A DNA stretch of 64,000 nucleotides, from contig OZ374560.1 of the NCBI GenBank assembly GCA_977862235.1, forward strand, positions 1,302,001-1,366,000, written 5' to 3'. Below, in pieces: positions 1 to 64,000 of this stretch. Positions within the stretch are counted from its first letter, which is position 1. The number at the start of each line of letters is the position of its first letter. The notes under the pieces were generated by a model, which was given only the letters and a program-made list of their open reading frames with translations, made no database searches and had not been told where the DNA came from. This DNA is from Dudresnaya verticillata (Eukaryota). Position numbers and translations under genes: made by a program.

Positions 1-1468
1 AATATCAGGTGTGATGTGTACCACAGGTTGCTGAAAGTGCGTTTGCTCCGCCTCGACGATAGAACTGGTATGAAGGAGTGTGAGAAACGACGAGGGTTGT
101 TGGTACGACGGCAGCTTGGATACCAATGAGCCATTCATCGAGATTAATTGTTGGCGTTGTGGATCCAGATCCTTTCAGCCCATTCTGAGAGGGACCGGTA
201 GATCTGTGCTCTGCATTATTATTGCAAAGACCAGGGAGTGAAGAATTGAATGTTCTGCCAAGCCGATTTCGTTCGACAGTAATAATAGAGTCCTATCCGG
301 CCAAATTAAATATCTTCATTGAGACACCAGCAGTACCAGAAGGCACAGACCCGAATTCAGAACCAGAGGCAGATGCTTGTACTGAGGAGGGTAAGACAGG
401 GGGTGTTGGTGGTAGCAGGTATACTGCAACTGCCCCCGCCGCATCTGAATCAACACTGCAGTCAGATCGACTGAATATTGGAAAGGCAGGCGACGAAAAC
501 GGAGGTGTCGCGCGAATCGACTACCTGGAGCAAAGGAAAATCACATGTCTGCAGATGATGTGGCAGAGATACGACTCCTCCGTCCGCAATGAAGGAAGCA
601 CGTCGTTCGACCTTTTGAATACGGACCCCCTATGGTACCAAGAGGTCAGAATCAGGCACAGGCAAGAACTATGACAACTTTCTCAGCGATGAGGAGATCA
701 AGGCCCTTGTCGGGTTCGCCAGAATGGTTGTTGTTCCAGGGGGTGGGTTGTTATCTTTACGTCTTTTCTACTGTTTCCAACGTTTCATGAGGCATTTTGA
801 AGTATCAATTCACGTGCCCTGCGTACCCGTACGTCGTCATGAAAGATACAAAGTCAATGAAAGCACACGGTGGGAACAGGATGCCTCAAAATTCCATGGA
901 AATTGCTGTCTTTGCGAGAGCGCTAGCGGAGCATCCGCAGGGGTTCAAACCGGACCTGTCTGGTAGCTACAACCAGATAACATCATCGGAAAGCCGTCGT
1001 TTCGCTGGCATTTGCCGAGTCCCTGTACCGAAAGACAAACTGCACAAGCCCTCTACAAAGTCCCCAGTCCTCGTGGAGGAGAAGAACCCAAACTCAATAT
1101 CTGAGATGATGGAAACATTCTACGGGAAGAAGGGTCCGTCCTTGGTACTTACAAGGGTACCATGACGACAGCAATTGCAGCGCTACGGACCGGGCGTTCA
1201 TGTACATCAATAGAACAGAATCCTGAAACTTTCCGGCTAGCCCATCAACGACCCATTAGAGATATTACAGAGCAGATTTCAGAAATGTTGTGAGACAAAG
1301 TTCTGATACACGTCGCAACTTGTAATACGTATTTGTGAAGTCGCAAATATCTCGTGACACCCTAGGCAGAATTGTAAGTTGTTAGTGAAGCCGCAGGAGA
1401 AAAGTCCGAGGGTGCAGAAAACGCGCGAAGATGGTCTTGGCCCCGTGCGCTTTAACGTTTCTTGCAAC

Positions 1469-2493
1469 ATGGGTGATCTCTCTACCGCGCCTACGCCAGC
1501 CCACCCCGCCCAACCAAGCCTTTCCCCTATGCATTCCCCTCCCCATTCCAGACACCACATCCCTTCCCCCGACGCCTACCCCTCCCCCCTTCTAGCTCCC
1601 GCATCCCTTACAAAAGCGGAGCAAGCAGCGTTCGCGACCGGCAGTCGCCCCAGCCGAGCAGATCAGAAGCTCGGCCGCCGTTCCCGCTTCTCCAGTGATG
1701 ACAACCTCGTCATAATTCGCGAGGTCGCCGCTGCAAAAGCGCATATAGCGCGGAACTTCGAGACGTGAGAGCGGTTCGAGATAGCTGTCTCGGAGGTCAA
1801 CGCCACCAAGCAACTGCGTGACGCTGTTACTTAGAAAGCGGTACAAGACCGCTACAAGCGTTTACAAGAGCGGTTTGACCGCTACCATCGTATGGAGAGT
1901 CACATGAGCAGGGTTGGGGCGACATTGGGGAGGCAGAAGAGCTTCTCAGCGCAATGCGCGAGGCGCGGAAGGACTTAGAGAAGTCCCGCAACGCCAAACG
2001 CCAGAATCTGGTGGATAAAAAGGAGCGCCTCGGTGCAGTAATCAGGCAGCTTGCGACGCAAAGACGTTGTAATGACCAGGAGGGCAGCTCGGGGGCTGTG
2101 GTTTTAGAGGGAAGTGAGGAGGAAGGCAAAAGCGGAAGTGGAGGTGTGCCGTTAAGTGCCCGGAAGAAGCGCATGGAAACCAACTTCTCGGTCGTTGAAG
2201 ATGTGATAGTTTTGTTTAGCGCGGCTTTAGAAAAGGGGGACGCACGAAGAAATGGGCTTGAGACGAAGCCCTTGTATCTGGAACGCGAACGCTTTGAGGC
2301 GGATACGTTTCAGCGAGAGTTAGCTCGCGTGGAACGCTTAGAAGAGCGCAAAACTGCTCAAGAATTGGAGCTACAAAAGTTTCGACTTATGATGGACGTT
2401 TTCAGGCAGCCAAATCTTCCAAGCGCTCCAACGCTAGACACTGCGAAGCAAACGGAGACTGGACATAAAGTGGTGGACGCAGAAGGCCGTTGA
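1469..2493 (+). pseudogene. Harbinger accessory Myb/SANT-like DNA-binding protein, disrupted
   Basis: RRSRFSSDDNLVIIREV...FET*ERFE...KAVQDRYKRLQERF resembles a Myb/SANT-like trihelix and is followed by a coiled-coil C-terminus (ERERFE...ELELQKFRLMM). It has in-frame stops and a frameshift between ORFs 1379-1768 and 1954-2493. Confidence 0.7.
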
Positions 2494-2556
2494 GGTCCGA
2501 TATTCGCTCGCGATGGACTTATCACCCGCACGTCGGCGACTCCAACAGTGCTTACA

Positions 2557-3746
2557 CTACCCGCGAGAACCCAAGTACTCATCCAAGCTTAGCTAGTCCT
2601 AGGTAGGCGGGTGACAACTAAAGTACTTTGAAATCTGGTTCCCGTACAGACATGTTCTGAAGTTTTGCAGGAGCATCCTCGCTATGTACATAGTTCCTAC
2701 CGGGGCTTGTAGTATGCGGAGCTTGCAGCGGTAGTCCATGGTCGTCCAGTACATCTTGAGCTCTTTGAAATACCACTACATTGTAATCCGCCCAGTAGCC
2801 ATTGCCAGGTTGAACGCACGTTGATCTGCGTTCAGTGCAGAGCCCTGGAACGGGACTATAAGTCAAACAAGCGGGTTGTACCCGCTGTCCCCATATAGAT
2901 AGTACTGCCTGTCTTGCACCAAGAGGCAACTCTCCAGCTGTGCGTCCATTTCGGAGCGTGTGTACAACGCCCAGTCTTGTCGCCTCCCCTCCACAGGTCC
3001 ATAACCGTGCAACAGTATTCCGTCTGGGCAAACCACGGCTTGAAACGTTAGTGCATGGAACCGTTTGTGACCGTTTTATACAACATTCTGCAGCCCATCA
3101 TTCGTAGGTTGTGCAAATTCTATGTTGGTGCCATCAATGAACCCTATAAAGTTCTCCAAAGCATGAGTCTTCTCATGTACAGCTTTTGCGTACTCTTCAC
3201 CTCTTTCGGCGATGAAGGCAGCATTAATAGGTGCGGTGACGAGGTTTTCGTGTTTGTCTACGAACTCATCTATGCTCTCCCAGAACAACGCATACAACTG
3301 AGGTGCGTGCTTCCGGAAGAACATCTCGCGGTCCGCCCACCTATACAGAGTGGCAAGACGGCTTAGGAGAACGCATGTGGCCAGGAGCGGGTTAGCCGTG
3401 TAACGCTTGCGGTTTGTAAGAAACACACCCGATTTATTGCATATGATAGGAACGAGCCACTGCACGTCGGCCTTAAGAAAGCGAAAGTGGGACAAGCATG
3501 TATGGTCGAAAAGGTTAGTAAAGATGGCGTCGAACGTTTCTGTAGATATCACCTGATTGTGTCTTAGGAAAGCTGCGTAGTTCATGTGGTGTCTTGCAAA
3601 GCGCCTGTACGCTGCAAGGCTTATAGCAGATTCGAAATGTATCCATGGACTCTGCGGTGGATTAGGAAGGTGATGATATAGCGCCAGGTCTTGACACCGG
3701 GCCGAGCGACTGCTTTATTGTTGTTGCCCAATGTTGCCCTCGCCAT
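2557..3746 (-). pseudogene. PIF/Harbinger DDE transposase (DDE_Tnp_4/HARBI1-like), disrupted
   Basis: Reading through stops gives FRFLKAD, LSRLATLYRW, FIGFIDGT, NGHKRFHALTFQAVVCPDG, GPVEGRRQD, YLYGDSGY, WYFKELKMYW and CLYGNQISKYF, which are collinear Harbinger transposase motifs. Confidence 0.88.
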
Positions 3747-5130
3747 GATGTCGAGAATGAATTGGCGCAGGGTGGCGCGGGACGAGCAGGAGGGCGGGGA
3801 GCGGAGCAAGGGTGGGCCGGTTTAGGGGGTTCGGTTTTGGTTTGCGGCTGTGTGTTGGGTGTGGGGAGGCTCAGAAGCAGCTGCTTCGGCCTAGGCCGAC
3901 CACTTGCGCGAGGAGTAACGCGAGAGGCGGAGAGGACGCGCGGGGTGGCGGGGGCGGGGCGGCGGGGGCGGGGTCTGCGGGGGCAGCAGGGTTGGCAGCT
4001 GATGGCTCCTTCTTCTTTATATGGCTTGGGAGTGGGCGGCTCAGAAGCAGGCGGACCACATGCGGCGGCGGTGGTGGCGGGCGGGTCGTTCTTCTTCCCG
4101 GGAGGTGGGGCGTCGCGGGGCGGGCCGGAGCGGGGCAAGGGACGGATCGAGCTGTGGCGCCGGGCGTCGGCGGCGGCGGTGGCGGCGGCGGCGTCGGCGG
4201 TGGAGCGTCCGTGGCTGGCGACAGCGGGGGCGCGTGCAGGCGGGCCACGGACAAGCGGTGCTCGGACGGCTTGGGCGCGGGGTCGAGTGGGGAAGGGGCA
4301 GGGCGGGCGGGAGCGGAGACCCCGCGCGGTCGAACAGGGGATGAAGGGTGATGCATATTACTCCTGCTACTACTCCTGTAATTCAGTTGGCCAGGTTGCG
4401 TAAAGTCACTTCCGTAAATATTATTTCAGACTTCTTAAACTCCATTCTGTCTTGCTACTTCGTGAAGGATGTCTGAAATGTGTCAGAATTCTTCTACTGC
4501 GTAATATCCCTATTGGTCCGGCGAAGAACGAAATCGAAGCTAAGATGACGAAGGAAGTATTCGGTGGAGCTAAACGAGCTTTGCAACAGCAAAACACGCG
4601 AACTAAGGAGACCGATGGTAACGTCAGTGGAGGTCAAGGAGATGGAATCAGCGCGGGGGCGGCCGGTACAGGACTGAAGCCAAAGGAAATATCCGAGGAT
4701 GCGGTAGCAAGAGAAAGACTTGACGCAGCAAAACGCGTACTGCAGAAAAGTACGGATAATCACGAGGAGCCTATCTGGATGAGAGCAAGACCGGAAGGGG
4801 GAGATGGCGCTGAAGAGGATGAAAGTGAAATTGCACCAGTCGCCGGTAAGGGCAGGCCGGAATCGGGCTCATTACCAGGATCCCTTGTCACGTGCGACAT
4901 TGTGACGGTATGTCGCGCCAACTGATGCGTATCGAACAACAGATGGTTGCCGGACAACTGATGGATGGTGCAAGACAGTCTTGTCACTGCATACTGGGGA
5001 ATGCAGTGTTAGGGACAGAACCACGAGGTGGAAGTGAATACGTGCTAGTAGTCGTTGAGAAGCCGGATCACCTGCTGCTTTTAACAGAATTCCGGCGGAG
5101 GCTACTGTCCAAAGACTGTTACGCAGCTAC

Positions 5131-5508
5131 CTACAAAGTTGGTTCCGGTGGGCAATTTGCCCATTCGCATTCAGGCGGGTAGCAGTTGCTGTGCCCAGAC
5201 ATCTTGCAATCAAGGCAAATAACTCTATCTCTATTGCTTCTGTAACGGGGCCACCTCCTGAAGACCTTGGAGGAGTTCCCGACATTAGTACTGGCACTTG
5301 GTGATTTAGGGTCTCCGTTCGTGGCGGCGGTCTGTGCTACAGAAGAGGCAGCTTTCAGGGCCCCGCGACGCTCTTCCTCCTCATAAACCTTCTTCTGAAA
5401 GCTGGGAAAGATTGTGCTGTCGTGTAAGGTAAATCCGAGATCTTCCAGACCATCAATATGTTTCCCTTCTTCTTCCACTGTAATCCTCACAGTGATTATG
5501 GGATCCAC
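5131..5508 (-). other. Possible retroelement-derived fragment with a zinc-knuckle-like motif
   Basis: CLDCKMSGHSNC resembles a CX2CX4HXnC knuckle. The flanks are degraded and no family can be assigned. Confidence 0.3.
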
Positions 5509-8500
5509 ATCAACGCGCTAAATAGGTCCGGCAACGGATTCACCAGGAAGATACATGTCCTGCACTGCCCAGGAGCCTTTCGCGGTGCTTTCCGCAGCAG
5601 TTGTAGTCACATTGTCCCCTACAGCTGGGAAATGTTCAAGATCTCCCCTCTCGCGTTTAACGCCAACAGATGACATAGCTTTCAGAATTCTTTCCGGGCG
5701 AAACGGTTGAACCTGATAGTCCCCCAAAATGAGCGCTCGCTATGGTAAGTGCAGCACTGCGCGGTGAGAGAACAACACCTCAGATACAAATTCAGCCCGC
5801 CCTTTCCTCGACAGTGTTCAACCCGAAAATAGGTACAATAAAATTGATCGAGTTGTCAGTAATAACGCACCACAGGTGCCATGTAAGCAGATGGGCCGTG
5901 CGCAGGGATGTTGAACACTTCACAGTGTCCAAGGGCAGCCCGGGCCCGGTGGCAAATTGCGGCAAGCCGGGCCTGGCCCGCGGGCCATTAGCGGGGCCCA
6001 GGGGCAATTTCTGAGAAAAATTTCCGGAAATGTTCAGAGGCAATTCGGGACATTTCAGGGGCGCATTTAGCTGTGTGCGGACGACTATAACTTCAGAACG
6101 GCTAGGCTTTAGAGCACGAGGTTTCCTCCGTTGTTTTCAGCTCGTTCTCCTCTGTCGAGTGAAAGTAAGAAAAGGGGTGTTTCTGATTCTGTTCAAATTG
6201 GAAAATTCTGAAGCTTTAAAAGTCGGTATTATTGGTGGAGGCTTGACCAGGTGATTCCAGTTCTTCTACCCCCAGGCGTTCGGAGGGTGGAGCAAAGACT
6301 TCGGGTCCTCAACTGGAGAGACAATCGGGTCTACTCTGTCTTCTGATCACAACGGGAACTACTATTAGAGGGAGTTGATATCTTAGAGCAACAGGGGCTT
6401 TGGTGGGTTGATTTTCTTCAGTATGCACTTAGATTAGGATATTATTCGTCCTCTTATCGGCTCACGAATCTGGTGGATCCTAGGTAGGGCGACCAAATGT
6501 AAGGAAACACCTTTTCGGGTCTCTTGCGTAGTCAAGGAGTGCACTCAACGAGATAGGCACAGAGCGGGTATGTGGTAGCGGTGGTAGAGCGGGAGGAGCC
6601 GAGGGTTGACGAATGGCCATAAAATAGACGGAAAAACGATACTGAAGGTGGTTCACTGGGCGGGCGGCTAACCGGGCACGAGTGACGGGTGTGTGACGGT
6701 GCCAATGGCTTGTAGAATAAGCGTGGACTGAAAGGTCCTGAACTTTACTGTGCAGTGATAGCTCCGTGAGATACCCCTATATGGTACCCCGAGGGTCAGG
6801 TAGAAACGCTCATACTGGGCTATATGTACGCCCCCTATCCTAAGCTGTAATTTCTAAAATAGATAGACCGATACTAAGCTACTGGCCTACAGGGCAGCAC
6901 TTGGACCAATCAGAGGCTAAAACGTTTGTTCCTGCTGGCGACCCATAAGTATCGCTATTTCGACGCATACATGTAGGTAGAGTTCTCGCTTCTGTAAGCC
7001 CTTCACTGTAGTACAGGAAGTGCTGAACAAAATGTCTCGGATACTGCTCTGGAGATCTTCGAGATACCGAACATTACACCGCCCAACGAAGCTGATCACG
7101 CTGTGCTAGACGCCCTTCGCCCGTTTATTGTGGAGTTTCCACTCAACGGTTCTGTACAAAATGTCAAGATGCTCGTAGATGTCAAGACAATGATGAAGGC
7201 GTCACCTGATGTCGTTTACTCTCTGTATCGGTTACTATGGGCGAAAGGTCTACAGTTTGGGGAACGCTTTCCCAGAACGTTTATGAAAGATGTTCTGGCT
7301 GAGACTATGTACCGCTCTGAAGTGGAAGAACTTTTGGAGCTGAGTGATGACGATGAGAATGTCTCAATGTCAGTTCTCCTCCACAAAGGTGCAACACAGC
7401 AACAACACCTGACAGTAACGGTCTATATATACATATTATATATAACCGCGCCCCCCCAAAAGCTTCTGCTCATCCTTATTGGATGCCATTAGTATCCCTG
7501 TGGTGCAAACCGCGGTGGGACTGATGCATGAGCGTCAGGCTGCGGAGGGTGACACGAGCAAGCGAAGAAGGGCATTCAGATCCCGGGCCGGCTTAGCCGA
7601 GTTTACTGTGACGTCCTCAGACGGACTAAGTATTACTGCCATTACACGCGTGCATACGCATTGCGGCGCATGTACAGGATCCCAGGATGCGCGTCATCAC
7701 GCCGTGTGTCTGGCAAGTTCCGTTGCGGTGCAGCCGTAGTGCTGACAGATCCGCGCGTCGCCGCACGCAGTGCATCAATGCTTACACCTACACGTGACCA
7801 CGATAGGCCCTTGCAATGCGGTTCCGCGATCAAATTGCGCGCGTGCATGATCCGGTTGTGCCCTATCGTGCGCATGCCCGCGTGTACCACGTGTACGCGT
7901 GTGGTTCCGTTTGCCGCGACATCCACCTTCGGCGTGTCGCCACACCTGAGCCGCGGCCGAACTGGCCACGATTTGTACACCTGTAGCGGGTCCGCGAAGC
8001 GAGCGGGTTCGCGCCAACGCCAACTGGGCAGTTACGAAATCAACAACGCCAAGCGGCGGTAGACGCCCGCCATCGACGGCTCTTCACGCCAGCGGCAGTA
8101 ACTATTTCAAGGGCACCGCGCGCGTGGTTCGCACCACAAACGCCCCCGAAAACTGAACCTCCTTCGGGACACTTTGGCCGGGCGTATGGAATCCCACTAC
8201 CGCTTTCAAACCCTTGTGGTTATCGGGACTCGTCGGGGACCTCGCAAAGTACTACGGAACACCTCGCGCAAGGTACTCTGTTCGCCCATGAGCAACCAAA
8301 GTCGGTCTATGCATCATGCTACGCAGTACAGTCAGGCACAATTTTGTAACCTAACAGCTACACAAGGACTGAAAGTACTGATGAAAATGATGGAAACACT
8401 AGGTTTGGCCCTCATTTTTATACAGAGAGATCAGGGACAAGGCTACCCGCTCGCCGAGGCATTCGATAAGCTGTACACGTGGGATCGACACCACTCCACA

Positions 8501-10919
8501 CTTGATGGACTGCTACGTCAATGGAGGTCGCTAAGCAATATTTCGTTCAAGGCCGAAGATATCACATGGGCCATCGCCATGGAGAACTTCTACAGCCGTG
8601 CTGTAATGATACAAGCTAAGCTTGAAGTTGTTCACAAGCACCCTGTGCACCTAATTGCGGTATTACAATCGGGTGTCGGCGCCCAACCCTTCTACATGTC
8701 CGTGCAACGCGCAAAGACTACCAAATATTTTCACGCCTACTTTCAAGATTTCCTCAGCTCTATTGCAAAGCAATAGTACATGGAGATCATCGATGCTTGT
8801 CATAATGTGGAGCCACACTACAGGATGTCTCGGGTACTGTCTCATAGTAACCCACCATCAATGTCTGCTGCAAGTGGTCCATACTCTGCCTCGACCAAGG
8901 CTACCCGCCGTGCATATCTGCCAGTACTTCGGAAACGTCTAATTTGCTCTCTGTCTTCTACTCCCAAGCTTCACGCCGTTATGTTAACAGTAATTGTAAA
9001 CCAAAGGTCAAGCTTCTGCGTGATGTGATGGACAAGGATCACTAGACCGCCCCTCAATTGATGGATCATCAACAGTTCCAAGGCAACCGACGAATGTTGA
9101 AAACGTTCAAAGCAAAGGCTAGCTGCACGACTATCGCTTTTGTCGAATTCCGCAGCATTAGAAAAAGAGTCGAGTGTCAAACCGGGTCTAATGTTAGATT
9201 TAGTAGTTTTGATTTTTGAGTGGCTGTCGAACGCCGACGCCGGCGCCGGCGCATCTCACGCGGAGCCCTACTCATACCCGGGATCCATGCCCTCCCTCCA
9301 GAAAACTATCCCCTAGACAAAGAGGAGGAAGGAGTAAAGCACCCAGACGCCGAGCAGTATCGGCCGGTGCAAAGCTCTTTTCTTCCCTCGCCCCGCCTAG
9401 CTCCGCCTCGCAGTAACCTGCTCCCCCTCGCCAACGGCCTCACTGCCATTCGTGCTACCCTACCGCCGCCGCCATTAGGCGACAACTGTTTATGCCAAAC
9501 TACTGCGTGCGGGCGAATATTTAAACGATTATTTTATTGTGAATCCTACTGCATGTGGGCGGATTTTAACCAAAACATCACTTTATTGTGAACCGTACTG
9601 CTAAACAGACCTCAGAGATTTCCAGTCACAGAATACGCGCGGTAACTGGATCCAAATTCAATCCTCCAGAATAGTTCCTGCGCTCGCAGCCAGCGTATGA
9701 AAACATGCTGAAGAATAGATAATTGCATGCTGTAAGAGTTTCCTATCATACTTAGTCCGGTCAGAACAGCTTTGCATGATGCAAAGTATTTGCATTAAGT
9801 GAATATTGCCGGGAAATGTTCAGAACAAGCGGCAGCCCCCAAATGGGGGCAAGCGGTGGAAAGTATTTTCCCATCGCCGGTGATGGATTGCACCATCAAC
9901 GAGGCCACCCCAGTGAACCAAAAGGTAGTCTCCAGACCGCTGTGGGAGAATGAGCCAGTTGGGGCTCTGACCTGTACACGTGGCGTGCGCCTGAAATGCG
10001 CGAGTAATGTTGCGCGTTCCATACGCCTGTAATTCGCGATGCGTGCTGCCGTGCTGTAAGTGCCAGCACTTTTCTACACGCACTGCATGGCTTTGCTGGA
10101 AATAGCATTGTGCCATTACATGGCTTGGTGTTATTGGCCGACTAATTCTAGTCGCGCGCGCAGGATCGCGCCCTCCTTATGGGCATGGTACGTGCGCAAG
10201 GGCGGGCGGGGTACGATCGCTAACTCATTAACTGTAATTTCTACGCTAACTGGATAGCTTCGAATAGGAATGGCGGCAAAGGCGCTTTGGGCCTTCGCCA
10301 TATCTATTGCGGCCCTGAACAGCAGGATTTTGCTGAATAGAACCCACGCTGGGTTTCGGGTCTGTACCATTTTTCTGGTCTCAAACGGGTTCAACGTAAA
10401 TTTACCCCTATCGGGTGCTTTACGAGCCCTCGTTGCGTATGACTCTGTACTGTACCTATACTAGGGTGGGGCTGCCCCTTTTCCCCTTTCCTTCAGGTTC
10501 GTTTTCCTGTTTCCCGAGTCTCTACCAACTATTCCAGAGCTACCCTAGGTATGGTGTGTGCGTTTCAGGACAGCTTTCCTCTCTACTTCGCGGACTACTG
10601 GCTCTTCGCGCCATACTACTACATCCACTCCCAACAGCGTGTGTCACACAGCAACCACAACATCCATGGCTCGACTACCTGGGGCTCGTCGCCTCTGCAC
10701 ACTCACCGTGCTGCAGAATCTGAAGACCATCGGTGAGCGGGAGAGAAGAATCACCAACCGCAGGGCTAAGCCACTTCCACTCTACCTGAATTGACGCCGT
10801 GCCTCTTTCGCCTACTTCGTTAGCCAAGCCAGCCTGCTATTTCTAGGATCGTCAACAAAATTCACCCGTCCTCAGCTTTTTGCTTCTGCCGTGTGCCAAA
10901 GCATCAAGTTGGGAGAATG

Positions 10920-12285
10920 CGAGCTGCTCGAAACAGCATTGCTTTCACGGGTTAGCGCTCCGTTTGAAGTTCGGCCCTAGATCACCCGGGGTATGATCCA
11001 TGAGAAAGCAGCAAGGATACATTCGCTTATGAACGAGAGGCGACCTTCCCCCAAACAGAAGTGCTTGAAGTTCAGTGATAGGTGGATGACCCGTTTTCAA
11101 AGTGGATGTAATCTTCGGTTCCTGAAATCGGATGGGGAGAGTGGCGATGCGCAGAATCAGGAAATTGAGAGGGAATTGCCCAAGATAAAGCGGTTCCTTC
11201 GTTTGTGCAAACCGGAAGGCATATTCAAAACTGGTGAGTTTCGTATGTTCTACCGAAAGACCCCGGACCGCACAGTTGAACCTGAACGCCTGCCAGGCAT
11301 AGAAATCGAGAAGGCAACACTTACGTATCTGTGCTGTATCAACGCTACCCAAACAGACAAAATTCCATTGATGTGTGTCGGGAAAGCTGAAAAACGGCGT
11401 TGCTTCAATAAAAGAGTGACAAACAGTTAGGCTTTGACTACTTCAACAACCGTAGAGCCTAGATGAGCGCATCCATATCTTTGGACTGGTTGTTGCGCTC
11501 TTCTTCGTTTAGCACTCGGTCGGATGCCTCAAGAAACGCTGCTTTTTATTCGACAACTGTTTGGCTCACGGAGGTGAGGATTGTTTAACTCCGCTTGAAA
11601 CCGTAGATGTTTGTTTTCTTCCGCCGAAAACTACTTCTAATATTCAGCCGAGGGCTGCTGGAATTATTGCGGCAATGAAGCTAAGATACGGAAACATTCA
11701 GTATAAGCATGCGGTGGATAGACTGGATGCCCGGGTGTGCGACTTGTACAAAGTTGATCAATTGACATTGATGCGTTGGATGAGGGACAAATGGGACCAG
11801 CTTCCTTCGTCCCTGATCAAGAACTGCTTTTGGCACACAGGGCTGATGCGTGATATGGGCCCTGAGCAGCCAACACAACCTTCGAATGAGATAGAAGTAG
11901 CAGAAGTTTTAACGTCGCCGAGAGGTCTAGTTCCTGACCCTCAACAGCGGACTATGTGCATTCAAGATATTGTTAACGCTGTGGCCGAACAGGATTGTTT
12001 CGAAAACATCGATGTTGCAGAGCTTGCAGTAAAATCTGTCGCTTCAATTACGGGACCGGTTCGATACCAGAATGTGGTTCAGAATGTGAACAAGACACGT
12101 TCGTTTCTCTTAGAATCTCTTTTAAAGAGAATTGTCGATGTGTTGTAGTCACCCGGAACCTTCTCGAGCACAAAAACATTTACGATCAGCAGGTGAGCGT
12201 TCGGCTGCAATCATTACAGTGCCAGTTAAAAAGGGAAGAAGCAGAGGGCCTTTCGCAGACTAAGAAAATTTCCTTCTATACTTAG
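10920..12285 (+). pseudogene. pogo/Tigger-type (Tc1/mariner superfamily; HTH_Tnp_Tc5 + DDE_1) transposase remnant
   Basis: IHEKA...KFSDRWMTRFQ...GESGD is a CENP-B/Tc5-type HTH. Later motifs are TYLCCINAT, PLMCVGKAEKRRCF, DNCLAH, FLPPKTTSNIQP..AGIIAAMKLRY and W..LPSSLIKNCF. Stops and frameshifts are present. Confidence 0.88.
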
Positions 12286-15200
12286 AAGCACAGAAAATGT
12301 TCTGGAAGGTTCTGGCCTCTGATTGCCCCGCTCGCCTACTGAATATATTCACTAAGTGGATGGTAAAGTATGCGACACCAACTGTGCCCTTATCGCGCAC
12401 CCAGTGTACGAGCATCCCAACGGTAAGATCCATGTCACTTTTCAATCCAAACCTAGCATTAACCTATTTGCTATCGGAGAAACCGATTGAATCTGGTCCA
12501 AGTACTTTTAGAATGGACATGCGGCTCCTCCCTAAAACCCCAGTGGTATTGCTGACCGAGAGGTACAAATACGACATACATCTCAGCACACCCCGGAATT
12601 CCAACAGCGCGTTACCGGCCTGCTCCTTTCGTCGTCGCTGGGTTTGTATGCTTCTGCTTCCGCCTGTCACTGCCGTCTGGATTTGCCTCCGTCCGCTCCA
12701 CACTGCAGAGTCTCCCTATTGTCTTCCTAATGCCCCGTTTGACGGTTCCGTGCGAGCCAAAATCACCCGGTCTCGCCGTCGTGGATTCTTCTGCCCTCTA
12801 TAGTGCACGCCCAGCTATTGCAGAGGGTTTGTTTGCCTACATCCGTCCCGCCCCGCGTAATCTAGCATCCGTCTACTTTCTTTCCGCCCACCTGGCTTGA
12901 CGCTACTGTGATTAACTACCGCCCTGGGGCACGCTGCTGGTACTTGTACAGCAATCGCTGCGGTGCTGTCATCCCTGTGCCTGCAGGTTTCCGCCGCCTC
13001 TCCTTACTGCTATCTAGTTCCTAATTCCTATCAGATGCTTGGCTCCGCTTTCTATACCCTCCTCAAGCGTTGTGTCGGTACCGTTTAATGCGGTTTGTAG
13101 TTCCTCTCGACCGCTCGGCGCTGTTCTTACCACATTTTTTGCTCTTCCTTTTTAAGACCGGAAGTTTTTTTGCGGGCAAAAGAGGACCTGGTAGATGACC
13201 GGGCCTTCTCCCAGCATGCGAAGCAAGCCCTGATCCGTTGGGGTTCCATGTGCGACCGGGACATGCCAGGTCCCACATCGCGGGCTGGGTTAATCGCGGT
13301 GAGCTGTTTCCATTTGCAGAGCCATAACTTTTGGGCCGCATTATGGGCCGACTGTCGTGGGGTCGGCTGTGGCAGCTGAGGCAGTAATGTGCGGGCCGTG
13401 GTGAGTTGCCGGAAGTCGCTCCAGCATTGGGCCATACGGGGTTGATCGGGGTGGCGCCGATCATTTGCTTGATGCCAAAGCTTGCGGGCATTTTTTTGGG
13501 CTTCCGCATGGGGTGGGGACACGCACTGGACACACAAGCGAAGCAACGCACCAACATGCTCAAGGACGCACACAAGCGGACCCCCGAAATCAAATCCCTC
13601 CACCACGACATCAAGCGGCAATTCAGACGGCACAAGCGCCGCCTCCTCAAGCCCAAAAGATAAAACGCTTGGGTGCGGGCACCCAGCGTTGTGTCCCGAC
13701 GTTGTTTGATACTCGGGATCCTCGTTAGTAACCGAATCACCGCATTATCTCTGGTGGGGCGGTTCTGACGGATGCCAAGCGTCCACGGTAATAGCGCTGT
13801 GTCCAAGCGCTCGCCTGTCATGAGTACTCGGGCTGTGAGCGTTGGAGGTGTGTGCTGCTATACTGATGAACATGAAGATGCCAGCCGTCGCAACACAACA
13901 GGTGGCGATGGAGCAATGAGGTGGCTCAGGTTCGAATCAGAGTGCGCATGTGTTCCGGGACTTCGCACTTTCGCAGGGTGACTCTGGATTATGTTTTGGA
14001 AGAGGGAACGGAAAAGGATGACGGATGAGACCGAAAAGCCCAGTTTACACCTCGTAAACGTTTGAGACAAGGTTTCGTACGCCCAGAAATTCTGTTTCTA
14101 CGGCTATTTTATACGGGGATATTAGAGAACGACTGTATCTGGCTGGTGCGAAATGATTTGCAACTCTCAGAGATGGGAATTGCCACAGAATCAGTTTTAG
14201 AAATGGTCTCCCACGATGGTAGACAGCAAGGGGCGGTGAGGCCGTCTCCCTGGGTGGTAGAGAACGGAGCACGGGGAATGCCCCGGAACGTGGAAACAGC
14301 AGGGTTCGATCGACTGTAAAGCGCCAACCACGTCGGTGGTTAACCGTGGTTGAAATCCACGAATAGCAACACCGGCTTCGGCTGCAGGATGAACGAGGCG
14401 GTTGGACTGCTGGAACAAGAGTAGGGTTACGTAACACGAGTTGCAGACGGTGGCTTCACCGTGAAAGTACGGGGGTACCCTCAACTCTGTGCAGACTTGG
14501 CGATTTCCTGAGAGTGGGGTACACCCATACACTAAGTACTTTCGCGGGAGATGCGCCCGCGCCCCGCGCGCTCCCTGAATATCATGCTAAAATATGTATC
14601 TAGAATTACTACGCTCACATTGTAAATCAGTGTAATTTAAGGGCGCGCATTCCTGCCGCGCATCCGATCGAGGACTCTCTCAGATATATCTGGCGCACGT
14701 ATGCGCGTGTGTACGTGGCACGCGTGTGACCCTGTGAACGTGCTACGCGTGCGTTGTTGTGTACCGCGGGCGTCCGCGCAAAAGTGCGCCGGGTCCCTGC
14801 ACTACAGTCAAAGGCCGATTGCACAGGTAAGGTTGGAGTTTGTCGGCTGCTAAAAATTGTTGTAGCTATTTTGTGGCGTACAAGTCAGCTTGCACTGGAC
14901 GCCCTATGCTGGCTGGTCGATCCGTCGCACCCAGATCCGCCAAAGGGGGCAGATAGCTGTGTTAGAATGGGGTGTCGGTCGGAAGCGCCGTCGACTGTCT
15001 CGGATCTGACGGCGTCGAAGCCGCAGTGCGCACGAGGCGTACCGTACGCGTTCGGAAGTGGCCGGATCTCAGCGTCTCCGTTGTGGGGCGGCACGAAGCC
15101 TACGAAGGAAAAGTAAAAGCGGAAAGCCTAGACGGCTAGGGGAAAGGGGAGAGCCGTAGGGCAATTTAAAGGGAAATAACACGAGGAGAAAGTTGCAAGC

Positions 15201-16110
15201 TCCAGTGTAGGTCAGAGCTTGTTATCCTGACTTAGCCATGACTGGCGACTATCCTTAAATAGGCTAAGTACACGCCGCGGTGGCAACAACACGGGAGGTG
15301 CGCAGGTGGGCCCTAAAACGTGTCGATAAGTACGGGTAACGTCTATCCAGGGCGCGCGCAAGCGTAACGGCCCGCCGCGCACTCACCGGCTCGACGTCGG
15401 AATGCGCGTGCGCCGTGAGCCGTGCGTGGAACGGCGCACGGGATAGCAAGGCGTTTGACTGCATTTCAGTTTAGACTACACTGTACACAGAAGAATAAAC
15501 GTAGAAATTGGATGGGAGTGAACATGTCACATGCCTACACGCGTATGGGTGGGAGCAACAACGCACGTGCTTGCAGCTTCAGCGGGGCTTCGATTCCACC
15601 GGCTGGCAGATTGTGCACAGCGTGGCACACGAGGAGCAACTAGTCTTACAGCTGCGCATGCGTGGCACAGCTGTTATTACATATACGCCACATATTCGTT
15701 ATGTTGCTTACGGCTGTCCGGCACACAGTTTACACCAAACCGTACCCCTCGACGTGGCTCTCGGTGAAGCAATTTTCAAATCCGTGGGGGAACGATTTGG
15801 GGAGAATTTTATGCCGGTGCCAGGACGGCAAGATCTGTCCGTAATCGAGAGAGACGTTTCCGAAGTGGGTTTCCCAGTTACATCCGGGGCCTTCACTGCG
15901 CTGGCTGCGCATGGGATACCGGTCCGAAAGCCGTTCAAGGCGTGCTGATGGGAAGGAAGAGGAGCCGAGCCTGCGAATGGAGGTGATTTGTGACCTAGGT
16001 ATGTGAATATAGCGAGTAGTGTGGCATAAGTAGCGACGCGGTAGAGGGCAACGCCCCTCAATCCTCACGAGAGAGGTCGATACACGCGGGTACGCGCAAT
16101 TTCTTTCGCT

Positions 16111-18180
16111 TCAGATAGCGTAATATTTGACTTCTTTGGAGATTGTGGAGGGGTCCTCAGTATCATCCGAGGGACCCCAACCATACCACCTAACTCGAAA
16201 CAAGAGAGCCCCTTCATCATTCCGATGGACGAAAAACCTGTCGAAGATATAATCATCTCCGTGAAAGGGAGCGGCGCTCTTCTCGGAAAATGGCGGAGGG
16301 GGAGGAGGGAGTTGTTGGTATGGACGTTTGGGACCGGGCGAACCGCCGAGGGTCGCGTTCCTGCTGGACTCCGTGGTAGTGATGTAGGGGTGCGGGTCTC
16401 GGAGCCGGGTTGCCGTTGAAGGCGGGCGCTGCGACGTAGCGGTGCGTTCCGAGCACTGAGTGCGCAAGGCTCTGCGTCGAGGAGCGCGGTGCGGTCGCCG
16501 TGTTTGGCGTTGTTGTGATCGGGTGACGCGTCGCATCGTCGTCCGAAAACGTTTGGGGGAGCGACCGCGTGATTCTCGAGGGCGCAGTAGGCGCGTTGTA
16601 GGAAGCCGGTGGCGGCGCGGTGCGACCCATTGCCGTCTCAGCGCCGGCCATACCAGGTGCGGTCACCTCACTGTACGGGCAGCATACAGCGGCATCTCCG
16701 AGATAGGAGTTATTTTGGGCGAGGCTATTTTCAGCTGCGAGATTTGGAGTCGTGGCGCCATGGTGCCGTGTGCTTCGCGCGCGGGTTGGAACGCCTTACA
16801 GGCGGCAGCAAAGCGCTTACAGGTGCAGGCTCCGGTTGGACAGCAGGACCTGCAGTGTGCGACACGCGCGTGCGTGTCTGCATTGCTGCGGGTCAAATAC
16901 CCTTACAGGCGGGGGCGCCGGGTTTTAGAGGCTCACGAGAGTCCTTGCCGATATATCGAACCCCACCAGCGTGCGCGAGTTCAAACAAATTGGGCGGTAA
17001 CTCTCTGCGTGCTGTGGCGCCCGTGGCGACGCGGGTGTCTGACTCCTGGGTGAAGTGTAGGTCGACAGACTTGGCAAGCGCCAGCAATCGCGGTTTGGGT
17101 ACCACGGGGGATGAGGTCGGTGCCGGGCGAGGGAACGCTGGCAACAGCGATGCTGAACGCATGCGATGCGAGTGGGCGCGCGTGTTCACTCCTGGAGGGG
17201 GCGGGGAAAACCGAACGCGACGCCTTCGTGGCGCCTACGCAAAGGTGCGTGTGGGGCAACCAAGATGCACGAGTCAGTTCGCGAGTTGGTATATCTCTAT
17301 CTGGTAGTATGAAAGGGCGTGCATCTGGCTGCGAGTCGCCTTGCGGGGTTGGCACCGAATCAGATCCCAGGATGGAGGGGCCTGCCCTCTAGCTGATGGG
17401 GACGGTCGGCAGATCGCGCAACTGCGCCTGTGAGGGCGAGGCTGAGCGCGGGTTTCGCGCGGTGTCTCCATCCGGGGCTTCAGTCCCTCGCACCGTATGT
17501 GGAGAATGAGCTGCTCGTACACGTCGTGTAAGCTGCCATTCTCAAATATGGGAGCGGTTACAGGCGCCACGGGTAGGCTGGCTGGCGCCAGTCTCCGGTA
17601 GGTCAGCAAGTCCGTGCGCAACCGCATTGAGTACTCCACCCATGGAGTGAGTTTTCGGCTCTGGCGGCAGGGTGCTATCTTTAATTGCAGTATCGTAATC
17701 GGGTGGTGGGGAAGAGCCAATTGCAGCCTGGCGTGTGGGAGGGCGCGCGCCGACGAGGCGATCTCAAGTGACTCGCTCGCAGTCATTTCCGTTTTGACTG
17801 AAGACCGTTTCAGGTTCGAGGAGATGAAGCGATATGGCCCGGTGGCAACTGGCGATAGTTTGTGGCGAGTCGTGGTTCCCGGGTTGACGGAGCCCTTGCG
17901 GAAAAATTCAAAGCTGCCTGGTGGGTGGTTGGAATTCTCCGACTGAATTCTGCTGTCGAAATTCGCTTTGTGACGTGTTTGGCTCTTTCGCATCTCGGAA
18001 GTGGCAGTGCTCATAAGCCTGCGCAACCATCCTAGCCATGTAGGGTAGTAGTGCGTGATACCCACTGCTTCTATTTGAGGTTCGGCCTGTGGCGGTAAAG
18101 CTCGCGGCGGACTTGACAACACCAGATCAAAAGAAGCGCACTTGGTTGACGAGTGGACCTGCGCGTTATTCGCGTAAGTC
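16111..18180 (-). pseudogene. Degenerate Ty3/Gypsy (chromovirus) integrase C-terminus plus chromodomain
   Basis: TYANNAQVHSST..SFDLVLS and SQTRHKANFD...KLSPVATGPY (GPY module) precede the chromodomain YIFDRF...LFRVRWYGWGPSDDT at 16111-16256. A purine-rich PPT candidate lies near 16051-16068. Confidence 0.8.
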
Positions 18181-18189
18181 CACTGGTCA

Positions 18190-20185
18190 GTGACATCGGC
18201 CGAGAAAAATTATTCGGCCACTGGGCGCGAGTGTTTGTCTGTGGTGTGGGCCATTACATCATTACGGCCATATGTTGAAGGTACCAAGTTCACAGTCCGT
18301 ACGGACCATGATGCCCTCCGTTGGTTGATGTCGCTCACTGATTCGTCTGGCCGTCTTACAAGATGGAGATTACGTCTGGCCGAGTTCGACTTTGTGATTG
18401 AGTATAAACCGGGCCGTAAGAACCAAGTACCCGATGCCTTGTCCCGCTTGGTGGACCCGCAAGAGCGCGGAGATGCACGGCCAATAGATGATACTGTACC
18501 TGTATTGGATGGTACCCCCTCTATTCTCACGACCACGCGGGCCCGGAGAAATCGAGAAACTAATATGGCCGACAGGAGGGAAAGAGACGATGGAGTCGAC
18601 GCATGGGAAGAGGAACATTTGATGGCCGATTATACGGACTATGGACGAGCGGAAGTCTTCAGTCGTGCACAAATGGAAGGGAAGACAGCAGAGACTCTTC
18701 CAACACCAATAACACAGACTGAAATAATAGAAGGCCAGAAAAACGATGACTTCTGCCAGACCATTCTCGCCACGCGAGCTGGCCTGGGACGACCCAAGAA
18801 ACCTCTCTTCTTCGAAGGGGACGATGGGGTCCTCTGCAGACGTTGTCCAACAGATGGCCAGAAACAAATAGTGCTTCCAGCCTCGCTACATGGCCGCATT
18901 CTTCGGTTGTGTCACCATACCGTTCCGGCAGGTCACCCTGGCCAGAATCGAATGTATCAGACTCTTCGACGGACATACTATTGGCCGCACATGGCCGTTG
19001 ATTGCTTAGCAACAGTGCGAAACTGTGGCCATTGCGCGAAGAACTGGATCCGTCGTCTCCGACATACATCGAATTTACAGCTGTTCCCGGCCAGTCAACC
19101 ATTAGAGAGTGTGGCCATGGATCTTCTCGGGCCGCTCCCCAGGACTAAGAAGGGGTTCGAGCACATATTAGTCATTACATGCCGCTTCTCGAAGCTGACT
19201 CAGGTGGTGCCGTTGACAAAGATAACCGCCTATAATGTGGGCACGGCGTTCTGCGTTCACTGGATTTTCAAGTATGGCGCACCAAAGACAGTTCTTACCG
19301 ATAACGGAGGGCAGTTTGCGGCCAAGTTCTTCCAGGCAGTCTGCCGGCAATTACAGGTGGCCAACATCTTCACGACAACATATCATCCACAAACAAATGG
19401 CCAGGTGGAAAGGTACAATCGAACACTGGCCGCGATGCTTAGGAGCTACGTGAATGAACATCAGACTGACTGGGATGAGTACGCTGCGGCATTGACGTAT
19501 GCTTATAATTGCCATATACATCGCTCCACTGGAACCACGCCGTTTGACTTGGTTCTCAGTCGGCCGCCGAGCCCATTCTCACTTGAGGCTACGTTAAACC
19601 GGCCAAAGCCAACAGGGACTGTGAAAGAAGCGTTCTTGCGCCGATTATCAGAGGCCGTGGATAAAGCTTCGGCCAGTTTAACTCGCACACAAGCGCGCTA
19701 CAAGAAGGACTTCGACCGCTCGGTTAGAACGGGGAATAAGATGCTGGCCGCTGGGGGGTTTGTCTTTCTGGACAACCCAGAAAAGCAGCCAAAGAAACTA
19801 GAGCACCACGCCCAGGGGCCATAAAAAATTATAAGCAATGATGGCCGTACGTTCGTCATCGACAGAGCTGGCCAACTAGAGCGTGTTAACTCGGACCGAG
19901 TAGTAGCCGCGCCCAGGCCACAGGGGCAACCGATGGCTACGGAGACATTGGCCAGTGCCGCATTGGGAACCCTCCCTGAAGGAGTTGCTGCGTCGGCCGA
20001 GGAATATGTCATTGACACTCACGGATATGCGCGAGGATTCGACTGGCCAGCGGTGGTTTCAGGTCAAGTGGTATGGGTATAATGGCCGAACATGGGAACC
20101 CGAGGCTCTTCTGCCAGCCACGTTGGTGTCCCGCTTCTTCGCGCGCATGAAGCGCCGAGCTACGCCGGGCCAAAACAGTTCGTAA
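18190..20185 (+). pseudogene. E1 pol 3' half: RNase H, integrase, chromodomain
   Basis: AEKNYS..RECL, TDHDAL.W, RLTRWRLRL, HHCC zinc finger (H..H..YYWP..C..C), MDLLGP, TDNGGQF and HPQTNGQVERYN. The GPY motif is hit by a TAA at 19822. The chromodomain FQVKWYGYNGRTWEPE follows a frameshift. Confidence 0.93.
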
Positions 20186-20985
20186 GGTCAACTTCGACAT
20201 GGCCAGGGAAGTCAAGCGAGAGGAGTCAGAGTCTGGCCAAAAACTTGTGAAGACGGAGATGCGGGGTGGTTGTGGACGGAGGAGGGAGATGCTGGGTGAC
20301 AAAATACCCCGGCTGGTACCTCGCCACCAAAAACACGACGGCGGTGTTTAGGGTTAACCCAGAATAATGTAAGCTGGCCAATCATGTGTTAGAAAGTCAC
20401 GACCAGCAAATCTCCTGGTGTACGGCGAAATTCAGTGGGTGTAAATGGACGGTCGAAACTACCTCATCTTTTGCTGTCTTTTCCAGGTAACTCTAATTCC
20501 TACGCATCGTGCTTTCGAGCGGGGGTTTGCGCAGAGTGAGAGAACAGGGGAAGCGACGATAACCCCTACCGACAACAAGAAGGAAATTGGCCAGAGAAGA
20601 AGATATGGCCAAATGAAGTGCTTGAAGTCGATGAAAAAGACAATAGCTGGCCATTGCTCTTCCTTCGGCGCCTTGAAGAAGGTAGCCCCACGCCAAGGCC
20701 ACTTCACCACTCGCACTGGCCATTTTTGTGCTTTGACTTAACCACTAACGCCCTTAACCCCGTTTTTCCAGCTGTGCTAATGAGCATTGGCCAGAAGCAA
20801 GACCCATTTGACTAGTATCTGGCCACGATAACACACAACATTTTTGAAGGTAACCAGTGCACTTTAACTCAAGACTGGCCGGACAGACTTAACCCCCAAA
20901 GACAAGGGGGATGTCCCGCCTTAGAAGCACTAACTTGGCCACCAACTTTTGATAACGCAAACGCAAGACACAGGAAATCACAAGA

Positions 20986-23900
20986 CTAACAACAACTCAT
21001 TGGCCAGCATAAGAGCACAAGACGAGCTGGCCAACTACTAATCCAACACTTTAACAACCAACGACCATAAGGACTTGGTGAGCGAGGAGAACCCGGAGCG
21101 CAGGGCTCTCTGCTCCTTGACTGCGAAGGCGCACGAGGCGCTGTCGCGGGAGCTCGTGGGGCTGTTGCAGGAACGGTTGGCGGCGTCACAAAAGGCGAAG
21201 TGGCCGGCAGAGATAAGCTACCAGGGACATGGCCAGGCTGAGCAACATTGGCCACAGGAGTCGGCGGGGCCGACACAGTCGGACGAGTTGCCTCTGGTTG
21301 ATAATCGGCCGGACGAGACGGCGCGCGCGGATGGCCAGAGATATCTCCAGCATGAGATGGCGTGGGGGTTGTGGCCGGTGCCACTGAAACCCCGGGATAT
21401 TGCGGCATAGTCGGCGCAGGCGTAGGCAAGGAAGAAAGAGGAAACTGAGGCATCTGGCCAAAGACAGGGGGCGCATAAGCTGCGCGCAAACTGGCCAGCT
21501 GATGAAATCCACGATTGCGCTCCATGTCAAGTAAGGCCTGTTGATTATGCGTCTCGTCGCACCAGCGATCGCGCTGCTTCTTCCACTCAAGACCCTGCTC
21601 GTTAGATCTGGCCAGCGACTCCTTTGTGGCCTGCAACTCGGCCTCGACCTGATCTTTCTGTCTTCTAACATTGGCCAGCCGCTCTTCGCCCCGTCTGATC
21701 ACCTCTTCCACTTCATCAACATGACGCCGAAGGCGGTTGAGTTCGTCGGTCTGGCCACGCTTTGTGTCGCTGAGGCGACCAAGGCTCTGATTCAGCTGCC
21801 GCAAAATATTGGCCAAAGACATTTGGTTAACATGGCCGCGCACAGAAAATTCGGCCACCACATGCGGATGAGGATGCAAGAGGTTGGCCCGCACAATGGA
21901 AGCGTCGTTGGCCACTTCAACTCCAAAGCTACTTCCATGCCGAAAAGTCACTTGCCTGTTCCAGTCGAAACCGCAATACTTCTCATCATGGCCAGCCCTG
22001 CGTTGAAACAAATGGTCCCGGTGCCGCACTGTGTCGGCCAACTTCTCATACAACGACACAACATCTGGCCAATACACATGATTGAACTGATGATGATGCT
22101 CCTGGCTGACGGGGAGGTAGGTAAGATCTTTCACCACTTCAACTCGTCGAGCAATGGCCTGAGAAGACATCCACCACATTCTCTTCGACGCTTGCGCTTC
22201 GTAGCGGAAGAAGATGCTGGCCATTATGTGCAACTCTATGACAGCGGTTTCTTGGAAGCACTCAACCCAAGTGGGGTCGAGCGCATGACGACGATACTGG
22301 CCAACAAAATAATAGGCCAGAGGGCTAAGTAGACAAGCCTCTCCCCTCGATGGCCACTCCTTCCAAACAAAAGCGGGAACGCTAGGGAAGTATTCGACCG
22401 AGGGCCAAAACCCTTCCTGGCCACGAGTGTTGCCGTGGTAGACATAGCAACCACCCGTGCGATGCGCCAACCAATCTCCCGGCGCTATGATGCGACGAAG
22501 GTCTGTACTGGCCATTTTCGCGTTTCGCACGGTCGTCTAATCCCAGCGCTCAAGCATCCACGAGTGAGGGAAGGCGTAATACCATGTGGAAGTATGAGGG
22601 TACACATTAGAATTACCCTTGAACATCAGCCAAGCCCCGTGAACGAACATCACGTCCTGCGCGCACAACAAGAAGGCACGGTCGCACTCAATCTCCAGAG
22701 GGATCCAATAGAGATGGCCATTATCATGCGACTCGCGATATTGATGCCACGCCTCGTTGAGAGGGCGATGGCTTTCCCGCACGCGAATCATGTCCAGCTT
22801 ATCACTATTGGCCACCAACTCCGTATAAGTAATATCCACTCGAGGACGCGTTGGCCAGATGGAAGTCTCGGGCAATCGCTCATCCAAAACTAACTCGGGG
22901 CCATCATGATCTTCTAGGCCCGGTGGGAGGTCGGAACGGAAAGGTACAGCAGCACGAGTGTGCGAAGCTGGTTCACAGTCCGGATGCGTTGGAGCAGAGG
23001 GGCCAGCACTTGAACTTGGGATATCCTGGCCAGCTTTGGAAATATCCAAAGTTTCTTCGCGTGGTATAACTTCCTTCACGCGAGGATCTTCACTCTGGCC
23101 AGATGACTTAGGCGGCGCGCCTGCAGATGGCGTGGAAGGAGACTGGCCAGTTTTGAGCTCATCGGCGTCGGGGAGCAAAGCCACAAATCGACGACGATCG
23201 CCGTCTTACATGAGATTGGCCGGTGGAATAGGGGTAGAAGCACCGACGTCAACAACTTCGTTGCGAGATACCTGGCCAACTTCCTTCGGGGGCAGCCGCT
23301 GCTTCTTCGAAGGAGGCCCCTGAACAGCGGGCTTGCCGATGTTCAACTTGGCCAACTCACGCGCACGACTAGCGGCCGTCGGCATGAAAGGTGAAGGCGC
23401 CGAGCGCAGTCGTGGCGTGGATTTCCTCGAAGCACTCGGAGTGGCCGAACGTGATGACTTGCGTGGCACGGGAATATTGGCCAAAGCTTCTGCGGCCTTC
23501 TGCCCCAACTTATCTCCTTTCTTCTGCTCTGGCCCAACCTTCTCAACTCTTCCAGGTAACTCCTGCTTGCTGGCCAGTGGTTCTTCTCGAGCGGGCACAA
23601 ATACCATGGCCGAATCGGAAACCTCGGGCCGAGCCGCATCTACTTCTTCGGCTGCCGCCGCGGTAGCTTGCGTAAACAATGGACGGGAGATGACAATGAC
23701 GGCCTTCTCAATAGCGCTGACCAACGGTGGCGGAGTGGGATTAATGGCCGTTTGCACTGAAGTGCTTGCGGCCGGCATCAACTTCTTCGCCTCGAGGCGC
23801 TTCACTTCGGCCTGCACCAACCCTTTCTCAGGGGCTTCTGCTACCTTCTGGCCAGTTGCTCTCGCCTCTTTCGCTGACGGGCCAACAACAGAAGATGCAG

Positions 23901-24449
23901 TCGACTTACCCTTTCCAAGTTGGCCTGCTGCCGCCGCCGCCTCCTCTGACGAAGATGATGCGACGATGGTTACGCTGCGCACTACCTTGGCCTTCTGCAC
24001 ATCAGCAAGTTTCTTCTTTAGGTCGGCCAGTTGTTGCTCTTCAGCTTCGCGCCTCTTCTGACTGGCCGCTATCTCCTGCATCAGTTTGTCAGTGCCAACG
24101 TCGGGCGTAGCGGGCACCATGGGCGGAGTAGCGGAGGCAGCAACACTCTTCTTCTGGCCAGTCTTGATGGGCTTTTCCGCTGCGGTAGTGGCTGCAGCAA
24201 CTGGCGGATCGGAGGGCTTGCCACTTGGGGTTTGGGTGCTGGGGCGGAAGATGCCCTGGGCGCCTTCATCGCACGCGGCCTTGAACTCTGGCCAGTCTTC
24301 TTCGCGGTAGCCTTCACTCTGGCCACAGCGACTTCTTCGTCGCTCGACGGCGGTGTAGAAGATGAGCTGGAAGAAACGGTCGGCCGTACAGTCTTCTTCT
24401 TGGCCGATGCGGTGCGACGCGGGCGCGCTTTCGCAGGACCACCCGCCAT
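20986..24449 (-). pseudogene. E1 antisense extra ORF (~1150 codons), unknown function
   Basis: ORFs 23206-24753, 22537-23184 and 20986-22530 share one frame and are separated by single stops (TAA 23206-23208, TAG 22537-22539). The likely start is MAGGPAKARP (ATG 24449) in another frame. It has an NLS-like PPSKKQRL, a globular domain, a coiled coil and a Pro-rich tail. Confidence 0.7.
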
Positions 24450-24685
24450 CGAGAGTGAACTGGCCAGACGCGCACGTGGAGACCGAAGCAAGGGGCGGCG
24501 CGCGCACGTTGGAAGGAAGTGAGGACGTGCGCGCGATGTGTTGGCAAGTGTTGGTAAGAGGAAGTGTGGTGTGGCAAGATGGTGATGGCCGCATGCAGGG
24601 AGAGGGGTAGCGGCGCGGATCACGCGTGCTGATATGGCCAGATGAAACCCTCGCGGCCAGGAGTCCGCGCTTGCGAAGGGGGCTC

Positions 24686-25449
24686 TGTGGTGCAACGGCA
24701 AGGGGGCCGCCGAAAGGAAGCAACTCGACGGGCCAACTGTACGATCGGCCCAACCAAACGAAGACACTTGGCCAATGAAGTTGAGTCGTCGGCGCGCGGA
24801 CGGCGGTGAGCGCTCGCCAGTATGAAACGTGGCCACCGACTGTACACGTGGCTCACACGTGGCCACCTACGACACCGAAGCGCACCACGTTGCCCGTTGT
24901 ACACGTATGATCCGGATCGTGGCTAGATGCAAATGGAAATTGGATTTGGCCGCAAGGTGAATCAAAGGGAAGACAGTGGAAAAATCAAGGGAAAATCTAA
25001 CTCATTTGGCCAACCACTAACGAACAAGTACTTGGTTTAGTCTGGTAAGGGTACAGCATTGGCCCGACGCCGGAACAAAAGTAGATATTTATGGCCGACC
25101 TGGGTAACCTCGGCCACTAACTGTAGAATAGCTCTAGATTAGCTCAGATGGCCGATTTTGGGCCTACTTAGCTGGCCACACACTACGGCTAAGCCGAAAA
25201 AGGTACGAAGCCGTCCCGCCAGAGGTTGGGAGTAAAGTTAATAACTGAACCCCCAACTTGGCCATTTTCTGTCCTCATCACAGATTCTGGCCACGACTTC
25301 GTCTGCGCGCTCCCGCTCTACCACGCTTGCTACCGGCGTGCAGGTCCCTTCTACGTTCTGGCCAGTTTTGGTCAAATCCGACAGGTCTTTGTGGTCTTCT
25401 TGGGGTCTCGTTTGGCTGCCGTACGCGGTGGTGCTCTAGAGATACTACA
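24686..25449 (+). repeat. E1 3' LTR (~764 bp)
   Basis: Starts TGTGG after the PPT and ends TACTACA, matching the termini of the other LTRs in the window. It contains CACGTG boxes. The partner LTR is not seen. Confidence 0.75.
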
Positions 25450-26172
25450 CGGAGTACCGACCGGCATTGAGTAGGAAACCTCGAAGTTCTTGTGGTCATC
25501 AGGTACTTGCGGATACTTCCCGTTATACCACTCCGGCTTGATAGCCGTCACCTCTTGGCAATGGCAAGGGATGAGACACCCTGTCTTGTGGCGTTGCTTC
25601 CGCTCGAAGCGGGAATGCCCTAACGGCATAGCCGTCTGGGGGTTATCCAGAGCGTATTTTAAGTTGGATGACTCATCCCACCGCACCACGCGGGCCATTG
25701 TATACGGGAAGTTATCCCTCCCCTTCCGAATGAGTGGACGCTCATGCATAACGAGTCGAAGGTCCCACTCGCCACCCTGGTGAATCTCATACAAAAGGGC
25801 GGCCTGCGAAGTTAACTTCTGCGTCAGCGCATTGCTGCACGCAATCTCATGCCGGAAGCGCACATAGGCAAGATCCCATTGCAGGGGGTCTGCGTCGCCA
25901 TCAAGGCGCGGGAGGAACCGGTTGGTACCGGTCAAGATGCCAACGCGCGTGCGCATGAGACGATTCCAAACACGGCTTTGAGCCATCCCCCCGATGCGGC
26001 GAACCTCCTCGCGACTAGCTCCCGCCCGCATCTTCAGATGTGTGAGGTCGGTACGCAGGAGCCAGTCGCGGCTGTGGGAGATCGCTATCGGCACGCCAGC
26101 CGCATCCACCTCATGTCCCAAGAAATTGACACTAGAGCCTGCGGCTCCATACGCCAAGTGTGGCGGCGCCAT
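25450..26172 (-). pseudogene. E3 antisense ORF, homolog of the E2 antisense ORF, truncated by E1 insertion
   Basis: Collinear with 29203-30390 (LGHEVD.AGVPI, SRDWL.RTDL.HLK, WDLAYVRFRHE, RPLIRKGRDN.PYT, RWDES.NLKYALDN, QRHKT.CLIPCHCQEV). Similarity stops at MPVGTP, exactly at the E1 LTR end. Confidence 0.85.
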
Positions 26173-26855
26173 CCCGATATAGTATGCGAGAATGCCAACG
26201 GCTTAGAAGTCGTTTCCGAATAGAGTCTTCTAAGGTTCGGAGACCTTTCTCTTAGTTCGCGTCGGCTCCAGAACTGACCCTGAGGGGTAGTGAGCGCGAC
26301 CTGATTACTCCTACGGCGCGGAAGCCGTTCTTCTGCCTGAACGTCGGCTCCAGAGCCAAGTCCAGCGACTGGCGAGCACGACCTGAGAAAACGGCTGTCA
26401 GCCGGGAAGAGCGGGGCGCGCACGGCGGAGGTCGTAGGGCTCAACGCAGGGCGCCGGTGGGCAACGGGAAAACCGCAGATGATGAAATCGCTCAAGCGGG
26501 ACGGATGCAGCGAGCAGAAGCCGGGCGGTTGGGTGAAGCGCTACGGCTGTTGGTGGGTGTGGGCACCGAAAGGGAAAAGATGGCTGCAAGCCAGCGTTGA
26601 AATATTCGTGCGCCCGTCTGGCGTTTCGCGCAATCGATACCGGTCGAGACGACGCCGACGGCTCAAGCCGTGCACACGGTGACCTGGAGCCTCATCGAGA
26701 CGGGGCGCTGGGAGGCGTTTGCAAAACGTTCTCGCTGGGCCAATGAACGGACCACCGGATCTCAATCTCAATCTCAAACGGCTATAGCCTTTGGAAACAG
26801 CATCGCTGTACAGCTCCTTACTGAGCGCGGTCGCTCAGTTTTAAGAAGGGGGCCG

Positions 26856-27816
26856 TGTGGTATAACGAGCGCTGGGGCGCTGTAAGGAGCCACGTGTACA
26901 CGCGACGCCTGTAAGGCGTGGGATACAGGAGTGAGATGGCTGCTCGCCATTGGACAATTAACTACGTGAGCACTAGGCGCGCTGAGTGGTGGATACGCGC
27001 CATGATGGCACGTCTATTTTGGGCGTGGCGCCTTACAATGTGTGGCAGTATGGACGCTGTCAGCAGAAGGGCTTACAGAAGCGCACTTCTTTTCGCGGGA
27101 CAGACTGTCCCTTAATCAGGACAGCTGTCCTTTCATCGCTGTACACGTGTATATACGTGTATACACGTGGACTTACAGCTATACACGTGGCGTACACATG
27201 GCAGGGTAATGACGCCAGTTGGACACCTCGTATTGGCAGATTTATGACGCGCCGCTGCGCTCCTACTCACGGACGAGGAGCACCTCTGCGCTCAGGGTAT
27301 CGACAGTGCAGCCGGGACCTCGGCTTGCGCACCGGCGCATCCGCCACCAAGTCCCCTAACTGGAATGTATTCCCACTTTTGACTTGTACTGACTGTACTA
27401 ACCTTTGTATCTATAATCATAGACTAACTTAGACCCCCTTTTGGGCTGATAGACTTTTCGGCTGTCAAGCCTACTTATAGGCGCCGGAATAGCCGGCGCC
27501 CTCAGAATAAACACTCAGCGGAGTTGTTCGGGAAGTTTCCACCTTTTGGTCGCTCGGACGCTCCGCGCCTGCAGGGGTCGCCCAGTACAGGCCCGGAAAT
27601 CGTACGACAAGTACTCTACGAAAAACCGGGTCGCAACCTCTATACGTTCCTTCAGTCGGTCGCGCCGAGTCTTTACCGTGCTTCCGCACCCCCCCTTTCG
27701 GGTCATCAGGGCCCGCCTTTTTCCAAGCCTCTACCCAACCTCCCTCGAGCTACCACCAATTAGCGTGTGATATCGGACAGCTGTCTCTTCTTGTTCTTTG
27801 CTGTTTCTGGCCGGTG
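26856..27816 (+). repeat. E3 3' LTR (~974 bp including 41134-41146), split by E2
   Basis: TG start after the PPT, 5' end similar to the E2 LTR (TGTGG.ATAA.GAGCGC...GCGCTGTAAG), and a CA end at 41146. Confidence 0.85.
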
Positions 27817-28440
27817 TGTAGTAGAATGGCCCTTGGCCAGGTAGTCGGCGATAAAACGGCGCGACAGCTGTCCTGGGGACACACACTCACGGTGGGCGGT
27901 AGCTCAAAGGAAAAGGGAAAAAGGGGGTGGTAGAGACTTGTAGTGGGTGTAATACCCAGAAACAAAGAAAAGGGAAGGCGAACCCTACAGCGTAGAGCAA
28001 TCGTCGTACACGATAGGGCTTGTAGACGCCCAAGGCAAGGGAAACACGGTGGCACCGTAGGAAGACCAGAAAATGGGTACAGCCCAAAGTACACACCGCT
28101 GGCGGTTTAGTGCTGGGCCCCTGCTACTCAGGGGCCCATTAAATACGGCGGGAAGCCGGAAATGCTACCCACTCTAAGCTAGAGTTATAATACTGACAGT
28201 TACCTACTACTGTACACTAAGTGGTGGATTACAATCCAATGATAGGAATGAGTGGTAGTACCACTACGAGGTACAGGCGCGCTGCTGTCTGGCGCGCAAT
28301 GCCAAAAATATGGGTGACCAGGATTAATCAACCAATGATAATCAGCCATCTCAGCCATCGTGCCCTCGGGCGCCTCACGCCTTACAGGCGTCATCTGTAC
28401 ACGTGTGTGCTTACAGCGCTCGGGCGCTCATTATTCCACA
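27817..28440 (-). repeat. E2 3' LTR
   Basis: Direct repeat of 40505-41128 with 5 substitutions seen by eye. Confidence 0.97.
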
Positions 28441-28458
28441 CGGCCCCCTTCTTAAAAC
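28441..28458 (-). promoter_or_regulatory. E2 polypurine tract
   Basis: The minus strand reads GTTTTAAGAAGGGGGCCG immediately before the LTR TG. Confidence 0.85.
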
Positions 28459-28967
28459 TGAGCGACCCCGCTCAGTACAGCAATGCTGTTTCCAACGGTT
28501 CCGACCGTTGAGATCTGAAATCTCGTCGAAAAGATTGGCCCAGCCAAGCGCGGTATTTCTGGCTTTCTAGAAGCATCCACGAACGGTCGTCGGCGCCTGC
28601 GCCAGATCAGCCCGGCGACAGCCGTCGTCGGTGGCTCGCCTTTGGCGCCACGACTGGTATCGACAACGCGACACGGCAGACGGGGCGTCTATTTCAAACT
28701 CGGCGCAGAGCCGACTGTGCCCCTTTCGCACTCTCGGTCACCCACCGACTCGACCGCAACCTCCACACTTCCGATACCCTGCCCTCTTCCGCCATCACTC
28801 TTCCGCCCTTCTTCACCCTAGACTCTTCGCGACGACTCGCGTCGTGTTCGGGCGCGTCTTTCTGCCGTGCTGCGCAGCGCGCGGGAGCGTTTCTCCTTTG
28901 TCTCGTGGCAAAAACGTTTGCGTCGAAGACTGGCCTCGTGTCGCCCATAAGCATCGCTCGAGCGATT

Positions 28968-29128
28968 CAGGCCGCGCTCGCCTTTCTTAGGATCGGCTTT
29001 GGAGCCGACGCATTTCAAGGAAGGCCTCCGCGCCTTAGAAGTATTTTCAGGTCGCGCTCGCCTTTCTGACGATCGGCTTTGGAGCCGACGGTCATACCGA
29101 AGACAAGGCCTCCGTGCCTTAGAAGAAT
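28968..29128. repeat. 80-bp tandem duplication with hairpins, upstream of the antisense ORF
   Basis: Two copies of CAGG(C/T)CGCGCTCGCCTTTCT...GATCGGCTTTGGAGCCGACG...AAGGCCTCCG(C/T)GCCTTAGAAG. A homologous pair is at 26226-26386. Confidence 0.85.
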
Positions 29129-29202
29129 AACTGGGGCGCTCCCATTTTGCAAAGCCTTCAACTCGAGACGTCTCGCGACGTGGGGTTCGCATCGTCACAG
29201 CG

Positions 29203-30390
29203 ATGACCAACTTGGGTCTCGTCTATGGAGAGGCTGGCTCTAGCGCCAGCGTTCTTGGCCATGAAGTCGACTCGGCGGGTGTGCCGATTGTCATTAAGCG
29301 CAGTCGCGACTGGTTGGTACGCACCGACTTGGCGCACCTCAAAACCCGAGCTGGGGCTGGTCGTGAGGACATCCAACGACGCGGGAGTCGTGGTGCTCAG
29401 AGTCGTATGTGGAACAGCGTCAGCCGTGCTCGAGTGGACATGTTGACCGGGACCAACCGACTCGTTCCCGGTCTGCTGGGTGAGGCGTCTTGCTACTTTT
29501 GGGACCTCGCATACGTGCGATTCAGGCATGAGGTGTTCTTCACGAACTGTATCGCCGGGAAGCTGAACTACCAGCTGGGGGCGATGCGGGAAATCCACTC
29601 GAGTGGAAAGTGGGACCTGCGCATGGTTAGCCATGCCCGCCCCCTTATTCGCAAGGGGCGGGATAACTATCCATATACGCTAGCTCGCATCGTCCGGTGG
29701 GACGAGTCCACCAACCTCAAGTATGCGCTTGACAACTCGCAGACGGCCAAGCCGTTGGCTTATTCTCGCTTTGAGCGACGTCAACGCCACAAGACTGCAT
29801 GCCTCATCCCTTGTCATTGCCAAGAGGTGGTTGCCATCAAATCAGAGTATTACAGGGCTAAGTACCCTCAAGTGCCCGACGACCACGCGTCGTATGAGGT
29901 CTCATATTCAATGCCAGTGGGTACCCCCACCATCGTGGCTTACTTTGGCCTGAACATGATGGCGCGAGCCATGGATGAGAGCGTACTCTGGACCCTTTTT
30001 CGTCACGAGTGGATCGTCTTGGTCGTGCAGACTCTCGTCTATGAGGCCCGTCATGGGATGCTGTATTTCATCAACCAGCCCCTTCGCGCTGCCATCAAGG
30101 AGATGGGTATCGACAATCTGTCGGCGGACGCCGATGACGCACAGGACTTGAAGGCCCTTTTGGTCTTCATAGACCGCATTCGGTGGAGCCGAATCTCCAA
30201 ACGGAATCGTCATCTCCCGGAGAACACCGGTCATCTCACTCCTGTATATGACCGAGGACATTGGGTGGACTTTGACCTAGAAGATTGGCATCCGGTGTTG
30301 CCGGACTTCTTGATTCAGCCTGAGCCGACAGAGGAGAGACCCCTGGTCTTGGATGAGGGAACCCGCATCACCGGTATGACTCACGGGTAG
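29203..30390 (+). CDS. E2 antisense extra ORF, conserved domain of unknown function (395 aa)
   Basis: Open ORF antisense to pol, conserved at protein level with the E3 homolog despite many synonymous-looking differences. Confidence 0.8.
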   Translation: MTNLGLVYGEAGSSASVLGHEVDSAGVPIVIKRSRDWLVRTDLAHLKTRAGAGREDIQRRGSRGAQSRMWNSVSRARVDMLTGTNRLVPGLLGEASCYFWDLAYVRFRHEVFFTNCIAGKLNYQLGAMREIHSSGKWDLRMVSHARPLIRKGRDNYPYTLARIVRWDESTNLKYALDNSQTAKPLAYSRFERRQRHKTACLIPCHCQEVVAIKSEYYRAKYPQVPDDHASYEVSYSMPVGTPTIVAYFGLNMMARAMDESVLWTLFRHEWIVLVVQTLVYEARHGMLYFINQPLRAAIKEMGIDNLSADADDAQDLKALLVFIDRIRWSRISKRNRHLPENTGHLTPVYDRGHWVDFDLEDWHPVLPDFLIQPEPTEERPLVLDEGTRITGMTHG

Positions 30391-31482
30391 GTGAGCGCCA
30401 GTTGGCAGGACCCCGGTTCGGAGACTCCAGGTGACGTCCCGTCATTCGACGACACTGTCGATGGTCAGTCTCAAGGTTCGTACGCGACGGCATCAACTGG
30501 CCATGGTAAGGCCAACCACATCTTCCGTGACGTTTTCAACAAACGGGGTTTGGCTATCCACCTCGCGGTGCATTGGGAACTACGGAATCTCACCGTTAAC
30601 AGCCTCGCCGACTGGGTCGAGGAGGTGATGGTGGACTATGAGTCCAATTGGATGAGGACTCCGGGTCCTGTGGAGCGTTCGGAGAAACTTCGTACCCATT
30701 TGTCAAGGCTCCCACCCTTGAAGGGATACCCCGATGATGTTGACATCATCAAACCGCGTTTGGGCGTTGGCCATTCTGCTACGCCGCGAGTGAAGAGGGA
30801 ATCGGCCAAGGTCGATAGTTTGGATCCGCGCGCAATGACAGGTGGTGACACCTCGGTGGTTCCTCGCGAAGAGTCAGCTGTGGCGCCTTCGGCCAGTCAT
30901 GGAGCGGCCATTTCCCACTCGGCTCCCAAGCCGATGAATACAGCGGGCGCCTCATCATCGACGATGGCGCCGGCTGCTCCTACGATGCACATGTCTGGCT
31001 TCGTCGCTACTGGCGAGTTTTTCAACACGATCTCTCCCAAAGATGATTCTCGGGGCCAGCCCGATGCTAGTCGTTCTAAGGGCGACTCCTTGGTGGTTAA
31101 ACCAAGTGGCACCGGCCAAGAGAGCGAGAAGCCTGCGGATGTCGAGACTGGGCCTTCGCCCACTGTTGGCGAGTCCAACGTAACACCTCAAGACGACGTT
31201 GTCGTGAAGACTGAGCTCGTCGTGAAGGAAGAAGACGAAGTAGCCCCTCTCGTACAGGGCATCCAGACCGATGGCGTTGATGCCATGGAAGTGGACCAGC
31301 CAACGGCCAGTCGCCGTGCGTTAAACGAGTTAGAGGGGAGTCGGCGCGGTCGTGGTCTGCGTCGCGGAGGGGAAAGCCGTCACGTCGTGCGCGAGGTGCG
31401 ACGTGTCGTCGTATCTCACTCGGCACCCAAGCCGAATCCTCCGTTGGGTGAGGATGAGGTTATTGACCTGTTATCGGATTAG
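30391..31482 (+). CDS. In-frame continuation of the E2 antisense ORF after a single TAG; low complexity, ends in a SIM-like motif
   Basis: Starts in frame immediately after the TAG at 30388-30390, stays open for 363 codons and ends GEDEVIDLLSD. Confidence 0.6.
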   Translation: MSASWQDPGSETPGDVPSFDDTVDGQSQGSYATASTGHGKANHIFRDVFNKRGLAIHLAVHWELRNLTVNSLADWVEEVMVDYESNWMRTPGPVERSEKLRTHLSRLPPLKGYPDDVDIIKPRLGVGHSATPRVKRESAKVDSLDPRAMTGGDTSVVPREESAVAPSASHGAAISHSAPKPMNTAGASSSTMAPAAPTMHMSGFVATGEFFNTISPKDDSRGQPDASRSKGDSLVVKPSGTGQESEKPADVETGPSPTVGESNVTPQDDVVVKTELVVKEEDEVAPLVQGIQTDGVDAMEVDQPTASRRALNELEGSRRGRGLRRGGESRHVVREVRRVVVSHSAPKPNPPLGEDEVIDLLSD

Positions 31483-32684
31483 CCGAAATTGTCCTTCTTC
31501 GAGTAATGGCTCGTGAGCCACGTAATTCGCCACACTTGGGCAAGAGCGGCTTATCCGCTGAAGTAAAGTGACTTGTTGTTGTTTGTGTCACTTCGGTACG
31601 CCGATTTCCATAAGTAGAGCCAACCACTGAGGGGGCCCTCATTAACACGCCTCTGCGACTAGGCTCCGAAGGAGCCCCCGTCGACGTTCGTCGAGTGACT
31701 TCCTTTAACTCAAGGCCGTCGCGCCCTTTTCTTTTCTAGGTCCTTCACTCGGAGAGGGAGTCGCGTGCACATGCGCGGTAGACTCCTCAAGGGAGTTGGT
31801 GGCGAGAGCTGAGGGTGCCGGGGCAGTGCCCCGTGGATTGTGGTGCCAAACGATTATGATTCGTTAGTCAATCCGCCTCCCTTGGCGCTTCGCCAAATCA
31901 GTTATTGCCAGCAATGATAGAGGCGACTCTACAGTAGACAAAAACATACTGTAGAGCTACGTTCTTGTTGGCGCCAACCGATGTAGGGACTCTTCAGCCA
32001 TAGCTGATTTGCGGGTCAATTCGCCTCTATGGCGTCTGGAGCAACACACCGTCCTTTCCCTCAAGAAGGTCGTTAACATCCCCTAGTCGTCGTCGACGAG
32101 GGGGCTTATGCCACATCTGCGGCCGTCAGGTCACCGTTATGGTGAAGCGACTCCTCCATGGTAGTAAGCCTCACCCGCGACGGCCTCGTAATGGCGACAA
32201 AGTTATGGTAACTCTGCTAGGGCAGACGAGTGTAGTTTCGTGGATTCCCGTCACGATTATTGCCGTGGTGGAGGTGTCCAACATGAGGGCAGATCCTCAC
32301 TCCTGGATTTCAATCCATAAGTGGCTGGAGCCTATCCCCATAGCTTAATTACCATATTGGCATAAGGCTTCCTTCCTACCGGTGGTAGTATTTCTTTCTA
32401 TACATGTGAGCGTTGGCTCCAGTCTTATTATTACAGGGTTCTACCCATGTCCAGGTTTCCCTTGATCTCATCTATTCCAGGTCTTGAACCTTCTGTACAT
32501 CTATCCACATCTATCCATGTCTTCTATCCATATCTTGAATCTCCATTCATCTATCCATATCTTCTAACCAAACCAAGGTATCAACCTTTTCTTCACCAGC
32601 ATACGTGTTCCACGTTTCATATAATGACAGCTTCCACAAGCAACCCAACCCTCGCTGCAGGAGATTGACTCCTCCTTTTCCATG

Positions 32685-35600
32685 CTAAGCCGACAGTCTC
32701 TTTCTGTAGAGCTGTAGGGCTGTGTTTTCCCGAGACTCCACGTCTTCGTCTATCGACGAAGCCACTGCGTCGGCAGTTACACCTGGAAGGGGGATCTTCC
32801 TGGAACGGTGATACCGTTTGACCAAATTGTCAGGGAGGTGATCCCTTGGTTCCCAGGTGTCTTGCGACGCTGGGCATTGGAACCACCTGATACGATACTT
32901 TTGGGTATCGGCGTCATAGTCGACGATTTTGTCATACACGAACTCACGTGGGGGTGCTTTCTTATAGCGTGAAAACTTACGGCGAGGCGCCGTCACATCA
33001 TCCTCAATCGCCGGCATTGCCGTGGGAGCGGCAGGCGGATTTGACTTCTGTAAGAGTTGTGGGGTGTTACCGCCTTGAGACAGGGAAACAGATACCTCTG
33101 TATGGGGGTTGTTAGGAGAAACCGGGCCCACGGTGCTATCGATATTGTCAGTGTTTCCAATTAATGGAGAGGGGACAGTCGTCGCATTTGCGGGTCCCAC
33201 GGCCTCTCTTGAGCGTTCCTCATCTTGCGCTCTTCGCGCCTCTTCAGTGGAAGGTTCATCGGTGGGCTCTGGCCCAGAAGGTGGTTGCAGATGGTTTCCA
33301 GCTTCTGGTGCTTCACCAACTATCGCGGAGTCCTGTCCTAGAGCTCCGAGTTCTTCGTCTGGCGAGGGCGCCAATGTCACGCGGTCCAACGAGATTGACT
33401 CTCGCTCCCCCTTGACTTCAAGCACGACGGTGTGCGTTCCTCTCTCGAGGACCTTATAAGGCCCCAGAGCCTTTGGGAAAAGCTTTCCTTCTCGCGCTAC
33501 GCCTCTAGCGTCTTTCATCTTAGTTTCTCTTTCAAGAAAGACCCATTGTCCAGGGCGTATCTTCTGATTGCTCAGACGCATGCGGTTGTTGAAGTTAGCT
33601 TCGTAGCGACGTTGCGCTAATTTTAGCCGAGGCAACGCTGTATCCATCAGCTTCTCAAGTCTAGCGGTCAGCCGCTTCTTGACATTAGTCGCAGATACGT
33701 TAGCTACGTCGACCGTTTCAGCTTTCTCCATGAGGATGGAAGTAGGTGGATTGGATAGAACCAAATCAACGGGCGCGAATCCCGTAGCACGATGAACGGT
33801 CGTATTATACGCATACGTTAGTGCCGACGTGAACTCGTCCCAATCTTTTTGATCATCTGCGGTGAAGTGTCTCAACCCTACTAGAAGGGTGCGGTTGAAC
33901 CTTTCGGTCTGAGCATTGGTCTGCGGATGATATGTAGAGGTGAACATATTCCGAATACGGAGGATGTCGCAGACGGCAATAAAGAACTTCGAAGCAAACT
34001 GCGATCCATTGTCGGACAAGACGTAACGGGGTGGCCCGTAGATATACACCCAGTGTTCGCAGAACGCCCTCGCTACCGTATAAGCCGTTACCGTCTTCAA
34101 CGGGACTACCCGTGTAAGTTTCGAGAAACGATCGGTGATGACGAGAAGATACTCGTTCCCCTTGCTTGATCGCGGAAGCGGGCCCAAGATATCGATTCCT
34201 AGGAATTCGAGCGGCATAGTAGCCGGAAATAACTTCATGTGCGAAGTATGTTTACTCAACTGGACTCGTTCCATCGCGCACTTGACACAGTTACGCACTG
34301 TCGAGTAAACGGCAAGGGCCATGTCTGGCCAATACACTTGCCTTCTCAAGTTGTGGTACATCCGTGTGCCACCAGGATGGCCAGCCATATCCGGGTAGTG
34401 TGCAAGATGTAGGACTCTCTCCTGAAGAACTCTAGGTATGACTACCTGTAAAGCTCGGTCAATGTAAGACCTTCGGACTAGGAGTCCGCGTTCGTCTTCC
34501 AGATAACATCCCGGTTTTCCCGCTTCGATGGCTAATCGGATACCCTTACAGAATTCGTCTGTTCGTTGGGCGCGAAGAAGTTCCTCTATTGTGAGGAGTG
34601 AAAGACTCTTCTCGTCCATTTCCTTTTCAGCCACGTTAGCTATCAATTGCTCGTCCTCGAGACCCGACTCGAACGAATTGTCTTCGGGTTCCATCTCCCA
34701 TTCTTCCAGAGGTCGCGACCTGGTGTTGGCTCGCGATGTTTCCTTCGCCGAAGGGTCAGGGGGATCTTCCCCATCGCTATCAGCGATTATGAAGCAGGGG
34801 ATCTCGAGATCCGGTTCCCACTTAGTAAACCCATAGGTAGGTAAACGTGAGACAGCGTCAGCAATCTGATTTTTCTTTCCCTTACGGTATTGGACCGTGA
34901 AGTCATGCTCTAAGAGACGCAAGCGCCATCGTGCTAGACGTCCGGACGCGTCCGTCATGCTCATCATCCATTTGAGAGCCTGATGGTCGGTGTAGAGGTC
35001 GAAATGAGACCTTTCCAAATATGGTCTGAGCATTTGGGTAGCCCAGACTACAGCGAGGCATTCCTTCTCGCCGACGGAGTAATTCCGTTCTGCTGGTGTT
35101 AGGCCCCGACTCCAAAAGCCAATAGGGTGTCGAGTCCCGTCGGGTTCCATTTGCATTAGGGCGCACCCTATTTGGTAGTCACACGCGTCGGTATCGACCG
35201 AGAGGGGTCTGTCTTCCTTAGGAAGTCGGAGTATTGGCGGCGCGATGAGGGCTTTCTTCAGTAAAGCGAAAGCTTCGCGTTGCCGTTCATCGAATGGAGG
35301 TAATTCGAAATCAACGTCCTTCTGTAGGAGCCTATTGAGCGGAGACGCTACGCGTGCAAAGTTCGGTACGAAACGTCTATAGACGTTGCATAGCCCAATG
35401 AACGACCGTAGTTGCGTTTGCGTCGTAGGTTCCTTGAAGCCTTCGATGGCTTGTGTATTCTTGGTAGCTACCTCCAGGAGACCAGGTCGGATCACGTGTC
35501 TGAGGTAATCCACGCTTTTTGTGAAGAAATTACACTTCTTCAACTTGAGCGACACACCCGCTTCCTTCAACACAGAGAGGATCTCTTGAACGTGACCTAA

Positions 35601-37364
35601 GTGTTCGGTGACACTCTTAGAGAATGACTATGATGTCGTCCAAGTAGACGAGACAAGACTTCCATCGGAATCCCGATAATAAAATGTCAACTGTTCGTTG
35701 AAACGTTGCTGGTGCGTTGCACAGACCGAATGGCATTCGGCAGAACTGAAAGCAACCTGCATGACAGGTAAAAGCTGTCTTTGGCTTATCCTCCGCCGCG
35801 ACTGGTATCTGCCAGTACCCTGAATTGCAATCAAGGGTTGTAAAATATTGGGCGTCGCCCAACGAGTCTAAGCACTCGTCCATTCGCGGGAGAGGGTAAG
35901 AATCCTTGATGGTTATCGCGTCAAGCTTTCTGTAATCAACGCAGAAACGGAGTGATCCGTCCGGCTTCTTCACTAGTACCACTGGACTTGCGAACTCAGA
36001 GCGCGCTGGCTCTATGACCCCTTCCTTCAACATCTTGTCGACTTCATCTTGCTCCGCTTGTCGCGCCTTCGGTCCAGACCGATATGGTTGTGCAAATACG
36101 GGTTTTGCCCCGTCAGTGAGATCGATTCGATGCTCCGTGACCTTTATGGTCCCGAGCTTCCCGTTCCACATATCTGCGAAGGGTCGCAACATCTTGCGCA
36201 CGAGACGTCTTTCAGACGTAGAGAGGTGTTCCAGGGCTAAGTCATCGACTGTTAGCTTCTCAGCGGCGGTTGTAACGCCCGGTTTGGGATTGGTCGCGCC
36301 AAGAGCAGCAGCCAGCCCTGCCCCCCTACATCGAAGGATGTCTCCGTTTGAGGATTCGTGTCCTTTTGTTGTGAGACTGTATCCTCGGAGACGTCGTCGA
36401 TGGAAACCGAATATACAGGCGTGGCCGTGGGATCTGGAACTGCGCGACCAATCACTTGGTGTTTGTTCAACCGCTGTGTGCGGGAAGAAAAGTTGGCAAC
36501 CTTGACCCGGAAGAGAACATTCTCTTGGAGTTTGACGATGCCATTCGTGATGATCACTTGTTGACGGTCGTATAGACGTTGGAACGAATCTAGGAAGTGC
36601 GTTCCTTTGGCCGTGCACGTGACGGCGACCCAGGTTTCTGAGCCTGGTAGTAAGTTAGTTGTTTGGGCAACTCTCACGAGTCGCGAGTTAGGTAGGGGAG
36701 GGACCTCCATGGGCTCGCCAGAGCTCGTGGCTCTCGGGATACCGCACCGACGCCGTAGAATCGGTTGTACCGAGCCGTCCCGTAGCGCGATGGTTTGTTT
36801 GCGTACACGCAACGCCTCGACATGGGTATCGATAAAGGTACAGCCTAAGATCATATCAACGGCTAATGCCTTGACTACGACGAACGGTTTTCGTACCGTG
36901 TAGGAGCCAATTCTGACGGCCAGGGAGATCATTCCCATAGTTGTTAAGCGGTGACTTGACGCGGACGTCAAATTCACGATCGATCGGGTCGAAGATATCT
37001 TCTTCCGTTCTTCCAAAGAGAGCACGTCGGCTCGGATGAGGTTTGGGCCCGCCACAGTGTCCAAGACTGAGAGCACTTGAGTAAGTTTCTCAACAGAAGT
37101 CCCCACGGACGCGACAACTTTATAGTTGTATCTCGAAAGAGAGCAAACTGGGTCCTTAACATACTCATGATACTTATACCCGGGAGGTAGGCCCACAGGG
37201 CGTTCTAAAATCTTCTTTGGAAGAGAAGGCGGGGTTTCCCGCGACACCGATCGGTTGGTAGAGGAGAAGCTTAAGAAGTCACATTCCTCTGAACGATCGG
37301 GGGGCTCCGATACGACTGGGGTTGCCCAGTGAACCGAAACCGGTTCCCCCCTAGCTAGTTTTTC
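32685..37364 (-). pseudogene. E2 pol (protease, RT, RNase H, integrase, chromodomain) with two frameshifts
   Basis: LDT(V)AGPN protease, LRFCVDYR, MPFGLCNAPATFQ, YLDD, DTDAC, TDHQAL, HHCC, IDILGP, SDNGSQF, GPY and chromodomain YRIRW...DTWEP. Frameshifts occur near 36322 and 35624. Confidence 0.95.
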
Positions 37365-40065
37365 ACCCTGCTAGCAGGCGACCGCGGAAGCGGTGGAGGC
37401 GGCGGAAGGGTTCGCGACCCTGGTCTTGGCGAGCGTGGCGCCGCCGGTGGGTGTCTGGGAGTGGCAACCGGGTGATTAAGTCCCGCTTGAAATTGGACAT
37501 GTCCGTTCCTGCCTGGGGTTGACCCCAAATTTTGATGCGTGCCTGGCGGCGGCCCACCGGCCCGACCTGACGATGCGTAGTCGCGGTGGTCCCCACGGAT
37601 ATCTCCGTTTGCGAACTCGGGTAGGCGCCTTATGGTGGCTAACCATGTCTTCTGCTCGCGCGACAAGTGATAAAACTGTCGGCGTTTTAGCGCCTCAAAT
37701 GACGGTTCATCCGTGCGAGCCAGATATGGGCAATTCGGTTTCTTGTGGCCCACGCCATAGCACTCGAAACAAATGTCATTGCGTGCATCTTCGACTGTTA
37801 CCCACCCAGGACGCTGAGTCCTTGTTGGTTGCGCCCATCCAGGCAATCGGTGGTTGTAGTTCTGTAGAAATGCTTCCACTTCACCATAGTATGGTTGGTT
37901 ACTGGGTGCCCCAGACCATGAGTCTGATTGGGTTACCGTGGATGGAGGCGCTTCGTTGTCGATGGCAGCTACCACAGCGTCCTCGCTATCCGCGTCAGAG
38001 CTACTGCTCTTTGATGAATCGGAATCCGAGGACATCTGCTTCTTATTCTGGCGAATGAGAAGAGCTCGTCCAGACTTGTGCGTCTTCACCCTGGAGAGGG
38101 TTTTCCGGGGTAGCGTTGAGCTCACCTTCTTGGAGCGTCACCACCCACAAGGGCTCGGTGGGAATCTCCCTGAGCCGTTGCGAGCTCAACGTAGTCTGCT
38201 AGTCGCGCCGTGCGAGGGTCCAGTGATGACGTACTCAAAAGCGGTTTGACCGCAGGTAGTAACCCTCGTATAAAACGTGTAATCAGGTCTTCCTCTGAGT
38301 AAACACCTGCGACCTTTCGCGCTTTGTTCTGCAAACGTCTTGAAAACGTAACCTCCTCCTCATCAGACTCCTGAATCATCGTGTCCATCTCCGAAGAAAT
38401 CTTCTCGATGTAGACGTCCTTTGCGTAAGTCCGCAGGAGGTAATTAATGGCTTCCGGCCACTCATTGAAACCCCCATTGTCGTCACCTGCGGCATCGAAA
38501 TTGGCTTCGAACATGTCCTTAGCGTCTTTTTCCAAGACCTCTGGGATAACCAGAATGGCAGCGCCTTCACTGACTTGGGCTTGATCCAACTGTCGTTTCA
38601 ACGTGGCCAGAAAGCCAATTATGGAAACTGGGTCACTCCCATCAAAGCGGCGACTCCTCATCACGGATTTAACCCGTTTAATCTTCTTGGAAGTGGCTTC
38701 CGTTACTTCCGGTCCTCGATATGAATCGACATTCAACAACCGATAGCGTCGGTACGAAAGAACCTGTACAAAGGCAGGGTTTCGTGGAGTCAACTCCTTG
38801 AGTCCCGTCCGACGTGGGCCTCTCCAAGAGCTCCATGACGGTCGGGAAAGACCTCGCGAGGTGGGTTCATCTTCATCCGAGTGGTTCAGAGCGGGGTAGG
38901 AATTGCTTCGGCGTTGATCTTCAGCCTTGCGGCTGGAGTACCGGTCTTGGCGTGAATCAATCCGGCTGCGGCACACGTTGGGACCGTGCGTCGCCCGGCA
39001 ATCACACCGAGGGTGTTCCGTCCTCTCACGACCAAAGTCGTCATTTCCAGACTCCCCTCCCGAGTCACGTCGCGGAGACGTCTTGCGACGGTCCCTGGTG
39101 CCTCGAGGCACAGGGGAGCGTCGTCGTTCGACTTCAGGGATTAAGTCCCTTTCACGATTAAGTTGCCTCATCTTTGCTTCTAGCAACGCGACCTTCCGTC
39201 TCTCTCCATCGAGATCTTTGCGTAAAAGCTCGATGGCTCGATCTTGTTCGACACACCTTTTGTCGTCCACGTTCCGTTGAACGTTTTGTATAGCCATTAC
39301 GGCCTCTGTCCTTGTTAGGTCTATAACCTTGTTGAGTGCATGTAGTTCCTCGTGGACGGTATCCAATTGGTCCCCGAGGGAATCCACTTGCGCCTGCAGG
39401 GTTTCGACCCTTTCTTCGTCTAATCCTCTGGGAGGACCTGGTTGACCTCGAGGTTCAATCTCTTGTTGACACCTCGCCAGGAGGCGGTCATCACGGCGCG
39501 CGGATGCCTCGTCAATGTACCTCTTGACCTTTAGAAAGGTATCATCGGCTTGGCTTTCCAACAGTGCCACGACGCTCATCGTCAAGGATCTCTCGATGCC
39601 TAATTCGACCATTCGTCCAATCTCACGCTCCGTGAAGCAGCGGATCTCAGACGAATGATACTTCGTTCGCATTGGCAACCCTTCGTCCGAAGTTGCCGGA
39701 GTTTCTTCTTCCTGGGCTCGTCCGCCCATAGCTTGAACACTGGCTAACGCCAGGGACGGCGGCATCATTATACGGCCTGGACCTTCGTTCTCCCCGTTGT
39801 CAGCGGGGGCTTCTCCAACGGTTCGGACCGTATTTTCTCCGTCAGGGACCTGATCCGTACCAGGGCCAGGTGGTTCTTCTTCAGCTGGGACGCCGGTCGT
39901 TTGGGGCGGCGATCTCAGCTCCTCCGTTGCCGGATTGTTTGCAAGAGCGGTTACGACCGCACGGGTGCGGGCGCCTACTGTCCGTACAGAGGCAAGACTG
40001 CCTGTACGACTCGCGCCTCGGCTAGATAAGCCGGGGCGCGTTGTATCGCCATTAGATGTAGGCAT
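37355..40065 (-). pseudogene. E2 gag with a CCHC zinc knuckle; one frameshift at ~38125
   Basis: Capsid-like region (FDGSDP...W.EAINYLLRTY...FIRGL) and CFECYGVGHKKPNC. Two ORFs overlap at 38122-38125. Confidence 0.9.
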
Positions 40066-40490
40066 CTTGACTTCAACAGGACCTGTATCGTCGGTCTGAT
40101 GACGTTCTTCTCGGTTCAGCCGATGTGGTAGCGGGGACTTCTTCCCAGGCTCCTCAACGGTAGGAACCGTATTATACTCGTGTTTTCTCAGGATGCACGG
40201 AAAACCTGTTGAGGTAGTCTCACTCCGGGCGTCACTCCGCCGTGAGAGGGTACTTCTAAAAACGGATAAAACCGTAAAACGAACTTGTGCTTGCTCACAG
40301 ATTTGACGCTACTCTGGAGCTTAACGTGAAGCGTAGAAACCGTCGACAGTAAGACGACTAGGGTTTTGCCCTTCGAGAGATTGGAACCTTGAAAATCAAC
40401 GGACGCGGACACTCCGTCCTGTCTTGACTTCTAAATTCGGCCTGTCGATGGCAAGGTAGAAAAATGGTCCGACCCTGAGAACTTGTTCTA

Positions 40491-40503
40491 GGTCAGGAAA
40501 CCA
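40491..40503 (-). promoter_or_regulatory. E2 primer-binding site, tRNA-Glu-like
   Basis: TGGTTTCCTGACC lies 1 nt inside the 5' LTR. Its complement GGTCAGGAAACCA resembles, from memory, the 3' end of eukaryotic tRNA-Glu (GGUCAGGGAACCA). Confidence 0.65.
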
Positions 40504-40504
40504 C

Positions 40505-41128
40505 TGTAGTAGAATGGCCCTTGGCCAGGTAGTCGGCGATAAAACGGCGCGACAGCTGTCCTGGGGACACACACTCACGGTGGGCGGTAGCTCAAAGGAA
40601 AAGGGAAAAAGGGGGTGGTAGAGACTTGTAGTGGGTGTAATACCCAGAAACAAAGAAAAGGGAAGGCGAACCCTACAGCGTAGAGCAATCGTCGTACACG
40701 ATAGGGCTTGTAGACGCCCAAGGCAAGGGAAACACGGTGGCACCGTAGGAAGACCAGAAAATGGGTACAGCCCAAAGTACACACCGCTGGCGGTTTAGTG
40801 CTGGGCTCCTGCTACTCAGGGGCCCATTAAATACGGCGGGAAGCCGGAAATGCTACCCACTCTAAGCTAGAGTTATAATACTGACAGTTACCTACTACTG
40901 TACACTAAGTGGTGGATTACAATCCAATGATAGGAATGAGTGGTAGTACCACTACGAGGTACAGGCGCGCTGCTGTCTGGCGCGCAATGCCAAAAATATG
41001 GGTGACCAGGATTAATCAACCAATGATAATCAGCCATCTCAACCGTCGCACCCTCGGGCGCCTCACGCCTTACAGGCGTCATCTGTACACGTGTGTGCTT
41101 ACAGCGCTCGGGCGCTCATTATTCCACA
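40505..41128 (-). repeat. E2 5' LTR
   Basis: Direct repeat of 27817-28440. Confidence 0.97.
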
Positions 41129-41146
41129 CGGTGCCATACTGCTACA

Positions 41147-41606
41147 CAATGGCGCCGTACGTACGGAAGCGGTATGCCCGCTCATTTCTATTTTTAATCG
41201 CTAGTGTAACTGTTAGTGTACAGTATTAGCTCACTGTTAGCATTATAGCTCTAACTGAGCGGGTAGTACCTTTTCGGCTCCCGCCGTATTTATTAGGCCC
41301 CTGAGTAGCAGGGGTCCCGCACTAAATGGGCAGCGGTGTGTGCCTTGGGTTTTTTCCCCTTTGTTGGACTCTCACGGTATCACCGCTACAATCCCCGTTA
41401 GGCGTTTACAAGCCGTGCTACCTACGACGACTGCTCTAAGCAGTACGGTTCGCCTTCCCTTTTACCCGTCTTTGGCAGGGCTTGCCGCCCTCTCAAGTCT
41501 CTACCACCCCATTTGGAGCTACCAACCACGCGAGTGGGATCACGCTTTCAGGACAGCAATCGTGCTGTGTGGCCGTCTACTCTAGCTTGAAAGCCATTCT
41601 ACTACA
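41147..41606 (+). repeat. E4: 3' part of another LTR of the E2 family, opposite orientation to E2
   Basis: Shares CCCGCCGTATTTA..GGCCCCTGAGTAGCAGGGG, GGTTCGCCTTCCCTTTT, AAGTCTCTACCACCCC and the end GCCATTCTACTACA with the reverse complement of the E2 LTR. Confidence 0.85.
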
Positions 41607-42390
41607 CTATGCACTAATCCCCTACTCTGCCTCTCTCGTTAATGCGATTGACTCGCTAGATGCAGAGTTCTTCCGTTTCTTCCTCTCCCAAAGGTCGAAG
41701 CGAATGCCTCGCTTGCGTCTCCAGAAGCTTCGTGCGCTCTTCAGAATTGAACCCCGTTGCTGCGATAGCGAGCTCTCCAAAGGTCCCTTATTGTTTCACT
41801 AAGACGCACTGCTTGCCGACCGGCGCCCCCGGCATCATGGCACGTGCGCCGTACGCTGCCCGCACTACCCCTTGTGCCTTTCCCCTCTCTACACTAGCTA
41901 CTACAGCACTGGCCTACTCGTACAACCATTGCCGCAGAGCTTACTACCGTCTGGAGTGCAGCATTTGCAGGAATCCGTCCGGCCCCTGTCTGCGACCTGC
42001 CTTGCTTCCCCCCAGCTCTTCAATTGCCCGACCACCGCGATCGACTACTGGCAGTTCGATTGCACCTCTGCACTTTCCCTATCCCGCCACGCGACACCGC
42101 CAAACGCCTGCTCCTCCGCACGCACTCCCGGGACTCAACAAGCTGGCGCTGTGGGACCCCACACCACACGACCTCGCTGCCGTCACTACTACCATCGCTT
42201 CCATTCGGGAACTCTGCGCTGCAGAGTATCCGCTCCCCTCGGCCCTCATATGAACCACTCGTCCCGCCCTCCCCTAGCCCCCCCTTCATGCCGCCCTTCC
42301 CCCATGTCCACCCTGGCACTTAGTGCCGGTGCGCTCGCTAATGGGCCTTAGTCGCCCGCGTGAGACCACCTTAAACAACCAGTAAAAGTT
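41607..42390 (+). mobile_element. Non-LTR (LINE-like) retrotransposon 3' fragment, copy 1
   Basis: YALIPY...IDSLDAEFFR...MPRLRLQKLRALFRI is homologous to copy 2. It is degenerate and appears to be the host of the E4 insertion. Confidence 0.55.
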
Positions 42391-42433
42391 TACCATCACA
42401 AGGAAGTGGCAATAGCAGCTTAGTAGTTTCTTT

Positions 42434-43100
42434 TTGCTTGGTCCGCGATGGAGGTCGTGGGATCAACTCCTGCGGGTACGTGCTCGTGCGAAGCTGGAGG
42501 GCAGTCTAAATCAGGCAATGTTGTGCACAACATTGTACAGAACTTTTCTCGTCCCACTCATTGAGTATGGCTTACCGCTTACAGCAATGAACGATGAATT
42601 GAGCACTCAGTTGGATGGAGTCGATGGAACCTTCTTTCGGGCCGCTATCGTCCAGAGCGGGTCCCACATGCCCCAGTCCCGACTGAAGAAACTGCGAGCC
42701 CTGTTTCGAATCCCTGACATATCACAAAGACGATCCAACCTTCAGCATGGCGTACTTTGAAGACTAAAAATGACGGCGGCGACCCAGAAAGGGAAGGTTG
42801 CACGGATTTCGCGAAAAAAGCTCTCAGCGCTCCACGACTCAGCGAATCGCGACATTCAATCGGCTTCTCTCCACCCGTCTCCCCTTACATGTCGCCATAA
42901 TCAGCAATTGGCTTCATGGCAGTTGGCACTGCAAGGAAAGCGCTGACAGCGTCCAGCTCCAGTCTACTCTACTATCCGCTTCGCGCCCGCTTTAGAACTT
43001 CGCAGCGCCACCAACCGGCTATCAGGCGGTGCAGTGGCACCACCTTGGACATTCCCAGCACCCTGCCCCCACTACACCTTCAGCAGCATTGCGCGTGAGA
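42434..43100 (+). mobile_element. Non-LTR (LINE-like) retrotransposon 3' fragment, copy 2
   Basis: LYRTFLVPLIEYG resembles the post-RT thumb motif of non-LTR RTs. LDGVDGTFFR...RLKKLRALFRI matches copy 1. Confidence 0.6.
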
Positions 43101-43826
43101 TACCTGCGCAAGGCACCGCTACAAAAGGGTACAATTCCTCGAGTACGACAATTGCATGTTGTGGTTGCTCAGAGGCCACTGCTGCCGAAGCAGAAACACT
43201 CAAAACGTGGTCCAATAATAGTATATTGCCACTCGGGAACGGGGTCTGCGTGCAGCGGAGTCACAGCCCCGACCAGCGGGACGAGTCGAAGAGCCGCCGC
43301 GTACAGCGCGGACGGCAGTGCGGGCGAGGGAAGCACAACAACAGCTGCTGTGAACAAACAAAACGGCGTGCGTGGCGAGTGTAGCATGCGTCACTGGCGG
43401 AGCTGCGCGTGTGTGCTACTGTGGTCCAGCACCTGCTGCGACATGTTTGGCGCGCAGCCGTTGCAGGGGCACTCGCGCACGGGCTTGTCGTACTGTGCGC
43501 GACGCGGTGCAGACTGACGGTGACCGGCGCGTGAGTGGTGGCAGGACCGAGACGGTGCGGCAGACCGACCGCAGCGACGCGGCGACGCGGTAACGGCGTG
43601 GCACAGCAAGGCTGGCGGCGAGGCGAGCAGGCGATGGGCGAGGGGGGCGATGGGCTCGCGCGCTGTAGCGCGTTCTGGGAGACTGGGTAACGGGAGTGCG
43701 GCCGGCGGGCTGGGTTGACGGCGGGTCGGGCCACACGATGCAAAGGCGAAGAACGGATGTGACTGATGTTGGGACCGAGCTGCGTACCGTGCTGGGCTGC
43801 AGTATGCTCAGACGAGCTGTGGTAGG

Positions 43827-43882
43827 AGTAGTAGTAGTAGTAGTAGTAGTAGTACAGTACTACTACCACTACTACTGCTACT
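43827..43882. repeat. (GTA)n/(TAC)n microsatellite arranged as an imperfect inverted repeat
   Basis: A GTA run, then CAG, then a TAC-type run. Confidence 0.85.
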
Positions 43883-46800
43883 GATTGGGGGCATTACAGT
43901 GTGATTTGACAAATACACGGCGAAATGGGATTAGGCGATGCGACGGGGTCATTGGCCCACCCCACTGGCCATCTTCAGTGATCAGAAGGTGCTCTCGAGA
44001 GCAGTTGATTAATTGATTGAGGCTCACAGTGTATGACTGACTGACTGACTGACGGTGTATTCGCTCACAGTATATTGATTGACACCCATCTCACAGCGAG
44101 GAACCTCGCGCCGACACTGAGCACATTTCCAATGGAGTCGGTAAACGAACTGTCACCGTCTTCACAAGTCGCACGTAGTGACAATCTTTTGGACACAAGT
44201 CTGTCAAAGAAAAGAGAGGGCCCCCACTTTGCGGCTGCACCTACACGCGTCTAGACGCTTCATGTGTCAGGACGCACGCGCCAGAGTCTACAGCAAAGCG
44301 ACGGTCGCAGTGCGCTGAGAAAGAACAGTACTGGTTAGCACGGCGGCCCGGATCAGTCGAGGGCAGCAGGGGGGCAATTTGCAAGCGTTGATATCTTGCG
44401 ATCGATGGCGGAGGCACGACGACACAACGCGCTCACGGCTGCAGCCGCGGCGGAGCACGGCTGCGGCTGCGAGCGAGTCAGGCAGGTGCTGCGGCAAAAA
44501 GCGGATGCAGGAGCGCGGGTCGGCGCGCGTGCGAAGAGTGCAGACTGGCCGGATGTTGCAGAGTGGAGGGCGTAGAGTAGGCGCGTTGAGATAAAAAGGT
44601 GTCGGGAAGATTGCAAAGCGAGGCGTGGGGTCTTGATGGGCGGCGGTGGAGAGCCTCGGAAGCGGAAAACAGAGCTTTGGATTAATGTGTTTGCAAGCCT
44701 TGTATAAAATGCGCGGGATGTGATGGGTGTGTCGAATGCGAGTCGGTGCGGTTTATATCTGTGGATAACGGCTGCACGCCGTGCTACACACCGTGCTACA
44801 CACCGTGCTACACACCGTGCGTGTTGTGCATCAAGGAAGATGGAGTGCGTTTTATAGCACAGCGGGATCACTTGGCGTGGCGCCTAATAATAGCAGGCAC
44901 TGTCGCAAAGATCGTATCGGTGGGCGGCCCACAGGTGGAAATGCCTCTTTCCAGAAACTGTTTGGTAATCACTTATGACAAAGCACTTTAGTGCCACAGT
45001 CAGCACTTTGTCACCTTGTACCAAAATCCCGCGTCAGACAACCGCCTGCCCCGCAGCACGCGTTATCTACAACCAGCTGAGACCGCCACGCTCGACGTGC
45101 GCGCGCCGGCGCTTCCGACACCCGTGACGCCGGCGTGTCATCACAGGAGCCGACAAGGCATTCGCTGCCACGGGAGTGTGCGAGTTGACAGTGCGCGCGG
45201 ACACGGTATCGCGCCTGATGACAGCGCCGATGAGGCGAGATCAATCCGTATTATACGTATACAGCGCGGCGCGATACAGCGCGGTGAGGCGTGGACAGCG
45301 GATGACAGGGCAGAAATAAGGCCCATTACACCGCTTGGATGCCAGCACACTCGGAGAGAAGCATTTGACGGTATGGTAACACACTTGCCACCAAGTCGGG
45401 GCCTCAACAAAGCTCGCAAGCTCTTTCATGAGAAGCTTTTTTTGTCGTACTCAAGTAAGCAGCACAGCTACGTAGCAGCTCTGTCACGGCGATCCGGACT
45501 CTTGCGTCTTGACCTTTGGTTATATTCCCATTATGCTCTGTAGGAAAATGTTTTATATGGAGCATCTTTTGATATCTCTAGCGGTAGCGCACCTGAGAAA
45601 ACGTTGCCGGACTGACTATGGGACTGCACCTATATCAATGGCCACACAGGCACACCTCGACTGTGACATTAATCAGTCTATTCTACGTATATACTGTTCA
45701 GAACTGTTGTTGCACAAGTAGAATTCAGCTTTAGACTAGGACTTGAAGGCTGTACTTATGTGACTTGACATAAGAAAATAATACAAAAGCTGTCGAACGG
45801 ACAGTACACAGTCGGCGTTGCAGTGTAGATTGCGCAGTAATAATGGGGAAAAGCGAAAAGTGCATGCAACGATGTAGGCTGTTGTGCATGGGGAGCTGGC
45901 GACGAAGGTCGACCCCTTGCTGCAGCTTGTGTGTCGAATGTTTATTTATACTCGTCAAGTGCAACAACAAGATGATTGGATATGCACGCAACAAACGTGC
46001 GGCATATCACTTGCATCGTTTAGGGCACGTCTCCTGCACAATACAACAGCAATTGGAATCGCATTTTGGACAACTTGGATGGATGTGCATCCGGCACGCA
46101 CAAAAGTGGTCAAACAATAGGAGAAGAGTTGAAGCTGCAGCTGTTGACGGAAAGTGGAACGCCAATGCCAAACACGTTTGGACGCCGCACATTGGGCAAT
46201 CGTGGCGCAAAATCGTTCAGCTGGCCTTTGTCCTTTATCCGTACCCATCCATTGGCGCCCATTCGAGAATACCTCGCGCTGGCCGTTTGCACATACGCAC
46301 ACACACACACACACGCACACCATTTGTTCGCCAAGTCGACGAATAAGGGACCTTTCTCGTTGCGCAAACGAGAAGCCTCTGCACTTGACAGTTGGCTCTA
46401 GTTGCAAAATAACACGCAATTGTATCACGCAGAAAGACGCAGAAAGACGAGTATGTTCCGTGCATTGCTTGCTCCCAAAAATAGCCCATTTTGCGCGTAA
46501 GGATGCGACAGTCGTTATCAGATGGGGGCTGCCTGCCGACAGCACACAGTCGAAAGCTCGGTGCTTGCAGCTTTTGGACGCAATTGATTCTCGTAGACTC
46601 GGATTGTGCGCCACACACGTCGTGTGTGTGTGTCGTCGGGTGTCGCCAAGAGGTGTTGGACAGGCATTGGTTGCCGTTGCGGAGGGAGAGACCGGCCTTG
46701 CAGGCCTGACTATTCCGGCAGCAACTCCATGGCAGAAGAGGGACGCAGCGCGGGTGGCTTTGGATAGACGTACGTTTGTGAGAAAAGGTGTTTAGAAGCG

Positions 46801-48154
46801 TGGTTGGGAAGGGAGATGGCGCGTATCGCTGCTATGTTACACTATGGAGAAGGTCGCTTGTTGAATGCGCGCGAGTTGGTTACATGAGCTTTAAAGGCGT
46901 TAGCAAACGCGCTACTGTGCTGTAAGTCGGGAAGAGGCGATACGGTGCCGTAATTGCTGCTGACACCGTGCGCCGCAGTCTATCACTTCCGCCGCCCGCC
47001 ACATATGCGCCGCCATCCCATCCGACGCATCCACATCCGCCGCTGCAACAGAAGGCAATTCAGATCTGCGCTGTCTGTCAACCGACAAGGCCCTCTCACA
47101 ATATCTTCCCCGCCGCGCAGCAAGCGATCCTCTCGGTCACCCCGCCCCACCACACCAACCAGTGTACTCATATGCACGCTTCCCTTTGCTCTCCCGCGCG
47201 GCTCCGTCTTGAACGGCCCCAGAGTCTATCTACCATACCGTTTCAGTCCCTGTTGCCCCTTTTGCTCCGCTGCATTGCGCACACTGTTCAAGTAGCCCTC
47301 TCCTGCCTCATTCCCACGCTCCAATTTTTCAGCCTTACTACTACTCGATAGACGTATCGATCCGACACTTTCACCAACACACACGCCCACGTCCTAATGG
47401 GTCCATACAGAGCCGGAGCGGAGCTTCTCCCCACCCCCCCCGCAGTATGTACGGCTGCACAACACTAAACTAATGTGTACAGCCTCTTTGGTTGATCCCA
47501 TACAGATGAGGACGTAACACTCGCACTGTTCATTCACGCCGATCAATCACAGTCAACGCCTTGACGCTTGTTCTGTTCCAGTTGTCATAATACACCAGAG
47601 GCATGTACCTACCAGCTGCCCCGAATCGATTCATTATTCGGCTCGTGCGTCTGCAAATCAATACCATCCGTATATTCCGCCGAGTGTGTGACGACAAACT
47701 CTCCTTCTTATTCTTCCTCCGTTCTCTCGCAACACCACGCGAGGCGCGCGCGTGTGGCAATAATGGTGCCCAAAGTTGTCACTAGTGTGCTCGCCAACAA
47801 CTCTTTAGATTTTTATTATTCGTATTCGTTGGGATTGCAATTGCGCATGCAGTGCACCCCGTCTAAAGCCTCTTTCAGTATGCATCGCGGGAATGCATCG
47901 TCGGTGATTCTTCAAACGAGCCTGGCACGGTAACAAGAGATGAAGAACAACAAAAACCAATCGCAGCTGCGGCAGACTAAGCAAGTAGAGATGTCACCAG
48001 CGTCGAGACACAGTATACGGGTCATTGAGGTGGTACAATATAGCAAATCCGATATATCAATATATATCAACAACACAAACACAAAAACGTCCTAGTAGTA
48101 ATAGTAGTAATAGTAGTAATAGTAGTAGTACGGATAGAGGAACCCGTAGCTATC

Positions 48155-48814
48155 CTAGATTGACTCCTTACGAGGGACTTGCATCCCATTGTAGTGCATC
48201 AGCCTCGCTGTCTTCATGTTTGTCTTCACCGTGCTCAGGTCCACCATCCGGACCACATTACTAGGCGTCACGGATGCTGTAGCGGATGGAGAAGGCGTCG
48301 ATGATACCGATGGAGTTGGTGATGGTGAGTAGAGCGGAAGCATGCTTTCGCAGACAAAGTCCGGCAAGATGCCGAGGAAATCATAGATGATATCCTGTCT
48401 GGCGGAGATAGCCATGCGCGAACCACCAACGGTTTGCTCGACGAAGCACCTATTGCACATGATGTCAATAGTTCGAAGGATCCTCTTGAGGGAGATACGG
48501 CCGTTACGTTCGTAGCGGCTGCAGGACGCGCGGAAGCGACGCGGGGCCTTGCGGAACATTTCTCTGCAGGTTGCTGTCTGGTCTCTCTGGATCAGACCCT
48601 TCTCCCAGGTGATGTAGCACAGGCACTTGAGGTCTGTTTCGACGCGGACGTCTTCGCAACGCTTGCCTGTGCCGAGCGTGATAAAACTTTGCTTGATGGA
48701 AGTTTGCAGCATGGGCATGGCGTCTTCCTGAACATTGGGGACGGAATGCGCGGACACAGTGGATACGGCGATGAGCACAATGGCTGCGACCAGGATTGCG
48801 GAGAAAGACATCAT
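48155..48814 (-). CDS. Secreted cysteine-rich protein with an S/P/T-rich segment (219 aa)
   Basis: Signal peptide MSFSAILVAAIVLIAVSTVSA, about 8 Cys, PSPTPSVSSTPSPS, and an upstream TATA-like TATTAAATATA near 49050-49060. Confidence 0.8.
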   Translation of the reverse strand: MMSFSAILVAAIVLIAVSTVSAHSVPNVQEDAMPMLQTSIKQSFITLGTGKRCEDVRVETDLKCLCYITWEKGLIQRDQTATCREMFRKAPRRFRASCSRYERNGRISLKRILRTIDIMCNRCFVEQTVGGSRMAISARQDIIYDFLGILPDFVCESMLPLYSPSPTPSVSSTPSPSATASVTPSNVVRMVDLSTVKTNMKTARLMHYNGMQVPRKESI

Positions 48815-49903
48815 GCTTGATGGGCTTTGTGGGTTGCAAACGATTTTTGTGGTTTGCGTGTTTGTGTGCTTTGTATGAAGCGGCGTTGGGGTTGTGCGTG
48901 TGTGTCCGAGTGGGCGCGCGTGTGCGTGTGTGTGTGTGTGTGGTAGGTCGGTGGCGACAGGGTTGCGAGGGTGTTGTTGTTCTTGTTGTCGTTTGTGCCG
49001 ATGGTGTTGTTGTGTTGTGGCTGTTGGTGAGGTTGTACGGCGCTCAAAGTATATTTAATACGAGTAGGAGGGCAGACGCACGTAGAAGACGACGACGACG
49101 ATGACGATTGCAAAGGTGATTACGAGGATTGTGAAAGGGTAGGACAAAGGGAGGGAGAGAGAAAGAGAATGGGAGGTTCCCGAGTCACTCGCAGAGGGAG
49201 AAGGGGACAAGACTAGGACAGCGAGAGCCCGGGAAGTTGTTGGGCGTTGGTAGGCGTTGGGTGTGGGGAGGGATTGGAGGGGAGTTGGGGGATAAGAGGG
49301 GGGTATTTGAGGAGTTGGGATGGGCAGAAGCTAAAACTGGTGAGAGGTATCGGTGAGTATCAGGAATCCAGTATCAGGTATCAGGCATCACAATGCGGGG
49401 CTGGGGGGCGGCGAGAGGGCGGGCGAGAGGTTGGGCGAAAGGTTGGGCGAGAGGTTGGGCGAGAGAGAGAGAGAGAGAGAGAGACGAGACAGAGTAGAGC
49501 GAGCGAGCGGAGCGTGGGGCGGTACGGTTGGTACACTGTGTGGCGGTGGTGGGGAAATGATAGTCCGTTGCCGGTCGGGGCATGGCGGGATATTGTGTTG
49601 GGGTGTGTGTGTGTGTGAGAGATGGATGTGTTGGTTGCGGCTGTGGTTGTGTGCGTGGTTGTTTATTTCTTGTGCGAGGGTGAGCTAAGGTAAGGAGGGA
49701 GCGCGGCGCGAGGGCGGCGCGGGGGCGGCGCGGGGGGGGAGGGAGGCCGCTGTGAACACACCGCGCGACCGCGGCGGAATGGAAACGAGTGAAGGTACTG
49801 TACTGTATGAGCGGCGCGTTTTGATGTGCGCGTACAGTGCGCAACGGAGTGATCTGCGCGCGCAGTACGGGCCGCATGGGCCGCACGGCCCGCCACGGCA
49901 CAT

Positions 49904-52274
49904 ATGCAGCCGCGCGCGCGCCATTACACTCAGTCGGACACACTCGCAGGCGCTGCTCGCCGCGCGCCGCGCCGCCGCGCCGCAACACTTAAACTCCTCC
50001 GCGCCGCCGCCGCCGCCCGCGTCGTACACTCAACTGCCCCGCGCGCCACCGCCGCGCCCGCCCCCGTCGCCGCGCCGCCGCCGCCACCGTGGAACCCGTC
50101 CTTACACCACCGCCGTCTCCCGCGCCCGCGCCCCTACCCCCCCGCCGCCCCGCTCCGCTCCCTCCCCCTCCCTCCCCCCCTCCCCCCCTCCCCCCCGGCC
50201 CCCCCCCCTCCCGCCCCGCCGCGCCGTCGCGCGCGGTCGCGCCCCATGCCGCCGCCGCCGCCGCCGCCGCCGGCCTCCCCGCCGGCCGCGCCGGCCCCGT
50301 CTGCCGCGGCCGCGGCCGCCGCAGCAGCCGCCGCCGCCGCCGCCGCCACCGACGCAGCCCATCTCGCCGCGCTGCACGCGCGCCTGTCCGCGCTGCAGCG
50401 CCGCTCCACGCGCCGCATCGGCCCGGCAATGGCCTTCTTCGTCCCGTTCCTGGTGCGCTCGCCCACGCTCGCCTTCGTGCGCTGCACCATCTGCATGCCC
50501 GACCCGCTGCCGCCGTCCGTCGAGGCCTCCGTGCGCGCAGAGCTGCTCGCCAACGGCGGCGGCTCGGGCACGCCCGGCGCGAAGACCTGCCGCATCCGCG
50601 GCTTTGTCGCACGCTCGTCGGAGACCGCTGCCGGCGGCACGTCGTCGCTGTTCAACCACGCGCACCGCTCGCACCCCGCCTTGCTCGCGGCTCTGCGCCG
50701 CCTCGTCGGGGAGGACCTCCCCGCAAAGCGCGCGCGCTCCTCCGCCGCCACCGCCGCATCGCACGACCCCGCGGCAAAGCCCCGCCGACGCCGCCGCCGC
50801 GTCTCGCGCGCTAGCAACCCCGCCGCATCCGCATCCGCATCGGCATCCGCGCACGCCCCTTCCTCCTCCCCCTCGGCTGCAGCCGCCGCAGTAGCCGCCG
50901 CGGCAGCCGCTGCCGCCAACGCACTCGTGCACTCGCACTCGCACCCGCACCAACATCAACACCAGCCCCCGCCGCTGCTCCCGCCGCCGCTCCCGCCGCC
51001 GCTTCCGCCGCCGCCTGCCCCGCTCCCGTCCCTTACGCAGTCGGTCGCTGCAGCCGTCGCCTCCGCAGCTGCAGCCGCCGCCGCCGCTAGCACCACACCC
51101 GCCAGCGCCACCGCCCCGCCACTGCCCCCGCCATCGCACCATCTCACTGCCGCCATCGCACACTGCGCTGCTTTGCTTCCGGCCCCGGTCTTCCGAGCCC
51201 CAATCCTATACCACAACCCCGCCGCCGTCGCCGCCGCCGCCGCCGCCCTACCCCTCGCCCCGCTCGCCCTGCAACCTACCACCGCCTACCTGCGCGCCCG
51301 CCTTGCCCCAACACATGTCCGCCCGGTTCTCAACCCTGCCGTCTACGCCGCCGTCTCGCTCGACCCGTGGCGCCCGGGCCTGTACGCAGTCAATCTCCAC
51401 GTCCTCACCCCCACCTCTCCACCGGTCCCGACAATGCGCAACATCGCCCTGCTGCGCCCGCTACCGTCTCCTAACCGCCCGTCAGCCACCATCCTCGACC
51501 TCCGCGACGCCCTCTCCGACTATGGCCTGCGCAACCGCGTCCTCGCCGTCCTGCACCGTCCGCGCCCGGGAGACCCTCCGCTGCGCGTCGTCGTCGCAGA
51601 CCCCACCCTCCCGTCCCACCACCCAGACCCTCCCCCGCTCCTTCCAGACATCACCGGCGACCACTGCTTTCACGCCCGCTGTCTTTTCTCCGCCGTCGCA
51701 GACGCCGTAGACCGCTTGACAGGCCTCGCACCCTCGGTCGCAGAACATGGCCTACGCGATGACGACGACCTTGAAGAGGATGCCGTTCACATTGGAGACA
51801 CCGTTGTCGCCCACGACGAACGACCAGGCGACCACCATTCTCACGCCCAGCCGGACGATCCACAGCAGGACCACCGCTCGCATCAGCCCTCGCTCGTATT
51901 ACGCGGCATTGCAGAGGCCTCGCTGGCTTCCACCACCGCCCTTGTCGCAAAACTGCTCTCCGCATTGGCAGAGCCGCAGGCCCAGACTGATCTCGTGCGC
52001 ATGCTGGGCGGCGGCGGCGGCGGCGGAGGCGGCGGCGATGACCCAGCCCTTAACGCTCACAGTACAAACCACCGCATGCATATGCCTGTATCGACAGGGC
52101 CAGAGCATGGCCCAGGCCAAGGTCAAACACATCACGGTCAGCATCCGGTTCAGCAGCAGCAGCAGCAGCAGCGGACCCAGCAGCCACCGGTTGTTACCAC
52201 GCAAGCGCAGTCGCAACATCAGCAGCCGCAACCAAACCATCATCATTCGGAGCACGAACAGGCGAATCAGCAGC

Positions 52275-52326
<52 letters not shown>

Positions 52327-53962
52327 GCAGCAGCAGCAGCAGCAGCATCAGCAACGACAACAATCATCATCACATCATCAGTCGACCTCGGAGCAAGCCC
52401 AACAACATCAACATCAGCAACACCAACAACGACAAGAACAACAGCAGAACCATAATCAGCAGTCGCAATGCTCTCCAATAATTGATACGACGCAACACTC
52501 ACAGTCGCATGTCAATAGCAATGGGGTCGTCCTCCAGTCTGTTACGAACGGCTTTGCGGTATCGGACTTGCAACACCCTCCTCCGCAATCCCACCCTCCT
52601 CCGCCACAACTACCCCCACCACCACCATTACCTCAACACTCCCAAGCGCTGTCAAATCATCATCACCATGCGCAACCGGCGCCGAACCATCAACAGCTAC
52701 CGCGACTGCCAAAGCCATGGGTGAAAGGGTCTTGTCTCTCTCTCTTGGCTGAATGGGAAGCATTGTGTTCTCTGAGTCAGCCAGTAAATGCGTTGCTGGA
52801 GAATGGTCTTCTTGACCGACGCGAAACGATGTACGACGAGCACTGGGTCATTGTTCGGGCTGTTGTGAAAGCGCTTGCTCCCGTGCGAGACTGTTTGGGG
52901 GACGCAAAAGGTTGGATCATGCTTCCAGACGCACTTATCAAGCTTGTCAATTTGGTTTATGTGATCTGTGACCGGTTGACGGAGATTGATGCCCTGGTTG
53001 ATGAGTTTATTGTGCCCGGAGCAAAACTCTCGTCTCTTCGCCAATACATGGCAGAATTTCTACAGTCGCATCGCATTCTGCAAGAAGACGCTGATGGTTC
53101 AACCGCGGTTGTCACAGTCCTGGAGGGATATCTGCTGAACAATTTGTTGGACGACCTCTATCCGTTGATTCGCCCGCTGATCGATTACGTTCCCAAGCAG
53201 GCGCATTGTATCATTGCTCTTGCTCTGGACCCTCGGTACTGCTCGCTTGCAAGTCTGGTGTCCCTCAACAAGAAGTTGCTTCAAGGGTCGCGTCTGTGCT
53301 TCGAAAAGGACTTTCAAAATGTGGGATCACCGCCGCCGGCGGACGATACCACGGTGCGTAAACGCGTCCTTAATGTGCTATCGCGATACGACAATGATGT
53401 CATCGTTCGCATGATGCTCGCGCTGCGACCCGTGATTTCAGCAAATGGGAATGGAGATGCCGAGACGTCGATGATGCAAGCTGCCGCAGCTGCGGCGGCA
53501 GCGGGGCCAGAAGCGGAATTGGGGCTGTTTGCGGAGACCTTTGACCCAACGGATGACTGGAAGAAACGGCAGCAACTCACCGTTGAGATCTCAAAATTCC
53601 GCGCCTTCAAGAAGAGCATTGCCAGAACGGCCGACGCGCAAGATTGCTTGGCGTGGTGGGAAAGCAATCGCGAGCTGTTTCCAAATGTCGCCGCCTTGTT
53701 CCGGCACATCGTCACCATCCCGGCGTCTCACGTCCCCGCGCAACGCCTGCTCAATCCGTCTGCAGCCTCGCTGGCACATGCGCGACGTGGTATTTCCACC
53801 AGGGGGCTCCCGGATATTGTTTACGTGCACGAGAATCTGTCCGCACAGGCCGTGGCTGAAGTGCTGGGCGAAAGGAAGGATCTTCTAGTAGACGAAGACG
53901 ACATTGGGGAGAGCGATCTTGACAACTTGCTCGATTTGGCACCCGATCTGTTTTCGTCATGA
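49904..53962 (+). CDS. BED-finger/hAT-transposase-derived protein, probably domesticated; start may be ATG 50246
   Basis: CTIC...GTSSLFNHAHRSH (BED-like), VSLDPW, W....AVVKALAP, ALDPRY and hAT dimerization domain CLAWWESNRELFPNVAALFRHIVTIPAS. The ORF is intact and has polyQ, polyP and polyA tracts. Confidence 0.85.
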
Positions 53963-56380
53963 GACTTGAGAATCGCTCAGTCACTCTTGCAGAAATGCGA
54001 AACTGCAATGCCCAGTAGTAGTGCCAATGGTTTGGTCTGTCCCTCCTTGGACGCGAGTTTCGCTCTTCGGACTGAAACTTTGTACAGTACAATATACTCT
54101 CTACTATTACCAGCTGATGTTGTTACCACTTCTGATCATCGCAACGGAAAGTGTATTCCCGAGTACCCCCTGAGCGCATGGCGCTTTGCTGCGCCAAGGT
54201 GATAACTTTCAACTCGTTGTTGTTGTTGTATTCCTTGCCATCGTTACAGTTGCGAGTGTATCTTGGAGTTGATGGATCAATGAACTCACAACCAAACACG
54301 CAACCAAACACATACGCAGCTGACAAAGTCATTATCCTCTATTTATGTAGCATGGTGTCAACCAGTTGGATGTATATGATTCTCTCTTGCCGTTTCTCGC
54401 TATGCTCCATGACTTGCCAGATACCGCTCACCACTTTGACCATTCAGTATAAAATCATTGCATGGCGATGGCCAGCTCACTCGGAATGTGGAGAGTATCA
54501 GCTGTACCACCAAGTTTGAACCGAGGGCCTGGCGTAGCGCGGTAACAAAGGTGTATAGCGCTACTACAGTATTGTTCGATGGCAGCCGCTCTCAAGTCTT
54601 TCGTAGCATGAATAAGATTCTTCCGTATGGTACCGGAACTATAACTGCTGTTGCAGCTGTTATGCTTCCTTGGTAGATTTGTACAAAGTCTCAGGAGTGC
54701 CTTATCTCTCATTTGCTTACATCGCCCGTAGATGGGTGGATGTTGTTATATGTTTTGTTCGCCGAGCCTTTCGTTGTGAATCTTTGGCACTGGTTGAACT
54801 ATCGATAGTTGCAATGTTGTGTACAGCATGCGTTTGGCTTTCTGTGCCTCTTCTGGCAGACCACCACGGTTGTTCTTGCTCTAGAGAGAATGAACAAAAC
54901 TCCCATGTCGTGCTGCTTTGGGACGAATATACACCCATGGATGTAATTTTTGCCAGAGGTGTGCACCAAGCGCTTGGACGCGGTGTGTGGCAGATAGGTC
55001 CAGCTACAACCGATAGGCAGTCAGTGGGCAAACTTCTAAACTCCCACGGTGCTTTTCGGCACTGCATGCGCCAAAGCTGTGGAGAATTGTATCACTTTTT
55101 CCCGGACTTTCTCGTGCGAGAATGGCCTCGTGTGGCGTAAGGATGAATTGTCTTTACAAAACGACTGCGTCGCATCTCGTCAGTTGCAACAATTCATCGG
55201 AACAACTCCCATCCTACGCCGCAGGAGCAACGAGTAGGAAAAATAAGCACGTGAAGTGATGCTCTTGAGCCCGACAGCTTGCGCTCCTGACCGTGCGCCC
55301 GGGAATAAGTCTGCTCATCCAAAAGGATATATCGGAATCCGTAGTAATGTATTCCATACACCATTGCGTCTCGTCAGATGTAGAGCAATGTATGGTATTA
55401 GATGACCGTGTTGACCGTGTCATTAGCTCGGGGTCGCACATTCGTTGCAATGGGGATGTCTGCGCCTGTGTACACCATCCCTTTCGTGAGGAGAACCCAT
55501 GACCTCGAATCTTTGTTTGCAAGGCAGGGTCTGAAAAGCGCGAATTGAAAGAATCCATAAGCAATACCGGCAAGAGGTAGATCTCTGCTTGGCCGCTAAA
55601 CTTTCTCCCCAGTGTTACAGGAGGGTGGCACAGGACGTGACTGGCTGTCAAGCTGGGCGGTCCTTGCTATTGCAAGCAACACGGGTGGCTGCAGAGGCTC
55701 GGCCATGTTCTCGTGGTACGGTATTGAGCTTGCAAAAGAGGGTGTCTGCTGTCAAGCATCAATGGATTCGCATTTGGGAAGCGAGGCCGTACATAGGAAG
55801 TACAGTCCGACTCGAGCCCGACTCAAGCCCGAGCTCAAGTGAGATTCAAGCAGTAGAGACGGCACATTGTTAGGCTCGTACAAAAGTGCGTTAGACCTTA
55901 GTCAGAAGTGTCCGGTTCCTTTCGAGGGAAAGAGCACATCGACTCCGACTCGACTCGGCGAGAAAGGGGTTTCGACCGCCCGCGCGTAAACAGTGTCAGC
56001 TCGGCCCCTTTTCGGGATACAAAATATTTCTGCCGCGGGCCGGGGGCTCGTGCTACTCCCGCGCGCACACTTTGGGCGCGTCAACAAAGTTCGGCAATGC
56101 TCCCGCTACTTTCCATATGTGTTGCTCGGGCCGTTTGCCCTTCACGCGTTCAACAGTGCTGGTGCCTCATCGTCGCGCCGCCGCTTCCATGAAGATGGCA
56201 ATTCTTGTTGTTCTACATAACTCAGCCGCTACGCATCCAACCAATTCCTGACGTCGACCCCGCCTGCCACTTCGTTGCATCACGCCACGCCATCTCTTCC
56301 GCTCCGCTTCGTACCGCCCGGGCGTCGTGTGCATGCGCGACATCGACAGTGAGGAGCTTGCGACTTCCACACCGTTCGGG

Positions 56381-56959
56381 ATGCCTTTGCAATTCCGGAC
56401 CTCGCTGGCCTTCGTGGCAGTCGTGGTCGCATCGTGCAGCATCGAAGCCCAAGCGCAGAAGATATGGGTCCCAGAGTTCTACCGAAAGGATTGCCGCGAA
56501 TTTCGGGAGCTACTACGAGAGCATACAGACGTGTCGCGGTTTGATCGCAAGCATGCCACGAATCTTGGCATAGCAGCAATGGTGCTGTTTTGGACTGGAA
56601 TCCCTTCCTTTCCACTCGGGATTGCCTCGATATGGACGGGCAGGCGCATGAACACTGACGCTCATAGGGCTATGGTCGACAAAGGCGTTCGCTATGAAAA
56701 CTACGAAGAGGTCAATAAGCTTTGTGCAAAGCTGCTTGAGGAAGAAGAGCTTGAGATGGTAACTTTCCGCGGCAAGAATAATGCGGCAATCATTCTCGGG
56801 GCTATCGCAATCGCATTAGGAGCAGTGGTTGTTTTCTTCCAGGGATGCTACGGCGTTCTGTTGTGCTGCATGAGAGAGCCCAAAACGACATACCCAGATA
56901 ATCGCTCAGAAGAAGACACCGCGGACGATGAAGACGAGGACGAGGACGAGGATGTCTGA
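56381..56959 (+). CDS. Unknown membrane protein, paralog A
   Basis: Signal peptide, internal hydrophobic segment, C-terminal TM helix, Cys cluster and acidic tail. Homologous to 58419-58946. Confidence 0.8.
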   Translation: MPLQFRTSLAFVAVVVASCSIEAQAQKIWVPEFYRKDCREFRELLREHTDVSRFDRKHATNLGIAAMVLFWTGIPSFPLGIASIWTGRRMNTDAHRAMVDKGVRYENYEEVNKLCAKLLEEEELEMVTFRGKNNAAIILGAIAIALGAVVVFFQGCYGVLLCCMREPKTTYPDNRSEEDTADDEDEDEDEDV

Positions 56960-58418
56960 CAACGATGCAATCAATTGAATGTCGACGATGAGAAAATATC
57001 GCTTCCCGTAGAGTTTCGGATGGGCGCGGAGTCTATCCCCGTTTTCGTGTACCCTCGGCCGATGCAAGGGGAAGTGTATGTAAAAAGAGACAAGTCATGT
57101 GCAAGCGTTATTTCGACTAGGGGTTAGTGCAGCGTGGCCGCTTGCTAGTTTCTCTCATAATATTTCGAAGCGTTGCCGAGTGTCTTGCTACTTCGCGTTC
57201 AGCAACGGGCGCAGGGCGTCCCTACCGAAGGCGCCTTCGGACCCGAGATGAGTACAGTCCTCCCGGGAAGTGACTGATGTCAAATAGATCTTGAATGCCG
57301 TTAACGGCTATCCAGAGTGTCTAGAGACTTGACGAGCAAAAGATCCTCAGCATAATGCGGCTGAGGTTGCGGCTACGTACTGTGCAAGATAATGCTTACA
57401 TTGTATCTTTTCTCGAAAGCGGCTGGAGTTTCTCTATAGTCTATTCCCCAGTTGTTAGTTTGACGTGCGAGTTTCAACCGTCCTTTTGCACTGCTCATAA
57501 CGAGCGGACCCCTCTGCCCAGAATATATGCAAAGTGTTGGTTAATAAGGCCAGTGTTTGACCCGGTTATTCGTTATATTCTTCTTTGTGTATAAAGCTTT
57601 CAAATGTGCTGCAGCTCTTAAGGGGGTGCGTTTCTACGTCAAGCCAGACCATCAGCAAAGCTAAGTGATGACACGTCGGCAGCATCCACATTGGATATCG
57701 TCACAGTTTCAGTGCAACATTTTCAAAGTACGCGCAGGTCTCCTCGTTTTGTTTGTCCTTTTGCAGTACGGTGCTTGCCGGGACATAACTTTCTGCAAAA
57801 GCGTGGACGAGCTATATTGGGCCACTGACTGCGCTTACAATGATCTACTTTGACGTACTCTGTCCCACCACGCAAGTCTGAATAACCAGCCCGTTGTCCC
57901 CAGCACCCTCTGACGAGTCTTGCTGATGTCGGACCTATTGCTGAAGCCCTAACCTTCGCAAACTATTGCCCCACGCACCCTCCGAGAACCCTGCAGCTGC
58001 TGGACCGATCGCTGTTGTCCAAACTTAGACGCGCCTATAGTAGGACATCGAGTTCAAATTCGAAGTAGCATTGCATACAAACACCACGCCTGGAGATCTG
58101 CTGTTGCCCCATGCTGGCGGGCAGCTTGCCCGTTTTGCCACCTAGCCGCAGAGTTGACAGTAATGGGCACTGCTGCTCCAGAGGATCAGTCTGAGCGCTT
58201 GATGCAGTATGCTCCAGTGAAGAGGCAACCGTGGTGGCAATGTTTCAAAATCAAGATCGAGGAGCTATCGCTCTCGCAAAGGGGAGTTCTATGGTCTCAT
58301 CCTAGCTCTTTAACAAAGTTGTAGAGCAGTTTTTTTGGGACTTGACCTTGTTCAGTCTTGCAGAACGGTGAGAGATACGTTTCCCTTTCTAATGTCGTCA
58401 AGAAATTCATTCCATGGA

Positions 58419-58946
58419 ATGCCACTCTTCTCTCCGGTTCTCCTTCTTCTTCTTTTTCTTCTTTTTCTTCTTCTGCCTCGAGAAGGACAAGGGATTCAGA
58501 TTCAACTCGATTTGGATGGCTGCAAAGAGTTTCGGCTTCTGCTCGCGGAACACTCTGAGATTGCGAGCGGAGATCGAGAAATGAGCCGACGGCTTGGCTT
58601 GGCTGGACTGGCGCTTTTCTACGTCCCAGTTCTACCGTACGCTCTGATCACTGGAAGTTTTGTGTTGAACGTCAAGACCAAGACACGGGCAGAGAGGGCC
58701 TTGCGGACAATGGGCGTGACGGCGGAAAACTGGGAGATCTTCAATCATAAATGTGCAAATCTGTTGACGGCGGTGCAAAGAGTTGAGGTTTTGCCACTGC
58801 TTGGAAAATCTATGGAAACAGACGACCGTTTGAGCTACGCGCTTTGTGGCATCGCGCTTGTATATGCCACCGTAATACATGTTCTGTTGTTCGTGTATTG
58901 TTGCATCGAGTGTACCATCTTTAAAACAGCTGACTGTGACTGCTAG
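58419..58946 (+). CDS. Unknown membrane protein, paralog B
   Basis: Same architecture as paralog A. Shared motifs are C.EFR.LL.EH, DR....LG.A...LF, RA....GV..EN.E..N..CA.LL and CC after the TM helix. Confidence 0.8.
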   Translation: MPLFSPVLLLLLFLLFLLLPREGQGIQIQLDLDGCKEFRLLLAEHSEIASGDREMSRRLGLAGLALFYVPVLPYALITGSFVLNVKTKTRAERALRTMGVTAENWEIFNHKCANLLTAVQRVEVLPLLGKSMETDDRLSYALCGIALVYATVIHVLLFVYCCIECTIFKTADCDC

Positions 58947-59709
58947 CTCGTCAGTCGCAAGCAGTGGTCTTGGACTTTTCGGGTCACTATCACTACAGCT
59001 CAGGAGTTGGAATGTCCAATGCTTTCTTTCTGTTGGTAGAGGAGATGAGGCGTGAGCACTCTCCGCTAAGTTGAGAACAAGCAAGCACTCCGCTAGCTGC
59101 GGGAAAAATAACTTGTACCGGGTCTTGACCAGGGGCTGAACATGCACTCCAAATGGTTCTTGAGGGGCAATCCTGACGACAAAAACGCTACAATCCGAAT
59201 CCCAATGGTGCTGGCATCGGCATAAAACCTAAGAGTGCTTCGCCATGGAGTCGTTTTGTTAGAAACTTTTAACTTAACAAAGTTAGTTGCGTACTCTTTA
59301 CGCGTTATAATATAATATAAGTAGTTTGCGCAAACTTGCTCGCTTGCTTGATGGCTGTTGTAGCTTGATTCCATGTCCTACATTAGGCCCTTGTAAATAG
59401 TTGTTATACATTGTTTGGGGGCTTGCACAGCCTTCAGGAAAAAATACAAGGACGGGTCCGAAAGAGCTTGTGTATGCGTGTGTTTGCAAACGTGAGATCT
59501 TCATCGACGTGCGTCGGGAGGCTGGTGCCCCAATGCCACAGGGGCAAGGTCAGTGCACATGAGAGCCTCTCCCGCAGAACAACTAACACAATGCAACTTG
59601 TGTGTGCTCTCTCGTTCTCTCTCCCAGCAGTTGAAGTATCCAAATCTCACTCGTTTTCCACTGTTATTCGAATTCTTCTTCCACGAGACGACACGAAGTG
59701 CTTGCGACG

Positions 59710-61441
59710 TCATCGTACGTAGTTGATACCGCAGATGCTGATGCGAGAGGCGCGGCCCCTCAGCGGGTAACACGCCTGCCGCAGCTGCGCCGAGTTGGAG
59801 CGCGTATCCGTCGTCGTCCGGTCCACAATGATCAGCGTCGCGAGCTGGTCACAAGGGTAGAGCGCCTCAACGACCTCAACGAGCGTGCGCGTCTCGATAA
59901 CCTCGCGCTCGCCGGCCGTACGGAAGCCAAACGTGATGCTGACCTTGTGCAAGTGCCTTTGACAGTTGCGTGCCACCTGTCTAAAGGCGGTCATGTCAAA
60001 CTTTTGGCCGCCGACGTGCAGCTCTCGCAGATTGTGCGCATACCGTGCCAGCAGCTGTAGCGCCGAGCTCGCCAAAGCGCGCTCCAGGCCGCGAACGAAA
60101 AAGCTCATGGACAGGTTTTGCAACGTGGGCGCAGTTGCTTTCAGTATCGACTCGAGCGCCGGCTCCGTCAACGTGGACGCGCAGTCCAGACGCAGTTCGC
60201 GCAAGTTGGAGCAGTGGCGCCCCACCTCCCACAGGCTCTCGTCGTGGGCGAGCTGACTACGGTAGCGGAGGGTTCGGATCTGCGGGCCGAGAAGGTCGAT
60301 GACGTCGACATTGTACGAGTGGGAAAACAGCGAGGAGCCGTGTGAGATGGTAATCTCAGTGTTGGGGCATTCGGCGGCGATAAGCTGGATATCTGGCCGA
60401 AGTATCTGGCTTTGCTCGAGGTCGAGCTGGAGGAGCTGGTCGCCATAGCGCTGGCAGAGTCTTGCACACGCATTGCCGAGCGTGGGGCCGAGGTGGTAAA
60501 AGTGGAGGTGCTCGATGTCGACGCAATAGCGGCCAATCTGCTGCAGCAATGCCTCCTCCTCGGTGTCCATAATCCAAAACCGGGTGGCACCGAGCGAAAG
60601 CTTGGTCAAGCCCGGGCCGATGCCCATCCAGACCGGGGTCCAATCGTGGTCGAACATGCTGAGGCGTAGTGCAAGCGAGTGGACAGACGAGCAGTGGGTG
60701 GCAATGGAGTGGAGCTGAGACTCGGAGAGTGCCATACCTGTAGCGCCGACAATCTCAAGCTCTTTAAGCGTTGGCCATGAGGTCTCCAGAATGCGCTCGA
60801 GCGGGTAGTCAGGGTTGACGTCGCGCAGGGAGAGCTTGCGCAAGTTGGTGACGGACGTGACGTATGAGTTGACCCAGGTGGGCGGGAGCGAGCTCTTGGT
60901 GATGAGGAGCTCGCGCAGGGCTGGGCCTGCGAGGCGGAGGACGGCTGCCAGGTGCGGGACGTCGTGGGCAGTACGGGCGTCAATAACGGCGCCGGCTGCC
61001 GGTGGGGTGTAGAGCAGGTCCTCACGATAGCGCTCCGGGCGCGTGCGCAGGGCGATGAGACGGGCGCGGAACACGGCCAGGACGCGTGTGCAGGTGAGCG
61101 CAAAGGCCATGGCGTTGCGGGCGTTGGCGCGGGTGTCCCAGAGCGGGTGGAGCGAGCGCGGGCGGGAGGAGAGGTAGCGCAGGATGGTGTCCAGTAGCTC
61201 GTTGGGGAGGTGCAGCAGGGTGGTGGCGGTGGGGTTCGACGGGGGCGGCGGGGGCGGGGACGGGGTTAGCGAAAGGTCGGACCATGAGCGGTGCGGCTCC
61301 GCGGCGGTCGAGATTGGGGGCAGCGGGGTCGGGTGGCGTAGGACGGACGGGATGTAGCCGGCGACGTTGCCGTGCGGGTCCAGGGCCTGCTCGCCTGTGA
61401 CGGCGTCGGCCCAGGTGGCGTAGCGGACGTGTTGCGGAGGC

Positions 61442-61476
<35 letters not shown>

Positions 61477-62007
61477 TGGCGGGGATGCGGGCGTGTCGAG
61501 GTCGGTGTCGGGGTCGGGGTCGGGGTCGGTGACGAAGGAGTGGGCGGGGGAGGCGGAGGACAGCGACGCGGCGGAGAGGTTGGGGTTGGGGGGGTCTGCG
61601 AAGACCATGGGGAAGTGGTTTTCGTCGGGGACGGGGGGCGTGGCGGGGTCGGAGAGGGACATGGCATCGTGCGAGAATGACGAGTCGGAGACGGCGGATG
61701 CGGCAGAGGCGGAGTCTGAGGAGGTGGAGACGCGGTCGAGGAAGACGTCGTCGGGCTGCAGGGCGTCGAGCGAGGCGAGGTGGGGCGGGAGCATTGCGGT
61801 GGGGGGGCGGGTGGTGCGGTTGGACTTGGACTTGGTGGAGCGGCGGGGGCCGGCGTTGGGGCGCGGCCTGGCGGGGAGGCAGCACGACAGGAAGAGGGCG
61901 CGGCGCGGATGTGGCGATGGCTGCGGCGATGGCTGCGGCGATGGCTGCGGCGATGGCTGCGGCGGCGACGGCGACGGCGCGGGGGCGCGGCGGTGGCGAC
62001 GCGACAT
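59710..62007 (-). CDS. F-box / RNI-like leucine-rich repeat protein
   Basis: F-box LLHLPNELLDTILRYL followed by repeats of C..L..L.L (CSNLRELRL, NLRKLSL, NLRELHV). The N-terminus is Pro/Ser-rich. Confidence 0.88.
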
Positions 62008-62176
62008 GGCGTGCGGCGGGCGCGAGGGCGGCGGCGCGGGGCCGGGCGGGTCTCGTGCGGGGACGGTGGAGGCGGAGCGGGAGAGGCGGAACGGGAGAGC
62101 GCAACGGACGTGTGTGATGGGATGGGTAATGGGATGCGATGCGAAGTGCGGGAATTGTGCTCGAGTAAGGCGGCGC

Positions 62177-62336
62177 TGTAAGGGGCTGTAAGGAGGAAGT
62201 GTAAGGCGGTGTAAGGAGGAAGTGTAAGGCGGTGTAAGGAGGAAGTGTAAGGCGGTGTAAGGAGGAAGTGTAAGGCGGTGTAAGGAGGAAGTGTAATGCA
62301 GCGGTGTAAGGACCTGGTGTAAGGACGCGGTGTAAG
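62177..62336. repeat. 23-bp minisatellite (TGTAAGGAGGAAGTGTAAGGCGG) x ~4.5 with degenerate flanks
   Basis: Perfect head-to-tail units with no spacers. Confidence 0.9.
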
Positions 62337-62676
62337 CAGCGATCTCCAGCAGTGCTCCAGCGATGACCGTCTCTGTGGCAACCGCAGCAGAAACAGAAAC
62401 ACACGCTGTGCAGTAATCAACAGCTCACGGAAAAAGCGAAAAGTCGACTGAGCAATGCCAAAGCGTCAACGCGTCCCACCCCGTCCGTCAGTCGCACGCA
62501 CACGCTCCGCTCGCGCAGGAGACTGACCAATGTATCCACAGCCGCCGTTGTCCAGCCGCCCCCGCCCATCTTGACTGCCAACATGGCACACGCGCCCGCC
62601 CGCGTCGTGGATCCGCCTGGCCGCGCCGCCCTCCATCGCGCCTGCCAGAGAGCTCGCGCCCGCCAGAGAGCTCCGC

Positions 62677-62682
62677 TATAAA
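62677..62682 (+). promoter_or_regulatory. TATA box of the oxidoreductase gene
   Basis: TATAAA in a GC-rich context ~105 bp before the ATG, followed by an AC-rich leader. Confidence 0.6.
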
Positions 62683-62782
62683 GCCGCCGCGCGAGAGCGC
62701 AGCAACCTCGCACGGCCCTCTGCACAAAACACTACTCTTAGCTCACACAACCACTCACTCAACCACTCACTCAACCATCCCA

Positions 62783-63460
62783 ATGGCCTCCCCAACCTCC
62801 ATCCTCGTCATCGGCGCCGCCGGCCGCACCGGCCTGGAGGTCGTGCGCTCGGCCGCCAAGGCGTCGCCGCGCCCGGCCGTGCACGCCTTCACGCACGAGG
62901 TCGCCATGCCGTCGCCAGAGGCCGCGCTGTGCGCGTCGGTCACCAAGGGCGACGCGCGCAAGTCGGCAGACCTGTCGGCGGCCCTGGCGTCGTCTGCGGC
63001 CGACGTTGTCGTCATGTCCATCGGCATCCCCAACAACACCAACAAGGACGACGTGCGCGAGGCCTCGGCCGCCGCGCTCATGGACGCCGTCGCGCCAGCC
63101 ACCAGCTTTGAGCACGTCAAGATCGTCGTGGTGTCGTCCACCGGCGCCGGCGGCACCAAGCTCAAGCTCGGCCTGGGCGTGGGCGCCATGGTCACGCATG
63201 CGCTGCGTCATGTTATGAAGGACCATGACAACCAGGAGAAGGTCTTCAAGGACCGCCTCGGCGCCGCGGGCAGGGACAGGATGCTCATCATCAGGCCCAC
63301 CGGGCTCGCCGACGGCAAGCCGGCCGGCAGCATCGCCGTGTTTGGCAACGCGGGCACTGCCAAGGGGAGGGTCACTCGCGCCGACCTCGGCAAGTGGATT
63401 GTCGATGAGGTCATTTCGGGCGCCAATTTTGGCAACGAGTTCTGCTGCACGGCCAACTAG
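62783..63460 (+). CDS. NAD(P)-binding Rossmann-fold protein (atypical SDR / flavin reductase-like)
   Basis: ILVIGAAGRTG, KGDA, DVVVMSIG, VVVSS.G, IIRPTGL.D and VTRADL. Strong GC3 codon bias. Confidence 0.9.
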   Translation: MASPTSILVIGAAGRTGLEVVRSAAKASPRPAVHAFTHEVAMPSPEAALCASVTKGDARKSADLSAALASSAADVVVMSIGIPNNTNKDDVREASAAALMDAVAPATSFEHVKIVVVSSTGAGGTKLKLGLGVGAMVTHALRHVMKDHDNQEKVFKDRLGAAGRDRMLIIRPTGLADGKPAGSIAVFGNAGTAKGRVTRADLGKWIVDEVISGANFGNEFCCTAN

Positions 63461-63930
63461 TAGGAGAAACCGTCTACCCTACCGCCTATGTTAGTCGGCG
63501 TATAGCGTCACCGCTGCTTTGTAGGTGCGATGCCTGCCCCGTCCCCTTCCTAATGCTTTACCCGCCCAATGCAACTAGAAAATAACAACAAACCTTTTTG
63601 ACTGCAAACCGCAACAACAACAACAACAACTTGGCACAATAGCCTTTGCCACCAGCAGCGCCCACGGGCGCAGACTAATGTTAGTCCTATTGTCATTCAC
63701 ATAGCAGCGAGGCTGCGAAGGGAGCGTTGCATACTTTGTTCCTTTGTGGTCGACATCTGTACTGTAATGTCCGGGGAGATTCACTCCTGAGACGGAGCAA
63801 CCTGTGGCTAACCTTCTACTGCCCGCAGCATCGGGAGGAGGCGCGACGCAAACCCACCGACGCCGCCGCACCGCCACCATCGACCCCCTGACACTGCGCG
63901 AACAAAGCATTATCGCCCACGCTCGCCTCA

Positions 63931-64000
63931 ATGACAGCCGTCACGCCGCTCGCCGAGCTCAAGCAAGTATGGGCGCTCTCGGACGAGCTCTTCCACGGCC
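63931..64000 (+). CDS. Possible 5' end of a gene running off the window (MTAVTPLAELKQVWALSDELFHG)
   Basis: ATG followed by an open GC3-rich frame to the edge; too short to assign. Confidence 0.4.
   Translation, partial: MTAVTPLAELKQVWALSDELFHG

Follow-up and report, generated by a model that had tools for sequence, protein, structure and literature searches.

Element-wide YGGCCR palindromes in a decayed LTR retrotransposon as candidate binding sites for its own antisense-ORF protein

What fills a decayed retrotransposon, genes included, with copies of one short palindrome? The element in question, E1, lies at positions 18184-25449 (+) of a 64-kb window, by which we mean the whole stretch of DNA that was analysed. 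Its sequence identifies it as a decayed, 5'-truncated LTR retrotransposon of the Ty3/gypsy chromovirus type with red-algal relatives. The 3' part is present, cut at RNase H (~18184) and matched by Pfam RT_RNaseH, Integrase_H2C2, and rve; the 5' half is missing, leaving a single LTR. The pol fragment (18184-19821, +; Pfam) consists of the RNase H end and the integrase and finishes in a premature stop. RNase H precedes the integrase, and the complete RT-RNase H-integrase order is found by Pfam in the neighbouring element E2. A chromodomain-like pol remnant in a shifted frame (20039-20170, +), recognized by eye in the translation, lies where Pfam finds Chromo in E2 and many homologues. It is followed by a non-coding spacer (20191-20985), a broken antisense ORF (20986-24449, -), a probable polypurine tract laid out like the pre-LTR tracts of E2 and E3 (24675-24682, +), and a probable 3' LTR of 764 bp (24686-25449, +; TG...CA), whose start is placed by likeness to E2 and E3. 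The integrase is an ordinary member of its group (45-66% identity). No close relative of E1 was found in viral-contig scans or the other collections searched.

E1 has inserted itself into E3, within the antisense ORF, and the 3' end of E1 (...ACTACA) lies at the break of that ORF. The E3 fragment and adjoining repeat DNA (25450-27816, +) include a piece of the antisense ORF (25450-26172, -) and an LTR starting at ~26856 (+). E2 (27817-41128, -) is full-length and young, with LTRs that differ at 5 positions and a 5-bp target duplication; its antisense ORF lies at 29203-31479 (+).

TGGCCA occurs 78 times in the window, and 62 of these copies lie within E1, at 18855-25359. The number expected for the whole of E1 is 2.7 under a dinucleotide model and ~2 under a block shuffle (27.6-fold excess); the remaining 56.7 kb of the window contain 16. 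Together with TGGCCG (25), CGGCCA (12), and CGGCCG (7), the E1 copies make up a dispersed array of 106 YGGCCR sites with a mean gap of 68 bp (18197-25364). The first site starts at 18197 and the last at 25359, and the closest sites beyond E1 are at 16645 and 27808. A sequence-only reading, made by eye, had put about 50 TGGCCA in 20200-25400, where the program counts 53. It had also described further copies and YGGCCR variants in pol, a similar frequency in spacer, antisense ORF, and LTR, and a drop at the boundary at 25449, and the counts agree: YGGCCR density is 14.9 per kb in pol, 13.8 in the spacer (11 sites, including 10 TGGCCA), 14.1 in the antisense ORF, and 16.0 in the 5'UTR/LTR. Tandem Repeats Finder detects no array in E1, consistent with the description of the sites in that reading as dispersed. 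Nor is the excess region-wide, since 25.9 kb of flanking host DNA show no enrichment (TGGCCA 7 versus 6, YGGCCR 23 versus 32). The YGGCCR excess in E1 is strong and, within the window, confined to the element.

Codon usage was considered as a cause and rejected, because the excess goes beyond codon and dinucleotide nulls, persisting under codon shuffles in all three frames. CpG decay was rejected as well, because CpG O/E is 1.0 in E1; in this form, the methylation-linked substitution bias proposed earlier is not supported. Where the protein permits TGGCCA in coding sequence, E1 has it at 36 of 46 positions (all three frames) and E2 at 3 of 19, and YGGCCR occupies 24 of the 39 motif-compatible positions of the E1 pol fragment. 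By comparison with its homologues, the E1 integrase is itself shifted toward motif-compatible residues: it has 7.2 YGGCCR-compatible peptides per 100 aa, compared with 4.2 +/- 0.8 in 120 homologues, none of which is as rich. Sites are as dense in non-coding DNA as in constrained pol, which would be expected of a coverage target. We infer that selection rather than biased mutation lies behind the sites.

The sites also keep apart. Only 1 of the 105 gaps between them is shorter than 18 bp, against 17 expected (0 of 3000 simulations as low), and the deficit persists at every threshold from 12 to 40 bp. At a distance of 6-17 bp from a site, YGGCCR fills 2 of 13 compatible positions, compared with 66 of 109 (Fisher p=0.002). 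The flanks of TGGCCA have a graded, symmetric profile (C...G flanks at 31/62 and 26/62). Helical or nucleosomal periodicity was looked for among the E1 sites and none was found, and the depletion of near-miss hexamers in E1 is not significant (16 vs 22, p=0.11). We infer that YGGCCR is bound by a protein and that this protein acts on DNA, not on RNA.

The 18-bp gap could alternatively reflect avoidance of self-pairing neighbours, and the palindromes might work at the level of the genomic RNA, where they would pair with one another or form packaging hairpins, so that copies of the same family dimerize and are co-packaged. We regard such a role as distinctly unlikely. Palindromes with a GGCC core do serve retroviral dimerization or packaging according to the accessible text of the sources (CGGCCG in MPMV, AAUGGCCAUU in FIV), related families carry dense short repeats capable of forming hairpins, and structure prediction gives the E1 sites a lower unpaired value (0.20) than the controls (0.38 and 0.31). 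However, none of the 62 TGGCCA is predicted in a loop, which leaves no kissing-loop placement, and E1 RNA is not more structured than E2 RNA (z -0.68 vs -1.34). The retroviral signals amount to one or a few sites, against about a hundred in E1. Core variants that wobble pairing would tolerate show no enrichment (2 and 2). The ratio of TGGCCG to CGGCCA in E1 (25:12, p=0.047) suggests a strand bias, which disappears once protein constraint is allowed for (17/57 vs 10/32). Near-misses are slightly richer in G-U than in A-C at the related loci L168, L170, and L036, but not in E2, E3, L003, L005, and L021.

E2 and E3 had been described as poor in TGGCCA, and so they are (8 in 13.3 kb and 0, respectively); what had been missed is another dense signature in them. 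E2, which has no YGGCCR saturation, contains 269 perfect 5-bp inverted repeats versus 52, and in the E3 region such repeats are in 3.2-fold excess. In E2 the arms end abruptly at 5-6 bp, and the repeats, as in other relatives, are perfect, with neither mismatch tolerance nor strand bias. Template switching yields perfect inverted repeats of this kind. A family-specific mutational ratchet, working through methyltransferase-directed repair or fold-back template switching, might have left sites that have no function, an explanation that we judge quite unlikely. In Elhai's model for HIP1, as given in the accessible part of the source, G-methylC palindromes pile up to saturation density, and GGCC would fit. 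However, E1 encodes no recognizable methyltransferase: its antisense frame contains no catalytic or SAM-binding motifs and matches a 28-sequence amino-methyltransferase profile with an HHalign probability of ~0.1%, and Pfam, NCBIfam, and a motif scan reveal no C5-type enzyme in E1. An SPP(Y/F) block was considered as amino-methyltransferase motif IV and rejected, for want of methyltransferase motifs or a profile match. A host repair bias should affect E2, E3, and host genes too, which is not seen; a fixed zero-spacer hexamer is beyond what fold-back can make; and equal density in constrained and free DNA, the 18-bp exclusion, and the abrupt end of the E2 arms would all be unexpected of a ratchet.

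Three observations are new here: the inverted-repeat saturation of E2 and E3, an antisense-ORF family taken up below, and element-wide palindromes of their own in related families. The last are CCNCGNGG (4x), CTCN6GAG (10x), and CCNTANGG (7x), each confined to its family. They were missed by the first k-mer scans of the relatives, which covered contiguous and gapped words and left aside two-letter patterns and wildcard palindromes, and were found by symmetric scans. The expectation that each subfamily has its own k-mer is borne out for three further families among 16 groups of relatives (G3, L168/L170, and G5 counted once); many of the others have sequence-independent perfect inverted repeats instead. 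Most families with an antisense ORF thus lack a sequence-specific palindrome, and a binder of fixed sites would not explain the inverted repeats of these relatives. Symmetric scans confirmed no specific motif in G2, L007, L025, and L167. GGAGA (G5b) and CTGGC (G2) were rejected as family motifs because, enriched in pol, they failed downstream. The G3 motif CCNCGNGG was detected in pol, confirmed downstream, and ends with the element; its spacing is not even (CV 0.91-1.19). Its N positions are free and do not pair, as a dimer that binds DNA would allow and RNA pairing would not. The motif of L168/L170 and of G5 lies in base-paired arms (inner pair complementary in 32/50 vs 12.8 expected), an arrangement that resembles a hairpin.

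Within one assembly, as judged by a common contig-name prefix, signatures differ among L001/L002 (G3), L003, L013, L014, L017, and L019, although this metagenome assembly may contain more than one alga. Palindromes that differ among families of one assembly point to a factor encoded by the element. They speak against the proposal that a host factor, or the enzyme of another transposon, binds or modifies the sites, or that E1 arrived by horizontal transfer from a host with a YGGCCR-rich genome. We hold this proposal to be highly improbable, as flanking host DNA is unenriched and the neighbouring elements do without YGGCCR. In its favour, accessory genes of the adenine-methylase/SET and ParB/2OG kinds are described for DNA transposons of red algae, in the accessible text of the source, and nothing in the collections searched is closely related to E1, the best integrase match reaching 66% identity.

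A candidate for an element-encoded factor is the product of the E1 antisense ORF, which is recognized by its open reading frames and a remote match to L003-type ORFs. In this copy the ORF is broken by a frameshift near 24200 and stops at 23206-23208 and 22537-22539. The protein comprises a basic low-complexity N-terminus, a central domain, a coiled coil, and a Pro/Ser-rich tail. AlphaFold predicts a long coiled-coil-like helix (21502-21753, -; residues 255-338, pLDDT 82-97 over 261-330), which has weak SMC-type matches and may be the dimerization part. Overall pLDDT of the antisense-protein models is 44-46, and at this low confidence the fold has no Foldseek match at E<=0.001, a best VIA-align Z of 4.3, and no PDB match; none is found by sequence either. 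A word-indexed search, restricted to near lengths, gave no homologues of the E1 and E2 proteins, and 1.84 billion representatives contain none of the E1 protein. The ESM Atlas offers a single weak lead (NDC10_II at 0.76, low recognition), which is given no weight here, and none for the L005 protein. No Pfam family matches the E1 ORF; in particular, TRP28 (PF04195) has no match in its pieces or in 37 family members, and DUF1985/plant mobile domain, found in VANC, has none in the E1 ORF or family members.

Antisense ORFs of one family occur at 40 of 80 related loci and in E2, E3, and L168, and on these searches the red-algal family is an undescribed one. The E1 ORF is probably a remote member of it. 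Against the family HMM/HHalign profile it scores no better than shuffles, and pairwise against L003 it scores above 600 of 600 shuffles under four scoring schemes. The pairwise match weakens for L067 and L005, and with L027 and L168 it lacks significance (against L168, 238 of 500 shuffles reach the same score). By eye, the intact L168 ORF has the same layout of domain, coiled-coil-like segment, and P/S-rich region as E1.

Another protein of the element (integrase, chromodomain tail, Gag, or RT) might instead read the sites, on cDNA or on the RNA-DNA hybrid in the particle, and such reading would sort or protect the family's own genome. We consider this unlikely, although the data on selection and family-specificity fit it equally well. 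L164 and L166 also have the inverted-repeat excess yet show no antisense ORF; their contigs stop 0.4-1.2 kb past pol, so that an ORF may lie beyond. Integrases are known to read LTR ends rather than internal sites, which counts against the integrase as the reader. In addition, the E1 integrase is ordinary, unlike the antisense ORF, which is strongly diverged.

The explanation that we prefer, at somewhat less than an even chance, is that the YGGCCR sites have been selected to bind a protein which the family itself encodes in its antisense ORF, in the manner of VANDAL and VANC. Point changes under selection would have built the sites along the whole element. On double-stranded DNA they would be bound by a two-fold symmetric protein, most likely the antisense-ORF product of the E1 family, and this protein, once bound along E1, would keep host silencing away locally. 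The choice of binder and the anti-silencing effect, which are the least supported parts, come from the analogy with VANC and from there being no other family-variable gene. More tentatively, and with a rather low probability, a lineage of red-algal LTR retrotransposons may recode its whole sequence, genes included, into a symmetric barcode read by the antisense-ORF protein. At one end the barcode would be structure alone, as in E2 with a perfect 4-5-bp inverted repeat roughly every 50 bases, and at the other end sequence alone, as with CCNCGNGG and TGGCCA; forms such as CTCN-N4-NGAG and CCNTANGG would combine the two. A fast-evolving reader would then keep only its own family active.

In the accessible text of recent papers, VANDAL is named the sole known self-binding, self-modifying transposon and red-seaweed chromatin is described as unexplored (bioRxiv 10.1101/2025.02.11.637652, 2025), and the antisense accessory ORFs of plant LTR elements are said to have no known role (PMC11963269). 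If the preferred explanation is true, sequence-specific anti-silencing reaches retrotransposons, and a new DNA-binding family with changeable specificity exists. If the barcode reading is true, this would be the first self-recognition and anti-silencing system of a retrotransposon, with an origin independent of VANC. If the preferred explanation is false, there is still an unexplained force that recodes whole elements and their proteins into dense palindromes. Each family offers a predicted target together with an intact protein as candidate binder (e.g. L168), so that binding assays can address the matter directly.

The literature covered, which includes few subscription journals, yielded no description of an LTR retrotransposon with a palindrome along its whole length. 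The comparisons below follow the accessible text of each source. In Retand/Tat elements, which are also Ty3/gypsy, a long antisense ORF likewise separates pol from the 3' LTR, and these ORFs (TRP28 domain) often have SMC-like coils and predicted DNA binding (Vicient 2025, PMC11963269). However, Retand elements belong to flowering plants, are not chromoviruses, and carry tandem arrays specific to each family in their 3' region; TRP28 (PF04195) is absent from the E1 ORF, and that text mentions no element-wide motif (PMC11963269). Cyanobacterial HIP1, likewise a dispersed palindrome, occurs both within genes and in intergenic DNA at 15- to 300-fold enrichment; other lineages have other palindromes in its place, and selection and ratchet are debated for it as well. 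It is genome-wide, ~1 per kb, and methyltransferase-linked, whereas the E1 sites are confined to one element at ~15 per kb (PMC4390886, PMC5861425). Accessory genes of red-algal Plavaka are proposed to bind the inverted repeats of their own element, but Plavaka are DNA transposons whose accessory genes have recognizable ParB, 2OG, methylase, and SET domains and whose tandem arrays are local (bioRxiv 10.1101/2025.02.11.637652), and E1 is an LTR element with sites throughout. The GGCC-core hexamers of MPMV and FIV, which as retroviruses are a class of element related to E1, resemble the E1 sites in sequence; they number one or a few, near the 5' end and usually in loops, against 106 in E1 (PMC13736810, PMC2987497). 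In VANDAL, as in E1, a short family-specific motif that differs between families has accumulated, and an accessory gene of the element is the candidate binder (Hosaka et al. 2017, PMC5735166); VANC21 is predicted to dimerize via a coiled coil (PMC13547354). VANDAL is, however, an Arabidopsis Mutator-like DNA transposon, whose motifs are non-palindromic, 8-9 bases long, located in non-coding tandem repeats, and absent from the exon probes tested (PMC5735166), whereas in E1, an LTR retrotransposon, the motif is a 6-bp palindrome, scattered without any tandem array and present in coding sequence too. The E1 protein matches VANC neither in Pfam nor, on a low-confidence model, in structure. In the preferred reading, E1 would work like VANDAL/VANC without belonging to that family.

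E1, a 5'-truncated Ty3/gypsy-type LTR retrotransposon (18184–25449), is saturated with the palindrome TGGCCA. The window contains 78 copies, 62 of them at 18855–25359, where 2.7 are expected in E1; the remaining 56.7 kb holds 16. The wider class YGGCCR (TGGCCA, TGGCCG, CGGCCA, CGGCCG) has 106 sites in E1, spanning 18197 to 25359, at 14.9 per kb in pol, 13.8 in the spacer, 14.1 in the antisense ORF (the long reverse-strand frame between pol and the 3' LTR), and 16.0 in the 5'UTR/LTR. No tandem array was found within E1. The sequence-only reading, which described dispersed, non-tandem sites present alike in spacer, antisense ORF, and LTR and ending at the element boundary, is borne out on all these points.

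What remains of E1 is the 3' portion of a Ty3/gypsy retrotransposon. The RNase H end and integrase of pol (Pfam domains) are followed by a chromodomain-like remnant (read by eye), the spacer, the 3.5-kb antisense ORF, and a probable polypurine tract and LTR (24675–25449). The element is inserted in the interior of the antisense ORF of E3, an element fragment (25450–27816), and is truncated at ~18184, where it adjoins, head to head, an inverted Ty3/gypsy fragment (integrase end and chromodomain-like piece; 16065–18209, minus strand), in which neither the palindrome motif nor inverted repeats are clear. Both genes of the present copy carry stops and frameshifts. Chondrus crispus is the only organism named among the 120 listed homologues of the integrase, and the host is accordingly taken to be a red alga.

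The motif preference is symmetric and graded (TGGCCA ~33-fold, TGGCCG/CGGCCA ~9-fold, CGGCCG 3-fold), with a preceding C in 31 and a following G in 26 of the 62 TGGCCA sites. The raw 25:12 ratio of TGGCCG to CGGCCA suggests a strand bias, which is gone over protein-compatible positions (17/57 versus 10/32). The sites are spaced more regularly than random (CV 0.68 versus 0.89, p ~0.001) with no periodicity found, and only 1 of 105 gaps is shorter than 18 bp (17 expected). The 18-bp threshold was picked after inspection of the gaps; the deficit persists for thresholds of 12 to 40 bp and among compatible coding positions alone (p = 0.018).

Codon use is ruled out as the cause. In 1000 shuffles of the element's own codons, the null that the sequence-only reading had proposed, the enrichment persists in pol (24 YGGCCR versus 7.8, maximum 14) and in the antisense domain (12 TGGCCA versus 2.4, maximum 7), and is present in all three frames. 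TGGCCA occupies 36 of 46 protein-permitted coding positions in E1 and only 3 of 19 in pol and the antisense ORF of E2, a neighboring element (27817–41128, minus strand). CpG is not depleted in E1, which excludes CpG decay, one form of the suggested methylation-linked substitution bias. A further rival makes the palindromes the product of a mutational ratchet. YGGCCR-compatible peptides number 7.2 per 100 residues in the E1 integrase against 4.2 ± 0.8 among the 120 homologues listed, and no homologue attains the E1 value. Several sites in the E1 integrase fall on residues uncommon in homologues, and mean conservation is equal in motif and other columns (0.50 versus 0.51). Writing the motif into coding DNA may have come at some protein cost. 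Because it is short, symmetric, graded, uniform in density, subject to an exclusion distance, and present in coding DNA, YGGCCR is most simply a putative binding site selected for coverage.

A 40-sequence integrase alignment served to retrieve relatives. A search of part of the metagenomes confirmed 582 loci, and the best 80 of these (38–48% identity) were taken; prokaryote bins added 35 more, and the 11 of them that most resembled the E1 integrase (46–57%) were analysed. The latter are likely algal contaminants; several prokaryote genome bins (L163–L170 and others) likely hold contaminating algal retrotransposon contigs. By eye, L069 (3900–4750) and L071 (2240–3000) share a similar stretch of ~800 bp whose GGATA-rich ends are oppositely oriented and which resembles a small non-autonomous DNA element.

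None of the analysed relatives is YGGCCR-rich. Symmetric patterns were sought in pol under the codon null and then tested in downstream DNA across 29 loci, with clades drawn from a quick tree; members are 73–84% alike where checked, so each clade counts as one case. On whole loci, clade G3 carries CCNCGNGG (4.1-fold), the pair L168/L170 CTCN6GAG (10.0-fold), and clade G5 CCNTANGG (6.8-fold in G5b, 4.0 in G5a). CCNCGNGG reaches at most 1.5-fold in all other groups; the other two reach up to ~3-fold in some. In L002, L050, L001, and L040 of G3 the motif is bounded by the element at ~6 per kb, dense within and scarce in the flank of L002 and L040, with uneven overall spacing. CG.CG.GG is likewise raised, and either C or G may be allowed at the second position. 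CTCN6GAG in L168 frequently has a WGAA-type center, and CCNTANGG in L005, L017, and clade G5 lies within longer G/C-rich inverted arms (4–7-fold). The prediction that each subfamily has its own k-mer holds for three of the 16 relative groups, namely G3, L168/L170, and G5, with none confirmed in G2, L007, L025, and L167. The palindrome observation in E1 is confirmed and widens to a lineage-wide pattern.

Pairing bears on the rival reading of the palindromes as RNA stickers. In predicted RNA folds, none of the 62 TGGCCA sites falls in a loop; the inner pair of the L168/L170 motif pairs in 32 of 50 sites (12.8 expected). The N positions of the G3 motif do not pair, and a palindrome with such free internal positions points to double-stranded DNA as the target of a putative reader.

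E2 and E3 contain perfect 4–6-bp inverted repeats throughout, strand-symmetric and five-fold over chance, as do most related families. E2 has 269 perfect 5-bp repeats with 3–6-base spacers versus 52 expected, at 15–31 per kb across gag, pol, antisense ORF, and LTRs. Repeats with a single mismatch are barely enriched, G-U is not favored over A-C, and the excess in pol persists under codon shuffles (102 versus 25). It recurs in E3, G1, G5, L168/L170, L164, L166, L023, and others, and is absent from E1, G2, G3, L007, L025, L167, and two host genes. E2 also has a short 13-bp tandem array between pol and antisense ORF (32510–32570), and an inverted fragment at 41213–41514 is 76% like its LTR. Elsewhere, a plus-strand frame of 1369 residues (49853–53962), which has poly-Q/poly-A stretches and matches the hAT dimerisation domain at E 5e-6, is possibly a domesticated transposase, and a minus-strand gene (59710–62424) has weak LRR hits and, by eye, an F-box-like stretch.

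Families in one assembly (shared contig prefix) with different palindromes point to a reader encoded by the element itself, the rival being a host or foreign factor. The candidate is the product of the antisense ORF, the accessory gene that differs among families; another element protein is the alternative. Of the 80 loci, 40 carry a conserved antisense-ORF domain, many of the remaining contigs stopping shortly after pol; it is also present in E2, E3, and L168 (intact at 7213–10233, minus strand; 1007 residues stop-to-stop, with a long coil). The domain has no match in Pfam, PHROGs, NCBIfam, or PDB, and structure prediction gave no usable model. With X at its stops, the E1 ORF does not match the family profile, and beats 600 of 600 shuffles against L003 in four scoring schemes; a second, weak match lies on the same diagonal. 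It does not match the L168 ORF, with which it shares a layout of domain, coil, and P/S. By these comparisons, E1 probably encodes a remote member of a red-algal family.

The effect of a bound reader would be anti-silencing, by analogy with VANC, the anti-silencing protein of Arabidopsis VANDAL DNA transposons, and with red-algal silencing marks. The VANC effect on CG is local to bound sites (PMC5735166), TE-associated methylation and H3K27me3 are reported in red algae (PMC8566409), and a plant-mobile-domain preprint (10.1101/2024.09.27.615353) offers TE-encoded anti-Polycomb proteins as no more than a hypothesis. The proposed self-recognition and anti-silencing module is partly supported: the family-specific palindromes stand, and reader and effect are suggested by the VANC analogy.

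We found no literature report of an element-wide palindrome in an LTR retrotransposon, in a search whose coverage left out inverted-repeat saturation and most subscription journals. Retand elements have a similar gene layout, but E1 lacks their TRP28; HIP1 is similar in form of signal, but no methyltransferase was found in E1. E1 does not belong to VANDAL/VANC: it is a retrotransposon, its sites are dispersed and extend into coding sequence, and Pfam, PDB sequence, and fold searches, the last on a low-confidence model, gave no likeness to VANC. It is in the way of working that E1 would resemble VANDAL/VANC.

Follow-up and report, generated by a model that had tools for sequence, protein, structure and literature searches.

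A selected antisense gene behind pol in chromodomain-bearing Ty3/Gypsy elements of Dudresnaya verticillata

Within a 64,000-nt stretch of DNA from Dudresnaya verticillata (here the window, in which all coordinates are positions), a protein-coding gene under selection, which lies antisense behind pol in a chromodomain-bearing Ty3/Gypsy family, is present in two copies, the reading frames E2 and E3. Sequence comparison places both in a large protein family without a name, with at least 119 clusters, and a third antisense frame, E1, is probably a remote member of it. Extra ORFs in antisense are already known as a class, and the domain encoded by E2 and E3 appears to be undescribed. The features are collected in Table 1.

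Table 1. Features of the window connected with the three antisense frames and their elements (A, B and C).
Feature	Position	Strand	Remarks
Element A pol fragment, RH-INT	18178..20179	+	One stop and a frame break; 43% identical to B
Element A chromodomain	20024-20179	+	Chromo E 2.9e-4, under curated cut-off; frame-broken
Palindromic TGGCCA dispersed over whole element A, including pol and E1	18184..25370	.	62 copies vs 2.6 expected
E1, antisense frame of element A	20986..24449	-	About 1150 codons; one frame break, two in-frame stops
E1 block matching the family profile	22165..22464	-	Remote, probable
E3, truncated E2 homologue	25372..26172	-	Homology stops near 25441-25450; most of the core lies beyond
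Two-copy ~80-bp repeat upstream of E3 ATG	26228..26392	-	
Element C 3' end	26843..41606	+	PPT 26843-55; LTR from 26856, interrupted (B among interruptions), to 41606
Element B, full-length Ty3/Gypsy LTR retrotransposon	27817..41128	-	Nested in LTR of element C
B target-site duplication CGGTG, 5 bp	27812-16 and 41129-33		
B polypurine tract and 3' LTR	27817..28453	-	PPT 28441-28453; 3' LTR 27817-28440
Two-copy ~80-bp tandem repeat upstream of E2 ATG	28966..29128	+	Common to B and C; candidate promoter/binding site
E2, antisense ORF	29203..31482	+	759 codons; folded ~residues 20-390, then mostly low-complexity tail
Conserved family core in E2	29734..30372	+	E2 residues about 178-390
B gag-PR-RT-RH-INT-chromodomain	32685..40308	-	Five pieces, four frame changes
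B primer-binding site, tRNA-type	40491-40503		After 5' LTR
B 5' LTR, TG...CA, 624 bp	40505..41128	-	

The homology of E2 and E3 is evident from an identity of 67.5% over 240 codons, in agreement with the two-thirds that the preliminary description had estimated by eye. Identity by codon position is 76, 81 and 40%, and the Nei-Gojobori dN/dS is 0.09 and thus not near 1 (bootstrap 0-0.17, with dS near saturation); the two copies are under strong purifying selection. The frame of E2 begins with an ATG and carries a single in-frame TAG at codon 396 (30388-90). It holds 2 stops, and none of 500 simulated sequences had fewer than 9; the five remaining frames of E2 and E3 contain 3-14 stops each per copy. 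The low dN/dS is the reason to regard E2 and E3 as an old, selected accessory gene, as had been proposed, and this view is strengthened by the 119 clusters of relatives and their deep tree.

Element B, which carries E2 between the end of its minus-strand pol and its 3' LTR, is full-length and young. Its LTR pair shows 5 differences, transitions, over 627 aligned columns, and the features that define Ty3/Gypsy elements are all present: LTRs, primer-binding site, polypurine tract, target-site duplication and the order gag-PR-RT-RH-INT. Pfam matches in pol are Retrotrans_gag, RVT_1, RT_RNaseH, rve and, at the integrase's C-terminal end, Chromo (29.6 bits), and the top PDB sequence match is the RT of Ty3 (E 1.9e-41). 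We take the primer-binding site to resemble tRNA-Glu; no tRNA gene for comparison with it was found in the window. Primer-binding sites for tRNA-Met are typical of chromovirus clades, Tcn1 and Tf1 use self-priming, and the RT motifs of B are, we presume, non-chromoviral. Chromodomains have also been gained outside chromoviruses (PMC5348765). To speak of three chromoviruses, as was done initially, is an overstatement. Elements A and B are chromodomain-bearing Ty3/Gypsy elements, the element of E3 (C, whose LTR is related to that of B) lacks pol within the window, and no LTR of the element of E1 (A) was found. In the same way, a location between pol and the 3' LTR holds fully for E2; E3 has the polypurine tract and LTR without pol, and E1 has pol without an LTR. 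Element A adjoins the E3 fragment near 25370-25450.

E2 and E3 are not orphans. An exhaustive HMMER search seeded with both, with relatives clustered at 50% identity, returned 119 unnamed clusters at E<=1e-3, 49 of them at 1e-10. Thirty of the 119 were looked up, and among those 30 there was neither a name nor a named host homologue. The retrotransposon location of the family is that seen in this window. The relatives have in common a core of ~200 aa in which Arg, Glu and aromatic residues are conserved; behind the core comes a low-complexity tail. Conservation is strong at a few positions: R195 is present in 78 of the 79 rows having a residue, E232 in 85 of 89 and W328 in 88 of 91. Median net charge is +3 at residues 184-200; for the three remaining blocks of the core the medians are -1, -2 and 0. 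A metal-binding H..C..H cluster had been suggested; at least four of its five His/Cys positions are kept in 4/78 rows and at least three in 19/78, with C200 in 9/92. The cluster is unconserved, and metal binding is therefore unsupported.

The AlphaFold model of E2 (pLDDT 85.7, pTM 0.87) predicts a compact, mainly helical fold that is unmatched among solved structures. With Foldseek, neither PDB nor BFVD yielded a match at E<=1e-3, in searches that bear mainly on E2 residues up to ~220, and a VIA search of 48,161 chains gave best Z values of 3.5 for E2 and 4.6 for E1, with none >=5. Fold searches without a match are no proof of a new fold. The best score for E2 in the ESM Atlas was 0.84. At the sequence level, the initial failure to recognize an env, gag or host domain is borne out: no Pfam domain was found in E2, and none is common to 103 family members. 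Word-index protein searches gave no match for E2 (217-692 aa) or E1 (406-1294 aa), and the same type of search with the family alignment returned one member only, already known. NCBIfam and PHROGs gave nothing except coiled-coil noise, PDB sequences contained no match, Rfam none over 24400-32700, and no relatives were confirmed in JGI metagenome contigs or viral contigs.

E1 is a genuine antisense frame, with 3 stops versus a minimum of 17 in 500 simulated sequences, and it is damaged rather than a single open frame. The ATG at 24449 is out of frame with the E1 body, which contains in-frame stops at 23206-8 and 22537-9. Its architecture runs from a low-complexity N-terminal part through a globular middle and a coiled coil to a Pro-rich tail. 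The proposal of one family in three elements stands for E2 and E3 and is probable for E1, where it depends on one block of ~75-100 aa that matches the family profile. A profile built without E2 and E3 scores E1 at 38.8, a value reached by 0/3000 shuffles, with the span picked post hoc; among 618 six-frame segments E1 ranks right behind E2 and E3, and the next scores 23.8. With the whole core, unselected, 1/400 shuffles score as high, and 0-2/500 do so under motif-aware controls. Masking ruled out Trp and Pro residues imposed by TGGCCA as the source of the match. A second register (GHLYWIP, 13 columns, score 24.97) was considered as a sign of tandem duplication in E1 and rejected, as the match failed to extend.

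The alternative is that E1 is a separate accessory gene, possibly derived from Crypton/Ndc10, that came to occupy the same position independently, so that the family consists of E2 and E3 only. It concerns E1 alone and fits any function proposed for the protein. Pairwise comparisons of E1 with E2 and E3 are not significant (74/500 and 406/500 shuffles score as high), and a two-sequence-profile test is negative. The N-terminal subdomain fails against the family profile (882/1000 shuffles as high), and the count of conserved columns, 9/23, is at shuffle level; together with an HHalign probability of 3-4%, these two results count against including E1. The C-terminal half is negative as well (z 0.7). 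The differing architecture, with its coiled coil, favours separate origins, as does NDC10_II as first ESM Atlas match (0.93), but that match has 158/256 features in common, and Pfam does not report NDC10_II at E<=1. NDC10_II (PF16787) is not listed in the E1 fold-search results, but the model used there was driven by the E2-family alignment; on that alignment E1 reaches a mean pLDDT of 63.6, with 66-86 at residues 181-320, values that have no control and are not independent proof. The motifs first quoted for the relationship are present. The first pair, FPHSW.../YPYTL..., sits in an insertion specific to E2/E3 relative to the family profile and is therefore not a family feature. Given the profile scores, a separate origin of E1 is possible and on balance doubtful, and remote membership is the probable relationship.

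Two types of repeated sequence accompany these genes. The non-coding ~80-bp repeat is kept in both B and C. It sits within the element, immediately upstream of the ATG, and is as good a promoter candidate as the 3' LTR; it also falls in the 3' part of the predicted genomic RNA. In element A, TGGCCA recurs at a spacing of ~100 bp, also inside pol; element B has no comparable element-wide motif.

The likeliest role of the protein would be that of a nuclear trans-acting activator or anti-silencing factor. The full reading, with a selected antisense gene family, E1 as its likely remote member and a nuclear protein that keeps its own element expressed, is offered tentatively, as quite possible. Either the 3' LTR or the ~80-bp repeat would hold an antisense promoter, from which an mRNA of its own would be made without need of the 5' LTR. 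The core would bind DNA or RNA of its own element by means of its Arg-rich ERRxR helix and its aromatic residues, and the tail would recruit or block host chromatin factors, so that copies steered to heterochromatin by the chromodomain stay transcribable. Element A may have its family-specific binding sites in the dispersed TGGCCA, B and C theirs in the tandem repeat. We favour this reading because of the low dN/dS with its codon-position pattern, the 119 relatives, the conserved R195, E232 and W328 and the confident model, and also because of the lack of a membrane segment, the positive charge at residues 184-200, the kept repeat, the TGGCCA excess, and the precedents of the nuclear antisense product of maize Grande and of VANC. 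Against it, the core, near neutral overall, is not the strongly basic kind of DNA binder, just 20/56 long relatives have NLS-like motifs (a count with no control), structure searches give no functional lead, E1, E2 and E3 are all damaged, and B is without an element-wide motif.

The protein might instead act on the RNA of the element, exporting it in the manner of Rev/CERV, chaperoning it or suppressing RNA silencing, with the repeat bound as RNA; this is unlikely. An Arg-rich helix with aromatic residues would suit it, the repeat is part of the predicted genomic RNA, and CERV is reportedly a precedent. Compared with shuffles, the repeat units of B have a somewhat better fold (antisense-gene strand, z -2.05 and -2.37; pol strand, -1.68 and -1.97), but those of C do no better than shuffles (z -0.25 and -0.33; other strand -1.56 and +0.29), with predicted structures that differ from B. 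It is more improbable again that the core is a new enzyme, either a nuclease or a modifier of nucleic acid or chromatin, its active site formed by conserved Glu and Arg. E191, R192, R195, E208, E232 and E269 are indeed highly conserved across very divergent sequences, and Gypsy elements are said to have captured an enzyme before, an m6A demethylase. However, the 103-row alignment has zero invariant columns, only E232 and W328 attain 90%, and there are no conserved metal ligands. We give equally little credence to a protein of structure or movement, built into particles or serving spread from cell to cell, and to a host gene that was captured and rides along without benefit to the element. Such roles have been proposed for extra ORFs at the same position (PMC7264820), but the antisense orientation and the lack of a membrane segment argue against them, as do the lack of a named host homologue in the 30 clusters looked up and the fact that selection between the two element copies is strong.

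What antisense accessory genes do in LTR retrotransposons, and where they come from, is a standing puzzle (PMC7264820). The family described here is a different, unnamed one of that class, with >100 divergent members and a confident model without a solved match. It provides a new domain for annotation and a candidate explanation of how elements with chromodomain integrases remain active, with the motif-saturated element A as a ready candidate target for the protein. No literature describing this domain or a TGGCCA-saturated element was found in a search with subscription papers and Repbase outside its coverage. A more speculative and rather improbable extension is that an ancient chromodomain-Gypsy lineage carries a new-fold protein re-tuned in each family to its own motif, TGGCCA in A and the ~80-bp repeat in B and C. 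If true, LTR retrotransposons would possess an anti-silencing system that is sequence-specific, independent of VANC and coupled to heterochromatin-directed integration.

Among known systems, the antisense ORFs of plant Tat/Retand elements (Grande gene23, RIRE2, Retand TRP28; eORF-3'R) are alike in lying antisense between pol and the 3' LTR, in their conservation and in often standing beside tandem repeats (PMC11963269; PMC7264820); in maize Grande, the latter also reports, they are transcribed from a promoter of their own and their product is nuclear. In contrast to Tat/Retand, neither TRP28 (PF04195) nor any other Pfam match is common to the family (103 members), and the host elements here have a chromodomain and a single RNase H match. 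Conservation between copies or families, which marks eORF-3'R, is found here between E2 and E3 and across the 119 clusters. An env-like ORF was considered and rejected: E2 and E1 are antisense and no membrane-spanning segment was found in them (maximum 19-residue hydropathy 1.35 and 1.49), with a strongly hydrophobic 19-mer (1.8) in 1/56 long relatives. Outside plants, Boty is a chromovirus. The brtn gene of Boty/BcGypsy1 in Botrytis cinerea is likewise an antisense extra ORF behind pol in a Gypsy element (PMC7264820; bioRxiv 10.1101/2021.04.13.439636). This likeness is one of position and orientation; none of the 30 family clusters looked up bears a name. The domain order of B and A, with a chromodomain after the integrase, is that of chromoviruses and of the oomycete element Chronos. 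Chronos, a case of a chromodomain arising outside chromoviruses (PMC5348765), differs in a second RNase H, which B does not have. Arabidopsis VANDALs, to which VANC belongs, are DNA transposons. VANC proteins are TE-encoded, sequence-specific anti-silencing factors whose targets often form tandem repeats (PMC5735166), and the combination here of an accessory protein with element-specific repeated candidate motifs makes them a working model only.

The antisense reading frames E2 and E3, assigned to the LTR retrotransposon element B and the related element C, represent a real, selected and apparently undescribed family of accessory proteins. The preliminary description placed E2 antisense between pol and the 3' LTR, as the anatomy of the window bears out, and its estimate of about two-thirds identity to E3 agrees with the measured 67.5% (240 codons compared). 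Identity at codon positions 1, 2 and 3 is 76, 81 and 40%, and dN/dS is 0.09 (bootstrap 0-0.17), a rough value because dS is near saturation, and not near 1, the value named beforehand as speaking against a common gene family. Other frames of the region carry 3-14 stops per copy in each. E2 has a single in-frame TAG at codon 396, where the folded region ends, followed by a further 363 open codons. Both ATGs are preceded by a repeat of ~80 bp in two copies, conserved above the surrounding non-coding sequence; searches for a consistent RNA fold and for an Rfam match within it found neither.

Positions of features in the window
Feature	Position	Strand	Remarks
E2	29203-31482	+	Antisense to element B pol, between pol and 3' LTR
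E3	ATG 26172; homology lost near 25450	-	Antisense to element C PPT and LTR
Element B	27817-41128	-	LTR pair, target duplication, Pfam domains
Element C (3' end alone surviving)	PPT 26843-55; LTR from 26856; end 41606		
Element A RH-INT-chromodomain fragment	18178-20179	+	43% identity to element B pol
Fourth Gypsy fragment	16111-18209	-	Integrase C-terminus, weak chromodomain match
1369-codon low-complexity ORF	49853-53962	+	C-terminal hAT dimerisation domain, E 5.2e-6
DDE_1 transposase remnant	11513-12148	+	
23-bp tandem array	62142-62322		Near start of F-box/LRR-like gene

The anatomy of the elements was drawn from the 64-kb window alone, in which the character of the genes suggests a red algal host. 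Element B, inserted within the LTR of element C, has 624-bp LTRs (TG...CA) flanked on both sides by a CGGTG duplication and differing at 5 of 627 aligned columns, all transitions; four of these five differences cluster within 9 bp (28354-28362). Its primer-binding site (40491-40503, - strand) may be complementary to a tRNA-Glu 3' end. Pfam domains follow the Gypsy order (gag, RT, RNase H, integrase, chromodomain), and Ty3 RT is the top PDB sequence match. Four frame changes split the coding region into five pieces, so element B is damaged or mis-assembled though young. Within the element C LTR, a stretch of ~880 bp (26930-27810) does not match the B LTR and contains many ACAGCTGTC / TACACGTG words; it is possibly another insertion. 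The fourth Gypsy fragment and element A stand back to back, meeting at about 18180-18210, and no E2-family match was found behind it. The low-complexity ORF with the hAT domain is possibly a domesticated transposase gene.

Word-index protein searches with E2 returned no relatives. An exhaustive HMMER search with an E2/E3 profile against 1.84 billion representatives identified 119 proteins at E<=1e-3 (49 at 1e-10), with nearly all matches in E2 residues 175-395. The core alignment took the 91 matches aligned over 120 or more profile positions and dropped the other 28. The most conserved residues are R195 (78/79 rows with a residue), E232 (85/89) and W328 (88/91), together with E191, R192, E208, P225, P242, Y247, W263, E269 and G352; the His/Cys cluster earlier suggested to bind metal is not conserved (4/78 rows). 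An N-terminal subdomain is also common to the family (E2 27 bits, E3 32 bits, with a profile lacking both), and all nine relatives printed have the core and then a tail, mostly low-complexity by eye. A tree from a quick search shows deep divergence (median terminal branch 0.57). Pfam gave one stray match across 103 members, and none of 30 clusters looked up had a name; sources were ENA, Logan, JGI/IMG and NCBI. In several clusters, nearly identical members occur on multiple contigs, a repeat-like pattern, and we infer that the relatives are located in retrotransposons. An AlphaFold2 model of E2 residues 1-395, from a 103-row alignment including 101 of the 119 relatives, has a mean pLDDT of 85.7 and pTM of 0.87, and the predicted fold is mainly helical. 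Foldseek found no match in PDB or BFVD at E<=1e-3, and the top VIA Z was 3.5 among 48,161 chains; this fits a new fold without proving it, residues past about 220 being barely covered by the fold searches.

The E1 frame is real: it contains 3 stops, and none of 500 simulated sequences had fewer than 17. Its damage consists of two in-frame stops and, close to its start, a frame break. E1 is part of element A, because a signature of the palindrome TGGCCA runs unbroken from the pol of that element through E1 to 25360 and ends at E3. Element A (18184-25370) holds 62 copies of TGGCCA (2.6 expected) and 181 of GGCCA (21 expected). TGGCCA recurs about every 100 bp across pol, non-coding parts and E1, where it occupies all three reading frames (14/12/5); the literature searched yielded no description of an element so saturated. 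Just past the end of E1 (20886-20915, + strand), a CCCCC...GGGGG hairpin and a PPT-like purine run are possibly a terminator or second PPT.

Kinship of E1 with the E2 family, proposed in the preliminary description, is rather probable, and its support lies in profile tests over the core. Pairwise alignments with E2/E3 score at shuffle level, the N-terminal subdomain does not match the family profile (882/1000 shuffles as high), nor does the C-terminal half (z 0.7), and the conserved-column count, 9/23, equals that of 29 shuffles. The family HMM (5.6 bits, equalled by 2/500 shuffles) and HHalign probability (3-4%) also count against homology. The first proposed motif pair fails as a link, sitting in an insertion exclusive to E2/E3. 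On the other side, HHalign with a profile lacking E2/E3 aligned 73 columns of E1 in the region first proposed, and with E2 included E1 outscored 150/150 shuffles as well as 21 segments of real proteins. Under a position-specific profile that leaves out E2/E3, E1 scores 38.8 (0/3000 shuffles as high) and, of 618 six-frame segments, is outranked by E2 and E3 alone; the span behind both results was chosen post hoc. Over the unselected whole core, 1/400 shuffles equalled its score, and 0-2/500 did with dipeptides or motif residues controlled. Furthermore, RMWW in E1 is closer to the family GRLWW than is GMLYF in E2, a likeness beyond any selection in the preliminary description. A second stretch of E1, GHLYWIP (22699-22719, - strand), resembles the family GRLYWIP in a different register. 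An ESM Atlas lead for E1, NDC10_II (0.93; 158/256 features), was not supported by Pfam.

An E2-type gene has its own strand and a candidate promoter; its protein has a conserved Arg/aromatic core and then a probably disordered tail, and no membrane segment was found. Set beside Grande gene23, with an antisense transcript from its own promoter and a nuclear product (excerpts of PMC7264820), VANC, an element-encoded anti-silencing factor with sequence specificity and repeat-forming targets (excerpts of PMC5735166), and TGGCCA in element A, these features tentatively suggest a nuclear trans-activator or anti-silencing factor. Against this, element B lacks an element-wide motif comparable to that of element A, and the family core is not strongly basic. 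Ranked behind it, RNA export or RNAi suppression seems unlikely, and a new enzyme, or a structural or passenger protein, each less likely again.

No description of the E2-family domain was found in the literature searched. In green plants the chromodomain marks chromoviruses (excerpts of PMC6317226); the oomycete Chronos gained one independently (excerpts of PMC5348765), so the domain is insufficient to call these elements 'chromovirus', for which a tree is needed. Retand TRP28 is absent from the E2 family (Pfam, 103 members). The arrangement itself is of a known kind: Retand, Grande, RIRE2 and fungal Boty carry additional antisense ORFs after pol (excerpts of PMC11963269; PMC7264820; bioRxiv 10.1101/2021.04.13.439636), and Grande gene23, as excerpted in PMC7264820, is the nearest precedent.

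Follow-up and report, generated by a model that had tools for sequence, protein, structure and literature searches.

Among cis-acting RNA signals of retroelements, the MPMV CTE and the avian direct repeats occupy a 3′ position. The musD MTE and the IAP RTE are RNA transport elements of retrotransposons (PMC5767303, PMC12786077), and in Cer1 an element-encoded accessory protein, CERV, serves export of the genomic RNA (PMC10309623); for plant LTR elements, cis-acting export signals are described in PMC12786077 as not directly studied. What antisense ORFs and 3′ repeats do in Ty3/gypsy elements is presented as an open question (PMC7264820, PMC11963269), a Rev-like role having been proposed for these ORFs in both papers, and in Grande a promoter is placed upstream of the antisense gene (PMC7264820).

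Here we describe a two-hairpin motif that occurs in four copies within a 64,000-nucleotide stretch of contig OZ374560.1 (hereafter the window), two copies each in the Ty3/chromovirus-type LTR retrotransposons E2 and E3. The motif is real and, to all appearance, undescribed; it would belong to a known kind of object, the cis-acting RNA elements found in LTR retroelements. No description of it emerged from literature covered at the level of titles and abstract starts, and algal repeat libraries could hold such elements. With its 76 nt, its covarying fold and its place beside an orphan protein that is predicted to be well folded, the motif makes the antisense-ORF question testable by RNA, binding and reporter assays.

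Results

E2 (27817–41128, − strand) is a full-length Ty3/chromovirus-type LTR retrotransposon. Its LTRs are about 624 bp long with 5 mismatches, have TG...CA ends and are accompanied by the target duplication CGGTG, the 3′ LTR lying at 27817–28440 (−) with an adjoining polypurine tract at about 28444–28453. Pfam domains comprise gag, RT, RNase H, integrase and chromodomain, in the RT–RNase H–integrase order of a Ty3/gypsy chromovirus; gag-pol extends over five ORFs, and a gag CCHC knuckle is found near 37771. Of the distantly related E3, which is older, a 3′ fragment is present on the + strand; it comprises an antisense ORF, its leader, a polypurine tract and an LTR (tract and 3′ LTR start at 26843–26920, + strand, LTR from 26856). 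E2 appears to have inserted within the E3 LTR, of which the other part would lie at about 41134–41587. A pol fragment at 17823–19983, 43% identical to E2 pol, is at most a candidate part of E3, since E3 is broken near 25450 by another sequence that starts like an LTR. The sole pol relative with a named organism among the 120 listed comes from a red alga (40% identity), which, together with the presence of long intron-free ORFs, points weakly to an algal host.

Several further features accompany these elements. The sequence at 20986–25450 (−), with its LTR-like TGTAGT start, interrupts the E3 antisense ORF and carries ORFs of 548, 222 and 516 codons that are partly coiled-coil and unrelated to the antisense family. 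Directly ahead of the polypurine tract, both elements hold a conserved inverted repeat, ACTGAGCG...CGCTCAGT (26820–26841 and 28456–28477). The division of E2 gag-pol into five ORFs (32685–40308, −) occurs despite near-identical LTRs (5 differences), with assembly indels, programmed frameshifts and mobilisation in trans as candidate causes. At 17808–19983 lies an RNase H–integrase fragment (+), opposed at 17808–18206 by a short stretch of integrase in the reverse orientation, which suggests a local inversion. Elsewhere in the window lie a hAT transposase with poly-Q (49853–53962, +), a DDE_1 endonuclease fragment (11513–12148, +) and two long uninterrupted divergent ORFs for an LRR-like protein (59710–62424, −) and an NAD(P)H-binding protein (62417–63460, +), this pair being accompanied by a 23-nt tandem repeat at 62177–62336; a tRNA scan of the window returned none.

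On the genomic-RNA strand the 76-nt motif unit consists, from 5′ to 3′, of CTYCT, a stem P1 with a 6-nt loop, a variable linker, a bulged hairpin P2a/P2b/P3 and CTGA. The E3 array spans 26227–26386 (+), with copy E3A at 26227–26304 and copy E3B at 26308–26386, and the E2 array spans 28967–29125 (−), with copy E2A at 29047–29125 and copy E2B, which carries the sole U–G pair (in P2a), at 28967–29041. An earlier sequence-only reading of this DNA had placed four copies in E2 and E3, and all four are found at those positions, together with the hairpin-1 strings that it gave, the GTCGGCTCCA block with which it had hairpin 2 begin and the GAGCRCGRCCTGA block downstream. The copies are tandem, as it held, but the period, given there as 80–81, measures 80–84 and varies with the anchor, because of indels among copies. 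A covariance model built from the four copies retrieves these alone from the 64 kb, at 75–100 bits against 12.9 for the next match in the window, a match that for the four copies holds by construction since the model was made from them. Pattern scans for further copies gave 0 matches in prokaryote genomes, 0 in viral contigs (32 with a looser pattern) and 16 in metagenomes, the latter all lacking hairpin 1. The covariance model, run over these 48 loci, gave 13 matches of at most 18.3 bits, which we take as chance, and no related loci were found with pol or the antisense protein as query.

Across the four copies, 40 of 80 aligned columns are invariant, with pairwise identities of 66–84% (67–73% between E2 and E3 copies), while 52 of the 79 four-fold degenerate sites of the adjacent antisense ORF differ between E2 and E3, which is near saturation. 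Because half of the motif columns stay fixed next to sites that have diverged this far, purifying selection, as read from the alignment, is what holds the motif. Invariance comes in blocks: it embraces 15 of 16 bases in stems P2a/P2b and 4 of 6 in loop 1, but 0 of 14 linker columns and 1 of 13 in the apical part, and this distribution leads to a reading of sequence-specific recognition combined with scaffolding. Certain features are specific to the copy position and common to E2 and E3, which suggests that the duplication is older than the split between the two elements.

The consensus fold predicted by RNAalifold comprises P1, of 5 bp with a 6-nt loop, followed by one long hairpin made up of P2a (4 bp), a one-base bulge, P2b (4 bp), a 4-nt CARA bulge, P3 (3 bp) and a variable top. 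The covarying stem proposed for hairpin 1 holds up, all 5 pairs of P1 being kept in all 4 copies with 2 compensatory pairs; over the whole fold, 16/16 pairs are kept in 4/4 copies, of which 4 are compensatory and one is U–G. On these four related copies, on which all covariation and structure statistics given here rest, pair conservation as high was reached in 2 of 500 shuffles (slid controls, 27–44% paired), and the consensus energy is −20.6 against about −9.5 for shuffled columns. When the structure was re-predicted for every column shuffle, none of 600 was as low in energy in either of two shuffle modes, and at least 4 compensatory pairs were reached in 27/600 and 9/600. Three of the 4 compensatory pairs stem from a single copy, E3A, and P2a/P2b contain none. 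Selection and covariation thus back the claim of a conserved structured RNA element, although they do not pick among export, packaging and translation control, the roles with which that claim had been made.

Folding of single copies gives a weaker picture, with z values of +0.3 to −2.1 relative to shuffles, a P1 probability in context of at most 0.11 on either strand, and E2 copies that are not predicted in the shared fold, which on the genomic strand lies 4.5–9 kcal/mol above their minimum. Tertiary contacts or a protein would thus be required for the shared fold, unless E2 switches between two forms. The same weak folding, and the single U–G as the only mark of RNA-type pairing, would fit conservation at the DNA level (promoter-proximal sites, or a single-stranded DNA hairpin in reverse transcription) or a functionless remnant; four double changes nevertheless keep their pairs, and neutral retention is excluded because four-fold sites are near saturation, so that we consider a DNA-level or neutral origin of the conservation very unlikely.

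The short hairpin 2 of the sequence-only reading fared less evenly. It shows 0 compensatory pairs and one broken pair per E3 copy, yet dominates both E2 ensembles (0.96–0.98); the covarying alternative is the long bulged hairpin, which fits all four copies and which, on the genomic strand, is better than the short form by 7–10 kcal/mol in E3. The complementarity between loop 1 and CTCC, likewise pointed out there, does exist, with 4 pairs in three copies and 3 in E3B, but covariation is lacking: three of the pairs never vary, the fourth is the one broken in E3B, and the bases involved are also needed by stem P2b. Loop 1 might kiss the CTCC of the other copy or of another molecule and so start dimerisation of the genomic RNA, perhaps through a switch between long and short hairpin. 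The complementary bases in all copies and the predominance of the short hairpin in E2, from which E3 is one mismatch away, speak for such a contact. Set against it are the invariance of the pairs and the break in E3B, the competition with P2b and the energetic cost of the short fold in E3. A self-complementary loop for dimerisation is not conserved, 6-nt palindromes being absent from both E3 copies and those of E2 being no loops common to all copies. On balance kissing-loop dimerisation seems to us quite unlikely.

Other pairings were noted as well. The 5′ CTTCTAAG of E3A and an upstream complement could form an 8-bp stem at 26200–26235, of which E2 keeps just 4 pairs, and in both elements loop 1 of the first copy could pair with CTYC of the second. 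A stem between the 5′ CTYCT and loop 1 of one and the same copy was dropped, the 1-nt connection probably being too short.

In the genomic RNA the motif is situated in the 3′ UTR, 467–526 nt ahead of the 3′ LTR region, and on the antisense strand it lies 53–74 nt ahead of the antisense start codon. The antisense ORF of E2 (29203–31482, +) has a conserved N-terminal domain, a low-complexity tail and an in-frame stop after codon 395; that of E3 (25438–26172, −), in which homology ends near 25438, encodes a protein 67% identical to it over 241 residues. When leaders are drawn from the TATA-like TATTTCAA to the start codon, a boundary picked after looking at the data, that of E2 (28698–29202, +) measures 505 nt and that of E3 (26173–26596, −) 424 nt, both being ATG-free and each holding both motif copies of its element. 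TATTTCAA itself, at 28690–28697 (+) in E2 and 26597–26604 (−) in E3, lies some 250 nt away from the 3′ LTR of either element, within a second block conserved between them (28650–28700 and 26595–26660). This block is likely the antisense promoter, of which TATTTCAA would be the putative TATA element. Of the 64 triplets, the E2 leader lacks ATG alone and the E3 leader ATG and one other, an absence of ATG that recurs in 4/1000 (E2) and 9/1000 (E3) mononucleotide shuffles and in 77/1000 and 95/1000 dinucleotide shuffles. The nearest upstream antisense ATGs are 720 nt (E2) and 523 nt (E3) away, and over the leader stretch the genomic strand contains 8 and 7 ATGs, respectively. With a leader free of ATG, a scanned antisense mRNA likely runs through the motif; given the 3′ UTR position on one strand and this leader on the other, both genomic and antisense RNA are likely to contain it. 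The proposed link between motif and antisense ORF is strengthened by the lack of ATG in both leaders, whereas the placement of that ORF just downstream is true on its own strand and reversed on the genomic strand, where it lies upstream.

The folding data are divided over the two strands. The sole one-sided stem change, in E2B, gives U–G on the genomic strand and C–A on the antisense strand. In a context of 310–325 nt the genomic strand is predicted to fold into the long hairpin in E3A and E3B alike (0.87–1.0), and P2 of E3A does not form on the antisense strand (0.06–0.07). Consensus folding of the antisense strand is nonetheless as good or better (−21.7; SCI of 0.78 vs 0.72 for the genomic strand), and the antisense shared fold is the minimum-energy fold of both isolated E3 copies. 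Loop 1 of the antisense strand reads Y-UCC-G-N, a pseudo-triloop pattern, in 4/4 copies (one with U–G), with a cross-loop pair possible in 4/4, a pyrimidine bulge in 3/4 and a G–C closing pair in 0/4; the closing pair is C–G in 3/4. Pseudo-triloops serve as protein sites and are disfavoured by C–G closing (PMC3884659).

These observations bear on a second reading, in which the motif would be an operator in the 5′ leader of the antisense mRNA: with both copies occupied by a protein, for which the antisense product is a candidate, scanning towards the start codon would be held back. The likely passage of a scanned mRNA through the motif, the equally good antisense consensus fold and the pseudo-triloop pattern in all copies, in line with the role of such loops as protein sites (PMC3884659), argue for it. 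An ATG-free leader is, however, no proof of a fold acting there, its boundary was chosen post hoc, P2a of E2B carries the C–A mismatch on this strand, and C–G closure of loop 1 in three copies disfavours a pseudo-triloop (PMC3884659). We regard the leader operator as possible but doubtful.

The antisense protein itself belongs to a family without names. An exhaustive protein search gave 127 relatives at E up to 0.001 and 49 at 1e-10, whereas a word-indexed protein search gave none and a profile search 1; none of 10 clusters looked up carries a name, and 0/34 aligned members match Pfam. No PDB sequence or Atlas match was obtained for the protein. Its structure model, which is confident (pLDDT 86, pTM 0.87) and mostly helical, comprises a helical domain of about 350 residues. 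No solved or viral structure matched this fold (best Z 3.0; none by Foldseek at E <0.001), a result that does not by itself establish a new fold. Conserved positions of the family include several basic residues (R77, R106, R192, R195) and aromatic residues, and we infer that the protein may bind RNA.

At gathering threshold, the Rfam 15 families gave 0 matches in the window, the best scores near the motif (10.5–15.5 bits) being far below the cut-offs. With pistol and hatchet ribozymes the motif shares a hairpin at the 5′ end, a long hairpin with interruptions after it, and a contact that loop 1 might make with an internal segment. The hatchet ribozyme needs a conserved 3-nt C-A-A linker (PMC6561176) and has a P1 of 3 or 6 bp (PMC6561176, PMC4604424), where the motif has a linker of 10–14 nt with 0/14 invariant positions and a P1 of 5 bp; its UGGG, GCAG and AAA segments face UCGG, GCRC and the lack of a conserved AAA. 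Pistol needs a pseudoknot of 6 bp that involves the P1 loop, and P3 and P2 joined by a 2-nt G-U junction (PMC6154101), against at most 4 bp (3 in E3B) and a 5-nt junction in the motif. Membership of both classes was rejected, as the motif lacks their conserved linkers, their junction lengths and their catalytic bases. The fluoride riboswitch (crcB, RF01734), whose 3′ end resembles the E3A–E3B junction, where GGAG could pair with CTYC of the next copy, was also rejected (10.5 bits vs a cut-off of 34, E 1.8, E3 only, conserved AAC linker missing), and HDV-like and flavivirus-type xrRNA readings, for which the resemblances are short and helices are missing, were dropped, as was a reading of TCAG|G on the antisense strand as a putative splice site.

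A self-cleaving ribozyme of an undescribed class would agree with the high invariance around the bulges, with a pseudoknot version of pistol-like helix order and with the tandem ribozymes known in other retroelements, the retrozymes (PMC4918200). The unmatched hatchet and pistol features and the lack of an Rfam ribozyme match weigh against it, and the ATG-free stretch continues upstream of the motif. Self-cleavage is further disfavoured because through it the genomic RNA would lose its 3′ LTR part, or the antisense mRNA its cap; of all readings this appears the least probable. Quite unlikely too, to our mind, is an xrRNA-like tertiary fold that blocks 5′–3′ exonucleases so that a short 3′ RNA remains, which could regulate the antisense leader by pairing with it. 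Tandem xrRNAs occur in viral 3′ UTRs, and the tandem copies, the size near 76 nt, the invariant 5′ strand by P1 and a possible pseudoknot are all in keeping with such a fold; the consensus fold, on the other hand, contains no three-way junction, Rfam gives no match, and none is reported in retrotransposons in the literature covered (titles and abstract starts).

Discussion

Our preferred, still tentative, explanation is that the motif acts within the genomic RNA, as a protein-bound response element of its 3′ UTR that serves export or packaging. Bulged helices that are invariant, scaffold stems free of sequence constraint and an exact duplication are in keeping with a protein-binding site. In outline, the 76-nt sequence, duplicated in each element and with base changes that leave the predicted two-hairpin fold intact, would adopt that fold on the genomic strand, presumably the working one. 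A protein would recognise CTYCT, the CGGA of the loop, P2a/P2b with the CARA bulge and CTGA, P1 and P3 would probably be scaffolds without sequence constraint, and the two copies would provide two binding sites. The ligand may be the antisense-encoded protein in a Rev-like role, the Gag zinc knuckle or a host export factor, and once bound it would promote export or packaging of the genomic RNA. Behind this genomic-strand response element we place the antisense-leader operator, then kissing-loop dimerisation and the exonuclease block at equal rank, then DNA-level or neutral conservation and, finally, the ribozyme.

A more specific proposal, unlikely as a whole, is that of an accessory cassette, in which an antisense gene for a protein of undescribed fold would come with its own duplicated RNA response element. 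By reading that element on the genomic strand the protein would export the RNA or shield it, the same DNA providing the leader of the gene's own mRNA. If true, such a cassette would represent a Rev/RRE-like system that arose independently, in what is probably a lineage of algae. Compared with Rev/RRE and Cer1 CERV, the antisense protein here is one without a Pfam, PDB or fold match, and its binding to the motif is conjectural.

In its position the motif matches RNA transport elements of LTR elements such as the musD MTE and the IAP RTE, from which it differs in being 76 nt long and duplicated, in overlapping an antisense leader and in lacking a sequence or Rfam match to them. Closest in layout are Retand/Tat elements, which likewise combine an antisense ORF with tandem repeats between pol and the 3′ LTR (PMC11963269). 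Retand/Tat elements, however, are non-chromoviruses with TRP28 domains and family-specific variable repeats, whereas E2 is a chromodomain element with an antisense protein of another family, and the motif, in contrast to those repeats, is present in exactly two copies per element, is conserved across families and has undergone compensatory changes.
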